This document shows positions 1-64,000 of a stretch of 64,000 bases of DNA, in pieces. The notes beneath the pieces are model-generated. The model made no database searches and was not told the DNA's origin. It was given only the letters and a program-made list of their open reading frames with translations. Numbering within the stretch: position 1 is the first letter of the stretch; each line of letters starts with the position of its first letter. The stretch is from a virus (taxonomy: Duplodnaviria; Caudoviricetes), in the IMG/VR virus record IMGVR_UViG_3300033463_000025, positions 64,001 through 128,000 of that record. One strand, written 5' to 3'. The translations under genes and the position numbers were made by a program.

Positions 1-1044
1 AAACAAAGCGGCATCGGTTTCAACCTGTGACATACAGTAGATAGAAGTTGCAAGTTGATAAACCATTTCTTGACTATCTGTTTCACTTAGGAGCTGACGC
101 ACATAATACTTCGGGTTAGGATTAGCATTATAATCCCATATTGTTTGTACAGAATTGACAATCCAATCAACAGCCTTAATATCCTTATTGCTAAACTTTA
201 ACCTTTTAAGGACAGCCTTCGTCTTCTGTGGGTCTTTGAAATTAAAGAGAATAGCAAGTTTACTGTGAAGCATCAACTTATCTCTTGATATTCTTTTTAG
301 TCCCTCATTAATACGAAGGTAGCTATATCCTCCATCTTTAAATTCGGGAATAATCGGTTCTAAAACATATAACAACTCATCTTTCTTAGTGATAAACCCG
401 TTTAAAGTCTTGACAAGTTCATCGTGAATACGCTCCACAGCTATATTCTTTAATAAATCCCTCTTAGCACAAAGCGTTTCATATGTGCTTGGTTCAATCC
501 AAAAGTCAAGATTATTAGCAAAACGAACAGCTCTAATTATTCTAAGAGCGTCTTCCTCAAATCTCTCTTCGGGATTGCCGACACAACGGATTAGCTTTTT
601 CTTAATATCTCTTTTACCACCATAAGGGTCAACGAATCCATCAACAGGGCTATAAGCCATAGCATTAATAGTGAAGTCACGCCTTACTAAGTCAAGATTA
701 ATGTCATCAGTAAATACTACATCGTCTGGCTGACGGTTGTTAGAATATTTACCATCCATTCTATAAGTAGTAACCTCATACATAACGCCATCGAAAACCA
801 CGCCGATAGTACCAAAGTTTTCTCCGTGGCTGGTGACTTTATAATCGTCGCTAAATAACGCCTTAGTTTCTTCGGGCTTCATGCTGGTACAAATATCCCA
901 ATCGTGAGGCTTCATTTGTCTTAGTGTATCACGCACACAACCTCCGACCACATAAGCGGTATGCCCTGCTTCGTAAATCTTATTTATGATTGTTTCAACC
1001 GCTTCTGGCAGTTGAATATAAAACTTCTTTACATTCGCTTTCAT
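1..1044 (-). CDS. cca: CCA-adding tRNA nucleotidyltransferase / poly(A) polymerase family (3' part runs off window)
   Basis: Manual translation from ATG 1044: MKANVKKFYIQLPEAV...YVVGGCVRD...DWDICT...DLVRRDFTINAMA...FEEDALRIIRAVRF (class II NTase motifs). Not in the ORF track because it is truncated. Confidence 0.9.
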   Translation of the reverse strand, partial: MKANVKKFYIQLPEAVETIINKIYEAGHTAYVVGGCVRDTLRQMKPHDWDICTSMKPEETKALFSDDYKVTSHGENFGTIGVVFDGVMYEVTTYRMDGKYSNNRQPDDVVFTDDINLDLVRRDFTINAMAYSPVDGFVDPYGGKRDIKKKLIRCVGNPEERFEEDALRIIRAVRFANNLDFWIEPSTYETLCAKRDLLKNIAVERIHDELVKTLNGFITKKDELLYVLEPIIPEFKDGGYSYLRINEGLKRISRDKLMLHSKLAILFNFKDPQKTKAVLKRLKFSNKDIKAVDWIVNSVQTIWDYNANPNPKYYVRQLLSETDSQEMVYQLATSIYCMSQVETDAALF

Positions 1045-1045
1045 A

Positions 1046-1315
1046 TTATTCTAACACAAATCCTTCCTCATCAGTAATAGCCCAACGTACATTCTCATCT
1101 TCGTTATACTCTATGTATGCACCATACTTATCGTATTCGATTTTGCCACAGACTATAAACTTTGATGTGTCATAGTTCTGGGTAATAAACTTTTCATATA
1201 TTTCCAACAAAAAAGCCTTTCGTAACTCATTCTTCGCTTCGTCAATATCCTTACATTCAATCGTGCTATTATCTTCATCGCCTAAACAGTTTTCAAAACG
1301 CATTAAACAAATCAT
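1046..1315 (-). CDS. hypothetical protein
   Basis: 89-aa ORF with AAGGAG RBS, abutting cca. Confidence 0.7.
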   Translation of the reverse strand: MICLMRFENCLGDEDNSTIECKDIDEAKNELRKAFLLEIYEKFITQNYDTSKFIVCGKIEYDKYGAYIEYNEDENVRWAITDEEGFVLE

Positions 1316-1386
1316 TCTTTTCTTCTCCTTACAAATTCATAATATTCATTTATTCAAATCCACATCATAAATAACATTACATTAGC

Positions 1387-1518
1387 TTGACAACACCTCG
1401 ATTAACGTGTTAATATAATAAGCGAGATGGGGCTACCCATAGAGTAACCCTATTCACTTATAACTGTAATGTAGTTCTCTCCCGCCAAGTTGATTGCTAC
1501 ATTACAGTTATTCTTTTT
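1387..1518 (+). ncRNA. candidate small RNA with its own promoter and terminator-like hairpin
   Basis: TTGACA 1387-1392, TG-n-TAATAT 1408-1416, perfect 15-bp stem 1460-1474/1497-1511 followed by TCTTTTT; no ORF. Confidence 0.45.
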
Positions 1519-1587
1519 GTCTACACTAATTATTGTAACATCGAAATGTGGACTTGTCAACAGAAAATTAGAATATTTGTTCTAACT

Positions 1588-1800
1588 TTAGCCGACGAAC
1601 GTTCTACAATCTGTAATATTATCTTCAGCATCACAGATTGGTCTACAGTGTTTAGCGGAAACATATTTCCACTCGTTGCCAGTCATAATAAGAAATGTCG
1701 GATAGCCATTCTTGTTCTGCTTTACATCATAGACGGTTGTTTCAAAACAACGCTCAACCGATTCGCCCTTGTTCTTGTATGTATATAATACTCTAAACAT
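1588..1800 (-). CDS. hypothetical protein
   Basis: 70-aa ORF with GGAG RBS, in operon. Confidence 0.6.
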   Translation of the reverse strand: MFRVLYTYKNKGESVERCFETTVYDVKQNKNGYPTFLIMTGNEWKYVSAKHCRPICDAEDNITDCRTFVG

Positions 1801-1802
1801 AA

Positions 1803-2042
1803 TTAAATCTCTCCGTGATAAATATACTTTCCGTAAACTGTATCGTTTCCATATTTGTCAATGTGTCGTTCGTACTGCGTTTCAATATTATACCTGCGAC
1901 GCAGGTTAAAAATGATAGCACTTAACCTTGTGGCGGCGTACAACTCGATAGCTTCTAAACTTGTTATACTCCCATGTTCCTGTAGATGCTGAAGCACTTT
2001 TAGAGCCTTATTGGTCTTTCTGTGTTTTGATTGAGTTTTCAT
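1803..2042 (-). CDS. winged-helix/HTH domain protein
   Basis: VLQHLQEHGSITSLEAIELYAATRLSAIIFNLRR; start moved to ATG 2042 (GAGGT RBS). Confidence 0.65.
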   Translation of the reverse strand: MKTQSKHRKTNKALKVLQHLQEHGSITSLEAIELYAATRLSAIIFNLRRRYNIETQYERHIDKYGNDTVYGKYIYHGEI

Positions 2043-2095
2043 TAGTAACCTCTTGAAAATAAGTATAGTGTGTTTTATAGCGTTTGTCAATAGCC

Positions 2096-2892
2096 TTATT
2101 GACTTATGTTAAAATTTGGATTATTATTTACCCATTTATTGTAAACGAATAATTTTTCTGTTACCTTAAATTGATTATCTTTGTTTCTATCGAGAGTCCT
2201 TGTAAAAGGCTTCTCCCAAATAGCAACAAAGTCATCGGGAGCAACTTGTTCTGAAATAAACATCAAATGGTTTTGACTTACAGTTCGTGCATATTCCCAA
2301 AACGCTTGACTATCAAACACCATTTTGCCATAACCTGTAGTACCGTTGTAAGGTGGGTCTGCGTAAATAACACAGCCTTCTGGTAACTCTACATCACGAT
2401 AATCTCTACAAATGAATTGTGCATCCATAAGTGTAGCCATATCCTTGAGTAAAGATTTCTTGCTTTGTGCGGCATAGTTTGTACCGCCCTTATTACGAGC
2501 ATAACCGCCAAACCATTTACCGCCGAAGCTACAGCCGAATCCAACAAAGCCAGCTAACACCTTATCATCGTTTTTATTGGCTCGAATGTTTTTATAATCT
2601 TCTTCGGATATGTAATCAGGAAGCTCGTAACCGTTCTGAACACCCTGTAACATCGCTATCAGATATTCATGGTTATCGTTCAAAATCTTGTGTTTAAATG
2701 ATGTTAGTTTACTTTCAACAGAACAAGTGCCGCAAAACAAACTGACTAACTCACAGCAGTTTTGCCCCCCCCGTTAGGCGGGAAATAACACTCGCTATTG
2801 ACTTGGAAATTCTTGATTTCCCGCCTTGATAACGCATCTATTTCCTCCGCTATTCTTTTTGCTATACGACTTTTACCGCCTAAATACTGCAT
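2096..2892 (-). CDS. Dam-like (D12 class) DNA adenine methyltransferase, out of frame at a G8 tract (phase-variable, OFF state)
   Basis: Body has LFCG and ADPPY motifs; two YxGGKS N-termini (ATG 2892 and ATG 2837) lie in the other two frames upstream of C8 at 2765-2772. Confidence 0.85.
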
Positions 2893-3227
2893 TACGAAAC
2901 AACAAATTTTTGAATCGCGCTATACAGCTTTTCACTTTCAGAGCCACATACCAGTGTGTTATAATCAACCTCATGTGCGGTATGTTCACGGCTTCTATTC
3001 TTCAAAGCGTTAGCCGCTACGCCAAGCGATGACAGGAATGATTTAGCAGAAATAATCCACTCTTCCCCATTCTCATCAAAGCCCATCAGCTTAACCTTTT
3101 CAGGGATAGCGCAAACAGCCTCATTAAACTCCTTAAAGTCATCGTGGCAGGTAAGTTCAATCTTGTATTCGTAAGTAAACATTTTCATATGCTTGTCCAT
3201 AATTAACCTCATTTCTTTATTGTACAT
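2892..3227 (-). CDS. HPr-like protein (tentative)
   Basis: DFKEFNEAV...IISAKSFL resembles the HPr Ser46 region (xAKS); size fits; no evident His15 motif. Confidence 0.4.
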   Translation of the reverse strand: MYNKEMRLIMDKHMKMFTYEYKIELTCHDDFKEFNEAVCAIPEKVKLMGFDENGEEWIISAKSFLSSLGVAANALKNRSREHTAHEVDYNTLVCGSESEKLYSAIQKFVVS

Positions 3228-3579
3228 TTTCTATTTCTTGTGTATTATCTTCTTCTGTATCGACCCTAAGTATTCTTGCAATTACGAAAACCGTAATTAC
3301 GCAAATAAGTTCAATCGCCAAAAGAATAGATAGGATAATAAGAATAACATTTAGCCATTCAGGAATTGGTATATTCATATTACGAAGTACCGAACTAACG
3401 GTAATGAATATCAAATCAACAAATGGCAGTATAGTAAAAACTTTTGGTAGAATTTTATATAACACTACTTTGTGCCTCCAAACTGGTTTTATAATAAAGC
3501 CTTTTAGCTTTACTTTGAACAATATCCCAATACTTACAATTTGGGATTGAAGTGTTGAGTATTCTTTCAATTTCTTCAT
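3217..3579 (-). CDS. putative membrane protein (start uncertain)
   Basis: Two hydrophobic segments; 5' part overlaps the next ORF. Confidence 0.45.
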   Translation of the reverse strand: MKKLKEYSTLQSQIVSIGILFKVKLKGFIIKPVWRHKVVLYKILPKVFTILPFVDLIFITVSSVLRNMNIPIPEWLNVILIILSILLAIELICVITVFVIARILRVDTEEDNTQEIENVQ

Positions 3580-4354
3580 GCTCCATTAAAGTGTGTTTAA
3601 AAACAAAAGAATACCCTTTGCTTGAATAACATCTCGGATTGCTATGATTTAACTTGGTAATTTCTAATAAATCACCTCGTATATAAATGGTGATAGGATA
3701 ATGAACATTGAAAACACCATAATTCAAATCGTCGCCGTAACTTAATCCATCACCATATTTAGTAATCCATTTATTCTCAATAGCACCATTGACATTCTTG
3801 CTTGCTGTTGGCTCATTCCCATCCCACATATCATAAGTAAAGCCTAAAAACATCGGAAAAGGAATATCGGAATTATCTGTTATTTTCTTTTTTGGCTCAA
3901 ACTTCATTATGGGTTTCCAATCATCGTGAGTTTTCGGCTTTTCATATCGCCACTCAATCCCGTTATTAAAGATACGCAAATCAATATATTCAATGTCAGG
4001 TAAAGACAACAGCCAATCTCGATACTCTTTAGCCGTGTCAAAATTACCACCATGACGTTTAATCCAGCGAAGCAAAGTATTATCAATATCTTCAAGCTGT
4101 AATTGATATTCGGATTTTTGTTTTGCCGCTTCACGAGCCTCTTTTTCTAATTCAAACATTCTCTTAGCAAACAAAACAGCTTTATCATAATCATAGAATA
4201 CATTTGATTTCTTTATATGTGGGTAATCTAAACGACCATATTCGCTTTTAATACTAACCTCATCGCAATATTGGTATTCATACCTGATTTGCCCAGGTAT
4301 AACATCGTAATGCCCTTCGGGTGTTCTATCAACAAAATATATCGTATCGCTCAT
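3455..4354 (-). CDS. hypothetical protein
   Basis: 299-aa ORF, coupled start, GAGG RBS. Confidence 0.75.
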   Translation of the reverse strand: MSDTIYFVDRTPEGHYDVIPGQIRYEYQYCDEVSIKSEYGRLDYPHIKKSNVFYDYDKAVLFAKRMFELEKEAREAAKQKSEYQLQLEDIDNTLLRWIKRHGGNFDTAKEYRDWLLSLPDIEYIDLRIFNNGIEWRYEKPKTHDDWKPIMKFEPKKKITDNSDIPFPMFLGFTYDMWDGNEPTASKNVNGAIENKWITKYGDGLSYGDDLNYGVFNVHYPITIYIRGDLLEITKLNHSNPRCYSSKGYSFVFKHTLMEHEEIERILNTSIPNCKYWDIVQSKAKRLYYKTSLEAQSSVI

Positions 4355-4740
4355 TTACTTATTTCCTCAAGAAATGGTAAGCTATCCATATAACGGTTAT
4401 ACTCTTTTATTAGGTTTTCTAAACAGATAAAGCCTGTAACCTCTTTACCAAAGTTTTCACCATAGAATGGTGTATATGGCTGACAAAAATCCTCATCAAG
4501 AACAATGATGTTATCAAAATCATTCCAGTCCGAAAAATTTTCAGTAAAAGCTATATCAATATCGTAGTCAAACTTATACTTTTTACCTTCAATAATTGAC
4601 GTTATTTCAACATAATGCGTTTTGTAAAGAACACAGCCTTCTTTTATAATCCAAATTGCATTACCCTCTTTACAACCTGCTTTGATGAGGTCGTCTTTGG
4701 TAATGCCATCTTTGAGCTTATACCTTTTAATCTGTGCCAT
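4351..4740 (-). CDS. hypothetical protein
   Basis: 129-aa ORF, GGAGG RBS. Confidence 0.75.
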   Translation of the reverse strand: MAQIKRYKLKDGITKDDLIKAGCKEGNAIWIIKEGCVLYKTHYVEITSIIEGKKYKFDYDIDIAFTENFSDWNDFDNIIVLDEDFCQPYTPFYGENFGKEVTGFICLENLIKEYNRYMDSLPFLEEISK

Positions 4741-5014
4741 TTACTCGCCTCCCGTATTGAAAGTCAGACCAATCCAAAACTTGACCGCAATCTTGACAAC
4801 GCTTATCTCTTACGCGACTACTACTACCGTTGCCGCTTCGTACTCGTCTACCACAAGTTGGGCAACAGCATTGTGTATGACTGCCTAAAACTTTTCTCGG
4901 CGTGAGCATACCAATCACATTATTTAGTGCTATCGTAACATTTACAGGAGCATCGTTAAGCTGTACCATCACAGCCGCGTCTTTTAGGCTATCGAGCAGT
5001 TCAATACTATTCAT
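4727..5014 (-). CDS. zinc-ribbon protein
   Basis: CPTC...CQDCGQVLDWS. Confidence 0.7.
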   Translation of the reverse strand: MNSIELLDSLKDAAVMVQLNDAPVNVTIALNNVIGMLTPRKVLGSHTQCCCPTCGRRVRSGNGSSSRVRDKRCQDCGQVLDWSDFQYGRRVNGTD

Positions 5015-5199
5015 TTTTTATTTATCCCCATTTTATACTTATGGCATTTATATCTGCCATATCTTCTACGTTTCTTACCTTTTGCAATCCGAAACATCAT
5101 AATCGCCACAACGAGCTGAAGGAAATTTAATATACAAATTGTAAACGAATAATTACCTTTCAGCATTTCGTTCACAATGGTCTTAAAATATTCAATCAT
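5011..5199 (-). CDS. small membrane-anchored hypothetical protein
   Basis: One hydrophobic helix and a basic tail. Confidence 0.5.
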   Translation of the reverse strand: MIEYFKTIVNEMLKGNYSFTICILNFLQLVVAIMMFRIAKGKKRRRYGRYKCHKYKMGINKK

Positions 5200-5217
5200 A
5201 TGTATTTGTAATCCTTA

Positions 5218-5724
5218 TCATTTTATTTTTCTTTCAACAACAACTATGGTATCATTGTGCCAACCGCCGTGTGGGACGAGTAACACTTCTTCAATTTCAA
5301 ATCCGTATTTCTTTCCTATACCGCCAGAGTTCCAGCTACAAGTAATAACCTTGCCATTCGATTTTACTATTCGCCCTATCTGTTCTTTTTGTTTAGACCA
5401 GTAACTTGCCTGTGTGGTCTGCATATTCACGGTATAATTCAGTTGTTTATAACACTCGCTCACCTGCCGTGGTGAGAACGGCGGGTCATATAAAACCATA
5501 TCAACAGAGTCATCATCAAATAAAGCCAAAAAGTCTGTAGCGTCCAAATGATAATCTGTATTGTACTGTGTGTCTAAATCATTAGTAACAGTAGCGAGTT
5601 TATTCTTATTAGCAAAAGGGTCGATTATAATGCCCCCCCCGATATGCCGAGCTAACAGCTCTTTAATCGGTGGAACATCAAATGTGTTCTTGCTCGGCAT
5701 AGCCCATTTTCGGCTTATTTTCAT
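5218..5724 (-). CDS. small adenine-specific DNA methyltransferase with in-frame G8 tract (ON state)
   Basis: IIDPFAN and VLYDPPF motifs; C8 at 5633-5640 encodes GGG; ATG 5724 overlaps the metK stop. Confidence 0.85.
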   Translation of the reverse strand: MKISRKWAMPSKNTFDVPPIKELLARHIGGGIIIDPFANKNKLATVTNDLDTQYNTDYHLDATDFLALFDDDSVDMVLYDPPFSPRQVSECYKQLNYTVNMQTTQASYWSKQKEQIGRIVKSNGKVITCSWNSGGIGKKYGFEIEEVLLVPHGGWHNDTIVVVERKIK

Positions 5725-6509
5725 CGAATCAAACCCCATTCGGCAAACTTTTCAAAACCGCCGACGCTTTTAATATATGCACGAGCGACGTTTACAATTT
5801 GCTCATACGGAATACCGTCAATAGACTCATCACCAATAGCGCAACACATTTCGACTGGTTTACCTGTTTCTTGGGCTTTAAGATGAGCGTAAATGTTTAC
5901 ACTTACATCAGCCTTTGAAAAGTCCTTCCCCATTAAGCCGCCGCCTGTGACAGAATCACCCATATCAGAGCCGAGTTTACGATTTGTAGCACCTGTGTCA
6001 ACCTCTACGCCGCCCGTCCAATAACCAAGCGGATTGACGATTGCATCAGGATATAATTTTGCAATATCAAATTTTTCTGCAAAACTTTGACAAATAATCA
6101 GCTTGTCGCCGTTGAGAATATACTTGCCATCGCTACCATACTTGTCATATAAGCGATGTGCTATATCAGATAAAGCCTTCTGTTCTGCCGTTACAGGCAT
6201 ACCCCTAAAGATACCGTTATCGCCACAGCGGATTTTACCATGCTGATTCGCGGCAAGGTGAATATCTTGCGACACAAGACGGAAATCTGTGAGCAGTTTA
6301 TTCCCACCAATGCGATTAACAATATTGTCTGTCTCATCCCAAGTGATATTTACAGAGCTTTCAACTATGATATGGCAAATACCATGACCGATAAGCACTT
6401 CAACCGCAATCCGTGGATTCTCCGCTTTGGAATACGCTAAGTCAACTAATGCGCCAGCAATTCTATCGGCTATCTTATCAGGGTGTGACGGATTAACTTT
6501 CTCGAACAT
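5721..6509 (-). CDS. metK: S-adenosylmethionine synthetase, compact phage type
   Basis: EKVNPSHPDKIADRIA, GDNG, DTGATNRKL, GGGLMGKDFSKADVS match MetK signatures. Confidence 0.9.
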   Translation of the reverse strand: MFEKVNPSHPDKIADRIAGALVDLAYSKAENPRIAVEVLIGHGICHIIVESSVNITWDETDNIVNRIGGNKLLTDFRLVSQDIHLAANQHGKIRCGDNGIFRGMPVTAEQKALSDIAHRLYDKYGSDGKYILNGDKLIICQSFAEKFDIAKLYPDAIVNPLGYWTGGVEVDTGATNRKLGSDMGDSVTGGGLMGKDFSKADVSVNIYAHLKAQETGKPVEMCCAIGDESIDGIPYEQIVNVARAYIKSVGGFEKFAEWGLIR

Positions 6510-6684
6510 CTCTTACTTCCTCTCTTGTAATGATTGTATCTTCTTTTATTTCGCACATTTTTAATAAATCGTCTTGACAGGTACAAGCGCATGAAAGCGA
6601 ACAACCATAACACGGTTTATATGGTTTGCTGTTACATTTAATCATCAACTTTGCAAATTCTTCTTTTGTACAAATGATTTTCAC
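6493..6684 (-). CDS. small Cys-rich hypothetical protein
   Basis: GTG start with GAGG RBS; fills the gap in the operon. Confidence 0.55.
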   Translation of the reverse strand: MKIICTKEEFAKLMIKCNSKPYKPCYGCSLSCACTCQDDLLKMCEIKEDTIITREEVRDVRES

Positions 6685-7432
6685 GCAACATTCCTCGCTT
6701 TATTAATTCGTTCTTTAGCAATCTCATACATCTGTAAATCGTTTTCAATACCAATGAATCTTCTTTTGGTATTGATGCACGCCTCGCCAGTTGAGCCGCT
6801 ACCCATGCAGTTATCAAGGACAACATCATCCTCGTTGGTATATGTATTTATTAACCATTCTAAAAGTGCAACAGGCTTTTGCGTCGGGTGAAGTCTGCTA
6901 CCGTCCCTTGAATAGCTCAATATCGACAAAGGATTTCTCGCTCCGTCAAGCGACTCAGTATAAGCTACACCTCTATCGCCGTAGTTATCAGAAAGACTAC
7001 CGTTTTTAGTTTTCTTATATGGTGTTGAATACCATAGCTGTTTATTATATGTGGGTTTCTTTTTATAGAAGATTGCAATTTCCTCATGGGATTTCAAAGG
7101 TTTCACATTAGCATTAAGAAAATCAGAGCCACGTTGTTTATCCCATATAAGGTTATAACGCCACATCTTTTTATTTGATAACATAAGGTCTGCCATAAAC
7201 AAACCATCGCAAAACAAAGCTATACAACCGTTCTGTTTGATAATTCTGTTGTACTGTTCCCATAGCTTTTCAAATGGAATAACAGTGTCCCATTTATTTC
7301 TTGTCGTTCCGTATGGAAGGTCGCAACAAATCATATCAATACAACCGTCAGGGAGTTGGCTCATAACCGATAAACAATCTTGTCGCCAAAGGCTTACCCC
7401 CCCCGACTCAGAAGATTATTTATATCAAGCAT
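6681..7432 (-). CDS. beta-class N4/N6 DNA methyltransferase, N-terminus out of frame at a G8 tract (OFF state)
   Basis: DLPY, HPTQKP, VLDNCMGSGSTG; ATG 7432 with AAGGAG RBS reads MLDINNLLSRGG* through C8 at 7397-7404; +1 G fuses it to VSLWRQDCLSVMSQLPD. Confidence 0.85.
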
Positions 7433-7718
7433 ACTCTACTCCTTCGGGCGGCTCAGGCAATTCAGCCCAAAAACGCACATTAGTTATTTCATAAAATCCG
7501 TATTCGGAATCATAATCAAACCAACCGCTTTTACCATTCTTATCAGCAAAGTCATATTCATCTACATTAATTAGATTATTAGCGTATTTAGCTATTCTAA
7601 GAAAATAATATCCGCTAAGTGTATAAGACTTCGCAAAAATGAGGTAAGGTCTTCTATCTAACTTTGGAGGGTCTAACTGTGCATCGTGCCAAATTACTTT
7701 TGTAGCATTATCGTTCAT
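7425..7718 (-). CDS. DUF551-like hypothetical protein
   Basis: WH...PP start and VRFWAELPEPP C-terminus, a common phage pattern. Confidence 0.6.
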   Translation of the reverse strand: MNDNATKVIWHDAQLDPPKLDRRPYLIFAKSYTLSGYYFLRIAKYANNLINVDEYDFADKNGKSGWFDYDSEYGFYEITNVRFWAELPEPPEGVEYA

Positions 7719-7743
7719 ATCGTTTCCTTATATTTCTATTGAC

Positions 7744-9278
7744 TTATGTTATAGATTTTAATAAATGGGCTATGACTTCAACAGTCCAGCCGTTACCTAA
7801 ACATTTATATGCTTGTGAGTTGCTAATCACACTAAAGTCATACCATTCTGGTACTGTCTGCAACCGCATACATTCTCTTACTGTTAGTTTACGAATTATG
7901 TAAAAGCCATCAGACAACTTAATCGGATATGTTTTTCCTTTAATTGTTATCTGTCCATTGACAACTTCGTAAACCGTATATACTTTACCATCGGCAAAGC
8001 TCTTAGCTTTTATAGGTATATCATCTTGCCATTCACACGGTTCAGCATAATGTAACGGATTTTGTGTATTAATCGTTACAGCATACAGCCCTGTCTTACC
8101 ACCAAGACCACCACCATTAGCAGACAACGTAACAGATTTGCCATCTTGCGAATATACCCTCATCGCTTGAGAATTATTTGTTTCTCCATTCGATGACGGC
8201 ATACATCCTACCTGTTCAGCTACCATGCTTTTACAGCCTTTTTCTATAGTATGGCTCACATAGTTCCCTATGTTTTCTCCGCTACCGTTTTTATATCCTG
8301 CTGTTAAGCAATAAGATTTATCGTTCTTAGTCATTCCCACTGGCTCTGCAACACCACTCGCGCCATATGTTGAAGTGTATTTACAGATGTTTGCAATACT
8401 CGTTTGTTGATATTGTGCCTTAATAGTTTGTGACTTTCCTTCACCAGTCGTATTCACTGGTTCAATCGTTCGGGCAACAACGTCGCTCGTTGGATTAGAT
8501 GCTAAACAATATGCTTTATCTTTTACACCAACTCTACGATTGCTTAAATCACCAACCATTGAAAACGCTTTAGGTAACGCAACAGGCTCAACCGCCATAT
8601 TTCGTTGATGCCGCTCTATGGTGTTCCACGCAACCGCACCGCCATAAGCTGTGGTTAGCGTCCAGCCTTTTTCGTTGCTCGTCAAATCATCGGCGTTATT
8701 TTCGAGAATATCTCTTAGTAATATTCCTCTATCCTCTGGCTGTTCTATATCCGCCTTTTGATATGTACCATCTTCTTGACGAATACCAACCCAATACAAC
8801 CGCTGACGGTTTTGAGCTGAAACAAGTGCAGAATTTATACAAATCGGCTCAAATCCAAATGTGTCAGAAATGCTGTCATAAATAGCTCTTGACATTGATT
8901 TGTTGTTTTCGTAAAGAAAGTATTTCGGTTTTGCTTCTTTAATAGCTCTTACAAACTGGCTAAACAATTCCCAGCCCATACCGCTTGCTTCTGTTTCGCG
9001 GTTGTTCTTTTGAGCGATGCTCCAAAAAGTACAGGGCGAACCTCCGATAAGATAATCAATACCGTCAAACTGCGTATAGTCTGCATCAAATACATCACCA
9101 CACTGGATGATACTCGGAAAGTTATGCTGGCTAACTTGAATAGCATACTTATCTATCTCATAAGCATAATAGTCTTTGACTTCTATACCAAGTCTTTTGA
9201 ACGCCAACATACCACAAGACATTCCATCAAATAAACTAAGAACAGATACCCCATCTTGTGATGAAATATCTCTTTCAT
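7744..9278 (-). CDS. C5 cytosine DNA methyltransferase (start unresolved)
   Basis: VLSLFDG (motif I, upstream of track start 9222), GGSPC, YENN, QNRQR, GNGW; long variable region. Confidence 0.9.
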
Positions 9279-9477
9279 TACAATAATGTTAGTTACGATT
9301 GGCTTATAATCTGACTTTCTATAAATCGCACACAACTATCAATAATTGTAAGAAGAAAATAACTAACGGAATTATGGGGTGTTTAGTAATATGAATCAGG
9401 ATAAAAGAGATATTTCCTTATACTCGTTTATCCTACAATTACAATTATAACACTATTTATAACATAAGTCAATAGTT

Positions 9478-9792
9478 TTATAAATATTTGTTATTCTGTT
9501 CCATATCTCTTGTTATAAAACGAAAAGTAGGTACAATCCTTAGCTTTTCAGATATTTGAGCTAACTCTAAGCAAGTGAAATCGTATTTACCGCTACACCA
9601 TAGCGTTAGCTTACTTTTGCTGATATTAAAAAATTTACAAACCTGCTTTTTACTTATGCCACACTCATAAAATGATTTTAAATAATCAGTTATATAATCT
9701 GCAACTTGCATTTTCAACTTATCAGCAGTTCTTTCTGGGTGGACATATTCACCTAATAAATCTCTATTTCGGTAATAATCATTAAACAGCAT
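9478..9792 (-). CDS. XRE-like HTH protein
   Basis: GISKKQVCKFFNISKSKLTLWCSG. Confidence 0.6.
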   Translation of the reverse strand: MLFNDYYRNRDLLGEYVHPERTADKLKMQVADYITDYLKSFYECGISKKQVCKFFNISKSKLTLWCSGKYDFTCLELAQISEKLRIVPTFRFITRDMEQNNKYL

Positions 9793-10090
9793 ATCTTATT
9801 GACCGCACCTTTCTATACTTTGTCGCACACATACCTATACACTGTGGAATATAATACATTTCATTGTAAAAGCGTCTAACACAAACATTTCTTGTATCGC
9901 GCCAGCCGATTCTCTCATCGTTAATTTTTCTTTCATCAATAACCAAATCATAAATACCAAATGGAGGCATTTCCCCTTTGCGAGAATAACAGCCTACAAT
10001 ATACTTGAACATTTCTTCTTTTGTTTTAAATTCTTTGGCTTCTACAATAGATTCGGATAACGTTGAACGGTGTGGTCTGTAAATATACAT
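9782..10090 (-). CDS. hypothetical protein
   Basis: 102-aa ORF, GGAG RBS. Confidence 0.7.
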   Translation of the reverse strand: MYIYRPHRSTLSESIVEAKEFKTKEEMFKYIVGCYSRKGEMPPFGIYDLVIDERKINDERIGWRDTRNVCVRRFYNEMYYIPQCIGMCATKYRKVRSIRYAV

Positions 10091-10093
10091 ATG

Positions 10094-10459
10094 TTATCTC
10101 CCTAACATTTTCTTAAATTTTTCAGCTTGTTTAATTATATCTTTTCTATGTTCCCAAAAATAATCAAAGAATATATCCCAATTCATTCTTACTTGTTCGT
10201 ACACATCAACTTTTATTTCATCATCTACTTTTGACGAGAAATTACTAATGATTATCTCCCATTCAAACCTAGACCAATAATAATACGTCAGCTCTCTGCG
10301 GATTTCCTTTTCGAGCTTTTCACGGTCATCTTTATATTTCTTTATCCATTTAGCACTATATAAAAGAAAACTACCGTGATTAAATACATTATGTATTTCA
10401 ATTTTTCGTGTATTTAAATTAAATACAAAAACATTCCACACCACAGGTATATCGGTCAT
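10094..10459 (-). CDS. hypothetical protein
   Basis: 121-aa ORF, coupled. Confidence 0.7.
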   Translation of the reverse strand: MTDIPVVWNVFVFNLNTRKIEIHNVFNHGSFLLYSAKWIKKYKDDREKLEKEIRRELTYYYWSRFEWEIIISNFSSKVDDEIKVDVYEQVRMNWDIFFDYFWEHRKDIIKQAEKFKKMLGR

Positions 10460-10677
10460 AACGCTTCAAATTCCCTTCTCGCTTTTTCATGTTCGCCACG
10501 GTAATAATCTAAAAGGCAATCTCTAACCTCAACTTGTAAAGGCGCAGGTTCAACCAACGACTTTAGAAAAACTACTCCATCCGAATACTCTTCTAAGATA
10601 TTAATAGCCTTTTGACATTCCTCACATCGTTTCAATAATACTTTCGCTTTTTCAAAGGCTTCTATATTCATAATCAT
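10456..10677 (-). CDS. hypothetical protein
   Basis: 73-aa ORF in operon. Confidence 0.6.
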   Translation of the reverse strand: MIMNIEAFEKAKVLLKRCEECQKAINILEEYSDGVVFLKSLVEPAPLQVEVRDCLLDYYRGEHEKARREFEAL

Positions 10678-10703
10678 TCCTCATTCCATATGGGGGGCGG
10701 GGG

Positions 10704-11159
10704 TCAATCCCACAAATTAAAAAACCATTCAGAAAACAATTTAAAAAATTCGTCTTTGGCTTTTTCAACTTTTTCGTCAACTTCTTTATAATTCATTTTC
10801 TCATACTGTTTATCGTTCTCGTCCATAGCACGGCAAAGGTCAATTAATTCGGTAAGAATACTATTCCACTTTTCAGCCGCTTTATCTTGAATTTCCTTAT
10901 CACTAAGCCCTTCACCATATGAATAGAAATCAAGTGAAGCAGGATAACCAATGCCATCGTCACGCAATCTTTCAATAATCTCTGGCATTACAGATGTAAA
11001 CCAATAGTGAACACTCCACGATGCTGACATTGGATAACCGTGTTTTAACAGAAATCTCCTATGCCTAAAATAAGCTGGTATCTGTTTAATATTTCTGAAA
11101 AAGTTACGCCATGTCATATAATAAAATGCGTCCTGTGCAGGCTTGCTTAATTTTATCAT
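10704..11159 (-). CDS. hypothetical protein
   Basis: 151-aa ORF ending WFFNLWD; GGAG RBS. Confidence 0.75.
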   Translation of the reverse strand: MIKLSKPAQDAFYYMTWRNFFRNIKQIPAYFRHRRFLLKHGYPMSASWSVHYWFTSVMPEIIERLRDDGIGYPASLDFYSYGEGLSDKEIQDKAAEKWNSILTELIDLCRAMDENDKQYEKMNYKEVDEKVEKAKDEFFKLFSEWFFNLWD

Positions 11160-11171
11160 AGCACTTCTCCC

Positions 11172-11393
11172 CTATAATTTTTCTGTTAAATCTATCTTTT
11201 CTCCGCAAATACACTTTGCTATAACGATGTCGCCCAGCCCTGTTGGTGTAAACTCAAACGTTGTAGCTCCGCCTATTGCGCCAGCATATCTAATACCGTC
11301 TTTTCGGCAGGAACATTCGTGTGTCTTAACCCACTCTGCGTACTCGTCCCATTTCTTATCACTAATCTTAAAAATCATACTGTTATCCCTCAT
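11172..11393 (-). CDS. hypothetical protein
   Basis: GAIGGATTFEFTPTGLG...CICG, a recurrent phage small-protein pattern. Confidence 0.65.
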   Translation of the reverse strand: MRDNSMIFKISDKKWDEYAEWVKTHECSCRKDGIRYAGAIGGATTFEFTPTGLGDIVIAKCICGEKIDLTEKL

Positions 11394-11449
11394 TATGTAG
11401 CGTTAGGCACAAGTCATATTAACCTGTGCCTAACTGTGTTCTCATATCT

Positions 11450-11947
11450 TTATCCATTCACTCTTCTAACTCTTGCTTTGGGTTTATCATTTAGAGATAT
11501 TTTGCGAATGTTAAAGTCACGATTCTTTCTTATGTATTCTTCAAAGCTAAATTGGTCGGTGTTATAGTCGTACTCAATTTTAAACCTTAAAGAGCGAAAA
11601 CCACTAACGCAAAGTGTAGCAGACATATTGTTACCGATTTTAGAAAACGCGACTATTGCAACCCGAATATCGTCATCGTGGCAAGCATCAACCGCACAAA
11701 CATATTCTTCCTTGACATATTCTGCAACAACGCTTTTAGCGATAAGTGTAAACTCATCAGCCGATGTAATCTTTTGGCTCTTCTCTCTTTCATACACACT
11801 TGCCATATCCTTCAACAAGTCAATGGACGTTCGCCAATAACCAAGCTCGTCCTTCAGAGTAATACCATACTTTGATGATGCTTGAGTAATATCAATAACA
11901 TCATCTAAATCGTTAATTGCTTCAAACAATGCGTCTGCATAACTCAT
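11450..11947 (-). CDS. hypothetical protein
   Basis: 165-aa ORF, GAGG RBS. Confidence 0.7.
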   Translation of the reverse strand: MSYADALFEAINDLDDVIDITQASSKYGITLKDELGYWRTSIDLLKDMASVYEREKSQKITSADEFTLIAKSVVAEYVKEEYVCAVDACHDDDIRVAIVAFSKIGNNMSATLCVSGFRSLRFKIEYDYNTDQFSFEEYIRKNRDFNIRKISLNDKPKARVRRVNG

Positions 11948-12031
11948 AATAAACCTCTATTTTTTACGATGAAATGATAGTTTTATCTTATTTATCGCCG
12001 TTCGTATTTTGTCGAGTTGTCGCCGTAAACT

Positions 12032-12571
12032 TCAAACGCTTTCGGCTTTACATACAGAACGAGCATACGCATCCTCAACATCTGTACTAAACGAAACACC
12101 AATGCGAGGGTATTTCATATCTGCAAAGATTTCTTCGGCAATATCCTGAAGCAGAACGCTCATAATGCCATAAGGACTATCGAGCTGGTCGTTAAAGAAC
12201 TGCACTACACACTTTGTAAACATTACATAGGTAAACGGAACATACCATGTATTTTCAGGAACGACGACACGCGAAAGCGCAGGATTCTTAGAGAACGCAA
12301 CTTCAAACAGCTCTTTTGCCGTTACAAATGCGCGGTTGCTAATCTTCGCACAGTCAACGTCAATAGTCAGAATAATGTTGCCAAACAATTTTTGCTGTGG
12401 CAAAAGCAAAAGTAATGCCGCCGCCTTTTCGGAATTGTTGGTTGCTAAAACAACTTTCAGATTTGAATAGTCAATATTGAAAGCAATCTCAGGGTCACCA
12501 TCAAACATCGCCTGTAACTTGTTAATGTAGGTAATCCAGGGTGGTGAAATCTTTAATCTATTATCGGTCAT
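12032..12571 (-). CDS. hypothetical protein
   Basis: 179-aa ORF, AAGGAG RBS. Confidence 0.75.
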   Translation of the reverse strand: MTDNRLKISPPWITYINKLQAMFDGDPEIAFNIDYSNLKVVLATNNSEKAAALLLLLPQQKLFGNIILTIDVDCAKISNRAFVTAKELFEVAFSKNPALSRVVVPENTWYVPFTYVMFTKCVVQFFNDQLDSPYGIMSVLLQDIAEEIFADMKYPRIGVSFSTDVEDAYARSVCKAESV

Positions 12572-12595
12572 AATAAATCACTCCTTAATATCAAT

Positions 12596-12808
12596 TTAAA
12601 AATATTTGTGAAAAATAGCTCGAAGAGTTTTCTTCCACTTTCCATTTACTAATTCATAGCCGTTAATGTAAACCTTATTATCTATGACGGTGCTATTATA
12701 TCCTCTGCCTGGGAGTTTATATTTAACGTCATTAATAAAATCATAATCATCTTGAATTTTGACGACAGTATTATTATCGCCATTGATGTGAATGTTACTA
12801 TAATTCAA
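12596..12808 (-). CDS. hypothetical protein
   Basis: TTG start with GGAG RBS. Confidence 0.6.
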   Translation of the reverse strand: MNYSNIHINGDNNTVVKIQDDYDFINDVKYKLPGRGYNSTVIDNKVYINGYELVNGKWKKTLRAIFHKYF

Positions 12809-12825
12809 TACTATCTACTCCATTA

Positions 12826-13215
12826 TTAATACCAATCTCCAAAATCAACATTATATTCGGACAAATACTTTCTTACTTCTTTGTCACATTCTGGGCATTT
12901 AGTAGAAGCACAAAAACTATCGGTAAGTTTTGTAACAATAAAAGATTGTGGTGGAACAATAAACTTACAACCGCAACGCCGACATTGAAATTTCATATTC
13001 TTCTTAATCATTTTTATGACTTTACTCGGCTTTACAATAGATTTATTACTACTATCTTCAGCTTTGGCAATAATTTCATCTATCACTTGTTGAATACCGA
13101 TTGTAAACATACCCCTGTCGGTTGTGTTTAATTGAGAAACGAGAATGTAATCCTTTTCCTTTATAATTCTCAACAGTTCATCAGCATCAATAAGTCTGCG
13201 GTGTCGTTTATTCAT
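12826..13215 (-). CDS. hypothetical protein with C-terminal zinc ribbon
   Basis: RLIDADEL N-terminus; CRRC...CPEC. Confidence 0.7.
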   Translation of the reverse strand: MNKRHRRLIDADELLRIIKEKDYILVSQLNTTDRGMFTIGIQQVIDEIIAKAEDSSNKSIVKPSKVIKMIKKNMKFQCRRCGCKFIVPPQSFIVTKLTDSFCASTKCPECDKEVRKYLSEYNVDFGDWY

Positions 13216-13337
13216 TTCAAATCACCTTCGATTATTCTTATTTCTTAACTAAACTCGTCTATCCTGTTTTTAATATCCGAAACAGCCATAGTTTTTAGCA
13301 TTTTTATATGATTAAAAACGGATTTGCCGTAATTAAC

Positions 13338-13589
13338 CTAAGCACTTTCGCTTTGTCTGTACTTATCCCATATATGGTACGCTTCAAACAAACTCGTCGT
13401 TGCCGTCCAAGTGTCAAAATTACACCAAATAATATATACAGGTGAGCTATAGTGAACTCGGTTATCATATTCAAACTCTCTTGTGACTTTATATAATCCA
13501 TTACCACGACTACCTTCAAGCCGAAAGAGAATAGAATTGTTTTCTTCACATAACTTTACCCATTTATCGAAGTGTGTAACTTTATTCAT
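13338..13589 (-). CDS. hypothetical protein
   Basis: 83-aa ORF overlapping the upstream stop. Confidence 0.55.
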   Translation of the reverse strand: MNKVTHFDKWVKLCEENNSILFRLEGSRGNGLYKVTREFEYDNRVHYSSPVYIIWCNFDTWTATTSLFEAYHIWDKYRQSESA

Positions 13590-14394
13590 ATGGTTCTACC
13601 AGAGGAATAATCTCCTTGAAATGACAATAGAATTTTGGTGCTAATGCTCTACCAGTGAAATGTAAATGACCGCCGTGCCATTCCTTAAACTCTAAGCCGT
13701 TATCTAATAGCTCATCAAGATATTTTTCAACAGCATCAGCATCATAGAAGCCAACGAGTGAACAAATACTATGCGGAAATGTATGTGTAAAAACATAATC
13801 AACTTTATATCCGCACTTCTCAAGGTTTTGTTTGCCACGTTCAAATTCTTCTTCTGTTGGGATTTCTCTTTCCCACCAAGACATCTTATTGACGCGAAAA
13901 TACTTACCTTGAGCCTGTCGCCTATTATATGCGTTTACAAATCCTCTACGGTCTTTATAGTCTTCCATTTCCATAATACCGTCTTTAATATCATGTGAGC
14001 TTGCTCCACCCATCACAAAACATTTCTTTCCGTCGAAGTCAAATACATAACCTCGCATAAGATGAAATACTTTATCACGGATTTCATGAGCTTTACCACC
14101 ATGAAAATCAACGATAGGAAATTCATCACTATATAACCGACCGTAATTCTCGTGATTCCCGTCCACAAAACAGGTTACATAAGGTTTATCATTCAACCAA
14201 TCGAGCCAGTAATTCTCTTCTGGGATATTTGCAACGCCAAACCGCCATCTCGCATTTGGGTCATTACACCAAATCCCGCCGAAGTCACCAAGAATAATCA
14301 TTGTATCATTCTCGGTAAGCTCGTTTTGCTCAGGAAAATTGTATTTTGAAAACCTATGAAAATCTGCGTGGGTATCTCCTGTTATGTAAATCAT
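13582..14394 (-). CDS. calcineurin-like metallophosphoesterase
   Basis: TGDTH, LGDFG, DGNHE, THT, GHLH motifs. Confidence 0.9.
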   Translation of the reverse strand: MIYITGDTHADFHRFSKYNFPEQNELTENDTMIILGDFGGIWCNDPNARWRFGVANIPEENYWLDWLNDKPYVTCFVDGNHENYGRLYSDEFPIVDFHGGKAHEIRDKVFHLMRGYVFDFDGKKCFVMGGASSHDIKDGIMEMEDYKDRRGFVNAYNRRQAQGKYFRVNKMSWWEREIPTEEEFERGKQNLEKCGYKVDYVFTHTFPHSICSLVGFYDADAVEKYLDELLDNGLEFKEWHGGHLHFTGRALAPKFYCHFKEIIPLVEPYE

Positions 14395-14846
14395 TAGAAC
14401 GGAAGGTCATCGTCAAGCGGTAATGTTTCAAAACCATCGGAAGACGGTGCTGATACCGATGCTGAAGTCGAAGTCGATGTTGCATTATCACTCACACTAA
14501 TGTTGGGCGCATTACTACCGTTCCGTTTTTCGCCTGTAAAAGATACCTTTTCAACTGCGATACTATATGCAGTACGGTTCTTACCTTCTTTGTCGGTATA
14601 TTTGTTGCTTTGAAGTTGTCCAGCAACAGCAATCATAGCACCCTTACCAAAGTTCCTTGCAATAAACTCTCCCTTTTGTCCCCAAGCTGTACAAGGGATA
14701 AAGTCTGTTGCACGTTCAGTAGAGCCAGCTTTTTGATAATCACGGTCAACCGCTACGGTAAAATTGACAAATGATTTACCGCCGTTCGTGGTCTTCACTT
14801 CTGGCTCTGCTACAATTCTCCCCATACAAATAAACTGATTAAGCAT
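14394..14846 (-). CDS. ssb: single-stranded DNA-binding protein
   Basis: OB-fold motifs and acidic DDDLPF tail. Confidence 0.95.
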   Translation of the reverse strand: MLNQFICMGRIVAEPEVKTTNGGKSFVNFTVAVDRDYQKAGSTERATDFIPCTAWGQKGEFIARNFGKGAMIAVAGQLQSNKYTDKEGKNRTAYSIAVEKVSFTGEKRNGSNAPNISVSDNATSTSTSASVSAPSSDGFETLPLDDDLPF

Positions 14847-14887
14847 TATTATTTATCCTTTCTAATATAGGTTTATTACTTATACTC

Positions 14888-14912
14888 AACTGTTCGGAAT
14901 TTCCGAACAGTT
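14888..14912. repeat. perfect 12-bp inverted repeat downstream of tRNA-Pro
   Basis: AACTGTTCGGAA-T-TTCCGAACAGTT. Confidence 0.7.
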
Positions 14913-14917
14913 TAATA

Positions 14918-14991
14918 TGGTGCAAAATGTCGGAGTCGAACCGCCCTTCTACATCCCAAATGTAGTGTGCTACCGCCACACCCCATTCTGC
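14918..14991 (-). tRNA. tRNA-Pro(TGG)
   Basis: Anticodon arm CTACA-TTTGGGA-TGTAG, GTTCGA T-loop, encoded CCA. Confidence 0.85.
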
Positions 14992-15070
14992 CTGTTAAAC
15001 CCTCTCGACCAAAGAGGGTATTTAGTTTCATCCGAGGTCTTATGTCGTGTCTGAACGCCCCGAAGGTCAT

Positions 15071-15156
15071 TGGTGCTGGTGGAGGGACTTGAACCCTCAC
15101 GCCGTATTGACATCGGAGCTTAAATCCGATGCGTCTGCCAATTCCGCCACACCAGC
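15071..15156 (-). tRNA. tRNA-Leu(TAA)
   Basis: GCTGGTG acceptor, TCGGA-TTTAAGC-TCCGA, long variable arm, encoded CCA. Confidence 0.92.
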
Positions 15157-15175
15157 ATATATGTTCAAGCTGGTG

Positions 15176-15442
15176 CTATGAAACCTTTTTATCAAGCCAT
15201 TTATATAGATTATCTATATCACGTTGGCACTCAATTCTAAACGATACTTCGTAATCGCCGTGCGTAACGCCTCTAAATGTTATACTCCACACTCTTCCAT
15301 CACGGCTGTCAAAGCAAGAGTCAATACATTTTATAGCTCTTCGGTGTCGTATGTGATTTATTTCATACATATGTTCACCCCAAGAGTTATTCTTTTTTAT
15401 GTATTCAAGTAATTTGCAGAATTGTTCAGGTGTCATTTCCAA
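15176..15442 (-). CDS. hypothetical protein
   Basis: 88-aa ORF coupled to the RT stop. Confidence 0.6.
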   Translation of the reverse strand: MEMTPEQFCKLLEYIKKNNSWGEHMYEINHIRHRRAIKCIDSCFDSRDGRVWSITFRGVTHGDYEVSFRIECQRDIDNLYKWLDKKVS

Positions 15443-16530
15443 TTCCTTTTCTTTTTCTTTGCTCTCTTTTCAATTTTTGATATTACAGATTTTTCTACCA
15501 ATTCAAAACCAGCAATATCATTGATTCTGTGGTCTAAGCGTATGCCTACCGTATGACAATCAGCACGAGAAATATGCTCACGCCATGAGTAATAAGATTG
15601 CCTAAACTTTTCAACGGTCAACCTACCTGCGGCGACAAGTTTTGCCATCTTTACATATTTTCTTTGTGCTGTTCGTTTCTTAGAATTATCTAACCTTCGT
15701 ACAATCACGCCGCTATTGGTGATATATGTATGGAATCCTAAGAACGCAATCCCGTTTTTAATAGGAAATATCTGTGTCTTATTATTTAGCTTTAATCCAA
15801 GTGATTCAATAAAGCTCGTAATGGCTTCTAAACAGTATTTAAGATATTCTAAATCGTGATGTACAAGATAGAAGTCATCCATATACCTGCCGAAATAAGC
15901 AATACCAAGTTCGCCAGTTATAAGTTTATCTAATCCATCCAAGTATAATACAGCAAACATCTGATTAACTTGATTGCCTAACGGCAAGCCAACATCTTCC
16001 GTGCTGTCAATAAACTTGTTACACAGCCACACAATTCCTTCGTCATATCCAAAATAGTATTCAACTATATCTTTCAATAAATCATGCGGTATGTTGTAGA
16101 AATATTTAGATATATCACACTTGAGAATATAGCCATTAAGACCGTGCCTTTTATAAAAGTTCTTTAAATGTTTGCTTAATTGATTAAGTGCTAAATCAAT
16201 TCCTTTACCGTCTTGCCCTGCGTAGTTATCTAATAAAAAGATTTCTTTTGAACGCAACTGCAAAACATTATCACACAGGCTATGCTGTACAACATTATCT
16301 TTAAAACCAGCGACTTTGATTTCACGCTCTTTAGGTTCAAAAACTAAAAAGGTATTATAAGCATCAAGTTCATACGTTCTGTTTTCAAGAAGTGATTTGA
16401 TAGTTAGTACACCATCTAACGCACTAATGTCAAACTTAGCTGTACTCTTCTTTTTACCTCTACCACATTTAGCATCCTTAAAAGCGTTATAAATGTTTTT
16501 AAAATCCGTTACTAATTCAAAATCTGTTAT
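15433..16530 (-). CDS. DGR reverse transcriptase (about 365 aa, probable ATA start)
   Basis: Frame open from 16530: ITDFELVTDFKNIY...FEPKEREI...FKDNVVQHSLCD...GKG...LKCDISKYF...GLPLGNQ...RYMDD...FLG. Confidence 0.95.
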   Translation of the reverse strand: MTDFELVTDFKNIYNAFKDAKCGRGKKKSTAKFDISALDGVLTIKSLLENRTYELDAYNTFLVFEPKEREIKVAGFKDNVVQHSLCDNVLQLRSKEIFLLDNYAGQDGKGIDLALNQLSKHLKNFYKRHGLNGYILKCDISKYFYNIPHDLLKDIVEYYFGYDEGIVWLCNKFIDSTEDVGLPLGNQVNQMFAVLYLDGLDKLITGELGIAYFGRYMDDFYLVHHDLEYLKYCLEAITSFIESLGLKLNNKTQIFPIKNGIAFLGFHTYITNSGVIVRRLDNSKKRTAQRKYVKMAKLVAAGRLTVEKFRQSYYSWREHISRADCHTVGIRLDHRINDIAGFELVEKSVISKIEKRAKKKKRNWK

Positions 16531-16639
16531 ACAGCATTACCTCTTTGCTTTTTATCCCTATTGGGAAGGGTCATACATTCTTTTGGCAGTGGTGCATTGA
16601 TTTCCGCCTTTTGCGTACTCTGTCGAGCTATCCACCAAT

Positions 16640-16708
16640 ACGGACGAAGCCCATTCTCGTTGTTGTAGTTGTTGTTGTTGATGTTACCGTGAGGCGACAC
16701 ACAAAGAG
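16640..16708 (-). repeat. DGR template repeat (TR)
   Basis: AAC-rich (CVSPHGNINNNNYNNENGLRP), between avd and RT; differs from both VRs only at adenines. Confidence 0.95.
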
Positions 16709-16735
16709 AAAGGTTACAACGCATAACCCATATAA

Positions 16736-17107
16736 CTACTTGTATTCTGACGTTCTCCACGCAATAGATAAGTGTTTTACATCTTTTACCAAACCACTCC
16801 AATATTCCGCAGACTTGTCTGACAACAATTTAATTTCCATTGAAAGCTCGATATAAAATAATAGTTCATCGCAATATGCAATAGCTTTAGTAATTGCTTC
16901 ACAACGCTCCGCTTTATTGCGTCTATTATCAATTCGATTTGCTTCTAACAGTGTATCAAATATATCTAAACACTTAATTTGTATTTTATCTCCGAGAGAG
17001 TGACGATATTTCTTAGGGTATCTATCGCTATTTGAAGTTATAATATATGTATGTTTCGCAAGCTCTTTGGCTTTAGAAACAACTATCGGTTCATCATTTC
17101 GTGACAT
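16736..17107 (-). CDS. avd: DGR accessory variability determinant (Avd-like four-helix bundle)
   Basis: 123-aa helical protein, YPKKYRHSLGDKI motif, canonical position between target and TR. Confidence 0.85.
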   Translation of the reverse strand: MSRNDEPIVVSKAKELAKHTYIITSNSDRYPKKYRHSLGDKIQIKCLDIFDTLLEANRIDNRRNKAERCEAITKAIAYCDELLFYIELSMEIKLLSDKSAEYWSGLVKDVKHLSIAWRTSEYK

Positions 17108-17730
17108 TAGTTCGTTGGAGATACAAAGATATTAGAGTCAAAGATACAAAACGGACGAAGCCCATACTCGCGGTTGTAGACGTAGTGGTCGATGTCACCG
17201 CGAGGCGACACACACTTTACCCAAGTGCTATCCTCATGCTTAGGTGTGCTAAACGCCGTAACCAGCCACCACCATTTATTGACTTTAAACTTATCAAGAA
17301 TATCGACATACCTACGATACAGGTTTGTGGTAAGCAAAGAAACCTTACGCTTAACCTTGCCATAATCCTTCAGACCATCATCAGAAGTAAGGTCAACCGT
17401 GTGTAAAACAAGATTATCTGCTCCGATAATACTCTCAATTTCTGTGGCGAAAACTTTACAAGCATCATCAGCAAGCGAGCCATCAAAGTTATTGTTCTTG
17501 TTGCTAAACTTTTGGCAATCCTTGAGAAGATTTTTACAGATTACTGCGGTTGTAAAAGCTGAATGTTCAAGTACAATAAACTCGTACTTACCAATCTTGA
17601 ATGTTCTACCTGCTTTCAGACTTCCTAACTGCACAGCACCAATACCGAAACTATCTTGGATTTCAGCTACTTGTGCATCGGTTAAGAAAATCTTTTGACC
17701 GTTAAGCTGAATAAAATTCTTGTTTGCCAT
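17107..17730 (-). CDS. DGR target protein 1 (DUF6273/C-type-lectin-like fold, tentative)
   Basis: WWWLVT...CVSPRG...YGLRPF C-terminus containing VR1; ATG 17730 with GGAGG RBS. Confidence 0.9.
   Translation of the reverse strand: MANKNFIQLNGQKIFLTDAQVAEIQDSFGIGAVQLGSLKAGRTFKIGKYEFIVLEHSAFTTAVICKNLLKDCQKFSNKNNNFDGSLADDACKVFATEIESIIGADNLVLHTVDLTSDDGLKDYGKVKRKVSLLTTNLYRRYVDILDKFKVNKWWWLVTAFSTPKHEDSTWVKCVSPRGDIDHYVYNREYGLRPFCIFDSNIFVSPTN
17151..17214 (-). repeat. DGR variable repeat VR1
   Basis: 64-nt match to TR with 10 mismatches, all at TR adenines. Confidence 0.95.
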
Positions 17731-17771
17731 TTTTGATTTCCTCCAACTATTATTAAAAATTTTCAATATTC

Positions 17772-18110
17772 TCATTTTTTGTTAGCCCTACAAATCGTTC
17801 CGTGGTTCATAAAACCCATAAATGTGTGGAATTGCAAGCTCTCAATCCAACCGTAATGTCTAATTGCATCGCGCAAATAAAACATTGTTTCGCCTTTAGC
17901 TTTTAGTGCTAAATATTCTTCAACACTTTTAATAGGTTCGCCTTTGTAATACCGTCTACGACTTTCTAAATATTCGTTATACTTTTTGTATTTTTCGCAC
18001 TCACGACAAATCTTCGCCTTTTCTCCAAAATCACGAGCATAATATCGCACATTTCCACTTTTATATTGATAGCTATATGCGTACTCGCATTTGTTACACG
18101 GTTTATTCAT
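17772..18110 (-). CDS. hypothetical protein
   Basis: 112-aa ORF with CxxC pairs. Confidence 0.65.
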   Translation of the reverse strand: MNKPCNKCEYAYSYQYKSGNVRYYARDFGEKAKICRECEKYKKYNEYLESRRRYYKGEPIKSVEEYLALKAKGETMFYLRDAIRHYGWIESLQFHTFMGFMNHGTICRANKK

Positions 18111-18111
18111 T

Positions 18112-18453
18112 TTACACCGCCACAGCTCTACTATAATAACTTGTTACTTTGTTATTCAGTGTCTTCAGATGTTCCTGCGTTTCATTATGTAACTTAAACC
18201 TGTTTACCATTTGGAGAACAAGTAAAATCTGTTCAGCGGTTAATCCGTTAAGGTTAATGGATTTGCCATTATTATTCTCTACGACCTTTTCATTTACTTT
18301 GTCTTTCAAAAGTAAAATCTGTGTTGGTGACAACTCGCAGTTTTCGTACTCTCCGAGTCTGTCATAAAGTTGCTTAATCGGAGGACAACTATGCGGAACA
18401 TTTGTACCCTTGCCAACATACCATTTATCTGTCAATCGGTTCATATAGCACAC
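18112..18453 (-). CDS. hypothetical protein
   Basis: RLT...RLGEYE pattern common in Firmicutes phages. Confidence 0.65.
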   Translation of the reverse strand: MCYMNRLTDKWYVGKGTNVPHSCPPIKQLYDRLGEYENCELSPTQILLLKDKVNEKVVENNNGKSINLNGLTAEQILLVLQMVNRFKLHNETQEHLKTLNNKVTSYYSRAVAV

Positions 18454-18459
18454 CCCTTA

Positions 18460-18935
18460 ATTAATGTTAGCCATAAATAAACGCTACAAAAGGACATCAT
18501 TCTCGTAACCTACTCTACGCTCAACTTCTTCGATAGATTGACGTAGCCACTCCATCTTAATAGTCCTTCTTCTTAAATATCTGCCCTCAGAAACAAGACC
18601 GACATCCTTTCGTAACGCTCCGCAAATCTTTTCGTGCTCTTGGTCGAGACCGCTGATGCACCAGTCGTCGGTAAGATTGCATTTTCGCCAAGCCAGTATT
18701 TTATTTCATCACATTTGCATTTCCCCGCATTAACGTAACGGTAGATGAAGTAACGCCGCACCTGTAACGGAACGAGAAACTTGTACCAAAAGTCCTCATA
18801 TATCATTTCATCCGTTCGGCTTCTCGGTTATCCTTTGGTACAGGATAATCAATTTAATATGATTACATATCAACTAAACAGCGGCACACAGTATGGCAAC
18901 TTTGTACTTGATAAAAACGCCGTAAAAATGATATA
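18460..18935 (-). ncRNA. candidate large structured ncRNA
   Basis: About 480 nt without a credible ORF, several complementary segments, near the tRNA cluster. Confidence 0.35.
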
Positions 18936-18943
18936 GTAAACAA

Positions 18944-19138
18944 CTAACCTGTGTAGTAATTTGTCTTTCCGAAAAAGTCTTTTGCTTGCGTGTTATAGCA
19001 TTGGCAAAAATTTTTCGGATTGCGTTTCATTTCTTCACCGCACTCTGGACACATATGCCCTTTGTCGGTATATTCGTGAACAGACATTATTACCTCTTCT
19101 TCATGCTCACATTTGGAGCAAATGAATTTATAAATCAT
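18944..19138 (-). CDS. FmdB-type zinc-ribbon protein
   Basis: MIYKFICSKC...CPECG. Confidence 0.8.
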   Translation of the reverse strand: MIYKFICSKCEHEEEVIMSVHEYTDKGHMCPECGEEMKRNPKNFCQCYNTQAKDFFGKTNYYTG

Positions 19139-19273
19139 TTTTATTCACCTATTGACTTATGTTATAAACTAAAAATATTATGTACTATATATTGTATTTT
19201 TCACATTGTTATACCACTATATATTGTGGTGTAATTGACAATGAAATCACAGTTTTATTAGCATTTTTAAATT

Positions 19274-19351
19274 TGGTGCATCGTCTGGGAGTCGAACCCA
19301 GCACCTGTTGATTATGAGTCAACTGCTCTAAACCTGATGAGCTAACGATAC
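19274..19351 (-). tRNA. tRNA with CAT anticodon (Ile2 or elongator Met)
   Basis: GTTGA-CTCATAA-TCAAC, GTTCGA, encoded CCA. Confidence 0.88.
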
Positions 19352-19451
19352 GTCTTTGTATCGGTCTATTCCCGATTGCCAACTATACACTCAATGAGTG
19401 CATAGATTTTAATGAAAAGAAGTAAGTAATGAATCGTTGTACGAAGACAAC

Positions 19452-19526
19452 TGGCTGGGGAGGCGAGAATCGAACTCACGAATAATCGGGTCAAAGCCGA
19501 GTGCCTTACCGCTTGGCTACTCCCCA
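19452..19526 (-). tRNA. tRNA-Gln(TTG)
   Basis: TGGGGAG acceptor, TCGG-CTTTGAC-CCGA, encoded CCA. Confidence 0.9.
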
Positions 19527-19644
19527 TCAAAGTGTGGTTACGCCACAACCGTTTTGTTACCTTAACTTTTGCCTTGTGCGAACCACACACTCCGATGCTG
19601 AAAATCATTAGAGTTTGTAATTTGAGCCATAAGAATTTCACTTA

Positions 19645-19757
19645 TGGGAGCGTAGGCTGGATTAGGCGGCACCTACCACGCCAGCGAATTTTGACTCTAC
19701 AGTTTTCAAACTGGTCTTTTTACAAGCCTTCTCGTTGAGCCGACTTAATACTACGCT
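19645..19757 (-). ncRNA. tRNA-like RNA (acceptor stem plus CCA, non-canonical interior)
   Basis: AGCGTAG/CTACGCT stem followed by C-CCA; adjacent GCTGG/CCAGC stem. Confidence 0.4.
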
Positions 19758-19976
19758 TTTTCACGTTCCACAATTTTATAATATAGGGGTCAACCTCTTT
19801 CGCAACCTTCCGATACTATCCACACCAAATACGAATTTGTACAGATTCGAGTTTGGCTTGCGCTTGTGGCAAGTTTCCCGTGGCTCTTACCCACACCTCA
19901 ATCTTACGTTTCTTATTATAGCACCATTAACAGCGTTTGTCAATAGCTCTATTGAATTATTTTATAAAATTCTTAA

Positions 19977-20360
19977 TCATTCATTTTGTCCAAGAATAAC
20001 AACAAAATCATCATTATCTTCAGCAAGTAAAGCCATCATATTTCTTGTATCGTCGTCGCAATAATCAACACGCTTTTGAATAATACTAAAACCACGCTCA
20101 AAATATGATTTGCTTGCCTCTAACTCTTCGCAAAACCAGTCCTCATAGTCTTCACCATAGGTATCAAATAAATACTTGCGATAGTCTTCTTCATTCTTAA
20201 ATATACAAGCATCTTCTGTTTCATAATAATACCTATTATTTTCAAAATGAACAAACAATTCGACCATCTTATCAAAATACTTTACGGCAGGATTTTCACG
20301 GTAAGCGATGATAAAACTACTGCTTGAGCTATTTGTTACATAGTCTGTTCTTATTTTCAT
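19977..20360 (-). CDS. 'TNSSSSSF' leader family protein 6
   Basis: MKIRTDYVTNSSSSSF. Confidence 0.85.
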   Translation of the reverse strand: MKIRTDYVTNSSSSSFIIAYRENPAVKYFDKMVELFVHFENNRYYYETEDACIFKNEEDYRKYLFDTYGEDYEDWFCEELEASKSYFERGFSIIQKRVDYCDDDTRNMMALLAEDNDDFVVILGQNE

Positions 20361-20380
20361 ACTATCCTCCGCGTGATTTC

Positions 20381-20932
20381 TTATACTTGTTTATTCCAAT
20401 CAGTAATAGCTTTCTCTCTACTATTTACGAATGAAGTTGTTTCCCAAGCATTACCACATTGACAATTAACCTTATACCCTTTAGATTCATAGCCAGAACC
20501 GTAATCGCCTTCTGATACATAGAGCCATGATGTATTGCATTTAGGGCAAGGTTTGAGCTGTTCTTTAGATTGATTTTTGATATTGCTATCGACAACGATT
20601 CCGACGCAATACAGCTCACCGTCTTCATAGATATTGAACTCGGCGTGTGGCATTTCTGTTTTATAACTCCATGCACAATCGCGTTCTTTATCGCACCATA
20701 CAGCTTCTATAGGTTTTGGCAATCTCTTATCCTCTATAATGCCACCACCAAAACAACCGTATTCGTCACGGAACGCTCCATAGATTTCACAGTTGTCATC
20801 ACTATAACCAGTTACGACAATAAAGCCCAAACTCTTTGCAAGCTCTTCTTCGGCAGGAGATATTTCATTACCGTATTCCCCACCGTTAAGCATTTTTGCA
20901 AAATCATATATAGTCATATCCATATCTATCAC
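20381..20932 (-). CDS. hypothetical protein with C-terminal Lar-like (restriction alleviation) zinc domain
   Basis: EQLKPCPKC...C.CG...EKAITDWN. Confidence 0.6.
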   Translation of the reverse strand: MIDMDMTIYDFAKMLNGGEYGNEISPAEEELAKSLGFIVVTGYSDDNCEIYGAFRDEYGCFGGGIIEDKRLPKPIEAVWCDKERDCAWSYKTEMPHAEFNIYEDGELYCVGIVVDSNIKNQSKEQLKPCPKCNTSWLYVSEGDYGSGYESKGYKVNCQCGNAWETTSFVNSREKAITDWNKQV

Positions 20933-21585
20933 CCCATATGGTTACAGTACAACGATGATACTTTAGCAAGTGATTCTCTTACATAATCGGGAATATAGCA
21001 ACCGTCTTCACCCCAAACAGCATAGTGACCGAATATGCTATATATTACATCTCTGCCTAATTTTCCTTTTATGCTACTGCACGTTAGCTTTTTCGTGTTA
21101 AACCTATAATCTTTTACACAGCAAATATCAGGGTAACACCCACCATCATAGCCGTTATCAAGACAAGGTAAATACCAACCTGCAACGCTGTCCGCCGTGT
21201 CTGTGTCTTTGCTCAAATCGTGAATACTGAAGTCAATATACCATTTCCAATTTTTACCATGCAAAGGCTCAAACTTTTTACGGAAATATGATATGTATTC
21301 ATCATACGTTTCGCATGAATCTATCCAGCTATCATCACACTCTTCGTAAAACAAATCGTATGTTGATATACCATATTTATTTTTAATTCTCGTTTCGTTC
21401 TCATATTTCCAATTCCAATTATCCGCTTTACTGCCATACTTGCTTCTTATCAAATTTGACTTTTCACGATGCTCTCTAAACTTTTCGCGGATAAAAGAAT
21501 AAATATCATCAATAGTCCAGTCATCGCGGCTAATTACGAAAGAAGAACTACTCGAATTTGTTACAAAGTCTGTACGAATTTTCAT
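20929..21585 (-). CDS. 'TNSSSSSF' leader family protein 5
   Basis: MKIRTDFVTNSSSSSF. Confidence 0.85.
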   Translation of the reverse strand: MKIRTDFVTNSSSSSFVISRDDWTIDDIYSFIREKFREHREKSNLIRSKYGSKADNWNWKYENETRIKNKYGISTYDLFYEECDDSWIDSCETYDEYISYFRKKFEPLHGKNWKWYIDFSIHDLSKDTDTADSVAGWYLPCLDNGYDGGCYPDICCVKDYRFNTKKLTCSSIKGKLGRDVIYSIFGHYAVWGEDGCYIPDYVRESLAKVSSLYCNHMG

Positions 21586-21968
21586 TAGCAACCACCCACT
21601 CCTATTACGAGTTTATCATTGTTAATACGGAAGGTATCTAAAAACATATCAAAGTCATTGAGGTAATCATCAGTGTCAATCGTTCTTACATAAGCGATAA
21701 AGTCACCAATCTCAACATTCCAATATCCATTATCAGAAGAAACATAATCAAGAACAATATCCATTAATTCTTCTTTATCTTTCAACCTATCTTTTAACGA
21801 ATATGGCAAATGAGCAAAATAACGCTTCATAGCTTTAACATATCTGCTATACCAATCTTTATCAGATTCAATAAGCTCACGCAGTTCATCACGAGTTACA
21901 TCTTTGCGTTTTGCGATAATGAACGATGAGCTACTTGAATTTGTTACGAAATCAGTTCTAATCTTCAT
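21585..21968 (-). CDS. 'TNSSSSSF' leader family protein 4
   Basis: MKIRTDFVTNSSSSSF. Confidence 0.85.
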   Translation of the reverse strand: MKIRTDFVTNSSSSSFIIAKRKDVTRDELRELIESDKDWYSRYVKAMKRYFAHLPYSLKDRLKDKEELMDIVLDYVSSDNGYWNVEIGDFIAYVRTIDTDDYLNDFDMFLDTFRINNDKLVIGVGGC

Positions 21969-22281
21969 AGAGAGAACCCCTTTCTTCTGGCTTTAGTAAT
22001 ATCCATTTTACAAAAGAAAAAATTGCAACAATTAAAAGTAACAATCCAAATACCAATACCATAAATGCGTCTAATGGAAGAAAAACTATCTGAAACACAA
22101 CTCCGACAATTATTCTTGGTATCAAACGATACTTTTTATTTGATATAAAATAATATGATGATGGTAATGCAGGTGAAATAAATGTATCAATAAAAGGCGA
22201 GTGAGTCAGTTTATATATCATCATCCCGAAAAAAGCGGGAACATAAATAATAATGATTAATTCAAACAAAGTCATCAACAT
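21958..22281 (-). CDS. membrane protein
   Basis: Two to three hydrophobic helices. Confidence 0.7.
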   Translation of the reverse strand: MLMTLFELIIIIYVPAFFGMMIYKLTHSPFIDTFISPALPSSYYFISNKKYRLIPRIIVGVVFQIVFLPLDAFMVLVFGLLLLIVAIFSFVKWILLKPEERGSLYED

Positions 22282-22284
22282 ACC

Positions 22285-22791
22285 TCAATGATGATTATAA
22301 ACACCAACAGTAAAGCCACAACGCGGGAGAATATGATGTTCCAATTCACAACCAACAATATCATCATCGCCAAATGTTACAAGACAAACCAAATCTTTAT
22401 CTTTGATTCTTGCTTTGACTCTTTTTATCTCATCTTGAATACGTTGTTCAATTTCCGCTTTTCCTTCTTCGGTTTTGCTATATTTGTATGCCTCAATATA
22501 AGATGTTCGGTTTTCAATTTCATAGTTATGTCTGACTTCATATTCAGCGTTCCAACGATATTCCTCGTAAACTATCTCATCAATCTTTGCAACATTAAGC
22601 AAACCATTTAATTTATTCTTTAATTCTTCAATAACTGCTGGCTTATACTTTAAATAATCCTCAACAGACCAACAATCCATATAACACTCAACGCTATTCT
22701 GAACTATTTGGTCAATATCATCGCTTGAATTAAACGCTAAAATAAAACTGCTACTGCTACTATTAGTCACAAAGTCTGTGCGGATTTTCAT
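22285..22791 (-). CDS. 'TNSSSSSF' leader family protein 3
   Basis: MKIRTDFVTNSSSSSF, ends YNHH. Confidence 0.85.
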   Translation of the reverse strand: MKIRTDFVTNSSSSSFILAFNSSDDIDQIVQNSVECYMDCWSVEDYLKYKPAVIEELKNKLNGLLNVAKIDEIVYEEYRWNAEYEVRHNYEIENRTSYIEAYKYSKTEEGKAEIEQRIQDEIKRVKARIKDKDLVCLVTFGDDDIVGCELEHHILPRCGFTVGVYNHH

Positions 22792-22816
22792 TTGCAATCA
22801 ACCCCTCTTTTAAAAA

Positions 22817-23191
22817 TCAATGATGACTATAACGTGTCACGGTACAGTATAAATAAGGGAAATATTCATGTTCTAAAAATGATTCTATATCAGTATCATC
22901 TTCAATTTCAATTTTAAAAAACCTATCAAATCCCTTTTTATCAGCAAGTTTTTTAATTCGTTCTACTTCAGCATCGCAATCGCTTCTGTAGTATTCTAAC
23001 ATAGATTTTATATTGTCCGTATCAACAACATCAGAAGCAAACTCAAGCAAATGTTCTACTAAAGTATCAGCAAAATATCTATCAATACTATTTCTAATAG
23101 CATCAAATTTACTATCACATTCTTTTGAATTGTAGCCAATAATAAAACTGCTACTGCTACTATTAGTTACAAAATCTTGTCTAAATTTCAT
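22817..23191 (-). CDS. 'TNSSSSSF' leader family protein 2
   Basis: MKFRQDFVTNSSSSSF, ends YSHH. Confidence 0.85.
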   Translation of the reverse strand: MKFRQDFVTNSSSSSFIIGYNSKECDSKFDAIRNSIDRYFADTLVEHLLEFASDVVDTDNIKSMLEYYRSDCDAEVERIKKLADKKGFDRFFKIEIEDDTDIESFLEHEYFPYLYCTVTRYSHH

Positions 23192-23537
23192 CTAAAATAT
23201 CTCCTAATTCATTATCATCACAATTATACGGATTGCCTGGTAAATCATCTTCATCATAATATATGTGAGAGCTGTCTACTCCAATGGCGCATAGAAAACT
23301 CTCTAAATCAAAATTATCCATTGATGTCCATGCACTAAGATAACGCCCTTCGTCAATAATAGTCCACTCATCTTCAAAATCTGCCCAACCAAAATGATAT
23401 GAACCTCTTTTAAGTAATCTCTTAGCAACCTCAATATGATTTTTGATTGCCCTAATTTGATTTTTAGTTAATCCACGCTTATCAATAATAAAGCTCGACG
23501 ATGATGAATTTGTAACAAAATCTGTTCTGATTTTCAT
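23181..23537 (-). CDS. 'TNSSSSSF' leader family protein 1
   Basis: MKIRTDFVTNSSSSSF, GAGG RBS. Confidence 0.85.
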   Translation of the reverse strand: MKIRTDFVTNSSSSSFIIDKRGLTKNQIRAIKNHIEVAKRLLKRGSYHFGWADFEDEWTIIDEGRYLSAWTSMDNFDLESFLCAIGVDSSHIYYDEDDLPGNPYNCDDNELGDILDEI

Positions 23538-23555
23538 ATGACTACCTCATCAAAA

Positions 23556-23807
23556 TTATTTATCAAATTCTTTCCACTCTATTCTTTTTCCACAATGCCC
23601 ACAATAATTAGAATGTGACCATGACTCTATCGGATATTTACAGCAACTACATTTACCCCAAAACCATTTCCCAAATGCAGTTTGTACTGTATTCATTTCT
23701 TCTGGTGTATTATGAGATATGCGGTAACACTCTGCAATTTCTTCTGTGATATTGTTGATTTCTACTCCTGTGCGAATGTCACGAAACGGATAACTACTAT
23801 TTTTCAT
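23556..23807 (-). CDS. zinc-ribbon protein
   Basis: CSCC...YCGHCGKRIEW. Confidence 0.65.
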   Translation of the reverse strand: MKNSSYPFRDIRTGVEINNITEEIAECYRISHNTPEEMNTVQTAFGKWFWGKCSCCKYPIESWSHSNYCGHCGKRIEWKEFDK

Positions 23808-24064
23808 AAATATATCATCCTCTTTAACAGCTTTATTCCATCGGTATTTAACAGCTTTTCTTTATCCTCATTATCCATGAGCTTTGCATTAACAAGGTAA
23901 TTAACCAAAAAGCTATAATCTCTTATCAAATCTCTGGCGCAAAAGTTTAAATCTTCATATTTACCGAGAGCGTTCCTCAATGCCTGAATCTCATCATATG
24001 GGTTATCATATTCTACGCATGAACCATAATCACCCATAGAAGATTTATAAGTAAGCCTACTCAT
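23804..24064 (-). CDS. hypothetical protein
   Basis: MSRLT...ALGKYED; start moved to 24064. Confidence 0.6.
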   Translation of the reverse strand: MSRLTYKSSMGDYGSCVEYDNPYDEIQALRNALGKYEDLNFCARDLIRDYSFLVNYLVNAKLMDNEDKEKLLNTDGIKLLKRMIYL

Positions 24065-24368
24065 TATCTTCAACCACCATCTTAGAACGTATGCTGTACA
24101 ATCCGCATAGAGCCATTTCAAGTTTTTCAATTCTGCCACGCAAAGACCTAATCGTTTCATCTAAGTCTTTGCCATCAGCCGAATAATAATATCCACGATG
24201 ACAAGAGCAAACCGCAAAACCGTCACTTCTTGCTTCGTTTATATATTGACGAACAGTAAACTCGCTAAGTGAAAATCTGTCACCTAATTCACGACCTATG
24301 ATAGATTTGTCCTTTTCGTTGGCGTAAGTGATAATATAATTAATCAAAGGCATATATCTTTTCATCAT
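24057..24368 (-). CDS. winged-helix protein
   Basis: GRELGDRFSLSEFTVRQYINEAR...RGYYY; start moved to 24368. Confidence 0.7.
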   Translation of the reverse strand: MMKRYMPLINYIITYANEKDKSIIGRELGDRFSLSEFTVRQYINEARSDGFAVCSCHRGYYYSADGKDLDETIRSLRGRIEKLEMALCGLYSIRSKMVVEDNE

Positions 24369-25426
24369 ACACAATCCTTTTCTGCATTGTTGCAAAGTAC
24401 AATTTCTCTGCAAATCGGACAGCCACCAGCACAGCAACCGCGCTTCGGGCAATTCGGACAAGAGTTAGCCAGAGAATATCTAAACTTGTTAAATACTTCT
24501 CCATCCCATGCCTCTTGAATTGTGTGGTTTCGTAGATTAACAAACCATTTAGGATTCTGATTGCCAAAACTACAGGGCATGGCGTTCATATGAGCATCAA
24601 TATACATCGAGAAGCGTCCGCCCTCGCAATAGTCGATACTGTCAAGATTGATTTTTGACGTATTGTTTACGATGCCTGCACAAGAGCAAGAATCAAAACC
24701 GATTTTGAAGTCAAATTTTCCATTGTCTATAATATCGAAAAACTCTTTCACTTTCGGATTGTCGGGCGTTAAGATGTTTTCAATCTTACCTAAACCGATA
24801 GGCTTATAAAGCAGAAAGACAATAGCGTTAATACCCTTATGGAAGCCGTTATTCTTTAAGCGGTCGATAGCATCATCAATACTCTTTGCAGATAAGACGT
24901 AATGGATGTTAGTCTTTACACCAGCCTCGATAAGAAGATTCAATGCTCTTTCGGTATAATCAGCATTGTGCTCAGATACGGCGACCGCGCCACAATACTG
25001 TTTACAAAGCTCCGCCTTTTCTTTTGTAAAAGCGATACCAGATGTAGTAAAGTTCGGTACAACTCCATACTGACGAGAGAGCTTTAAGATTTCTTCAAAG
25101 TGTTCGTGCGTATCAGGGTCGCCAGCTCCACCGAGAGCTACTTGGAACAGCTTGCCTTCTCCCTGTTTCATTATATCTTCGTAATCATCAAGGCTCATAT
25201 TCTCGCCCGTTCTGTCACAAGCCTTTTGGTAACAATCCACTTTACACTTGTGAGCACAAACGCATCTTTCCATTATGCCAATGTCAATAAGCTGTGGGAA
25301 GTTCCGCATAAACGGGTCAACGCCTGTGTCTTTTCCATCCTCAATAACACCTGTTCTCATATAAAAACCTGTGTTCGGGTCAAACTGTTCTACAAACTTG
25401 TTTTTTCTGTCAATATAAACGTTCAT
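24365..25426 (-). CDS. radical SAM protein with SPASM domain
   Basis: CVCAHKCKVDCYQ, ALGGAGDP, FTTSG; C-terminal CEGG...PCSF...CPNC...CAGGCP. Confidence 0.9.
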   Translation of the reverse strand: MNVYIDRKNKFVEQFDPNTGFYMRTGVIEDGKDTGVDPFMRNFPQLIDIGIMERCVCAHKCKVDCYQKACDRTGENMSLDDYEDIMKQGEGKLFQVALGGAGDPDTHEHFEEILKLSRQYGVVPNFTTSGIAFTKEKAELCKQYCGAVAVSEHNADYTERALNLLIEAGVKTNIHYVLSAKSIDDAIDRLKNNGFHKGINAIVFLLYKPIGLGKIENILTPDNPKVKEFFDIIDNGKFDFKIGFDSCSCAGIVNNTSKINLDSIDYCEGGRFSMYIDAHMNAMPCSFGNQNPKWFVNLRNHTIQEAWDGEVFNKFRYSLANSCPNCPKRGCCAGGCPICREIVLCNNAEKDCV

Positions 25427-25436
25427 AACTTACCTC

Positions 25437-26153
25437 TCAAATTTTCCATTGTTTATTTGCATTTTCAAAAATATATGTAAGGCGACGTGGCGCATATTGC
25501 CGTGTCGTCAATCCGTTAATAGCAGACTTCATATCAGCCAACATAACGGAATTAACCTTGCAATCAGAAAGCTGTCCGAGAATAAACAGCTCATCCTTAA
25601 CCTTCCGCCGAGCAATCAGGCGTTCTTTTAGCATCAAACACAGAATGTATGCTTTGTACATATCAAAGTTATTCAACTCAATAAAGTGTTCTATGTCGCT
25701 ATCTTCAAGGTCTATTTCACTTAACGCTTGTCGCAACTTTGTCTTTCGTTCTTCCGCTGTAGTGATAAAGTCAGTTAAAGAATCAACCTCTGCATTTATT
25801 CTATCAATATGAGCACTGTTCAAATCAATGTCCGATATTGATTTTATAGATAACTTTTCAGTTGGCTTTGGAATTTCTTTCTGTACTGGTGTTATCTTTT
25901 CCACTTCAGGCTTTATCTTTTTAATGGTCTGTTCATCACTACTTTCTGTCGTAAGCTCTTTAACGTGATACCTCGCTCTCAAATTCTTATTGATTGAATT
26001 TTGTAGAACGTTCTTGGCTTTATAATAATTATCCCACATCTTTGCTAACATCCAGTTATCAACAGGAATATAATTACCTTGTGCGTCTTCTCTTAGATAA
26101 TGACCATGAGAGTCAACAAGCACAAACTTTCCCAACTTTTCCACCTCTTTCAT
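25437..26153 (-). CDS. coiled-coil hypothetical protein
   Basis: 238-aa ORF, DIEHFIE...RRKVKDE. Confidence 0.75.
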   Translation of the reverse strand: MKEVEKLGKFVLVDSHGHYLREDAQGNYIPVDNWMLAKMWDNYYKAKNVLQNSINKNLRARYHVKELTTESSDEQTIKKIKPEVEKITPVQKEIPKPTEKLSIKSISDIDLNSAHIDRINAEVDSLTDFITTAEERKTKLRQALSEIDLEDSDIEHFIELNNFDMYKAYILCLMLKERLIARRKVKDELFILGQLSDCKVNSVMLADMKSAINGLTTRQYAPRRLTYIFENANKQWKI

Positions 26154-26198
26154 ATCGTTATTTTATCACTCTATTGAGTTATGTTATAAATTATTTTT

Positions 26199-26224
26199 TA
26201 TAGGGGCTGGTTAAGCCCCTATAA
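26199..26224 (-). terminator. intrinsic terminator-like hairpin
   Basis: TATAGGGGCT-GGTTA-AGCCCCTATA downstream of the 26227 ORF. Confidence 0.65.
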
Positions 26225-26226
26225 AA

Positions 26227-27168
26227 TTACACCACGAATGTACTTAATTGTGGTAACAGATTATACATTCTCGCTGGGTTCGCACCGTAATCTCTGAGAT
26301 ACGGAATAAGTACATCATTACTACCTTCACCCGTTACAGCTTTATCAACTACGTCCTTCCCCAACTTACTTACAAGATAATCATACAATCCGCGTTGCCA
26401 CAATCTTGTAGCATTAAATCTTGTATTTGAATACGGGGTAACATCTCTTGAAAACTTAGACCGTGCTCGTAGCACTACATCTTTTAGCGGAATATCCTCA
26501 ATGCTTTCGTCCTTCTCGCTGATGAGTCCCATATAACTTTTATGCCAAGTCAGGTTATAGTATTTACGTCCTCGATATGCTGATACATAAAGCGGCGTAT
26601 AATGTTGCTTCTCAAGCAGTTCCGCCGTTCTATCCGATAAAGTAATAGTCCTTCCTAACAGTTTTATTCTCGGTAAGTCCACCATATCTTCCGTGATACT
26701 ATAAAGCTCATCAAACGATGATATTCCTTCGTAGAACAGTCTAATTGAACACTCTAAATGTTCCGCTGTGCATTTGCCAGACTTGTAGATTTCGTTAATT
26801 ACATACTCAATCTCTTTCTTGTCCAACGGCGACAAGCGTTGTTTTGCACGTTCAAACAATGCTTTTGGCGATAGCTCCGCTTTATTCCACGGATTTCGCA
26901 CAGGCTCGTAAGTGTCAATATAGTATTCAAATACCTGCTTATAGAACCATACATAGGCTCTATACGTTGTTACCGATGTGCCTGGAGGATAAGCGTCCAT
27001 CAATTCGATGCAGTCTTGAACAGTGAAGTCAATGAATTGTTTACCTAATTTTTTCTCGACTTCAAATAGTTCAGGTCGCAAATAGACGTTGCGATTTCTC
27101 CGCACAACCTCATCATTACTTTTGTCGAACACTTCATCAAATAATTGCTGAGTAGAGATAACTGCCAT
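26227..27168 (-). CDS. degenerate tyrosine-recombinase-fold protein, MrpR/YopR-like repressor candidate
   Basis: Core-binding-like N-terminus; RLFYEGISSFDELYSITEDMVD resembles integrase box I but lacks the catalytic Arg; no HxxR. Confidence 0.55.
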   Translation of the reverse strand: MAVISTQQLFDEVFDKSNDEVVRRNRNVYLRPELFEVEKKLGKQFIDFTVQDCIELMDAYPPGTSVTTYRAYVWFYKQVFEYYIDTYEPVRNPWNKAELSPKALFERAKQRLSPLDKKEIEYVINEIYKSGKCTAEHLECSIRLFYEGISSFDELYSITEDMVDLPRIKLLGRTITLSDRTAELLEKQHYTPLYVSAYRGRKYYNLTWHKSYMGLISEKDESIEDIPLKDVVLRARSKFSRDVTPYSNTRFNATRLWQRGLYDYLVSKLGKDVVDKAVTGEGSNDVLIPYLRDYGANPARMYNLLPQLSTFVV

Positions 27169-27243
27169 ACAAATCTCCCCTTTAATTCCATAATAACATT
27201 ATCCACAATAATTGTCAATAGATTTTTTGAATTATTCTATAAA

Positions 27244-27615
27244 TCATATCGCTTGCAAAATAGGAAATTGAATCAGCATCGCTTTCATTATTTCGCCTAC
27301 GATATTCCCTTTTACTTCTCCGATTGGCTTATCCAAATTTTCCATTGGTAATGTACTAATCTGTTCCACCAACAACGTACTTGGCACTCGCAATCCACAT
27401 TCTTTATAATTCCAAATCTCAACGTGAATCGGTAACTTCCGTTTATTCATTTTTGAAGTAATCGGGATAACATTGACAATATCGGCATAAGTGTTATTCA
27501 AATCATTGGAAAGAATAAGCACAGGTCGATAACCACTCTGTACGCTCCCCGCCTTACTCGGCAGTTTGCACAGCCAAATCTGCCCACATTTAGGCTTATC
27601 GTTTTTGCCACACAT
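27244..27615 (-). CDS. PemK/MazF-family endoribonuclease toxin
   Basis: GQIW...GSVQSGYRPVLILSNDLNN...VIPITS...LVEQIST. Confidence 0.9.
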   Translation of the reverse strand: MCGKNDKPKCGQIWLCKLPSKAGSVQSGYRPVLILSNDLNNTYADIVNVIPITSKMNKRKLPIHVEIWNYKECGLRVPSTLLVEQISTLPMENLDKPIGEVKGNIVGEIMKAMLIQFPILQAI

Positions 27616-27759
27616 AAAACCACCTCTCTGCATTGAAATATGTAACACAAATGCAAATGGGTTTTATGCTCGCAATCAGCAATTATCCGTATTTACTTTT
27701 GGTAATTACACATCTCTCCTTTGGCAAAAGTAGTTTCCGTAGCATTATTGGTTTCTGTA

Positions 27760-27975
27760 TTATTCAAGATATTTTGTTTTAAGCTCAACGGGATTCGCCG
27801 CCTTTCCAAGTTTTTCCGCTTTATCATCTACCAGCTTATATAAGAAATATTGACTTCTCTCTATTTTGGAAGTAACAAAATAAGTTGTTCCGTTCGTATG
27901 GTACGTTTCCCACACAATCTCTGTCTTCGGTATTCCCTTAATGGCTTTATTCGGAATAGGGATGCCATCTATCAC
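27760..27975 (-). CDS. hypothetical protein
   Basis: GTG start overlapping the recombinase stop. Confidence 0.6.
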   Translation of the reverse strand: MIDGIPIPNKAIKGIPKTEIVWETYHTNGTTYFVTSKIERSQYFLYKLVDDKAEKLGKAANPVELKTKYLE

Positions 27976-28904
27976 TTAGCTACCCCCTCGGCATAACTGA
28001 ACACATCATTGACAGCTTTAATATGAATTTGCGGGTCAGTAACATTCGCGTTCTGACATCCTGCCTGATATGCCATAGTGATAAGTTCACGCAGGTCGTT
28101 GTTATCAAGCAACATCATGGGCGAGTCTGATTCGGGTGAATAGGTTTTATCACCAAAGATATAATCCTTCCAAAAGTCACCCATATCAGAAGTGTACTTC
28201 TCTGTAGCCTCACGGTCAACGCCTGTATAGCGTCTTGTTACAGCTTCACTTGAATGATTAAAGCCACGGCTTACAATCTGCATAGCATTTGGGTCTGTCT
28301 TATGAAGCTCAATGCTGGTTTTACCAAACGTCTTTCGGGAGCTGTGTGTGCCTAAATTACGTTCGATGTTCAGCTTCTTCATAACGTCCTTCAGCGCATA
28401 CATAGCACCAGAGTAGGACAACACAGAACCTTTGTGCGTTCCAGTAAACTGATAGAACACTTCGCGCTTGTAATCGTCGGTCGCTGGGTCATAACCAACA
28501 GCACAGAGATACTTGCCAATAGCAATCTTGACAGCCTCATTGATTTTTGGGGAAGCATACTTGCCTGTTTTCTGCTCTTTGATAGCCTTCAAGTTTTCTC
28601 TGAAATTACCCGTTTGCGGATTAAAGAAATCTTCCCACGTCAGCTTGCACATATCAGAAAAGCGTCGTGCAAGGTTATAAGACGTAACAAACAGAAGATA
28701 GTGAATCCACTTGTTATTCTGTTCAAAGTATTCTACCACACGCTTAGTGTCTTCGATAGATAACTCGTGAACCTCACAGCTTTTTCCTTTACACTTACTT
28801 GCTTTCTTAGCAACTGGCGTTTCTTCATGCTGAGGGAACAGCTCAATAACATTCCCTCTTGTAACTGTATTCGGATTATAATTTACAATAGCTGGTGCTG
28901 GCAT
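27972..28904 (-). CDS. tyrosine recombinase/integrase
   Basis: Complete catalytic set: RFSD, EQKTGK, HSSRK, HSS, RY; ATG 28904 with AAGGAG RBS. Confidence 0.92.
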   Translation of the reverse strand: MPAPAIVNYNPNTVTRGNVIELFPQHEETPVAKKASKCKGKSCEVHELSIEDTKRVVEYFEQNNKWIHYLLFVTSYNLARRFSDMCKLTWEDFFNPQTGNFRENLKAIKEQKTGKYASPKINEAVKIAIGKYLCAVGYDPATDDYKREVFYQFTGTHKGSVLSYSGAMYALKDVMKKLNIERNLGTHSSRKTFGKTSIELHKTDPNAMQIVSRGFNHSSEAVTRRYTGVDREATEKYTSDMGDFWKDYIFGDKTYSPESDSPMMLLDNNDLRELITMAYQAGCQNANVTDPQIHIKAVNDVFSYAEGVAK

Positions 28905-29109
28905 ATCCTTCAGCTCCTTTCTTAGATTGACTGCATTATACCACAAGGAATAACATTTGTCAATAGGTTTATTGAGTTATTTTATAAAAAGTTTTTCACA
29001 TACATGAATCAAATTTTCCATCAAGCGACTTTTAAACTAAGTTAAAAAAAACGCTATATAGATGTAATATATAATTAATTTATATAGAATACTCTATTAG
29101 TATATAATC

Positions 29110-29204
29110 ATATCTAATATAATCATATACTATATAACCTATTATCAACTATAAGATTATTAACTAATATAATAATTATCTATTAAGTTGATAATAGGTA
29201 CGTC
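29110..29204. repeat. left copy of long inverted repeat (partner 55062-55153)
   Basis: Near-identical reverse complement; internal 14-bp palindromic arms ACCTATTATCAACT/AGTTGATAATAGGT. Confidence 0.9.
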
Positions 29205-29454
29205 ACCTCTTTTTACAATTTTTCCGTATTTTGCAAAATTTCAGTTAAATGAAATGGCTGTTTTATTGTAGAAAGTTTACCTCCCTATCAGCTTCGCCCA
29301 CCCCTCTCGTTCCTCTGTGGCGTTCATATTTTGGTAGGGCACTCAACTTTTCCGTTCAAAGCAATTTAAAATGGAAAGTTGAAGTTCGCAAATATATGAT
29401 TATATCCTATATCATAGGATAGTTCGTTAATTCTATAACAAACTTTTTCAGCAT

Positions 29455-29558
29455 AAAAATAACAGCCCCCTCGGACACAAGGGGCTGTCGGTGTCAAAAG
29501 ACAACAAACAAAGGAGTTAGGGGTAACTATGTTCGCTTGTTACCATCTTTGTTCATTA
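29455..29558 (-). ncRNA. candidate trans-acting antisense sRNA complementary to the shared cassette leaders
   Basis: TTGACA(29592-29587)-17-TATAAT(29569-29564); terminator hairpin 29462-29488 plus U-tract; core AACUCCUUUGUUUGUUGUCUUUUGACAC. Confidence 0.7.
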
Positions 29559-29588
29559 AGCAAATTATACACTACTACTTGCAATATG

Positions 29589-29858
29589 TCAAGTAACATC
29601 TGGCGTAGGATATTCCACGTCGAAATCACCACGAACGGCGGCGAAGGTCAAGGATGAGATATATGCGTCATTTGTTCCGTCGCCTATGGCTATATACATT
29701 CTTGTTTGCGGTCTGATAGTAAATGTCTTATCTTCATTTAGCTTGTAGCTCTTGTGAAATGTAATCACAGCATTTCTAACTTCGTTCTTATTCCGCACGA
29801 ACAAGCCTTTGCCTGTCGTACCAATGGTAATTTCCTTGTCGTTATACAAACTAATCAT
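29589..29858 (-). CDS. hypothetical protein
   Basis: ATG 29858 with GAGGTG RBS. Confidence 0.6.
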   Translation of the reverse strand: MISLYNDKEITIGTTGKGLFVRNKNEVRNAVITFHKSYKLNEDKTFTIRPQTRMYIAIGDGTNDAYISSLTFAAVRGDFDVEYPTPDVT

Positions 29859-29868
29859 AGTACACCTC

Positions 29869-31686
29869 TTATGCAACCGTTTCTTCCAACATGAGCACTT
29901 TGCTTTCGGGAGAAACGATAAAACGCTCACGCTGGGCGAATGTCTGATTGTACGATTCCTCGCCTTCAAATTCATCTATTACTCGGCGTTCTTCTTCGTC
30001 CATAGCTTTGTATGTTTTCTTTCCGTAGGACGGCGGCAACCAGCCCTTCTTCATACAGCCGTAAATGTTAAACTTCTTCAGAACGTCAAGGTCGGTAAAC
30101 TTGATATGAACTGTACCCTTCTTGTACACGTTTACATCGAAATACTTGAAATGCAAATTCTTTGTGGTCTGCGTTTTTTCGTATGCCTCTAACCAATGGT
30201 GAAGGTCGCGCTGAATTTCATTTTCTCCACCATCAAGGAAGTCAAAACACTTTTCAATATCGTCAAGGATTCTGCCGATTTCTCCGTCATAGAAGTTATA
30301 CTTGAATTTACCCCAAATAGAATCCCAACATCTACACCACGGCACAACAACCCTGGGATTGATGATGAAAGCAGAGTTAGATTTCCAACCGCTGAAGTAG
30401 TGAACGTTTCCACTTGCTTCCATTGAATGTTTGTATGTCAGCTTTTCAAAGAGCGATATGATTTTATCCTCGATACCTTGAGCTACAGACTTGAGCATAT
30501 CAATTCTTACAGCGTAGATATTTGACAACGAAAAATCCTTCTTGGCATATTCCTTTATATCGGCAAAATACTGTTCTTTAAGATTGGAAGTAAGATTGCC
30601 GATAAATGCAGGCTTATGTAAAAGCTCATACCAATATTTGTATCTTACGGAATAAACATACTTGTTCCACTCAAAAGCCTTACCTCTTCCGTCTACCAGT
30701 CCGATATGTGCGCCGCGCTTGTATGAAGGCAACTCTTTTTCATCGCTGGCAAAGTATAAAGAAATATGCGGCGATACGGCAAGGTATTCTTCATACAGCC
30801 TCTTCCCCATCGCTATTTCTTTTTTATACATCAGCACAGCTTGACGCATATAATCAGCGGTCACAATTTCAGAAGTGTTATAGTCAGGCTCATCAACAGT
30901 GATTTCCATTTCCTCAAGCTCATCAAGGATTGTGGAATGTGCATTGTTGAACGGCGAAGGAATATCAATACGCACGATTGCACACTCAACATCTGTCTGG
31001 CGTTCAGCCTGTTTGAAAGCACCGCTAACATATTCAATCTCGGCATTGTAGAAGTCGAGCTGTTTCTTCAATTCTTTGCGCCAATTAGAATAGGGATTGT
31101 CAAGAGTCTGACGGTTAAGCAGACAAATAATCTTTCCGCCTGTTTTCTTGGCTACGTTGATTGCGTGAAGAAGATGCTCGTCGCCGTTGCTAAAAGGCGG
31201 ATTCATAATGATTAAGTCGAAGTGTTCATCGCCGTTAAACTCTAAGAAGTCGCTACCAATAACGGTATAATCTTTGTCTTTAAGGATTGCTCTAAGTCCG
31301 TCGTCAACCTCGATACAATTAACGTCTAACTTTTCACATCCCTCACGAATGTCACCAATGAGATAACGCCTTTCATCTTCATCTTGGCTATACTTTCTTT
31401 TGTTATAGTCTGCTATCCATTGAGTAGTCATGTACTTATAAATCATTTCTTCATAAGTAATTTTATAAGCAACATACTCTTCAAAGATAGGGTCTTTATA
31501 ACGATAGCTCCCCATTCTGTGGCTAACGCAGTAACGCATATAGCAAATGAAGTCTGCAATATCACCCTTGCCTGCTGACGGCTCAAGCACACTCTCAATA
31601 TCGGTCAACTTAATGCCTTTAATCATTTCCGCTACAAGTTCTGGCGGAGTCGGATAAAATTCAGTTAATGATTTGTATGTACTCAT
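29869..31686 (-). CDS. N6-adenine methyltransferase with DUF4942-like C-terminus
   Basis: FYPTP, VLEPSAGKG, IMNPPF; YFDVNVYKKGTVHIKF. Confidence 0.88.
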   Translation of the reverse strand: MSTYKSLTEFYPTPPELVAEMIKGIKLTDIESVLEPSAGKGDIADFICYMRYCVSHRMGSYRYKDPIFEEYVAYKITYEEMIYKYMTTQWIADYNKRKYSQDEDERRYLIGDIREGCEKLDVNCIEVDDGLRAILKDKDYTVIGSDFLEFNGDEHFDLIIMNPPFSNGDEHLLHAINVAKKTGGKIICLLNRQTLDNPYSNWRKELKKQLDFYNAEIEYVSGAFKQAERQTDVECAIVRIDIPSPFNNAHSTILDELEEMEITVDEPDYNTSEIVTADYMRQAVLMYKKEIAMGKRLYEEYLAVSPHISLYFASDEKELPSYKRGAHIGLVDGRGKAFEWNKYVYSVRYKYWYELLHKPAFIGNLTSNLKEQYFADIKEYAKKDFSLSNIYAVRIDMLKSVAQGIEDKIISLFEKLTYKHSMEASGNVHYFSGWKSNSAFIINPRVVVPWCRCWDSIWGKFKYNFYDGEIGRILDDIEKCFDFLDGGENEIQRDLHHWLEAYEKTQTTKNLHFKYFDVNVYKKGTVHIKFTDLDVLKKFNIYGCMKKGWLPPSYGKKTYKAMDEEERRVIDEFEGEESYNQTFAQRERFIVSPESKVLMLEETVA

Positions 31687-32054
31687 AATCTTTTCTCCTT
31701 TAACATTATTTTATTTGTCTTTTGACTTATGCTGTACGGTATTTTTTAACCTCAACCAACGATATTATTATAGCCGATTTTCGTTAAATTGTCAAGTGAT
31801 TTTACTTTTTTTTATGGTTTTTAATATTGTGGTTTTCTGTTTTAGTAATATAAATAATTATATACATTACTGCCGCAATTTGTATAAAATCGTTTACATT
31901 ATTTTGTTTTGAAAAATGACACCTTTTTGCGGACATCCGCAAATTGGTCTACAAAAATCCCTTGTTTTTCAAAATAAAACCTTTTTGCCAACGCTGGCAA
32001 AATGGTAAAAGAAAAACCACAACCGAAGCTGTGGTTTTTTATTTATACCTCTAA

Positions 32055-32318
32055 TTAAATCATAGCATATCTCCAACTGGAACACTCAATAGCATTTGTC
32101 TGTACATACACTTCTCCATCATGTGCATATAAATATTTACCTTCAACCCAATCGGAATCCAAAGAATCTTTGACTAAAATACTATCCCCTTCTTGTAATA
32201 CTATTTTATCATCAACAATTACATCTTCAATTCCGACTGAATCGCCGTATGGAGAAAATGTTAAATCTTTTTCTCTGTTATATTTATAAGACACATTATT
32301 ATTTGGAAACACTGTCAC
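32055..32318 (-). CDS. hypothetical protein
   Basis: 87-aa ORF, GAGGG RBS. Confidence 0.6.
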   Translation of the reverse strand: MTVFPNNNVSYKYNREKDLTFSPYGDSVGIEDVIVDDKIVLQEGDSILVKDSLDSDWVEGKYLYAHDGEVYVQTNAIECSSWRYAMI

Positions 32319-32358
32319 GATTACACCCTCTTAAAACCATATTAAATTGCTATTATGT

Positions 32359-32610
32359 TTAATCACTACATATTTCTATTTCGTTAAACCCATTATTATT
32401 AATAACAAGTTTTTTTGCTTTTAATAATTCTGTTGCGCTTTCACAACTACCAATTTTTAAAGAAGGATATCCAACAACATTTCCATACCATACAAATGCA
32501 CCACTTTTACGTTCCCAATATCCAGCATATGTACGACGCAAAGAAGAAGTTAAAACGTCTATGTTTAAATCTTCTTTAATTTTTTTAGATAACTTTTCAA
32601 ATACAGTCAT
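32359..32610 (-). CDS. hypothetical protein
   Basis: 83-aa ORF, GAGG RBS. Confidence 0.65.
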   Translation of the reverse strand: MTVFEKLSKKIKEDLNIDVLTSSLRRTYAGYWERKSGAFVWYGNVVGYPSLKIGSCESATELLKAKKLVINNNGFNEIEICSD

Positions 32611-32644
32611 TTTTTCCTCTTAAAAACTATTGCTTTACCTGTAA

Positions 32645-32935
32645 TCAATCTATATACTTATTTAAAATAATTTTAATCATTCCCAACTTAGCTTCTCTTA
32701 CAACCGAACACACTTCATGTAACTTAGTCATAAGAGTAAGTCCAATATCATCGTATTGAGTATATTCCGCTACAGTTTTAACACATACAATAAACAATTT
32801 TTCATAATCTCTTTCTGTTAAAGCCATAGCCTTTGACTCTGCTTTTCTAATTTCATCAAAATACCCAATCTTAATCATATTCCCGTTATGGTCTACAATC
32901 TTATACTTGACTTCATCTCGTGTATAAATCTGCAT
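32645..32935 (-). CDS. hypothetical protein
   Basis: 96-aa ORF with RBS. Confidence 0.65.
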   Translation of the reverse strand: MQIYTRDEVKYKIVDHNGNMIKIGYFDEIRKAESKAMALTERDYEKLFIVCVKTVAEYTQYDDIGLTLMTKLHEVCSVVREAKLGMIKIILNKYID

Positions 32936-32949
32936 ATTTTCACTTCCTT

Positions 32950-33198
32950 CTACATCACTTCCATAGGGTATATCTCAAATAAATCATAGTCAGCACCGTC
33001 AGCAGACATATACATTTTCACTCTATCAATGTCACCATCATAAAAGTATATATCGCCCTTAGAATTTACAGTCCATTCTAACTGAGAAAGTTCATAGGTT
33101 TTTTCACAGTATTTTTTACATTTCAATAATGAATCAAACACTTTTACTTCTCTTACTCCGCCATATTCATATCCAATAAGCAAAACAAATACTTTCAT
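32950..33198 (-). CDS. hypothetical protein
   Basis: 82-aa ORF, GAGGTG RBS. Confidence 0.65.
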   Translation of the reverse strand: MKVFVLLIGYEYGGVREVKVFDSLLKCKKYCEKTYELSQLEWTVNSKGDIYFYDGDIDRVKMYMSADGADYDLFEIYPMEVM

Positions 33199-33216
33199 AA
33201 TATCACCTCTTGAAAA

Positions 33217-33750
33217 CTACGTTTTATTCAATTCCTCTTCTAACAATAATTTTACTTTTTCAATCTCTTTTGACGTATGTGGCGTACCACCAGTATTCAT
33301 CTCGATATACCATTGTAAAACTTCCGCTTTAGTTTTAAGGTCATTCACATTAAAAAGGAAATCAATCTCAAACGGCAATTTATCTTCAAATTCCTTATAA
33401 TAATGACCAAACGCAGGTATTTCGTTATGCAAAAAGGCAAGCACAGCAGTTAGCCTTTGCAATCCATCCACACAAACAAACTCATCATTAGGACTATATC
33501 TATAATGCCAGTTAGGACAATTAAAATAAATAATCCTTGCAGATTTTCCACCTTGTAAAATAAACTCTACATAGGCAATTTGTTGAACTTTTGTCCACAC
33601 ATGACCTCTTTGAAAATCGGGATTTAATTGCAAATTAAGTTCATTAGTATAATCATCTAAAGTCTTTTCTAAATATCTCCAAGGCACATTAACTTGATAA
33701 TGACCATCTCTTGTAAGTTGAGGTATTTCAGAAAATTTCATTATAATCAC
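33217..33750 (-). CDS. DUF262 (ParB/Srx-like, GmrS N-terminal) domain protein
   Basis: PDFQRGHVW...VDGLQRLT...MNTGG. Confidence 0.85.
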   Translation of the reverse strand: MIIMKFSEIPQLTRDGHYQVNVPWRYLEKTLDDYTNELNLQLNPDFQRGHVWTKVQQIAYVEFILQGGKSARIIYFNCPNWHYRYSPNDEFVCVDGLQRLTAVLAFLHNEIPAFGHYYKEFEDKLPFEIDFLFNVNDLKTKAEVLQWYIEMNTGGTPHTSKEIEKVKLLLEEELNKT

Positions 33751-33777
33751 CTCTTATTCTATATACTTAATAAAATA

Positions 33778-34476
33778 TTATTCATCTATTATTTCAAATT
33801 CAAGCCCTCTTGTATCAACCACTATCTCATCTTCGTTTCTGGTGTTGAAATATGCAAGAGCTTGTGACTTGTTTATTGTGGCTTTCTGTATATAACCTTT
33901 TCCAAACCTATTAGCAAACCATTGTGCTGTTTTAAGATTCTGCGTCCATGATAAACCTTTCGGATTGTGCCCTGGCGTAATACCACGGTACACCGTTATA
34001 GTTTCTGGTAATGCTTTATATACCTCGTAATCTTCCGCGCACATTAATGTTTCTTTATCGGCGTGTTTAAACCATGAAGCAAGAGTCGCAACAGAAACAT
34101 TTACATCCTGATTTGGATTTTCCGACGTAATCCAAGCATCGGCAAGCAGAGAGCTAAAGTCTTTTACTGACACATAGTTCTTGATATACTTTAAGAAAGT
34201 GAGCTTATATGATTTTCTGACAATAACATAAATGTCAATTATATCGCTGGCTGATTTAATGCGATTCTCAAGCTGAGAAGTCGCTTTCTCTAACGTGGTT
34301 TCGTCTTCAAGTATATTGCCAATAGTAAAGTTTCCGTTGTCATTATAAGGGATAAGGGCTGATTCAAAAATCGGGTGCATAACGACAATAGGCGAATATT
34401 CAGTTTCTTCTACTGGCAGATATAAGAACATCAACGCAACTTCTTTTACCTTGTCAAGATTTGTTTCTTTTCTCAT
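33778..34476 (-). CDS. putative ADP-ribosyltransferase-fold protein
   Basis: TVYRG...GLSWT...AQWFA...NEDEIVV (R-S-E pattern). Confidence 0.55.
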   Translation of the reverse strand: MRKETNLDKVKEVALMFLYLPVEETEYSPIVVMHPIFESALIPYNDNGNFTIGNILEDETTLEKATSQLENRIKSASDIIDIYVIVRKSYKLTFLKYIKNYVSVKDFSSLLADAWITSENPNQDVNVSVATLASWFKHADKETLMCAEDYEVYKALPETITVYRGITPGHNPKGLSWTQNLKTAQWFANRFGKGYIQKATINKSQALAYFNTRNEDEIVVDTRGLEFEIIDE

Positions 34477-34491
34477 AAGTAATACCTCTAT

Positions 34492-34698
34492 TTATTTTGA
34501 TTCAGCTTTTTCAAGCCGTGTCCATAGCTTTTCACTCAACCACATTTTGTTAAAGCAGGTTGTTCCAAAGTGTTCAGCCGTTCCGTCAGAGTATTTGACT
34601 GTAACTATTTCTGTTATCCATAATCCGCATTTATCGCAAGTGCAACCGTTGTTTCTTCCAACCTTGTTGGTCGTGATACTTCTAATGCTTTTCATCAC
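34492..34698 (-). CDS. small zinc-finger protein
   Basis: CDKC...GTTC. Confidence 0.55.
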   Translation of the reverse strand: MMKSIRSITTNKVGRNNGCTCDKCGLWITEIVTVKYSDGTAEHFGTTCFNKMWLSEKLWTRLEKAESK

Positions 34699-34706
34699 TT
34701 TTTCCT

Positions 34707-35051
34707 TTACTCTTGTTTTAAATACTTTTCTTTAAAATCAGCCTTGAAAAATTTACATATTTCTTCGGCAATCTCACAAGCTGATTCAACTTCTTTGATA
34801 AATAATTTAACACAATCAGAATTTCCGTTAAGTGATACTGTATTTATTTCATAATTACTATCAAGTTTATTATCATCCGCCATTACATATAAATATATTT
34901 TTGCTCGGCTAACAGGGAATGAATGATTGATATGCACATCAAATGTGCGGTTTTCATACCAAGTAAACCAAAACTGTGTTTCAATATTTAGATTAAATCT
35001 AAAAAATATTCCGTCATCCTCAAGCGATTTTTTATATTCAAGTATGAACAT
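34707..35051 (-). CDS. hypothetical protein
   Basis: 114-aa ORF. Confidence 0.65.
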   Translation of the reverse strand: MFILEYKKSLEDDGIFFRFNLNIETQFWFTWYENRTFDVHINHSFPVSRAKIYLYVMADDNKLDSNYEINTVSLNGNSDCVKLFIKEVESACEIAEEICKFFKADFKEKYLKQE

Positions 35052-35074
35052 TATAAATTCACTTCTTTCTTTAT

Positions 35075-35437
35075 TTAGTTACCGCCTTTTAGCTGTGTTA
35101 AATCATAATTCAAGCGTACCCAATCATCAAAGCCAAGAACGGTATCAGTGTTCTTTTCGACATATTCCTCCATCAATTCTTCTTCAAGTCTGCAACCATC
35201 AACGCTATAATATACCCAATGGAGCTGTCCATATGTGTACATATTATTAATCTCGTTTCTGATTTTTACATCGCTTTCGCCGTAGTATTCCTGTCCTACA
35301 AAATGTTCTAAATCGCCTATATCCTCAAGTCCTGTGTAATAGTCGATTCTGTCATTAATGATAATAGCCAAAACAAATCTGTTGTTATCATCTGGCATCG
35401 TAAACTTTAATACTTTACCAATAGTCGGGTTTTTCAT
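35075..35437 (-). CDS. acidic hypothetical protein
   Basis: 120-aa ORF, AGGAGG RBS. Confidence 0.7.
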   Translation of the reverse strand: MKNPTIGKVLKFTMPDDNNRFVLAIIINDRIDYYTGLEDIGDLEHFVGQEYYGESDVKIRNEINNMYTYGQLHWVYYSVDGCRLEEELMEEYVEKNTDTVLGFDDWVRLNYDLTQLKGGN

Positions 35438-35455
35438 ATAAAATTCCTCCTTTTG

Positions 35456-35965
35456 TTATATATTTTTTCCGTCATTTAGTAAAAAGTAACCTTCATATTT
35501 GCAACCTACGGTCTTTGCAAATTCTTTACGTTCATCGTCGGTCAGCTTGTCGGTCGTTAATCTACGTTCAACGCTCTGAATGTAGTGATGATGATTATAC
35601 TTGCTGATAACGCTTTTAACTGTATCGTTGCTTATTGTTTTGAAGTTAGCTCCTACATCTTTTCCGCTGTTCTGAATTATAACCATGCACATACGTTGCC
35701 AAGCTATACGGTCGCCGTTAATGGCTTTCTTGAGCATTTCGTTTAGGTTATCGCCTTCAATTACCTGCCCATTCTTATTGATGAGCCTCGCAACATATTG
35801 AACACCTGCGATTTTAGCTATTGTTCTAAGCTGTGCTGTGGTAAATTTACCACGCAAACACTTTGTAGAGAAATTAGCGACGCTTGCACCGATAGCTCTT
35901 GCATAGTCGTCAACATTTGTTCCTGTTAAATAGGATAGCATAGCAAATTTCTGTTTGTAATCCAA
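35456..35965 (-). CDS. tandem XRE-like HTH protein
   Basis: YARAIGASVANFSTKCLRGKFTTAQLRTIAKIAG plus a second degenerate unit; own promoter. Confidence 0.65.
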   Translation of the reverse strand: MDYKQKFAMLSYLTGTNVDDYARAIGASVANFSTKCLRGKFTTAQLRTIAKIAGVQYVARLINKNGQVIEGDNLNEMLKKAINGDRIAWQRMCMVIIQNSGKDVGANFKTISNDTVKSVISKYNHHHYIQSVERRLTTDKLTDDERKEFAKTVGCKYEGYFLLNDGKNI

Positions 35966-36139
35966 TCTCTTCGCCTCCTTTTGCTAAATTATACCACACC
36001 TACAAATCTACGTCAAGTATTTTTGCGCTTTCTTTTAATTTTTAATATTCAATTTTTCCGTTAGTTGTAAACAATAAATCTTTGTTTTTCAAAATCGGCT
36101 TTTTCTGCTGGCTAAAACAAAACCGCCGAAGCTCGGCGG

Positions 36140-36496
36140 TCAGTTTAATTCATCAGCATAATTGAAAACATACGGTATTCCGTCACGGTACGGATAAATC
36201 ACAAAGCTATCATAGATTTTCCCTCTAAACTCGCCTTCAGCGAATACTCGCATAGCATGAGGACTTCTTTCTTTACGGACAACAGCTTTATCTTTTCCAT
36301 CAAATAGCATTTTGATTCTATCGGCTGAACAATATCTACATTCAAACTCAATCAGCTCAAAGATGTAGGATTTTTCCGTTTCTTTAACTCGCATCGTGAT
36401 ATAGTACGGGTCAAATACTTCATCGGACGGATTAACACACTTGTAAATCCCAGGCGTTAGCTTGTTCCTTTTCTCGTTGGCTTTCATGTTTTCCAC
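36140..36496 (-). CDS. hypothetical protein
   Basis: 118-aa ORF. Confidence 0.65.
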   Translation of the reverse strand: MENMKANEKRNKLTPGIYKCVNPSDEVFDPYYITMRVKETEKSYIFELIEFECRYCSADRIKMLFDGKDKAVVRKERSPHAMRVFAEGEFRGKIYDSFVIYPYRDGIPYVFNYADELN

Positions 36497-36499
36497 CTA

Positions 36500-36694
36500 C
36501 TATGCAAACTTAGATGCTAAACACCTATAGTAATCTCGCCGTTCTCTTATTTCCTGCCACTTGTTATCTTGTCCGTGTTCGCTTTCATAATCGGTCATCT
36601 TGATAGAGTAATCCTTTGCCGTAAGCATCAGAACGGCGTAAATTTTACTTGATTCTAATTTGGTAAGTTCTACTGTCATACTTTTCCTCCACAT
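36500..36694 (-). CDS. hypothetical protein
   Basis: Short ORF, GGAGG RBS before MTVEL. Confidence 0.55.
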   Translation of the reverse strand: MWRKSMTVELTKLESSKIYAVLMLTAKDYSIKMTDYESEHGQDNKWQEIRERRDYYRCLASKFA

Positions 36695-36729
36695 AAAACA
36701 TAGATAATTAAAACTAAAATTGCCATATA

Positions 36730-37110
36730 TCAGCCCTCCAATGTTAGAACAAAATCAAGAAGTGTGCTGTAGTAATCTTCCGCAACTTCGCCAGCGATGT
36801 AGAAATGGATTTCTCTTATCCACTGGTAAACAAATTCTACATCGTCCTCGTAATCGTGCGCCCATTCCGAGGCTGTGAACGCCTTGAATTTATCCCAATT
36901 CTCGCGGATTAACTTACTCCATTCACATTCAATACTGCAATCGTCGATTTTCTTAATCACGTTTACACGCTTCATCAGCTCGACGCAGAAGCGGTCGTAG
37001 TCATCCTTTGGATTCTCAATATAGCACACTGTAACTTCGCCGCTAATCTCTGTATCGTAGCAATCGTAATCGTTTTCTTCAATCTGCAAGTAATCATACA
37101 GTTTAACCAT
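36730..37110 (-). CDS. acidic hypothetical protein
   Basis: 126-aa ORF, GGAGG RBS. Confidence 0.7.
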   Translation of the reverse strand: MVKLYDYLQIEENDYDCYDTEISGEVTVCYIENPKDDYDRFCVELMKRVNVIKKIDDCSIECEWSKLIRENWDKFKAFTASEWAHDYEDDVEFVYQWIREIHFYIAGEVAEDYYSTLLDFVLTLEG

Positions 37111-37113
37111 AGC

Positions 37114-37959
37114 TCATTCCTCCACTAAGTTTTCGTCAATCAACAGGTTTTTAATTATTTCTTCATTCGCCGCAACCAGACGATAATACTTTCCCCATTC
37201 GCTATACTTATGCTTGAGGTCTAACAAAATGGAATTGTAGAAAGATTTAGCTGTATCGGTCGGCTTGATTTCTTTAAAGCTATAAATAACTTCTTTACCA
37301 AGATAGAGCTTGTAACCAAAAATATCATGTTCAAAGTGTAACAGCTTGCCAATCAGAGAATAGTCAAGGTCATACACATACATATCTGTGTTGGTGATAA
37401 ACTCTTGAATTTCCTCAACCGTCATCAGCTCTGCATTTTCCATGATGTAGTTAATGTTGTTGACGCAGATATTCTTGTCATTGACATCGAGCTTATCTTT
37501 CCAGCTCTCGCCGCAATCTTTTTTCATGTAGTCAGCAGGAGTTAAAGGATTATCATAGTCAAGGTCTGATTCTCCATAATGGATAAACGCATACTTAATA
37601 ACAGGCTCTTCATCTTTTCTTGCAAAAACGTCAATTAAAAGCTGTCCATTGTTATTGCAATAGTCTGTAAAGATATATTCAGGCAGACTCTCGCCGTAGC
37701 CATATTCCAAGTATTCTTTGATGATGTTCGCGCTTATGGCAATATCCTTCATATCAAAGTTTACATCAAAGTATCTACGCAGTTTAATGATTCCAGTATG
37801 GTCTGTGAGCTGTGAATAGATATAATCTTCATAATCTTTGATATACTCAATACCATGTCTTGCTCGGCTTATCATACGCTCGGAATAATTCCACGAATAA
37901 TAATTAGCCACAATAAGTTTTCCATTAAATCTTACATAAATTTGTGAACGCTGTCCCAT
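37114..37959 (-). CDS. hypothetical protein
   Basis: 281-aa first gene of a cassette. Confidence 0.8.
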   Translation of the reverse strand: MGQRSQIYVRFNGKLIVANYYSWNYSERMISRARHGIEYIKDYEDYIYSQLTDHTGIIKLRRYFDVNFDMKDIAISANIIKEYLEYGYGESLPEYIFTDYCNNNGQLLIDVFARKDEEPVIKYAFIHYGESDLDYDNPLTPADYMKKDCGESWKDKLDVNDKNICVNNINYIMENAELMTVEEIQEFITNTDMYVYDLDYSLIGKLLHFEHDIFGYKLYLGKEVIYSFKEIKPTDTAKSFYNSILLDLKHKYSEWGKYYRLVAANEEIIKNLLIDENLVEE

Positions 37960-38208
37960 AATATACTTCCTTTCTGTATTTTGTTATCTTTTGACTGCTC
38001 TTAAATTATAGCATAACTCAATAGAATTGTCAACTTATTTTATAGAATTTAATAATTTTTAATATTGAAATTAATTGCAGTTTTTTCACCGATTATGTTC
38101 ATTTTTCAAAACGCAGAAAATTTGTAGCACACAAAAACAGCACCGCAAATTGCGATGCCGTTTGATAGATTTGAGGTATTTTGTTTGACAGATTTGAGAT
38201 GCTATATG

Positions 38209-38454
38209 TTACATAGTATCAAGTAAGAAATCCCAAGTATGAACATATTGCTGTGCTTCTCGTATAGTCTGAAATTTTGGAGCTTCCCAATCAAGAACAT
38301 TATACAGAAGATTGTTTAATCCGTCTTTGTTATAAAAAGCCAACTGATATTTTTCTTTCTCTGTTTTTCTGTCTGTCTTAGGTACGTCAACAACTATATA
38401 CTTTTTACCGTTGAATGAAAATACCCTATTAGATGTGACGGGTGTAATTGTCAT
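38209..38454 (-). CDS. hypothetical protein
   Basis: 81-aa ORF. Confidence 0.6.
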   Translation of the reverse strand: MTITPVTSNRVFSFNGKKYIVVDVPKTDRKTEKEKYQLAFYNKDGLNNLLYNVLDWEAPKFQTIREAQQYVHTWDFLLDTM

Positions 38455-38470
38455 ATCATACCTTTTGGCG

Positions 38471-38920
38471 TTAAAGCCTTTCCTTTAATTCGTCGGTTGC
38501 TCTTTCCATAATCTCGTGATAATCAGGCTTGTCCTTTAATGTATCTGTGTCATATGCCGCGCAGTCGAGTTCCGCGATGATTCGCGCTAAGTCTTCTTTG
38601 CTAAACGATGTATAGTGTTGCATGATATAATCACAGAGATTTGCGTTTCTCATGGCTTTAATAAGACCACGGCGAACGCGGATATAATCGGGATGCTCTA
38701 CATAATAGATTGTATTTGAAAATTCATCTTCTGTCGGGTCGATGTCTTTTCCTCGCATTTCGGGCATAAGTTCAAGTGCGCGATATACAGCGTCTTTCGT
38801 TTCGGTAATCCCTTCAAATTTATGCTCAAGAATTGTACGGGCAAGATGTTCTAATTCTGTGTCGTTCTCGTCGCGTGTGTTCTCTTCAAACGTCAGGCGA
38901 TAAAGTCCTTCATATGTCAT
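38471..38920 (-). CDS. hypothetical protein
   Basis: 149-aa ORF, AAGGAGG RBS. Confidence 0.75.
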   Translation of the reverse strand: MTYEGLYRLTFEENTRDENDTELEHLARTILEHKFEGITETKDAVYRALELMPEMRGKDIDPTEDEFSNTIYYVEHPDYIRVRRGLIKAMRNANLCDYIMQHYTSFSKEDLARIIAELDCAAYDTDTLKDKPDYHEIMERATDELKERL

Positions 38921-38944
38921 TGTGGTAGCCTCCTTATGATTGTG

Positions 38945-39232
38945 TTAAAAGTAGCCTGTTGTCCATTCAAATTTCCAATCATCATATTCGTCTTCTTTAT
39001 TCCATCTCCATTTGGTATCTCGCAAGTATTCTAAAACAGCAGGAGAGTTTCTTCTGTATCTAAAGGGCTTTACTCCTTCTGTTGATGCTCGTTCTTGTTC
39101 ATCTGTTTTGATAAAGTCGAATATGATTTCTAATGCAAGTTCTTTTTCCTCTGGCGTTAAATCATCATAATCTCTCACGGGAAATTGCTGATACTTAACA
39201 GGTAGGTTTTCCATAGTTTCATTTAGTTTCAT
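38945..39232 (-). CDS. hypothetical protein
   Basis: Start moved to ATG 39232. Confidence 0.65.
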   Translation of the reverse strand: MKLNETMENLPVKYQQFPVRDYDDLTPEEKELALEIIFDFIKTDEQERASTEGVKPFRYRRNSPAVLEYLRDTKWRWNKEDEYDDWKFEWTTGYF

Positions 39233-39445
39233 ATTAGCCACCTTTTTAAACCTCCTAAGTTTGTTTATTTTGCCTTTCGACACCACTATTATATCAAATT
39301 ATTTTTGTTTTGTCAAGTTATTTTCATGTTTTTATTAATTTTTAATATTGTATTTTTCTGCTATATACAGAAAATTGTTGTTTTGCAAAATCAAGTTTTC
39401 CATTATTATAAAACAAAAAGCCTTGAAAATCAAGGCTCTGTCTGT

Positions 39446-39865
39446 TTATAATTCTATTCCATCGAGATAATATATTTCTTCGTAGAATCCGCCACAAGCA
39501 ATAGCGATATTCTGAAGGTCGTCTACAATAAATCTTCCCTTGCTCACACGTTCAAAAGCGTTCTGTCTTGAGTGCATCATGCCTTTATCTGCAAGCACAG
39601 CATAACTCGTGCCCGTCTTTTCCATTAGCTCTTTAATCATAGCAGTAAAGCTAATACCTGTTATGGTTTTTCCACCAATAACAAACTGTGATGTATAGGT
39701 CAACTCTAAAATTTCAGCCAGTTTGTCTATTTCTTCCTTTGTATATAACTCTTTGCCGATTATATAACTCATCTTGCTTTTATCAACACCGTATAATTCC
39801 GCAAGTTTCGGTACTTTCATTCCGCGTATTTTCATAGCCGCTTTGAATTTTTCCGTTCGTGCCAT
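39446..39865 (-). CDS. tandem XRE-like HTH protein
   Basis: Two HTH-like halves (KLAELYGVDKSKMS; AVLADKGMMHSRQNAFERVSKGRF..DDLQNIA); similar layout to 35456..35965. Confidence 0.7.
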   Translation of the reverse strand: MARTEKFKAAMKIRGMKVPKLAELYGVDKSKMSYIIGKELYTKEEIDKLAEILELTYTSQFVIGGKTITGISFTAMIKELMEKTGTSYAVLADKGMMHSRQNAFERVSKGRFIVDDLQNIAIACGGFYEEIYYLDGIEL

Positions 39866-40104
39866 AATGATACCTCTTATACATATGATGATTGTTTTTC
39901 AAAATTAAATATTTCTGTGAAGCGTAAACAGCTTTCCTTAATTTTTCAAAATTGTATTTTCCTGTAAAAGAGTATATCAAATCCGCGCTGGTTTGTCAAG
40001 CGGTATTAGTATATCATTTACTTTTTAATATTAAGTTTTCCGACAATTAAAAGAGGACAGCCGAAGCCGTCCTCAATTAGTCTTGACGTATTTTTGTCAA
40101 TTAA

Positions 40105-40542
40105 TTATGTTATTGACGTTTTATAGTCAACTGTCGGAAGTTTAGATACCCACGTTATAAGTTCCGATAAACAATGTAACTTCTCTTTTTCAAACTCTTC
40201 TTCCGTAGTCGCTCTGATAATGTATTCAATTACATTATCCTTCTTGTTGTGGTATTCAAACGGATAAGGAGGCTGATATTCCGCAGTCGTAAAGAGTTCA
40301 TAATCCAAATGAAAAGATACATAAATGTTGATGTTTCCGTTGTAATGTGACTCACAACAGCTCGCAGTCTTATATCCTTTTTCATTCAAAAGCCTTATGA
40401 TTCCTTGCATATTCTGGTCTATAAAGATTAACTCCCACGGCGGATAAAGTTCGCAAGTGCATCTGTTTAACTGCTGAAAACAGTACGGGCATACATAGTT
40501 TAGGTAATCTTTCTTTGCAGGTCTATGTCGATTCAACGCCAT
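40105..40542 (-). CDS. hypothetical protein
   Basis: CPYC, ID..M..II.LLNEKGYKTASCCESH motif. Confidence 0.75.
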   Translation of the reverse strand: MALNRHRPAKKDYLNYVCPYCFQQLNRCTCELYPPWELIFIDQNMQGIIRLLNEKGYKTASCCESHYNGNINIYVSFHLDYELFTTAEYQPPYPFEYHNKKDNVIEYIIRATTEEEFEKEKLHCLSELITWVSKLPTVDYKTSIT

Positions 40543-40574
40543 ATAATCGCCCCTTTGCTCTGGTTATACCACCA

Positions 40575-41078
40575 TTATACCACAGCTTTTGAAGCCTTGC
40601 AAGGATTGTATTGATTATATTCTGTAGGGTTTTTGACGCTTTCTCGAACAGCTTTCATAATATGATTCGGTGTGATTCCAAAATCTTCACAGCCCTGAAC
40701 AATTCCGTAGAAGTAAGTCGCCGCAGGCGGAGCGATACCCTTTCGCTCCTTAGTCATAACATAAACGGTAGCTTCTACGAGTTCGCCATCTTCAGTAATG
40801 ACGTTCACTTTCTCGCGGGTATAGTATTTCGGATAACCTTCATACATATCAAGCCTTCCCCACTCTGACGGGTTAATGTCCCAAAGAGCTACAGGCAGAA
40901 CATCCTTGTCGTCGCCTGTCGGGATAATATCAGCGTGAATATTGAATACCAACTTGTAACCTTTGAGATATGCTTTACCAATGGGCACAGATAACGGGCA
41001 ACGCCATCTCATCTGCTCTAAATTCATATTCGAGCCATACGCAACATAATAATTTTTCTTTGTCTTTTTCTTAGCCAT
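40575..41078 (-). CDS. gamma-glutamylcyclotransferase (AIG2-like) family protein
   Basis: YVAYGSNMN...RCP...LDMYEGYP..Y. Confidence 0.9.
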   Translation of the reverse strand: MAKKKTKKNYYVAYGSNMNLEQMRWRCPLSVPIGKAYLKGYKLVFNIHADIIPTGDDKDVLPVALWDINPSEWGRLDMYEGYPKYYTREKVNVITEDGELVEATVYVMTKERKGIAPPAATYFYGIVQGCEDFGITPNHIMKAVRESVKNPTEYNQYNPCKASKAVV

Positions 41079-41111
41079 AATCTATTCCTCCATTTCTTTT
41101 AATACAAATAC

Positions 41112-41423
41112 TTAATTTGACGCAAGATTTTCTTCAATCTTTGCGATACATTCTTCTATGGACTTATAAAAGCCCTTGCAACTTGTTTCTTTTAAATTGT
41201 TATCTTTTGTAAGCAAATAATCAACGATTTCAAAATGACTAAATTCGCCATCATATTTGATTCGGCAAGGTCTAACTATATGATAATAACCTTTCTGGTT
41301 CATATAGTAATAGAATTTACCTTCAGCAGATTTATAATACTTATTGATTGTAAATCTGGTTCTTTTTCCAGTCATACGGTCAATAGTTTCATGCGCTTCT
41401 TGTGAATAACTCGGCAACATCAT
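41112..41423 (-). CDS. hypothetical protein
   Basis: 103-aa ORF, GGAGG RBS. Confidence 0.65.
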   Translation of the reverse strand: MMLPSYSQEAHETIDRMTGKRTRFTINKYYKSAEGKFYYYMNQKGYYHIVRPCRIKYDGEFSHFEIVDYLLTKDNNLKETSCKGFYKSIEECIAKIEENLASN

Positions 41424-41427
41424 TGTG

Positions 41428-41745
41428 CTATACCTCCTTAATTGTTATATCATATTTTCCCCATTCATTACTTTTACTTGCTATAATGGATAATCTTTTC
41501 AGCTTGGTAATATTGCCAGCATCATCAAATTCGACGATAGAGAATTTATCCTCTAAATAATAATCCCCCATCGTTTGTAACAGCTTATTTAACGATGCTT
41601 TAGCTGTCCCAATCTTACTAAACAACTTTTCGGGTTTTAACAATTCTGCTTTCTCCCAAAACACTTGATACTTATTCCAACCGTTTATTAAATAATAAGT
41701 TCCTTCTGGTGATTCACTCTTTATTGTGTACCTCATATTTTCCAA
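41428..41745 (-). CDS. hypothetical protein
   Basis: TTG start, AAGGAG RBS, own promoter. Confidence 0.7.
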   Translation of the reverse strand: MENMRYTIKSESPEGTYYLINGWNKYQVFWEKAELLKPEKLFSKIGTAKASLNKLLQTMGDYYLEDKFSIVEFDDAGNITKLKRLSIIASKSNEWGKYDITIKEV

Positions 41746-41982
41746 CTCCTTTTTGTAGTTTGTCTATATTATAGCGTGTTGCAATAATTTTGTCAAGTTA
41801 TTTCACTGTATCTATTGATTTTTAATATTGTGTTTTTCTGTTCTGCCTGCACGAAGAATTATTGTTTTGCAAAATTATACTTTTCTGTTAATGGGTAGCA
41901 GAAATTTTCCATTTCAAAAAATAATATAACTAAAATAAAACCGTCGTTTCATCAACAAACGACGGTCATATTTTCCATCTTA

Positions 41983-43449
41983 TTAGGCGGCAATAACGGC
42001 TTCTTTTAACTTGAACAGATAGTCGTTAAGTGTTGTTGAGCCTTTTGATTTTCCGCGTCTGAAATAGGTATAGCCAACTCCACCGTTATGATTAAAGTCA
42101 ACCTCGTGCAACTTGTCATTAACAAAACCTTGCACCTTCAGCGGAACAGAAATATCATACTTGCGGAACAGATAATTGAAGATAGAATACTCATTTGCTT
42201 TGTAATCAAATTCTCCATCATCAGAAGTCTTTTTATAAATAGTGATATATTTATTACGGAGCGTTCCGCCGTTCTTTATCGTTTCAATAGCTTCTGCGAT
42301 TTCTTCCTCGGACAGTCTTACACCGTCCTCAAATTCAGTCTTTCTTTTTCTTTCCGCTTCTGCTTTTCTCTCGGCTCTCTTATCCTCTTGCGCCTGTCTG
42401 TAATTCTTTCGAGCCTCCCAAGCTCCTGCCTCAAGGTCGGGGAAGGCAACTTTAATAAATTCAACATGGACAAGATGCAACCATTTATTATTAGCAATCA
42501 TATCTTCATACCAAGCGCGAAGGCAAGGTAATGAGTTAATATCTGACGTAGTGCGTTCAACTGTTTCTTTCACAGTACGGTCGGCGTATTCTTTATAAAT
42601 CCACATACCAGTTTCATACTCGTCAAAGATAACATAAATGTCACACATTTTATTCCAGCCGTCACTTTCAGCCTCACCAACATAAAGTGTATCGCTGATT
42701 TTACGGACTTTCTTCTTATGAATAACAGCCTTGTTTCCATCTCTGCCGAACATAATCAGCCGTCGAGTTTCAGCCTTGCTCTTAACGTCGCTCAGCTTTG
42801 TATCAGGCGTTACCTCTACAACAGGTTCTTCGGGAGTTTCTACAACTTCCGCTTTCGGGTCGTAGTTTTCAACGTCTTCCAGCGTGAACACAATAGCGTT
42901 GGTGTTACAATCATCATAGCGCATCGGGCACAGAATAGCGGATATACCGTTCTTAGTGTTGTATTCTGTATCGCAGAGCACAATAGGCTTCAGCGGCTTA
43001 CCAACACAAATAAACGCTTCCTTTTCGCCTATGATTTCCAGCAGGTCAAGAACATACTCTGCGTTCATATAAGCATCGCCAATATGAAGGACAATGCGCG
43101 AATATTTATTAGTACGCTCGCGCTTCTTAGTCGTCAGGAATTTTTTATACTTTGCCTTGTTTACTTGATAGGTCGTAAACTTTTCTGTATCGTCGGCAAA
43201 GTCGGTCAGTCTGTCGTGCATCAGCTTTGCTAATGATTGTACCCTGGATTTGCCGTTAGCGTCGAGGCTTTCATATGTTGCGAAGTCGTCATCGCAGGTC
43301 AGATTTGACAGAGCTGATTTAACCAATCTAAAACCATCTGTAATATAGGCTTCGTTTTCGTAAATCAAAATCTGTCTGAATACTTTGGTCTTATCTGTTT
43401 TGTTGTTGTGTAAAATCCTTGTGTACGCGGCTTTGTTTAACTTTTTCAT
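41983..43449 (-). CDS. multidomain hypothetical protein, N-terminus resembles beta sliding-clamp motifs
   Basis: ITDGFRLV...MNAEYVLDLL...KPIVL...ILCPMR. Confidence 0.6.
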   Translation of the reverse strand: MKKLNKAAYTRILHNNKTDKTKVFRQILIYENEAYITDGFRLVKSALSNLTCDDDFATYESLDANGKSRVQSLAKLMHDRLTDFADDTEKFTTYQVNKAKYKKFLTTKKRERTNKYSRIVLHIGDAYMNAEYVLDLLEIIGEKEAFICVGKPLKPIVLCDTEYNTKNGISAILCPMRYDDCNTNAIVFTLEDVENYDPKAEVVETPEEPVVEVTPDTKLSDVKSKAETRRLIMFGRDGNKAVIHKKKVRKISDTLYVGEAESDGWNKMCDIYVIFDEYETGMWIYKEYADRTVKETVERTTSDINSLPCLRAWYEDMIANNKWLHLVHVEFIKVAFPDLEAGAWEARKNYRQAQEDKRAERKAEAERKRKTEFEDGVRLSEEEIAEAIETIKNGGTLRNKYITIYKKTSDDGEFDYKANEYSIFNYLFRKYDISVPLKVQGFVNDKLHEVDFNHNGGVGYTYFRRGKSKGSTTLNDYLFKLKEAVIAA

Positions 43450-43837
43450 GGTGTAAACCTCCTTATATTCTGTGGGTCTTTTGACAATATAAATATACCA
43501 CAGCTCGCGGTTTATGTCAAGTTATTTTATATTATTTATTACTTTTTAATATTGACAAATTTTGAATTGAATTATGGATTTGCCAGTCGTCAAGGATTCC
43601 TTGACAGCTAAATCTTTATTTTACAAAATCAAGATTTCTTGTAATTTGTAAAGTGGATAGAGCTGTAACAAAATAGCTTTTTACTATTTTTCAAAATTAA
43701 TTTTTTCTGCTGTGTCAGAACAGAAAAATTGAATATTTAAAAATAAGTTATTATCGGCATATGCGGATATTAAGTTTTGAAATATTAACTTTTTCTGTTG
43801 TGGAAGGCAAAACGAAAACCGCCTTTCGGCGGTTCGT

Positions 43838-44065
43838 TTAAATCTTTCGTTTTTCCAAGTATTTTGATATTGAATTATTTAATCCCTTTAAACATTCATC
43901 ACATAAAACCATAAGTCGCGGACTGTGTACTCTTCCAATCCAAATTTCATTCAATGAGTCAACTCTCTTTTGTGGTAATCCACTGTCAAAAGTAATACCT
44001 CCACAATGTTCACAAGTTCCGATAAGTTCACTCGCTTCTTTGACTTTCATTTCTATATTATCCAT
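43838..44065 (-). CDS. small zinc-finger protein
   Basis: CEHC...LCDEC; own TTTACA-17-TATAAT promoter. Confidence 0.65.
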   Translation of the reverse strand: MDNIEMKVKEASELIGTCEHCGGITFDSGLPQKRVDSLNEIWIGRVHSPRLMVLCDECLKGLNNSISKYLEKRKI

Positions 44066-44140
44066 TAGTCGCCCTCCAATAATACTTTATAAAATTATTA
44101 TACCAAATTGTTATGATGTTGTAAAGCTAATAAAAAAAAG

Positions 44141-44353
44141 TTAGTTAATATACCTACCAACATTTGAAAGCACTTTGCGTAACTCTTCCGAAAAGTAACC
44201 ATAAACTTTTGTTTTTAGTTCCATCATTTCTTTGTAAGTAATTACTTCGTTTATATAAAGAATATCAAGCTGTACTAAGTTTGCTCTGGTCGTATGCTGA
44301 AGGATTCCCAAGTCACCGTTATAAGAAAACTGAACATTAATCAAATCGGTCAT
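44141..44353 (-). CDS. hypothetical protein
   Basis: ATG 44353 with GAGG RBS. Confidence 0.55.
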   Translation of the reverse strand: MTDLINVQFSYNGDLGILQHTTRANLVQLDILYINEVITYKEMMELKTKVYGYFSEELRKVLSNVGRYIN

Positions 44354-44354
44354 A

Positions 44355-44654
44355 TTAAAAACCTCGCTTTTCTTTGTAATAAAGTCTATCAAGTGCTTCA
44401 ATGATTATCTTTGATTTATCTTTTGCATAATTACAAAGTTCTGTAAAAACGCTTCCACAATCGTTCATCATCGCAACAATATTGCTACACAAATTAAACT
44501 GAGCTATATAATAGCTTGCATTAAGATAACAAGTTTCAATGCGCTTGCCGTTTGACGGTTTATTATTGATAATTTCCATCACCTCGGCATATGCAAAATC
44601 AATACATTCTTTTGCTTTATTGGTGAAGTATTCAATGTTAAAAGTATTATCCAT
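44355..44654 (-). CDS. hypothetical protein
   Basis: 99-aa ORF, GGAGG RBS. Confidence 0.65.
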   Translation of the reverse strand: MDNTFNIEYFTNKAKECIDFAYAEVMEIINNKPSNGKRIETCYLNASYYIAQFNLCSNIVAMMNDCGSVFTELCNYAKDKSKIIIEALDRLYYKEKRGF

Positions 44655-44670
44655 TATTTTTAACCTCCTA

Positions 44671-44943
44671 TCATTTGCACTCGTCTAAGAAATTATATTT
44701 TGATAACTTGCCGAAGTGAGTTAAATATTCATCATTCATAAACGCGGCAACTTCTCTAAATTCAACTTCTTCAATAAGGTCTGATACAAAGTAACAGAAC
44801 ATATCTTTGCTGTTATGCTGATGCAGTAAACCATAAGTGATTATGTTTTCTACTGTAGCTCTGAACATGAAATTTTCCAAACCGTTATATTCGCTTTGCA
44901 GGTATTCCATAAAACCTTGTTTGTTAAAACCTCTGTCATTCAT
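44671..44943 (-). CDS. hypothetical protein
   Basis: ATG 44943 after the cassette leader. Confidence 0.7.
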   Translation of the reverse strand: MNDRGFNKQGFMEYLQSEYNGLENFMFRATVENIITYGLLHQHNSKDMFCYFVSDLIEEVEFREVAAFMNDEYLTHFGKLSKYNFLDECK

Positions 44944-45164
44944 TGTAATTACTCCTTTCATTTCTTTGTCTTTTGACGTTTTAATTATATCAAATCGGGC
45001 GGATGTTGTCAAGATATTTTACGTTGTATATTATTTTTTAATATTAAATTTTTCTGTCAAGTTTTCCATCTACTATACACATTATCTTTGTTTTTCAAAA
45101 TCAAAGTTTCTTGTTGAGGCAAAAGAAAACCGTCAAGCCGAAGCCTGACGGTTAGCAATTACTG

Positions 45165-45548
45165 TTACTGGACAAGTAAAGGACAATGGTTTTTATCTCC
45201 AATCCAAACGATTACTTTTCCTGTTTCGGTATTTCTTTCTGCAAAGCAATAACTAAAGCCATCAGCACAGTAAATCCATTCCTTGTCTTTTGTTTTCTTT
45301 GCGGTATTTATAGTTTCACGATAACATTCATAGTTTCCATTTTTCCAAAAGTATTCAACGCAAATAGAAGCTGTGTTTTTATCTGATTTTAATTCGATAA
45401 ATTTAATATTGATTTTATAATTGTTCATCTTTTTATGTGATTCTATGACGATTTTTCTAATTAAATCTACATCTTTCGGATAATTTTTCATGCTGATAAC
45501 CTCCAATCTTTTTATACTAAGTCGGATTGCCCGTATTTCTTTTTCCAT
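45165..45548 (-). CDS. hypothetical protein (start probably at MKNYPK)
   Basis: ORF in operon. Confidence 0.6.
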   Translation of the reverse strand: MEKEIRAIRLSIKRLEVISMKNYPKDVDLIRKIVIESHKKMNNYKINIKFIELKSDKNTASICVEYFWKNGNYECYRETINTAKKTKDKEWIYCADGFSYCFAERNTETGKVIVWIGDKNHCPLLVQ

Positions 45549-45730
45549 TCCTCACACTGTTTTTCAAGAACAGCCCTGTCATCGCTTCCGCCTCTGATTT
45601 CATCATCGCCTGCAACTCTTTCTCCACCAGGGAAGCGGTAACACGGGAAGCCGTGGTCAACTTCTGTGAATATCCCAATATACTCACAGCATCTAACATA
45701 TTTCGGATATTTCATTTTGATAACCTCCAA
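45512..45730 (-). CDS. hypothetical protein
   Basis: GGAGG RBS before MKYPK. Confidence 0.55.
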   Translation of the reverse strand: MEVIKMKYPKYVRCCEYIGIFTEVDHGFPCYRFPGGERVAGDDEIRGGSDDRAVLEKQCEEWKKKYGQSDLV

Positions 45731-46201
45731 TCAATACCAATTATTAGCGTCAGCGTCTTTTAAAAATCTTTCCTTTGCTCTCTTGAACGCATCTATTGTG
45801 TCTTTTCCATAGCCTGCCTCGGTCAGATATTCAGCATACCCATACCCATTCACAAACTCACATTCTTTGAAGCAACTGCAAACGTCATAGTCGCCCTGAT
45901 AGTTTATATGGTATTCATGGTTTGCCATTTCAGAATAGAAAGCACCCTCGGCAAAGTCAGCGTCCTTCATAAGCTCATCAAGCGGGTCTTCCTTATGAAG
46001 CCAAGCCCTAATAATCGGCGCATCTTTCTTGAGATAGAAGCCGCCTCCGCTAATCTTATAGATTTTGTCCGTGTCGTGAATTGTTAAGCCGCGCTCATTC
46101 ATCGCCTTTTCAAACTGCTTATTGCTAAAAGCAAAGAATATCGGAAGCTCGTTAAATTCCTTTTGTCTCGCAGTTTTGTAGTCGTCGTAAGTAATAGTCA
46201 T
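45731..46201 (-). CDS. hypothetical protein
   Basis: FFAFSNKQFE...GGGFY...YSEMANHEY; first gene of a cassette. Confidence 0.8.
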   Translation of the reverse strand: MTITYDDYKTARQKEFNELPIFFAFSNKQFEKAMNERGLTIHDTDKIYKISGGGFYLKKDAPIIRAWLHKEDPLDELMKDADFAEGAFYSEMANHEYHINYQGDYDVCSCFKECEFVNGYGYAEYLTEAGYGKDTIDAFKRAKERFLKDADANNWY

Positions 46202-46535
46202 CAGATTTTCCTCCTTTATTATATTGTTGTATCTTTTGACAATATAAGTATAGCATTTTCCTGTTGTGGTGTCAAGATATTTTCCTTCGTTTATTAGTTT
46301 TTAATATTAGTAAAATCTGTTTCTGATTATCCTCTTTGCACTGCATTGTTCAGTTCGGTTTGGTGTAATGCAAGCTAAACTGAATAATCCGATATTGCAA
46401 AATCATAATTTAGTAAATCGTAATTTTGCAAAATTGAGTTTTTCTGTTTGGCTAATACAGAAAAACTTGATATTGAAAATTAAAGTCGTAAAGAAAAAAA
46501 CCGCCTGTTACAGCGGATTTTTTCTATTATACTTT

Positions 46536-46748
46536 TTACCATTCTTCAAATTTTCGTTTTGGTCTCTCGTCATAAAACAAGGTGTAGCCGTTAATATATG
46601 GCTCAAATGTTTTCCGTTCTTTTACGTTTGTCCATTCAATAGTTTCTGTTACACCGTCAGCAAACTTTAAGTCAGCAATAGGTGTTACGTTGTACTCATT
46701 AAAATAAATTCTTACTGCAACAATATGGCGCATTAAAGTGTTATTCAT
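46536..46748 (-). CDS. hypothetical protein
   Basis: 70-aa ORF followed by a terminator. Confidence 0.55.
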   Translation of the reverse strand: MNNTLMRHIVAVRIYFNEYNVTPIADLKFADGVTETIEWTNVKERKTFEPYINGYTLFYDERPKRKFEEW

Positions 46749-46778
46749 AACTTAATTACCCCTTTTATTTTTTTTGGT

Positions 46779-47399
46779 TTAGTCAATAGGAGATACAAAG
46801 ATAGTAGATTTGAAGATAAAAAACGGACGAAGCCCAATCACGCCGTAGTAGCTGACGTAGTAGATGCTACCGAGAGGCGACACACAAAGAGCTAATGAAC
46901 TATCATAGTGAGGTAGTGTGCTCCAAGCCGTTGCAAGCCACCACCAAATATCTAACTTATATTTGTCAAAAATTTCTGTGTTTGCGCGGTAGAAGTCAAG
47001 AGTCGCAAGGCTGATTCGTGAAGTCATAGTGCCAAATACCTTTAACCCATCAAGAGTAGTCAGGTCTGTGGTAAATTCTAAAACATTATCATCACCAACA
47101 GCGGCAATTACCTGCGGCAGATATTCTTCCTTGAGAAGCGTTAATGCGTGACTCTTGCTAAAGTCGTTTGTGTTGTCGTCAAACTTTTCATCAGTATAAA
47201 CTGCGTCTTTAGTCATAACAACAGCTTTTCCATCGCTCTCGGAGAACTTAATAAATGTGATTCCGCCAATCTCAAAAGTGCTTCCATCTTCGATTTTTGA
47301 AAGCTGGACGGTTTTTCTGTTTGCTTTGTTTACGAGGCTCAGAAGGTTTGCTCTTTCCTCTTCAGTCAGGTTATCCATATTGATTGTGATAGTTTCCAT
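46779..47399 (-). CDS. DGR target protein 2 (remote paralog of 17107..17730)
   Basis: DLTTLDGLK, WWWLAT, CVSPLG...GLRPF; contains VR2; ATG 47399 with AAGGAG RBS. Confidence 0.9.
   Translation of the reverse strand: METITINMDNLTEEERANLLSLVNKANRKTVQLSKIEDGSTFEIGGITFIKFSESDGKAVVMTKDAVYTDEKFDDNTNDFSKSHALTLLKEEYLPQVIAAVGDDNVLEFTTDLTTLDGLKVFGTMTSRISLATLDFYRANTEIFDKYKLDIWWWLATAWSTLPHYDSSLALCVSPLGSIYYVSYYGVIGLRPFFIFKSTIFVSPID
46823..46891 (-). repeat. DGR variable repeat VR2
   Basis: 69-nt match to TR with 12 mismatches, all at TR adenines. Confidence 0.95.
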
Positions 47400-47675
47400 A
47401 ATGCTTACTCCTTTGTAATATAGTATTTGTCTTTGTGACATCCTTATTATAACATAATTCAATAGTTTAGTCAAGTTATGTTATAATTTTTATAATTACC
47501 TTTTTCTGTTCAGATTCATCAAGAAATAATAGTTTTTCAAAAATAGATTTTTCTGAAATTTTCCACCAACTATTATTATTTTGCAAAATTGATTATTCTT
47601 GCGCCATGACGCAGAATTGTTCAATATCAAAAACTAAAAGCCACAACAGAAAACCCGCCTTTCGGCGGGTAACTG

Positions 47676-48179
47676 TTAATCCTCATACTCCCTTGAGAGT
47701 ATAAAGTCATATCGTTCGCAGTCGTCTACAAAATCTGTGTCGGGATTATAAATCAGGTAAGTCAGCATCAGTGTACCGTCACTAATAGGAATACCCAAAT
47801 CAAAGTATGAAATATAATTGTATTCTGATTCCGTGTTCAATATTCTCCCGTCACCTTTGGTTTTATTAACAACTTTTCCGATAACTCTTTCAACTATAAG
47901 CGTATTGCTTGCCGTTCTGGTTTCGAGGATTTCAGCGGTCAGCTCATCGGGATTATAAATCTTGAAATTTTCCAAATCTAATATGAAGTTTTCCTCTAAT
48001 GGTTTATAGGGATATTGTTCATCAAGTGTGATTTCATCCATTGTGGTTTGCTCGGCTGGTTCGTTTACTTGCCCAACAGCATTGAAAATCGCGCCAACTG
48101 TTCCCAATAAAGACATCACAACTAATAGTGTTGCAAAAATAATAATAAATACCATAGTAAATTTATTCATGGTCTGCAC
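47676..48179 (-). CDS. membrane-anchored hypothetical protein
   Basis: N-terminal hydrophobic helix, acidic body. Confidence 0.7.
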   Translation of the reverse strand: MQTMNKFTMVFIIIFATLLVVMSLLGTVGAIFNAVGQVNEPAEQTTMDEITLDEQYPYKPLEENFILDLENFKIYNPDELTAEILETRTASNTLIVERVIGKVVNKTKGDGRILNTESEYNYISYFDLGIPISDGTLMLTYLIYNPDTDFVDDCERYDFILSREYED

Positions 48180-48184
48180 CTCCT

Positions 48185-48439
48185 TTATAATCTCACGCCG
48201 TAATTCATGTTGATTTCAATATCTGTGCCGTCGAAATTGCCGCCCTGCTTTTTGAAGTGTTCCTTGCAATACTCAATAGCTTCATCCTCAGACTTGGTAA
48301 AGCGTCCGATTCCGCAGTAATAATATGTTTTGCCTGCATCAACACTTGTGTAAACCTGTGCATTGTGTGTGTACCCGTCAACAGGGAAGTACATTTTCTC
48401 GATTCCGTATCTGAATTTTATTTTGCTCATGTTTTCCAA
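48185..48439 (-). CDS. hypothetical protein
   Basis: First gene of a cassette. Confidence 0.7.
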   Translation of the reverse strand: MENMSKIKFRYGIEKMYFPVDGYTHNAQVYTSVDAGKTYYYCGIGRFTKSEDEAIEYCKEHFKKQGGNFDGTDIEINMNYGVRL

Positions 48440-48755
48440 CTCCTTAATATATTATGTCTTTTGACAATCTAATTATAGCAAATCGTCGGTTGTTCTGTCA
48501 AGTATTTTCCCGCGTTTTATTAATTTTTAATATCTCAAATTCCTGCGTGATTTTCCTCTGCCTGGTCTGCTCGGCGCAGGATTCCTTTGTTTTCCAAAAT
48601 CAAACTTTTCTGTTGAGCAAAACAGTTTTTCTTAATATTTCAAAATCAAATTTTCCACCAACTATATAACCCAATAAACGAAAATCACCAGAGCCGAAGC
48701 CCTGGTGATTCCCGCAAATAGAAAGGAGATTTATGAAAACAAATAAAAGTGGATG

Positions 48756-49052
48756 TCAAATTGTAAAAGCCTGCCCAATCTGCTCATAGTCAGTAGCAAT
48801 AAATGGTTTCTGAAGATATGCTTCGATGCCGTTCATCAGAGCCTTCTCGATTGCGTCCTCATTATACTTGCCCTGTTTGTAACTATAGCCCCAGCGAAAA
48901 ATCTTCATCAGCTCCGCAACTTTTTCAGCGGTAGTGCTCTTGTCAAAAACTCTTTTTAAAAAATCACAGTGCGCCAGCGCATAGTTATAAGCGATTTTCT
49001 GTTCGGCTGAACATACTCTAATGCTAACTTTAGATATTTTGTGCAACTTCAT
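48756..49052 (-). CDS. hypothetical protein
   Basis: ATG 49052 with GGGAG RBS; own promoter and terminator. Confidence 0.7.
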   Translation of the reverse strand: MKLHKISKVSIRVCSAEQKIAYNYALAHCDFLKRVFDKSTTAEKVAELMKIFRWGYSYKQGKYNEDAIEKALMNGIEAYLQKPFIATDYEQIGQAFTI

Positions 49053-49348
49053 TTTGGTTTGCTCCCTTCGGTTTATTACAATCGTATTGTAGCACGTCCG
49101 CGTTATTTTGTCAAGATATTTTCCGCTATTCATTACTTTTTAATATCAGCGTTTTCTGCTCTCCGTGCGGTCGGCAAAGAGTTTTAATTTTGCAAAATCA
49201 TATTTTTCTGTTGCTCCTGCGGATGCCAGCACAGAAATTTTCCATTTTTCAAAATTAAGATTTTCCGTTACTAATAAGCAATAAGAAAAACGCCGCCTGT
49301 TGGCGACGTTCTTCTTCTGCTCAACTATATCTTTTCTCTTTAGGAGGA

Positions 49349-49681
49349 TTAATCTATTGTACGGTAAAAATAATCGAGCTGTTCACCCTTCAGATTTTCC
49401 CTTGCATAATTGTCGGCGGTCTCCCAGAGTTCATTGTAAACTTCCGCGTAGGCTTTATGCCCTGCGTTATAATGCTCCCAAATTTTCCAATTAAGAGCCA
49501 TTACTAACTCTGTTAAGTAGATGTGGTTATTTTTCCAAGCTCTCATCGCTCTGCGGTAAGTGTCGCGGATTGCGGGGATGCCGAATCGGTCAGCGATAGA
49601 AAAGTCCATGTAGAAAGTAGTCTGAGGCTTGTAACCTGTGATTGCCTCGATATTCCAGTCTTTGTAAGTCATTGTAGCCAT
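49349..49681 (-). CDS. hypothetical protein
   Basis: TTFYMDFSIADRFG...YLTELVMALNWKIWEHY; single-gene cassette. Confidence 0.8.
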   Translation of the reverse strand: MATMTYKDWNIEAITGYKPQTTFYMDFSIADRFGIPAIRDTYRRAMRAWKNNHIYLTELVMALNWKIWEHYNAGHKAYAEVYNELWETADNYARENLKGEQLDYFYRTID

Positions 49682-50021
49682 TTGTCAAATCTCCTTTGTT
49701 ATAGTTTATTTTGTCTTTTGACAACCTTATTATAACAAATAGGTTTTTATTTGTCAAGATATTTTCCGCTATTTAATAATTTTTAATATTGCGTTTTTCT
49801 GTTGCCATGGTTCTGTCGCGGCTCGCCCAGCGCAAGGAATCTTTGTTTTTCAAAATCACGATTTTCTGTGGAGCTTCAACAGAAAAATCAAATTTTCCAA
49901 AATAAAGAATTATAGCGCGGTCGCGCAGAAAAGTGGGATATTTCAAAATCAAGTTTTCCGTTTACTATTAGCGGCAAAAAAAACAACCCGCCTTTCGGCG
50001 GGTCTGCTTTTGTGTTTTTCC

Positions 50022-50516
50022 TTATGCTGTAATTCTCGCTTGCTCTTCGGTCTCAACTTCCTGACTGCCCCAAAGATTTCTAATTTCATTCATTGTATAG
50101 GTTTTCTTGCCCTTCTTCACATAGTCCTCAGTGTGATAATACCATGCAGACTTGTTTTTGCTCCATCTGAACTTTAATTCCTTCAAGATTTCCTTGTACG
50201 GTTTAGTGTTACCAGAGAGCCAGAGCCACGAGCCGCAAATCTCAATAAGCACGTTTTCAAAGTGAATCAGCTTGTTGATGATTTCGATAAATTCAGCAGG
50301 CTTTTCCTTTACCTCGGTGTCGGTCGTGTAGACTTCACCCTTCGCGTTGGTGTGGGTATTCTTGAGCAGGTGGAATAATGTCTGATACTCGTTGTTGATT
50401 TCTTTCATGTCCTGTTCAAGTCCGCCAATGTCGGGATGATGCTCCATCGCTAACTTGCGGTACTGCTTCTTCAGCTCTTCCAGTGTACGCGGATTTTCAA
50501 ACCATTTTGTTCTCAT
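50022..50516 (-). CDS. DnaJ (J-domain) protein
   Basis: ELKKQYRKLAMEHHPD.GG....MKEINNEY. Confidence 0.88.
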   Translation of the reverse strand: MRTKWFENPRTLEELKKQYRKLAMEHHPDIGGLEQDMKEINNEYQTLFHLLKNTHTNAKGEVYTTDTEVKEKPAEFIEIINKLIHFENVLIEICGSWLWLSGNTKPYKEILKELKFRWSKNKSAWYYHTEDYVKKGKKTYTMNEIRNLWGSQEVETEEQARITA

Positions 50517-50872
50517 AATGACAACTCCTTTAAAAATATTTTATTGTCTTTTGACATCTATATTATAATGCCGCCCGTTCGTATTGTCAAGTATTTTTGC
50601 TGTGTTTATTGATTTTTAATATTTCATTTTTCTGTCCTGGTGCCTCGGTCGCCAGAGCGTCCGCAGGTCAGCAGGATTGCTTTGTTTTTCAATATTGAGA
50701 TTTTTTGCTGAAGCTCCGCCTCGCGGTCGCTGGATTCCTTTATTTTGCAAAATCAAGAAAAACTGTTGCTCCCCAGCACGGGAGAACAGAAAAGTATAAT
50801 TTTGAAAAATTAAGTTTTTCTGCGATGCCAGGCAAAAAGAAAAGCCGCCTCGGTCGGCGGCTCTCGCGTTGG

Positions 50873-51106
50873 TTAAATATCATACACTCCGTTCTCTTCT
50901 TGTCTCGCTAAGATAGCATCTTCATAATCAGGATAACTACAATTATAAGCGTTATAAGGTGAAGTCTTATAGCCTCTCAATCCATCGGTGCAAATCTTGC
51001 CGTTCGTGATAGCGTAACAGTTATTACACAGTCCATCGCAAATCTGATTCTTCCATTTACATTTAGTGCCGTAAATATCTTTTACATAGTCTGGTATAAT
51101 AGTCAT
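50873..51106 (-). CDS. small Cys-rich hypothetical protein
   Basis: ATG 51106 with AAGGAGG RBS. Confidence 0.6.
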   Translation of the reverse strand: MTIIPDYVKDIYGTKCKWKNQICDGLCNNCYAITNGKICTDGLRGYKTSPYNAYNCSYPDYEDAILARQEENGVYDI

Positions 51107-51120
51107 TGTTATAACCTCCT

Positions 51121-51390
51121 TTATATGTATTGAAGTCTTTTTAATCCCCAATCAGTTATTCTTTCTTTAACGTATTTTAATTCCCAATCTTCAAAACCCT
51201 CTTTGAATAAGTAGCCGAAAATCATCAAGGAATAATCAACTGCATCTTCAAATTGTAAAAACGGGTCGAATCTGTTAATCTCTTCGCCTGTCTCGTGTCC
51301 TTCGTGCATTAAGCAAACGAGGCAAGCGATTAGCTTTTCCGTATTAAGTGTATAAATACTTGCTCTTTCTTGAATTTCTTTTGTAGTCAT
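51121..51390 (-). CDS. hypothetical protein
   Basis: ATG 51390 with AAGGAG RBS; own promoter. Confidence 0.7.
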   Translation of the reverse strand: MTTKEIQERASIYTLNTEKLIACLVCLMHEGHETGEEINRFDPFLQFEDAVDYSLMIFGYLFKEGFEDWELKYVKERITDWGLKRLQYI

Positions 51391-52310
51391 AATCAAAATC
51401 TCCTTTGACAAATTTATTGTGGTTATAATATATCATAGACTTTGATATGCTGTCAAGTATTTTCAGTAAATCTATTAATTTTTAATATTCAAGTTTTCTG
51501 TTGCTCCTTCCCTGGTGCATGGTGCTTCAGGTTTCCTTTGTTTTGCAAAATTCAATTTTTCCGTTATACCCATATGCACGGTAGCAATTAATCTTTATTT
51601 TTCAAAATTAAGATTTATTGTTTACTCTCCACTGGTTGATGCAGAAATTATCCATATTGAAAAATATTGTTTTTTTGAATAATAGTATTTTCCTCTGGTC
51701 AGATAACTTGTCATATATTGCAAATTATCTTTTATATCGCCGTTTAACTTGCAGTATTTTACAAATTAACTACAATGGTTTTTCTCGCGTCCTCTCGCGC
51801 TCTCTGTCTCTGTTTTACGCTTTAATAATATCCAGTTATTCTTTTATTGATTCGTTCAATACAGGGCAATTCTCGCAATAATAAAGCTATGGTTTCACGG
51901 CTCAAATTTTCCATCAAGGGCAGGCAGTAAAAGAAGATTCAAATTTTCCATCAAGGCGGATGCTCCAAACTCTTTAACCTCGGTGATACAATAAATCTTT
52001 ATTTTTCAAAATTATATTTTTCTGTTGCATTATCTTTTCCATAGTCGCCAATGAATATGATGTTATATAGTATATTATATCTTCCTCTTTTTTCCTCTTC
52101 CCTCTCTCGCTCGCCGTTCCACTGGTTGCCGTCCGCGTTTTCCTTGCTCGCCGTCGGTCGGTCAGAATTTCCCAATATTGCAAAATGAATTTTTCCAAAG
52201 TCGCCATAACAGATAATTATAATTTTCCAATATAGTGAATTTTTGTTCAGTGAAGTTTTCTTCAGCATAAGTAAAGCCCCGCAGGATTTTCCCGCAGGGC
52301 TGTCGGTCGG

Positions 52311-52613
52311 TTAGGCTGTTTTCTTTTTCCTCGGCTCAAATTTTCCTATTGCCAGCATAAAGCCAATAATAAATATTATTACTATAGCAGTAATATCTGT
52401 TTTTCCGTTCACCGTGTCAAGTATTCCACTAAATGATAATAGGATTGCAGAAGTCATAACAATTATTCCAGCCAGCCGCGTATAACGTGCAAGTCGTTTT
52501 TTTCTTTTGCTTTCTAACTTTCTTCGGCGGCTCTTGCGCTGAAGCTCAAGAAATTTCCGCCTCTCGTCAAGTCTGATATTTTCCAAGTCAAGGTCGTTTA
52601 AATAGTAGGTCAT
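52311..52613 (-). CDS. membrane protein with two transmembrane helices
   Basis: Basic stretch then two hydrophobic helices; single-gene cassette. Confidence 0.7.
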   Translation of the reverse strand: MTYYLNDLDLENIRLDERRKFLELQRKSRRRKLESKRKKRLARYTRLAGIIVMTSAILLSFSGILDTVNGKTDITAIVIIFIIGFMLAIGKFEPRKKKTA

Positions 52614-53047
52614 AATTTCCAGCTCCTTTGATTTCTGTTTGGTTTCTGTTTGTCTTTTGACATTTTCCATTATAATGCCGTAAAAGAATTTTGTCAAGAT
52701 ATTTTCCGTAAATCATTATTTTTTAATATCAAATTTTCCTGTTTGTCACAGCTCAAATTTTCCAAAATGATTGCCTGGTCAGATTTTCCTTCTTGACATC
52801 TTCCGCCAAGCAATATATGATTATTTTTAGAAATTGAAATTTTCTGCTTGCTCAGGTTGCTCCGCCGCAAATTTCCGCGATTTTGAAAAATAAAGAAATT
52901 CTGTAGGGACGCAGGCTGAAGCCAGGGAGAAGCCACAGAAAAAGATAATTTTGCAAAATTGAAAATTTTTGCGGATGCAGGCGGCTCAGACGCAGAAAAA
53001 TTGAATTTTGAAAAATAAAGTTTTTCTGCGGGAGCACAAAAAAAAAT

Positions 53048-53066
53048 GACCCGCCTTTCGGCGGGT
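53048..53066 (-). terminator. intrinsic terminator; near-identical copies near 43817, 47652, 49985
   Basis: ACCCGCC-TTTC-GGCGGGT hairpin (GAAA loop on the minus strand) followed by a U-tract. Confidence 0.8.
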
Positions 53067-53078
53067 CTGTCGGTCTGA

Positions 53079-53957
53079 TTAGCGGCTGATGTACTTGTTG
53101 TAGATTTTGACTAACTTCTGAGCTGTGACCTGTGCTTTGTGCTTCCTGTAGCTGGTCTTGTTGGGGTATCTGGTGCTGTCCTTCGGCTCGTCGTTGAAGT
53201 GCAGGATGAAGTTGTTGATGATTGCGTCAACCATCTCGGTACAACATTTCGCCGCCTTCATGTACTGCTTCGCGCTGATGAACTTGCAGATTCTGAACTC
53301 GATTCTGTTGTCGTGCTGGAGGTTGATGAAGTTGCGGTGCTCGCTCGCGCTGGTGTACACGCTATAGCCGCAAGCCCAGCCGCCCAGTGCTCTTCCGAAC
53401 AGCTCTGCTGTTGCTGTCCTGTTAGCTTCCATCGCTTCGGTGAGCGGTACGAACAGGCTGTTGCAGAATCGGCGGATATAGTCAACGGTGACTTCGTTGA
53501 TGTGCTCTGTGTCGCCTATGTTCAAGTGAGTGCCGCAGTTGCTGTGGATGGTGTTGAAGTCGCCTGTTGCGTTGAGTCGCTCGACGGTCTCGCAGTCCTT
53601 GCTCAGTGCGTTGAGTCCGCGATAGATAGCAGTCTTGTACTCGATAGCAACAGTGCTGTCAGAAGTCGCCAGCCAGCCGCGCCCCAGGAACTCGATTCTT
53701 GCGCGCTCTGAGTCAGCCATAGACTCAAATTCAACGCCGTAGGTTTTGTTGTTGGCTTTGACTTTGCCGTGAATAGTCGTAGACTCAGCGTAGTAGCTGT
53801 CACGCCTGGAGGCGCAGTACGGACACAGGTACGCCGCGCCCATGCCGTGAGCGTCCGCGTATAAGCCGCCGCGGTCGTTTTTGTAGACGCGAACCATGCG
53901 CTCTACGTTGTCAGTGTGATGGCAGTTAGGATTGATACAGGTTGCAGTGATTTTCAT
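53079..53957 (-). CDS. putative amidoligase (COOH-NH2 ligase) family protein
   Basis: YGVEFE, DSTV..EYKT, CGTHLNIG, RIEFR motifs. Confidence 0.85.
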   Translation of the reverse strand: MKITATCINPNCHHTDNVERMVRVYKNDRGGLYADAHGMGAAYLCPYCASRRDSYYAESTTIHGKVKANNKTYGVEFESMADSERARIEFLGRGWLATSDSTVAIEYKTAIYRGLNALSKDCETVERLNATGDFNTIHSNCGTHLNIGDTEHINEVTVDYIRRFCNSLFVPLTEAMEANRTATAELFGRALGGWACGYSVYTSASEHRNFINLQHDNRIEFRICKFISAKQYMKAAKCCTEMVDAIINNFILHFNDEPKDSTRYPNKTSYRKHKAQVTAQKLVKIYNKYISR

Positions 53958-55061
53958 AGCTAATCTCCTTTGCTTTGGCTCCCGTCGTGGGAGGCGGTTT
54001 GTTGTGCTTTCGACACCATTATCTTAGCACGAGCCGCGCCCAGATGTCAAGCTAAATTTTGCAAAATCCTGATTTTTTGCTTATATTCGTGCAATTTGAA
54101 CAGTTGACACGGTTTATTTTTGCGGTCTTTTGTGCAATATTCACAAAGCCTCTTTCGTCAATTTGCACAATTAGCAGGTAGGTTATTTGTGCAGTTTGCT
54201 ATCTGTCATCGCCCTGGTGCCTGAGCGCGAACACGGGCGTAAATTTGCTATTAGTTTTATTATAATAACATAATTTGCACAAAAATTTTGGTCTGTCGCA
54301 AGCCCTGGTGAAGTCGTCAAAGTACGAAAAACGGTACTCTGAAAAGCGAGAAAATGTGAAGATTTTTCACCAAAACGAACCAGACGAAAAAAGACAGGAG
54401 AGCTATTTAAAATTTATTTTAAATAGCTCAACTTCGGTGGATGTGAAAATTTTTCACCACTTCCCGAAGCAAAAAATCTTGATTTTTCAAAATCAAGAAA
54501 TTCTGATGAAATCCCTGTTTTATTACCTACGGTAATAACTCTCGGTAACTGAAGGTTTTGCAAAAGGCTACAGTTACCACGGAATTATGACGGTTAGCTT
54601 TAGCTAACCGCTCACGAACCAACCTACGACGGGGGTAGGTTTACATCTCCAACCTTTCTTCTACCCTTAAACCTCTTAATAGGAGCTATCCCCTAAACTC
54701 CCAAAAATTCACTTCTCTCCGATTCTCTTTTCCTTATTCCTCACTATCCCAAAAAATGATAGGTTGCAACTTAAAAACGAAGCCACAAACCGAATAAAAA
54801 TAACCTACCGTAAAAATGGCAGGTTGATTTTTCTCATCGGCTGATGCTCGGCAAAGCCGTAAAATACAGGTCGAAGGTTTATTCTTTTAGCTTATACCCT
54901 TAATTTAACTTGCAAGCTGTAAAAGTCTGATATAATTATACGCCCGAAAATTGAGTAATCGGGCTTAATTTTTTACCTCGTGTTTCTTGTGGTTTGGAAT
55001 AGGATTGCCAGCTTTTTGATTCAAATTCAGCTCGAATTTGCAAAATTGAATTTCCGAAGTG

Positions 55062-55153
55062 GACGTACCTATTATCAACTTTAGTTAATTATTATATTAG
55101 TTAATAATCTCAAGTTGATAATAGGTTATATAGTATATGATTATATTAGATAT
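55062..55153. repeat. right copy of long inverted repeat (partner 29110-29204)
   Basis: Reverse complement of the left copy; same internal palindrome. Confidence 0.9.
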
Positions 55154-55297
55154 AATAATTAACTAATAAGGTATTCTATTATAATATATTATATATACCT
55201 ATATATATGTCATTTTTGGCGTGAGTTTGTACGCAAGTTTGGCGTGTTTTTGTTTTCAGAAATACGCAACTTTTTATAAAATATTTTTATTATACTA

Positions 55298-55325
55298 TTG
55301 ACATTTGCTGTAATTGTGATATAAT
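55298..55325 (+). promoter_or_regulatory. sigma-A-type promoter upstream of the RNA polymerase gene
   Basis: TTGACA 55298-55303, TATAAT 55320-55325. Confidence 0.7.
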
Positions 55326-55478
55326 ATTAGTGGAGGAACGTCTACTTTTTCTCCCTGTGGCTTCTGTGCCACATTTATTTTGAGTTATAACATATTTTTA
55401 TTGAACAATAAAGTTTTGTTATTATGTGCTGTTGGCACATCTGTAAAGAACGAAAGAACGAATGGAGGTGGATAGCCG

Positions 55479-58277
55479 TTGGAACAGAAGGCGAGCTTAA
55501 AGCTGATTTATAAATTGCACACTTCTCAATTAAAGAAGGCTAAGTGGAATTTGACCCTACCCCTTACTGTTGCTATGCGTGACTATCCTGAGAACGTGGT
55601 ATCAATAAGCGATAGCCAACTGCTTCGCTTTATTGACGAACTTAATGGAGTAGTAGACTATGACGTTAAAGTTAAGTCGCTTCAGAACAGAATTAAGCGT
55701 GAAAAGAAAAGAGCTAAGACCGCTACGGACTTAGCCAAATGCAGAGCGAACATTAGAAGTTTGTATGAACAGCTCTATTCTTTGCAATTCCAACCTGACT
55801 ATCTCTGTGTGGTGATGGATAAACCAAAGGACTACGATAAGGCTGAACTCGGATTTAAAGTAAACGGCATTTCATATAAGCGTTTTCTCGGAACGAACGG
55901 CGGAGTTAAAAAGCGTACTATCACCTACGTTAATGTGAAATTGTATGATGAGCTTAAACGGCGAATGGATAACGGACGAAATATGAATGTCCCTCTTGTA
56001 CCTGCAAAGCTCGAAGCCTATCAAGGCTTGCTGTGTTCTGGCTCTACCCCTATTCCTGAACCTGCTGGCATTATTGTTGTTAAAGATTGCATCACGCATT
56101 TCAAAGATAACGTGATAATGATTAATGACGAACAGGCAGGCGACCCCGTTTTAACTAAGGTTGACGGTTACGAGGTCGAACACAATGATTCTGACGGATA
56201 TGGTTTAATGCTCCCATCTTATTCTCGTAAGGTCAATAAATATCTTACTGGCGTTGACGACACCATATCGGGTATGAATACTCGATACGCATGGACTAAG
56301 GGCATGGTTTACACCTTCGACTTTGTTGAGTTTGCGGAACAGGTTGCAGACACATACGAGATTGTTGACGTTTGGGGAACAAAGCGTGACGTTCGTAATG
56401 CGGAGGTCATACTTACGGAATCCATGCTCAAGCTGTGGGATAGTTATGATAGCTGGGAGGACTTCTACCGTAACTGTCAAGAAAACCATTACCAATTCTC
56501 TACTCCAAAGATAACGCCTGATAAATTAGAGAACGTTCGCAATACAAATTATCAATTCCTTCAAAGCTATGAATTTACGGACGAGGAACTTCAAGAACTT
56601 TGCAAACCAACGATTGACGAGATTGCTGACGTATTAGGACTTGACTATCGCAAGAGCTTAACATTTCTTGCTGGCTTTGGTCTTAATATCAATAACGTTA
56701 TGTGTGGTGAACTTGACCCTTGCATTAAAGCGTTGATGATTGACCGCCGTTTGATTAATGACTCTTATATTCGCCACAAGATTTGGAACATGATAATGAA
56801 GCGTATAGAAATGGCAAAACGCGGCGCAATTAAGATTGACGCTAACTTTGCTATGATTTCTGGCGACCCCTATGCTTTGGCACAAAGTATGTTTGGGATT
56901 GAAATTACTGGTCTGCTTAAAGCTGGGGAACTTTATCACAAGTATTGGATTGATAAGGGCGCAACAGAGCTTGCTTGTTTCCGCGCTCCGATGACGTGTC
57001 ACAATAACGTTCGCAAACTGCGTTTGGCAAATACGGAACAGATGGCGCATTGGTATCAATATATCAAGACGGCTATTATTCTTAATGCGTGGGACACTAC
57101 TTGCGACGCTATGAACGGTTCGGACAAGGACGGCGATACAAACATGGACACGGATAATCCCATAATCTTGAAGCGCACAAGAAATGACCCTACTATCATT
57201 TGCGTCCAACGTAAGGCTGAAAAGAAAATCGTAGAAGAGTGTGACTTTATTTCTGCGAACAAACTTGCCTTTAATGACGACATTGGTACGGTTACGAATT
57301 ATGTGACCTCGATGTTTGAAGTCAGAGCAGGATTTGAAAAAGGAACACTTGAGTACGAAGAACTTACATACCGCATTATGTGTGGGCAACTCCTTCAGCA
57401 AAATTGTATTGACCGCGCAAAAGGAATTATTGCAAAGTCTATGCCTGAGTATTGGTACAGTATAAGAGATAATCTGCCTAAAGACGGTGACGATGCAGAT
57501 ACTTTGAAGCGCAAAGAATTTGACCTTAGAATATCTGCGGCTCATAAACCCTATTTTATGACCTATGTATATCCTCGACTGAGAACACGCAATCGGCAGT
57601 ATATGTCTAACAATGACTATGGTGCTGTTATGCGCTTTGGCGAATACGGTATAGACTCCATTAGTGACTTATATTCTTATTCGCCCAAGACTCCTGAAAT
57701 GGTTGATTATTTGTACCACTACGAGGATAACGTAACTGTGGGATATAACCCTTGTGTGGTAAACCGTATCTGCTGGATATTTGAAAAGCGTTTTAATAAC
57801 TACCTTCGTAAAGAACCGCCTGCGGCTCACTTTGATTCTAACTCTTTGAAAAGCGGAGAGCAGTATAGCCGCGCTAATTATGATTCTATTTTGAAGTTGC
57901 ACAAAGAATATCAGAATCGAATAATCAATATTCAAAGCAACGCATCAGCCGAGAAAGACGATAATGACCTGTCTGTTCGTATGCAGTTTGATATTTTGGC
58001 AAGAGAGTTTAGACGCGAGTGTGAACAAATCTGTCCTAATGAAAATGAGCTTTGCGATATTATTATCGACATTTGCTATTCCAAAGAAGGCTCAAAACAA
58101 TTCGTATGGGATATGTGTGGAGAAACTATCGTGACAAACTTACTTAAAAAGTTTGATGGAATTTACCACTATCCCCAACATACTGACGATGATGAATACG
58201 ACTTTACATACTGCGGTGAACGTTTTGTGATGGTTGAAGGTAAGATGGAGGATGACGATGAGAATTATATTGAATGA
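55479..58277 (+). CDS. YonO-like single-subunit DNA-dependent RNA polymerase (RdRP-related two-barrel fold)
   Basis: 932 aa; SDGYG, KGMV, FRAP and catalytic NGSDKDGD (DxDGD); precedes late genes; GGAGG RBS with TTG start. Confidence 0.88.
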   Translation: MEQKASLKLIYKLHTSQLKKAKWNLTLPLTVAMRDYPENVVSISDSQLLRFIDELNGVVDYDVKVKSLQNRIKREKKRAKTATDLAKCRANIRSLYEQLYSLQFQPDYLCVVMDKPKDYDKAELGFKVNGISYKRFLGTNGGVKKRTITYVNVKLYDELKRRMDNGRNMNVPLVPAKLEAYQGLLCSGSTPIPEPAGIIVVKDCITHFKDNVIMINDEQAGDPVLTKVDGYEVEHNDSDGYGLMLPSYSRKVNKYLTGVDDTISGMNTRYAWTKGMVYTFDFVEFAEQVADTYEIVDVWGTKRDVRNAEVILTESMLKLWDSYDSWEDFYRNCQENHYQFSTPKITPDKLENVRNTNYQFLQSYEFTDEELQELCKPTIDEIADVLGLDYRKSLTFLAGFGLNINNVMCGELDPCIKALMIDRRLINDSYIRHKIWNMIMKRIEMAKRGAIKIDANFAMISGDPYALAQSMFGIEITGLLKAGELYHKYWIDKGATELACFRAPMTCHNNVRKLRLANTEQMAHWYQYIKTAIILNAWDTTCDAMNGSDKDGDTNMDTDNPIILKRTRNDPTIICVQRKAEKKIVEECDFISANKLAFNDDIGTVTNYVTSMFEVRAGFEKGTLEYEELTYRIMCGQLLQQNCIDRAKGIIAKSMPEYWYSIRDNLPKDGDDADTLKRKEFDLRISAAHKPYFMTYVYPRLRTRNRQYMSNNDYGAVMRFGEYGIDSISDLYSYSPKTPEMVDYLYHYEDNVTVGYNPCVVNRICWIFEKRFNNYLRKEPPAAHFDSNSLKSGEQYSRANYDSILKLHKEYQNRIINIQSNASAEKDDNDLSVRMQFDILAREFRRECEQICPNENELCDIIIDICYSKEGSKQFVWDMCGETIVTNLLKKFDGIYHYPQHTDDDEYDFTYCGERFVMVEGKMEDDDENYIE

Positions 58278-59121
58278 GAAATCTTTTGCTGAAGAATGTA
58301 TTGAAAATAAGACGCTGGGCGAAAAACCATACTACACGCTCGGTGTGTTAGCAAAGTATTATTATAAATATCACAACTTACGCAAGGTTAAGATTATTAA
58401 GACGCTCACAGCTTTTATAGAGAATTACTATCCCCCATATCACTATTCAAAAGCTATGTGGGATGAATCCATTGAACGAATTGCAAAACACGCTGGCAAA
58501 TATCCCCTCTATGAGATTGATGGCGTATGGGTAACAGACAAAGAACTTGCAAAGATAGATGAGCTTCCTAATAAGGTGTTGCGTAGATTAGCCTTTACCC
58601 TACTTTGTCTTGCAAAGCTCAATCATATTCGTACATATAGTAATCACGGTTGGGTCAATCAAGATGCAAAAATCATTTTTGAGTTGGCGCGAATTGACTG
58701 CCCAAAGATTGAACGCTATCGAAAGCTGGGAGAGCTTCGTCAGCTCGGTTATCTTGAATTACCAAAGGCAAATGATAACTTGAGCGTGAGAGTGACCTAC
58801 ATGGACGAAGATGCAAAAGACGGTTTATTTATTTCAGACTTTCGTGAACTCGGCTATGAGTATATGAAACTAAAAGGCGTTAATCTTATTCGATGCGCTG
58901 AATGTGGTGTGCTTACTCGTGGCAATAAGAACGGCACAAGAAAGTATTGTAAGAATTGTGCAACATATAAACCAAAGGATTATAAGACCGTTACTTGTAT
59001 TGACTGCGGAAAAACCTTTAATGTATTAGGCAATAATCGGCGTACAAAGAGATGTTCAGACTGTCAAAACAGTGCAAACAAAGAGAAAAAGCGTGTATGG
59101 AAACAGCAGAATAATTCTTGA
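58258..59121 (+). CDS. hypothetical DNA-binding protein with C-terminal zinc fingers
   Basis: Four CxxC pairs; coupled to the RNAP gene. Confidence 0.75.
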   Translation: MRIILNEKSFAEECIENKTLGEKPYYTLGVLAKYYYKYHNLRKVKIIKTLTAFIENYYPPYHYSKAMWDESIERIAKHAGKYPLYEIDGVWVTDKELAKIDELPNKVLRRLAFTLLCLAKLNHIRTYSNHGWVNQDAKIIFELARIDCPKIERYRKLGELRQLGYLELPKANDNLSVRVTYMDEDAKDGLFISDFRELGYEYMKLKGVNLIRCAECGVLTRGNKNGTRKYCKNCATYKPKDYKTVTCIDCGKTFNVLGNNRRTKRCSDCQNSANKEKKRVWKQQNNS

Positions 59122-59403
59122 GTAGAAATTTATATTTTGAGATGGCTATTTTTATTTGTGCATTTTGCATAACGATTGTTCCCATATTTAGGGCATTTTC
59201 AACAACGTTATACTATATGTAGAAAAAATACCCCCTTTCTAATATGAAGGGAATAATAATAAATAAAATCCCTTGTTGTTCTCATTTCTTTATTCTTTCT
59301 CTTTTTTTTTCTTTGTGAAGGGTAGCTGGTGTGGCAATAGTTGCATCAGCTACGACACTAATTATAAATTGAATTGTATCATCACAGTGATACGATTATA
59401 TAT

Positions 59404-59479
59404 CGCGGGATGGAGCAGAGGTAGCTCGTCAGGTTCATGTCCTGAAGGTCGTGTGGTTCAAGTCCCACTCCCGCCTCCA
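59404..59479 (+). tRNA. tRNA-Met(CAT), initiator-like
   Basis: CGCGGGA...TCCCGCC with 1:72 mismatch, GGAGCAG D-arm, TCAGG-TTCATGT-CCTGA, encoded CCA. Confidence 0.85.
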
Positions 59480-59747
59480 ATAATACAATACCCTTTGCGG
59501 GTCATATAAATCTCGCCATTATTGGCGATAAACTAAGTCAAATATAAAAATTAATTAAGGATGTGTTCATTATCAAACAGATTACTAAGGAAGAAATGAA
59601 GAAGTTAATTGAGAACGGTTACATTTACAATACAGCAAGAGGCTTTAAAGACAGCCGTGGTAGAGAAGTTGGTTTTCGTAATACTCGCAATAAGAAATTC
59701 ATTGATGATAAGTTTGCGAATATTGCAAAACAATTATGAGGTGTTAA

Positions 59748-60359
59748 ATGATTTTTGATGATTATTCTGTTGCATATAGTCTCACGTTAAGTGATAAGTA
59801 TGAGATTGAGGACGTTGAAAACCGTAGACTTCGTTTGAACGATACAGTTGACGATGGGGTATTAGATACTATTGCCTATCTCATTCTTAGATATAATCGC
59901 TTAGACGAGAATATTGAGCCGCAGGAACGCCAGCCGATTATTCTTTATATCAATTCCGATGGTGGTGAAACATCAGCGGGATTCGGTTTGATTGATATTA
60001 TTCTCAACAGTAAAACTCCTATATATACTGTTAATCTTGCTAAAAGCCATTCTATGGCTTGCTTAATCTTCTTAGCTGGTGATAAGCGATATGCTCTTAG
60101 TCATTCTACGTTCTTACTTCACGATGGTAGTGCTGGGCTTTTTAGCTCGGTTGGTAAGATGCAGAATTTTATGGACTTTATCAAAAACCATCTTGAGAAA
60201 GAAACGAAAGATTTTGTACTGTTAAGAAGTAAGATTAGTGATGAAGAATACGATAAGAAATATTATAACGATTGGTGGTTTTCAGCCCAAGAGGGAAAAG
60301 ATATTGGTGTAGTTGATTATATCATAGGCGAAGATTGTCCTATGTCCGATGTTGTGTAA
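59748..60359 (+). CDS. ClpP-like peptidase
   Basis: ILYINSDGG, SHSMA (Ser), LLHDG (His), DWWFSAQE. Confidence 0.85.
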   Translation: MIFDDYSVAYSLTLSDKYEIEDVENRRLRLNDTVDDGVLDTIAYLILRYNRLDENIEPQERQPIILYINSDGGETSAGFGLIDIILNSKTPIYTVNLAKSHSMACLIFLAGDKRYALSHSTFLLHDGSAGLFSSVGKMQNFMDFIKNHLEKETKDFVLLRSKISDEEYDKKYYNDWWFSAQEGKDIGVVDYIIGEDCPMSDVV

Positions 60360-60393
60360 GCCTCCATATTGTGAAATTAGGGAGGAAGAATTT

Positions 60394-61626
60394 GTGATTG
60401 ATGCGAATGATTATTTATTTACACAGCTAAAAGACGGAGAGACAGAGCTTGAATACTTATGGCGATTAGGACAAGCTAAAGATAATGGATTAATCAATAT
60501 TGATTGGAACGATGTCGCTGACCTTATCAATAAGGCTTTTCGGAGCGACGAGAGCGAATACCGCACAGAGGCTTCCTATCGCAAACCTTATCAGCAGGCG
60601 AATCGTTTTTATCTTGCTGGAATATTTAACAAGTTTTCTGAAGAAGAATACTTGAAGTGGCTTGAGGACGCTAAATACGAGATACGCAAAGAAAAGTATC
60701 AAATGCACGATGAACGTGTAGCTCGGAATCGTATTGAGCGTGAAGAAGCTCGGCGTATATCAATGGTTGACATTGTGAAAAGTGCCATTGATACATACAA
60801 GCCTATTAACTTTGACTATACGCCAAATCACGTTAAGGACAGTGATAAAGATTTAATCATTCACTTAACAGATATTCATTATGGCGTTGATATAGATACA
60901 CCACTTAACAAATGTAATTCAGATATAATTGCTGATAGATTAAAACTATTCCTTGATGAAATTGCTGATGCTGTGGAGCTGTATAAGCCACAGAAAGCAT
61001 ATCTCATTATTGGCGGCGACCTTATTCAAGGATTGATACACCTTAATGCGCGATTAGAAGCTAAGGAACATATTGTAGACCAAATAATTCACGTTTCGGA
61101 TTTAGTAAGCAACTTTATATTTGAATTAAGCAAGATGTTTCAATCTGTCGAGGTTCATTCTACCGCTGGCAATCATTCACGAGTAACAGAAAGCAAGGAA
61201 CATACTTCGCATGGCGAAAACTTTGATATGCTTGTGCCGTACACTTGCAAGAAAGATTTGAAAAATGTCGAGAATGTTCATTTTGTAGATAACTACCTTG
61301 ACTACGATATTGCAAACTTCACTGTGCGCGGTTGGAACGTTTATGCAACTCACGGCGACAAAGACACACAAAAGTCTGTAGTTTACAATATGACAAAGTT
61401 TGCTCGTAAGGCAAGACTGCCATTACCTGATATGTGCTATCTTGGACACAGACATAAAAACGGATATGACACAGTAGATGACGTTAAGGTTATCGAATCG
61501 GGTTGTGTTGACGGCATGGATAACTATGCGATTTCAAAACGATTAGTTGGTATGCCAGAACAGACGATAACTGTTGTGACAGAACAAAACAGAATAAAAG
61601 CACTTATTGATGTGCAACTATATTAA
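60394..61626 (+). CDS. metallophosphoesterase-fold nuclease
   Basis: TDIHYG, GGDLI, AGNHSR, THGD, LGHRH; GTG start with GGAGG RBS. Confidence 0.85.
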   Translation: MIDANDYLFTQLKDGETELEYLWRLGQAKDNGLINIDWNDVADLINKAFRSDESEYRTEASYRKPYQQANRFYLAGIFNKFSEEEYLKWLEDAKYEIRKEKYQMHDERVARNRIEREEARRISMVDIVKSAIDTYKPINFDYTPNHVKDSDKDLIIHLTDIHYGVDIDTPLNKCNSDIIADRLKLFLDEIADAVELYKPQKAYLIIGGDLIQGLIHLNARLEAKEHIVDQIIHVSDLVSNFIFELSKMFQSVEVHSTAGNHSRVTESKEHTSHGENFDMLVPYTCKKDLKNVENVHFVDNYLDYDIANFTVRGWNVYATHGDKDTQKSVVYNMTKFARKARLPLPDMCYLGHRHKNGYDTVDDVKVIESGCVDGMDNYAISKRLVGMPEQTITVVTEQNRIKALIDVQLY

Positions 61627-61631
61627 GTAAC

Positions 61632-61678
61632 AGACCCCAGCAAGCCTCTTGACAATGCTCAAACTGCTGGGGTTTTTT
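61632..61678 (+). terminator. intrinsic terminator
   Basis: ACCCCAGCA...TGCTGGGGT followed by a T-tract. Confidence 0.7.
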
Positions 61679-61715
61679 ATATTTATTATGAAAGAATAAA
61701 GGGGATAAGTTCAAT

Positions 61716-62003
61716 ATGACAAAGAAAGAAATGATTGACCGTATTGCCATTTCGACCTTCTTACCAAAAGACGATTGTGAAAGGGTAATTGACGGTTTTA
61801 TAGATGAGGTTATTAATTCTTTACTTAATGATGACAAAATCGTGATTAAGGGATTTATGACTATGGAGACAGGACGACTTGCCGAAAGAAAGATTTACAA
61901 TCCAAACAAAGGCAAGCTGACTATTGCACCAGCCAAAAAGACGGTGCATTGTAAGATGAGCAAAAGTATAATTGATATTTTGAATAAAGAGGATGAGGAT
62001 TAA
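61716..62003 (+). CDS. HU-family DNA-binding protein
   Basis: MTKKEMIDRIA...IVIKGF...ERKIYNP. Confidence 0.85.
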   Translation: MTKKEMIDRIAISTFLPKDDCERVIDGFIDEVINSLLNDDKIVIKGFMTMETGRLAERKIYNPNKGKLTIAPAKKTVHCKMSKSIIDILNKEDED

Positions 62004-62005
62004 GA

Positions 62006-62512
62006 ATGACTGTATTACAAATACGCCAGATTGAAACACTGGCTGAATATATGATTGCGGGAGCGCGAAATGGTAAGTATATCGTTTCCGTGCTTTTCTA
62101 TTATGAAGCGATAGATTTAATGCGAGAGCTTATGCGATACAAGGAGATTGTTCCTGTATCATTTGAAATCACTGAGCCTGAATGTAAAGGCTATGACGGT
62201 GAATATTATGTGTCGCTTTATGGTTATGATAACGAATATGATGATAGCATTTATCTCAGTGTTGAGCCAGTGTTTTACAAAGGCAAAATGCTCAAGGCAG
62301 AAGCGGAAGTGACTTTAATTGACGGCGATGCTCGTAGTTCAATTCTTAAAGACGTTCCCGATGATTCTTGCCTGCAATTAGATTTTGACGCATATAAGGA
62401 AGAGTGTGAAAACATAACAAGCAAGAGTGACGCAAAAGACCCATACGGAGCTTGTATAATGCTATTCAAGTGTAATGACAATGATATACAAAGTATTAAA
62501 GAATTATTTTAA
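62006..62512 (+). CDS. acidic hypothetical protein
   Basis: 168-aa ORF, GAGG RBS. Confidence 0.75.
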   Translation: MTVLQIRQIETLAEYMIAGARNGKYIVSVLFYYEAIDLMRELMRYKEIVPVSFEITEPECKGYDGEYYVSLYGYDNEYDDSIYLSVEPVFYKGKMLKAEAEVTLIDGDARSSILKDVPDDSCLQLDFDAYKEECENITSKSDAKDPYGACIMLFKCNDNDIQSIKELF

Positions 62513-62579
62513 TTAGTTGAAAATGAATTTAGGCTTTTGCCTTTCGGTTTTAGTTGAGAATTAAAGGGAGGTGCTTAGT

Positions 62580-63545
62580 ATGGCAAAAAAGAAAAATAAT
62601 TCTACTCAAGATGAAAATGAAGTAAGTTGTTCGTGTTATCATTGTGGAATAGAATTGGAACAAGATAGATTCCATACATCAAACAGCACTTTCTTTGAGG
62701 GCTTGGGTTATCTGCCAGTTTGTAAAGATTGTTTACAGAGAATCTTTAGCCATTACATTATAAAATACGGTGATACAAAGCGAGCCATACAGCGTGTCTG
62801 CATGGCTTTTGATTTATATTATGACGAGCGAATTTTCAAAAGCACTGATACTGGACAGCCCGATATGCTGGGGGCGTACATTAAACAATGTAATATGGTT
62901 CAGTATAGAGGAAAGACTTTTGATACATCGTTGGAAAAAGGATTTTTATTTGCCGATGAAAAGACAGCCGAGGCAGTCGAAACAGCTATTGAAGAGTCGC
63001 CAATTATTGACGAGCCTGATAATGATATTGGTATTGATAGTAAGGACGATAGCGGCGGTAAGGTTAAACAGGTTGACATCAAACGATGGGGCGACGATTT
63101 TGACCCCATAGATTATACTACGTTAAATAGTCAGTACAAGCTATTGAAACAAGCAAATCCAAAATGTGATAGCAACCAAGAGAACGGTATTATTGATTTA
63201 TGCTACATTCAAATGTTAAAGATGAAAGCATTACGAGAAGGCAACATTAGCGACTTTAATAAATTATCGGAAAACTACCGTAAAACATTTTCTCAGCTCG
63301 GTTTGAAAGTTGGCGAAGAGGAAGAAAAGAACGAAAACGACACTTGGGGAACTCTTGTACAACAAGTCGAGCAATATGTTCCCGCTGAAATTTATGTCAA
63401 TCAAAAGCTGTATAAGGACATTGATGATTTAGATTATTATGGAAGATTTGTAGGTCGTCCACGAGATAATATTCTTCAGAAAACTACGGAGCGTGACCCA
63501 GAATATTACGTCCACGAGGAAGACGGTGATATTGATGTTGACTGA
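62580..63545 (+). CDS. zinc-finger protein preceding terminase (possible small subunit)
   Basis: CYHC...PVCKDC; overlaps the terminase start. Confidence 0.6.
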   Translation: MAKKKNNSTQDENEVSCSCYHCGIELEQDRFHTSNSTFFEGLGYLPVCKDCLQRIFSHYIIKYGDTKRAIQRVCMAFDLYYDERIFKSTDTGQPDMLGAYIKQCNMVQYRGKTFDTSLEKGFLFADEKTAEAVETAIEESPIIDEPDNDIGIDSKDDSGGKVKQVDIKRWGDDFDPIDYTTLNSQYKLLKQANPKCDSNQENGIIDLCYIQMLKMKALREGNISDFNKLSENYRKTFSQLGLKVGEEEEKNENDTWGTLVQQVEQYVPAEIYVNQKLYKDIDDLDYYGRFVGRPRDNILQKTTERDPEYYVHEEDGDIDVD

Positions 63546-64000
63546 TATTGATTTAGCTCAACGTAAAGAATATAAGCCGTCCGAATTATTTGATGAATTT
63601 CAGTTAGATGCTTATAAGCAAATGGCATCGACAAGCTATCTGAGCGATAAACAATTCTTTCTTAACTTTATTGAATGGAATACTTTTTTTCGTAGAAACT
63701 TCCATAGGTATGCTATGGACGGATTAAAGATACCGTTATACCCTTATCAATCGCTAACAATGTATGAATTGGGTATAAACAACAGTAATGTTATTGTCGC
63801 CGCCCGTGGTGATGCTAAGTCACTGTTGATTGCTTTGTACGGCTGTGAGCGAAGCATACTTTATCCAGGTAGTAAGACTTTGCTAACGTCCGCAACAAAA
63901 GGTCAGAGTGAACTTATTGTAACCGAAAAGATAGAAAGCGAACTTATGGCATGGTCTCCGATGTTAGCGCGAGAGATTGAAAGCATAAAGAGCAACCAAA
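63535..64000 (+). CDS. terminase large subunit (5' part; runs off window)
   Basis: Manual translation: ...IPLYPYQ...VAARGDAKS (Walker A)...LYPGSK...SATKGQS. Confidence 0.85.
   Translation, partial: MLTDIDLAQRKEYKPSELFDEFQLDAYKQMASTSYLSDKQFFLNFIEWNTFFRRNFHRYAMDGLKIPLYPYQSLTMYELGINNSNVIVAARGDAKSLLIALYGCERSILYPGSKTLLTSATKGQSELIVTEKIESELMAWSPMLAREIESIKSNQ

Follow-up and report, generated by a model that had tools for sequence, protein, structure and literature searches.

A short unit on the minus strand of a rumen phage genome carries, in reverse complement, the leader shared by a dozen separately promoted gene cassettes. Does this unit encode a small RNA (sRNA) that silences the cassettes in trans, or does the shared sequence act in another way, for instance as DNA? 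The window analysed here is a stretch of 64,000 nt, positions 64001-128000 of a 143,758-bp IMG/VR phage record that derives from bovine gut metagenomes, with short terminal repeats and a G+C content of 36.8%. A search of the phage collection with the whole phage returned no near match. Judged by its sequence, this phage is a distant relative of SPbeta. The top match of its DUF4942/methyltransferase-like protein is in Bacillus phage SPR, a YonO-type RNA polymerase gene (RdRP-fold) adjoins the cassette array, and YonG/YonJ domains occur in the relatives described below.

Cassette leaders and their inverted copy

Nearly every gene between positions 1 and 54000 lies on the minus strand, and about 17 cassettes occupy this strand between 31.8 and 54 kb. 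We regard their genes as early on the grounds of promoter type and position. The 5′ part of a cassette holds one to three ~57-bp repeats (box C, cagaaaa-N4-5-ATTTTGMAAAA) and a related element, box A (AATATTAAAAATTAATAAA), which ends 14 nt before the -35 box. The promoter itself reads TTGACA-17-TATAAT and is followed by box B (TGTCAAAAGACA), an A-rich spacer and a strong Shine-Dalgarno (SD) sequence; one to four genes of unassigned function come next, and a GC-rich terminator closes the cassette. Box B begins 5-6 nt after the -10 box in ~11 of the ~17 cassettes and is therefore located at the 5′ end of the predicted mRNA. The exception is the cassette of gene 31686, where box B lies ~40 nt downstream of the -10 box.

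Altogether 12 leaders combine box B, or a close variant of it, with an SD sequence, where a first-pass annotation of this DNA had spoken of at least 10 leaders with both halves. They are listed here by the start of the gene they precede, with the net energy predicted for their pairing with the candidate sRNA:

53958-54015, minus strand: leader of the first cassette, gene 53957, UGUCGAAAGCACAACAAAC ... CAAAGGAG; best predicted partner, net -20.5 to -25 kcal/mol
52614-52662, minus strand: box-B leader of gene 52613; -18.6 kcal/mol
50517-50556, minus strand: box-B leader of gene 50516, which encodes a DnaJ-domain protein; -19.1 kcal/mol
49682-49723, minus strand: box-B leader of gene 49681; -17.1 kcal/mol
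48431-48466, minus strand: box-B leader of gene 48430; -18.8 kcal/mol
47400-47440, minus strand: variant leader of gene 47399, UGUCACAAAGACA, whose loop has an additional base
46202-46241, minus strand: box-B leader of gene 46201, GAUA variant; -13.9 kcal/mol
44944-44978, minus strand: box-B leader of gene 44943; -17.8 kcal/mol
43450-43486, minus strand: box-B leader of gene 43449; -14.1 kcal/mol
39242-39282, minus strand: box-B leader of gene 39241, UGUCGAAAGGCA variant; -17.1 kcal/mol
37960-37998, minus strand: box-B leader of gene 37959; -17.4 kcal/mol
31727-31716, minus strand: box B in the leader of gene 31686

The inverted copy lies at the end of the operon that begins with gene 31686, and the surrounding features are as follows:

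29869-31686, minus strand: DUF4942/methyltransferase-like gene, 605 aa, with box B in its leader
29589-29861, minus strand: orphan 90-aa gene, the last gene of the cassette transcribed from the promoter at 31795-31767; its 3′ end carries the sRNA promoter
29564-29592, minus strand: perfect sigma-A-type promoter (TTGACA at 29592-29587, 17-nt spacer, TATAAT at 29569-29564; 12/12 matches)
29453-29557, minus strand: predicted non-coding RNA of ~105 nt, its start placed ~7 nt past the -10 box and its end in the T-tract
29491-29518, minus strand: anti-leader core AACUCCUUUGUUUGUUGUCUUUUGACAC, in the order anti-SD, anti-spacer, anti-box B
29453-29489, minus strand: intrinsic terminator, an 11-bp GC-rich stem (29489-29461) and then a U-tract
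29529-29657, plus strand: 42-codon ORF behind the inverted leader copy, judged not to be a gene

The core is the reverse complement of box B, the A-rich spacer and AAAGGAG; the sequence given for it in the first-pass annotation proved correct as written. Read on the plus strand, the inverted box B directly precedes a perfect AAAGGAG. By chance, AAGGAG would occur within 30 nt of any one site with a frequency of ~0.005, and the same holds for a perfect SD plus ATG after the inverted copy. The exact 10-mer core of box B, GTCAAAAGAC, has nine copies in the genome, where 0.33 would be expected: seven in cassette leaders, one in a coding region and one on the plus strand, at 29493. Every other exact or one-mismatch copy of box B lies in a minus-strand leader, which bears out the earlier claim that the copy at this locus is the sole inverted one. 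Similarity between locus and cassettes is confined to 12-13 nt plus the SD, so the locus does not belong to a larger duplication. Two other origins were considered and ruled out: a fragment of a duplicated gene, as the likeness ends after 13 nt, and an invertible segment, as flanking inverted repeats are absent apart from the terminator.

Box B is a near-palindrome, TGTC-N4-GACA. Among its variants are changes of GACA to GAUA and to GGCA, both of which give G-U pairs, and the copy with an extra loop base. The variant stems all still fold, at -0.2 to -2.3 kcal/mol, and the outer pair of the stem is lost in three copies. Because the stems are weak and three copies lack the outer pair, we take these stem-preserving variants as a mere hint of a role at the RNA level.

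A predicted small RNA and its potential pairing with the leaders

The first-pass annotation described the locus as a perfect minus-strand promoter driving about 100 nt that hold no ORF on that strand and end in a GC hairpin and U-tract, with the upstream box of the target promoters missing. All of these elements were recovered. The longest minus-strand ORF inside the RNA has 9 codons and no SD, the tract after the terminator stem reads TTATTTTTAT, and the promoter has neither of the upstream repeats, box A and box C, that are found at the cassettes. The terminator stem lies ~65 nt downstream of the promoter, and the terminator lies ~95-105 nt from the predicted RNA start. When folded, the 105-nt RNA (29557 to 29453) reaches a minimum free energy of -34 kcal/mol, compared with -20.9 +/- 3.5 kcal/mol for shuffled sequences (z = -3.8).

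The unit is tightly fitted into the operon that hosts it. The 90-aa gene ends ACT TGA CA, so that its TGA stop codon (29589-29591) forms part of the sRNA -35 box, and the stem at 29489-29461 also terminates the methyltransferase/90-aa operon. From stop codon to terminator stem this operon measures 100 nt, against 0-33 nt in 12 other cassettes, and the surplus 75-90 nt of 3′ UTR is exactly the promoter plus the anti-leader. About 0.1 perfect promoters are expected per genome by chance, and the other 13 in this phage all precede genes. The anatomy of the locus is thus real and non-random, and an accidental arrangement is very unlikely.

By prediction, the unit shows what is generally expected of an sRNA gene, namely a promoter of its own, an intrinsic terminator 50-300 nt downstream and no translatable ORF. 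Conservation adds nothing to this, as no homologous unit occurs in the DNA read from the related contigs introduced below (G004:C85/C54 and L177-L180). An Rfam search at the locus gave no significant family; the RsaE/RoxS covariance model (RF01820) scored 18.6 bits (E = 2.4) against a gathering score of 79, so the RNA is not a member of that family. On these grounds we consider that positions 29453-29557 of the minus strand probably are a genuine sRNA gene. As box B stands in the leader of the 605-aa gene and the sRNA in the 3′ UTR, the operon mRNA would carry both a target, at its 5′ end, and an anti-target.

We then asked how well the predicted RNA would pair with the leaders. Net binding energy was calculated for 193 candidate gene starts as the energy of the cofolded pair minus those of the two separate folds, and therefore includes the cost of opening both RNAs; a genome-wide duplex scan that ignores accessibility was too noisy for use. 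Thirteen of the 17 top-ranked partners among the 193 starts are first genes of cassettes, as the first-pass annotation had predicted, although this ranking is partly circular because an antisense to any leader-like sequence would pair with every leader. When leaders are cut back to the predicted start site, box-B leaders reach net energies of -14 to -20.5 kcal/mol, cassettes without box B -3 to -11 kcal/mol, and the 177 other gene starts a median of -4.3 kcal/mol (Mann-Whitney p = 3e-8 for cassette leaders against other starts). Shuffled sRNA cores give a median of -7.5 kcal/mol, and scrambling the anti-box B while keeping the anti-SD gives -9.7 kcal/mol. As such energies would be expected of any leader antisense, the ranking does not by itself establish an sRNA function.

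The predicted duplex has two parts, 12-20 bp at the 5′ end of the mRNA and 8-11 bp at the SD region, and the spacer between them is predicted to loop out. In the free RNA, prediction has the mid-core segment UUUGUUUGUUGUC almost always paired with the RNA's own 5′ end (unpaired probability ~0). Possible seeds are CUCC (~0.5 unpaired) and a UUUU loop (~0.7 unpaired). Mini-hairpins with 4-nt loops and stems of 3-5 bp are predicted at -0.2 to -4.8 kcal/mol; loop-loop kissing between those of the sRNA and those of the leaders is pure speculation.

Related phages and the origin of the locus

Relatives of this phage were sought with several probes. A box A-promoter pattern applied to species genomes recovered a 67-kb contig of a rumen metagenome-assembled genome (MAG), G004:C85; this contig and contig C54 jointly represent a true relative, which is syntenic and shows 30-82% protein identity. 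Homologues of the first-cassette protein then gave three further relatives (L177-L179) and a more distant one (L180). Other probes gave nothing comparable. The exact core had no match in viral contigs, where the 20-nt element gave two unrelated GC-rich matches, the box A-promoter pattern chance matches only and the 488-aa cassette protein no relative. The pattern TATAAT-N6-box B had one viral and 77 metagenome matches, essentially the number expected by chance and none with a cassette array. Cassettes are absent from the relatives of the portal protein and of the integrase-like proteins, and the first-cassette protein is absent from 400 other genomes of the MAG's order.

In the relatives the cassettes have the same architecture and box A is conserved, but what follows box A differs. 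Nearly all of their cassettes carry a palindrome, TATAGCTTGCTATA, in the spacer between the -35 and -10 boxes, with AAAGACAA abutting the -10 box, and have no box B. Their first cassette alone, which is the orthologue of the 53957 cassette and lies beside a divergent YonO-like gene, carries (T/C)GTCAAAAGACAACAAACAAAA immediately downstream of the -10 box. Plus-strand positions 29492-29512 of our locus are identical at 21 of 21 nucleotides to the first-cassette leader of G004:C85. In the relatives the 21-nt element is confined to this first cassette and functions there with no known sRNA. The orthologous first-cassette protein of those relatives is just 57% identical, and the phage's own first-cassette leader has drifted (UGUCGAAAGCACAACAAAC), yet it remains the best predicted partner of the sRNA. 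Perfect identity of the element despite 57% protein identity argues, at the sequence level, for selection or recent capture and not for a decaying remnant.

The antisense unit itself has no counterpart in these phages. In ~150 kb of relatives' sequence we found no inverted copy and no comparable promoter-terminator unit; the region just upstream of the integrase-like gene of C54 holds no unit of the sRNA type, and a screen of a relative for antisense RNA against its own common leader, TTAGAATTTTGTATAAAGGAG, found none. Covariation of sRNA and leaders in related phages, to which the first-pass annotation had looked, therefore gives no support, and neither does conservation. Within the same strain there is equally little to compare: other bovine-gut contigs are identical over 29101-29817, leaving no variation to analyse.

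Next to the locus lies a module that is syntenic with the relatives, made up of an integrase-like gene, a 71-aa gene, a MazF gene and a second integrase-like gene. The second integrase-like protein (26227-27168), encoded 2.3 kb from the sRNA locus, matches YopR/MrpR weakly (23% identity over 174 aa, E = 0.001), and the product of 27972-28904 has no similarity to YopR. A relative lacks the methyltransferase gene, the orphan gene, the sRNA locus and a 490-nt AT-rich spacer between its array and the integrase-like gene; these four look like an insertion in front of the immunity-like module. Contigs from other samples join cassettes in different orders, which identifies cassette boundaries as recombination joints between strains. 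Two features are thus peculiar to this lineage, a box B that has spread to ~11 cassettes and an antisense to it. Their joint presence fits joint evolution of sRNA and leaders, and would equally fit recombination that homogenises promoter-leader modules.

A candidate trans-acting silencer, its rivals and its precedents

The best single explanation of these observations, which we favour only tentatively, is that the sRNA silences the cassette leaders in trans. A constitutive promoter of its own, read by host sigma-A polymerase, would drive the sRNA gene, which would lie within the 3′ UTR of the methyltransferase/90-aa operon; release from the operon transcript would probably be a second source of the RNA. 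Pairing with the SD region of a target would involve the single-stranded CUCC/anti-SD segment of the sRNA, and the anti-box-B segment would follow once the internal stem of the sRNA opens. At least 12 separately promoted early cassette mRNAs would be targets, each paired at two regions, one of which comprises box B plus the A-rich tract in the initial 12-20 nt of the mRNA, with the variable leader spacer looped out of the duplex. Either ribosome binding would be blocked, or the duplex would be marked for cleavage of the RNase III type.

Because the sRNA promoter has no regulatory repeats and faces a dozen UP-element promoters, its most likely role would be the removal of early transcripts that arise by leakage, a safeguard operating alongside the immunity-like integrase-like/MazF module. 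A total shut-off of early genes during lytic growth is less likely, given a stoichiometry of one sRNA promoter against 12 stronger ones. Production of the RNA, pairing in vivo, direction of the effect and timing are all points that we infer from sequence. Still more cautiously, we suggest that the sRNA could be a master post-transcriptional brake on a regulon of ~12 independently promoted early operons of the host-takeover type, recognised by a two-part address of SD and a 5′-terminal barcode dispersed across the promoter-leader units of this lineage, and that barcode and antisense may have arisen together from the leader of the first early operon.

Box B may instead act as DNA, as an operator or oriented 'stoperator' of a phage repressor; this is the main rival, which we consider unlikely while taking it seriously. 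The repressor could be one of the MrpR-like/integrase-like neighbours or an HTH protein of the array; the copy at 29492 would block plus-strand transcription from entering the early array, and complementarity at the RNA level would be a by-product. TGTC-N4-GACA does sit 5-6 nt past the -10 box, at +1, a position from which bound proteins block initiation. Operators acting as DNA across a whole regulon are usual in this lineage, because nearly all of the relatives' cassettes carry the spacer palindrome; SPbeta MrpR and mycobacteriophage L5 set precedents for oriented repressor sites in many copies, and the protein with E = 0.001 to YopR is encoded close by. Such an operator would leave unexplained why the inverted copy is followed by a perfect SD and an ATG, and why it comes with a perfect promoter and a lengthened 3′ UTR. 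The 1-nt insertion between half-sites and the two transitions that keep G-U pairs would be tolerated better by an RNA stem than by a rigid dimer site, and the distant box B of the 31686 cassette also fits an operator poorly. The two roles of box B, as DNA operator and in RNA, could coexist. More doubtful again is the view that the locus is an evolutionary leftover, a leader fragment of the first-cassette type that was acquired as an inverted piece upon insertion of the methyltransferase cassette; the hairpin would then be a plain operon terminator, and any RNA made would either be without regulatory function or have an unrelated function. The absence of the methyltransferase gene, orphan gene, locus and spacer from a relative, the recombination joints at cassette boundaries and a similarity of merely 12-13 nt plus SD are what a capture would leave behind. 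A perfect consensus promoter within 100 nt of such a fragment would arise by chance at a rate of ~2e-5, however, the 21/21 identity is atypical of a decaying remnant, and the length of the 3′ UTR is an outlier.

Two further readings concern the promoter and terminator, or the plus strand, and both strike us as improbable. Since a strong promoter and a strong terminator within ~100 nt are the hallmark of Q-type gates, the unit might be a promoter-proximal terminator gate in the style of lambda PR′-6S RNA-tR′/Q, at which transcripts from a constitutively firing promoter would end at 29461 and an antiterminator would allow read-through into the AT-rich region and the integrase-like/MazF/MrpR-like genes. 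The spacing of promoter and terminator is right for such a gate, and the genes downstream of the locus run in the same direction as the sRNA. It is unlikely chiefly because the next gene owns a perfect promoter (28963-28935); moreover, 490 ORF-less nt intervene, the anti-leader sequence would go unexplained, and no Q-like or put-like family matched. A shade less probable still is a cis-antisense pair resembling P22 sar/ant or a type I toxin-antitoxin system, in which the minus-strand RNA would repress a plus-strand mRNA encoding the 42-codon ORF and starting at a weak promoter within 29079-29400. The plus strand does have box B with a perfect SD, then after 12 nt an ATG that begins an open frame of 42 codons, and weak promoter-like sites upstream, but neither a consensus promoter nor a terminator was found there. 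The ORF overlaps the 90-aa gene on the opposite strand, and its product is not hydrophobic, has no Pfam match and has no homologue among 1.84 billion representatives; we find no support for it as a gene and judge it not to be one. The 90-aa protein in turn found no homologue but itself among 5.8 billion proteins.

Seen as a trans-acting silencer, the candidate sRNA has several partial precedents. The phage antisense RNAs sar, c4, P4 CI and OOP each act on one operon (PMC12197685). Like P22 sar, P1/P7 c4 and P4 CI, it would be a short phage RNA aimed at ribosome-binding sites or repeated targets, encoded in or beside an immunity region. Those RNAs are bounded by a promoter and a terminator or made by processing, and their targets (ant, icd-ant and the P4 left operon) are reached in cis-antisense or through two or three repeats on one transcript. 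Here, by contrast, the sRNA lies 2-24 kb from its predicted targets, and ~12 independent transcription units share the target sequence; a comparison with sar, c4 and P4 CI gave no sequence or Rfam relation. In its placement the locus resembles 3′-UTR sRNAs of the MicL/DapZ type, which have their promoter inside the upstream gene: the sRNA promoter extends into the 3′ end of the preceding coding sequence, and sRNA and operon share one terminator. MicL and DapZ are enterobacterial, depend on Hfq and act on host mRNAs, and they differ from the present case in that the operon hosting the candidate sRNA is itself a predicted target. Firmicute sRNAs typically combine a CU-rich anti-SD seed with a terminator downstream of it. 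Like RsaE/RoxS, the candidate has ~100 nt, a single-stranded C/U-rich anti-SD motif, an intrinsic terminator and many putative targets; unlike them, it would need a second, 5′-terminal box besides the SD for target choice.

Protein-based networks offer the closer parallel to the repeated leader motif. T4 RegB is an endoribonuclease and RegA a translational repressor, and the post-transcriptional inactivation of many early mRNAs through their SD/initiation regions is what the sRNA would share with them; in T4, however, the regulators are proteins and their targets have no shared 5′ box, whereas here the regulator would be an RNA and the targets have a common 5′ box. SPbeta MrpR binds the SPBRE element at ten promoters, several of the sites lying in leaders near the ribosome-binding site and always in gene orientation (PMC10516654), and mycobacteriophage L5 has more than 20 oriented 13-mer stoperators (PMC9283540). 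As in both, a short motif is repeated here at some 10-30 early promoters or leaders in gene orientation, and a putative integrase-fold protein weakly similar to MrpR is encoded nearby. Boxes A, B and C show no sequence likeness to the 15-22-mer SPBRE (AAATACAAAWAATATGTATA), and neither of those systems has an RNA gene antisense to its motif. The orientation rule holds for 11-12 copies of box B, and the copy at the sRNA locus is reversed relative to minus-strand transcription. A brake of the kind proposed above would be an RNA-based counterpart of the stoperator or SPBRE repressor networks. One RNA addressed to the common 5′ box and SD of a dozen operons would be a novel variation on phage antisense and anti-SD control, and no new category.

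Whatever the function of the sRNA, a lineage of large SPbeta-like rumen phages is now defined by its early cassette arrays, in which the early region is built as a series of promoter, leader, genes and terminator with several layers of repeated boxes. Known phage regulatory RNAs act on one gene or operon, and regulon-wide silencing of early genes has so far been the work of proteins, either repressors that bind many operators or T4 RegA/RegB. If the proposed silencing is true, a dozen transcription units would be co-regulated by a single 100-nt RNA through a common 5′ address, which would add a design to those known for the control of lysis-lysogeny and early shut-off and would provide a portable leader tag with its cognate sRNA for multiplex repression in Gram-positive-type hosts.

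Cassette array and mosaic early regions

About 17 promoter-leader-gene-terminator cassettes, arrayed on the minus strand, make up the early region (window 31800-54100). Ahead of each cassette lie one to three copies of box C, a repeat of about 57 bp (cagaaaa-N4-5-ATTTTGMAAAA), and the related box A (AATATTAAAAATTAATAAA) stands at a constant 14 nt from each -35 box. Both repeats are probably recognized by a DNA-binding regulator distinct from whichever factor reads box B, the near-palindrome at the 5′ end of the predicted cassette mRNAs.

Contigs from other bovine-gut samples, compared over window 28901-48900, link different cassettes directly, with joins such as 31822 to 34444, 34764 to 38160 and 45103 to 48635, indicating that cassette boundaries act as recombination points and that early regions are mosaic. 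In related rumen phages, namely the contig G004:C85 (L159-L162) and three further relatives (L177-L179), nearly all early cassettes carry the conserved palindrome TATAGCTTGCTATA within the -35/-10 spacer, and several share a long common leader with the 3′ end TTAGAATTTTGTATAAAGGAGAATG.

Second promoter family and the AT-rich spacer

The integrase-like gene is among those driven from a second predicted family of promoters (TTATAAAATAAT...cTATTGACAAA-N-TATAAT). The members of this family are:

Window 28935-28963
Window 19915-19943
Genome 63679-63707
Genome 52136-52164
Genome 31513-31541

Distant relatives (L028-L031) keep the family's ACTATTGACAAA signature, and in some of them a palindrome, AGTAAATGATTTACT, lies directly 3′ of the -10 box.

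The ORF-free spacer between the terminator of the predicted minus-strand sRNA and the integrase-like gene holds a lone box C palindrome (ATTTTGCAAAAT, window 29228-29239). It also contains highly AT-rich sequence (window 29050-29200 and 29403-29421), which includes iteron-like repeats (TATATAATCATAT and its relatives) as well as a perfect inverted repeat of 8 bp, TATCCTAT-ATC-ATAGGATA. Possible roles for the region are an origin, attP arms or a set of repressor sites; it is missing in G004:C54, another contig of the related rumen phage.

Neighboring genes and phage lineage

Further features are as follows:

Window 26227-28904, minus strand: module of integrase-like (310 aa), 71-aa, MazF/PemK and MrpR-like (313 aa) genes
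Window 53079-53957, minus strand: first-cassette protein gene, with homologues on phage contigs
Window 55479-58277, plus strand: YonO-type RNA polymerase, 932 aa
Window 61636-61672, plus strand: abiF RNA motif (Rfam)

The integrase-like to MrpR-like module, whose synteny is kept in all relatives examined, is probably the lysis-lysogeny control region. A Pfam search with the 932-aa protein gave no match; we assign it as a YonO-type single-subunit RNA polymerase from the RdRP (PF05183) matches of its orthologues in relatives. Its gene and the first early cassette are divergently transcribed. The abiF motif, which scores 48.5 bits (Rfam gathering score 37), is here located in a phage genome.

Phage contigs 140-165 kb long encode more than 170 homologues of the first-cassette protein, some with Amidoligase_2 (PF12224). 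These homologues mark a sizeable and hitherto undescribed SPbeta-like lineage of gut phages.
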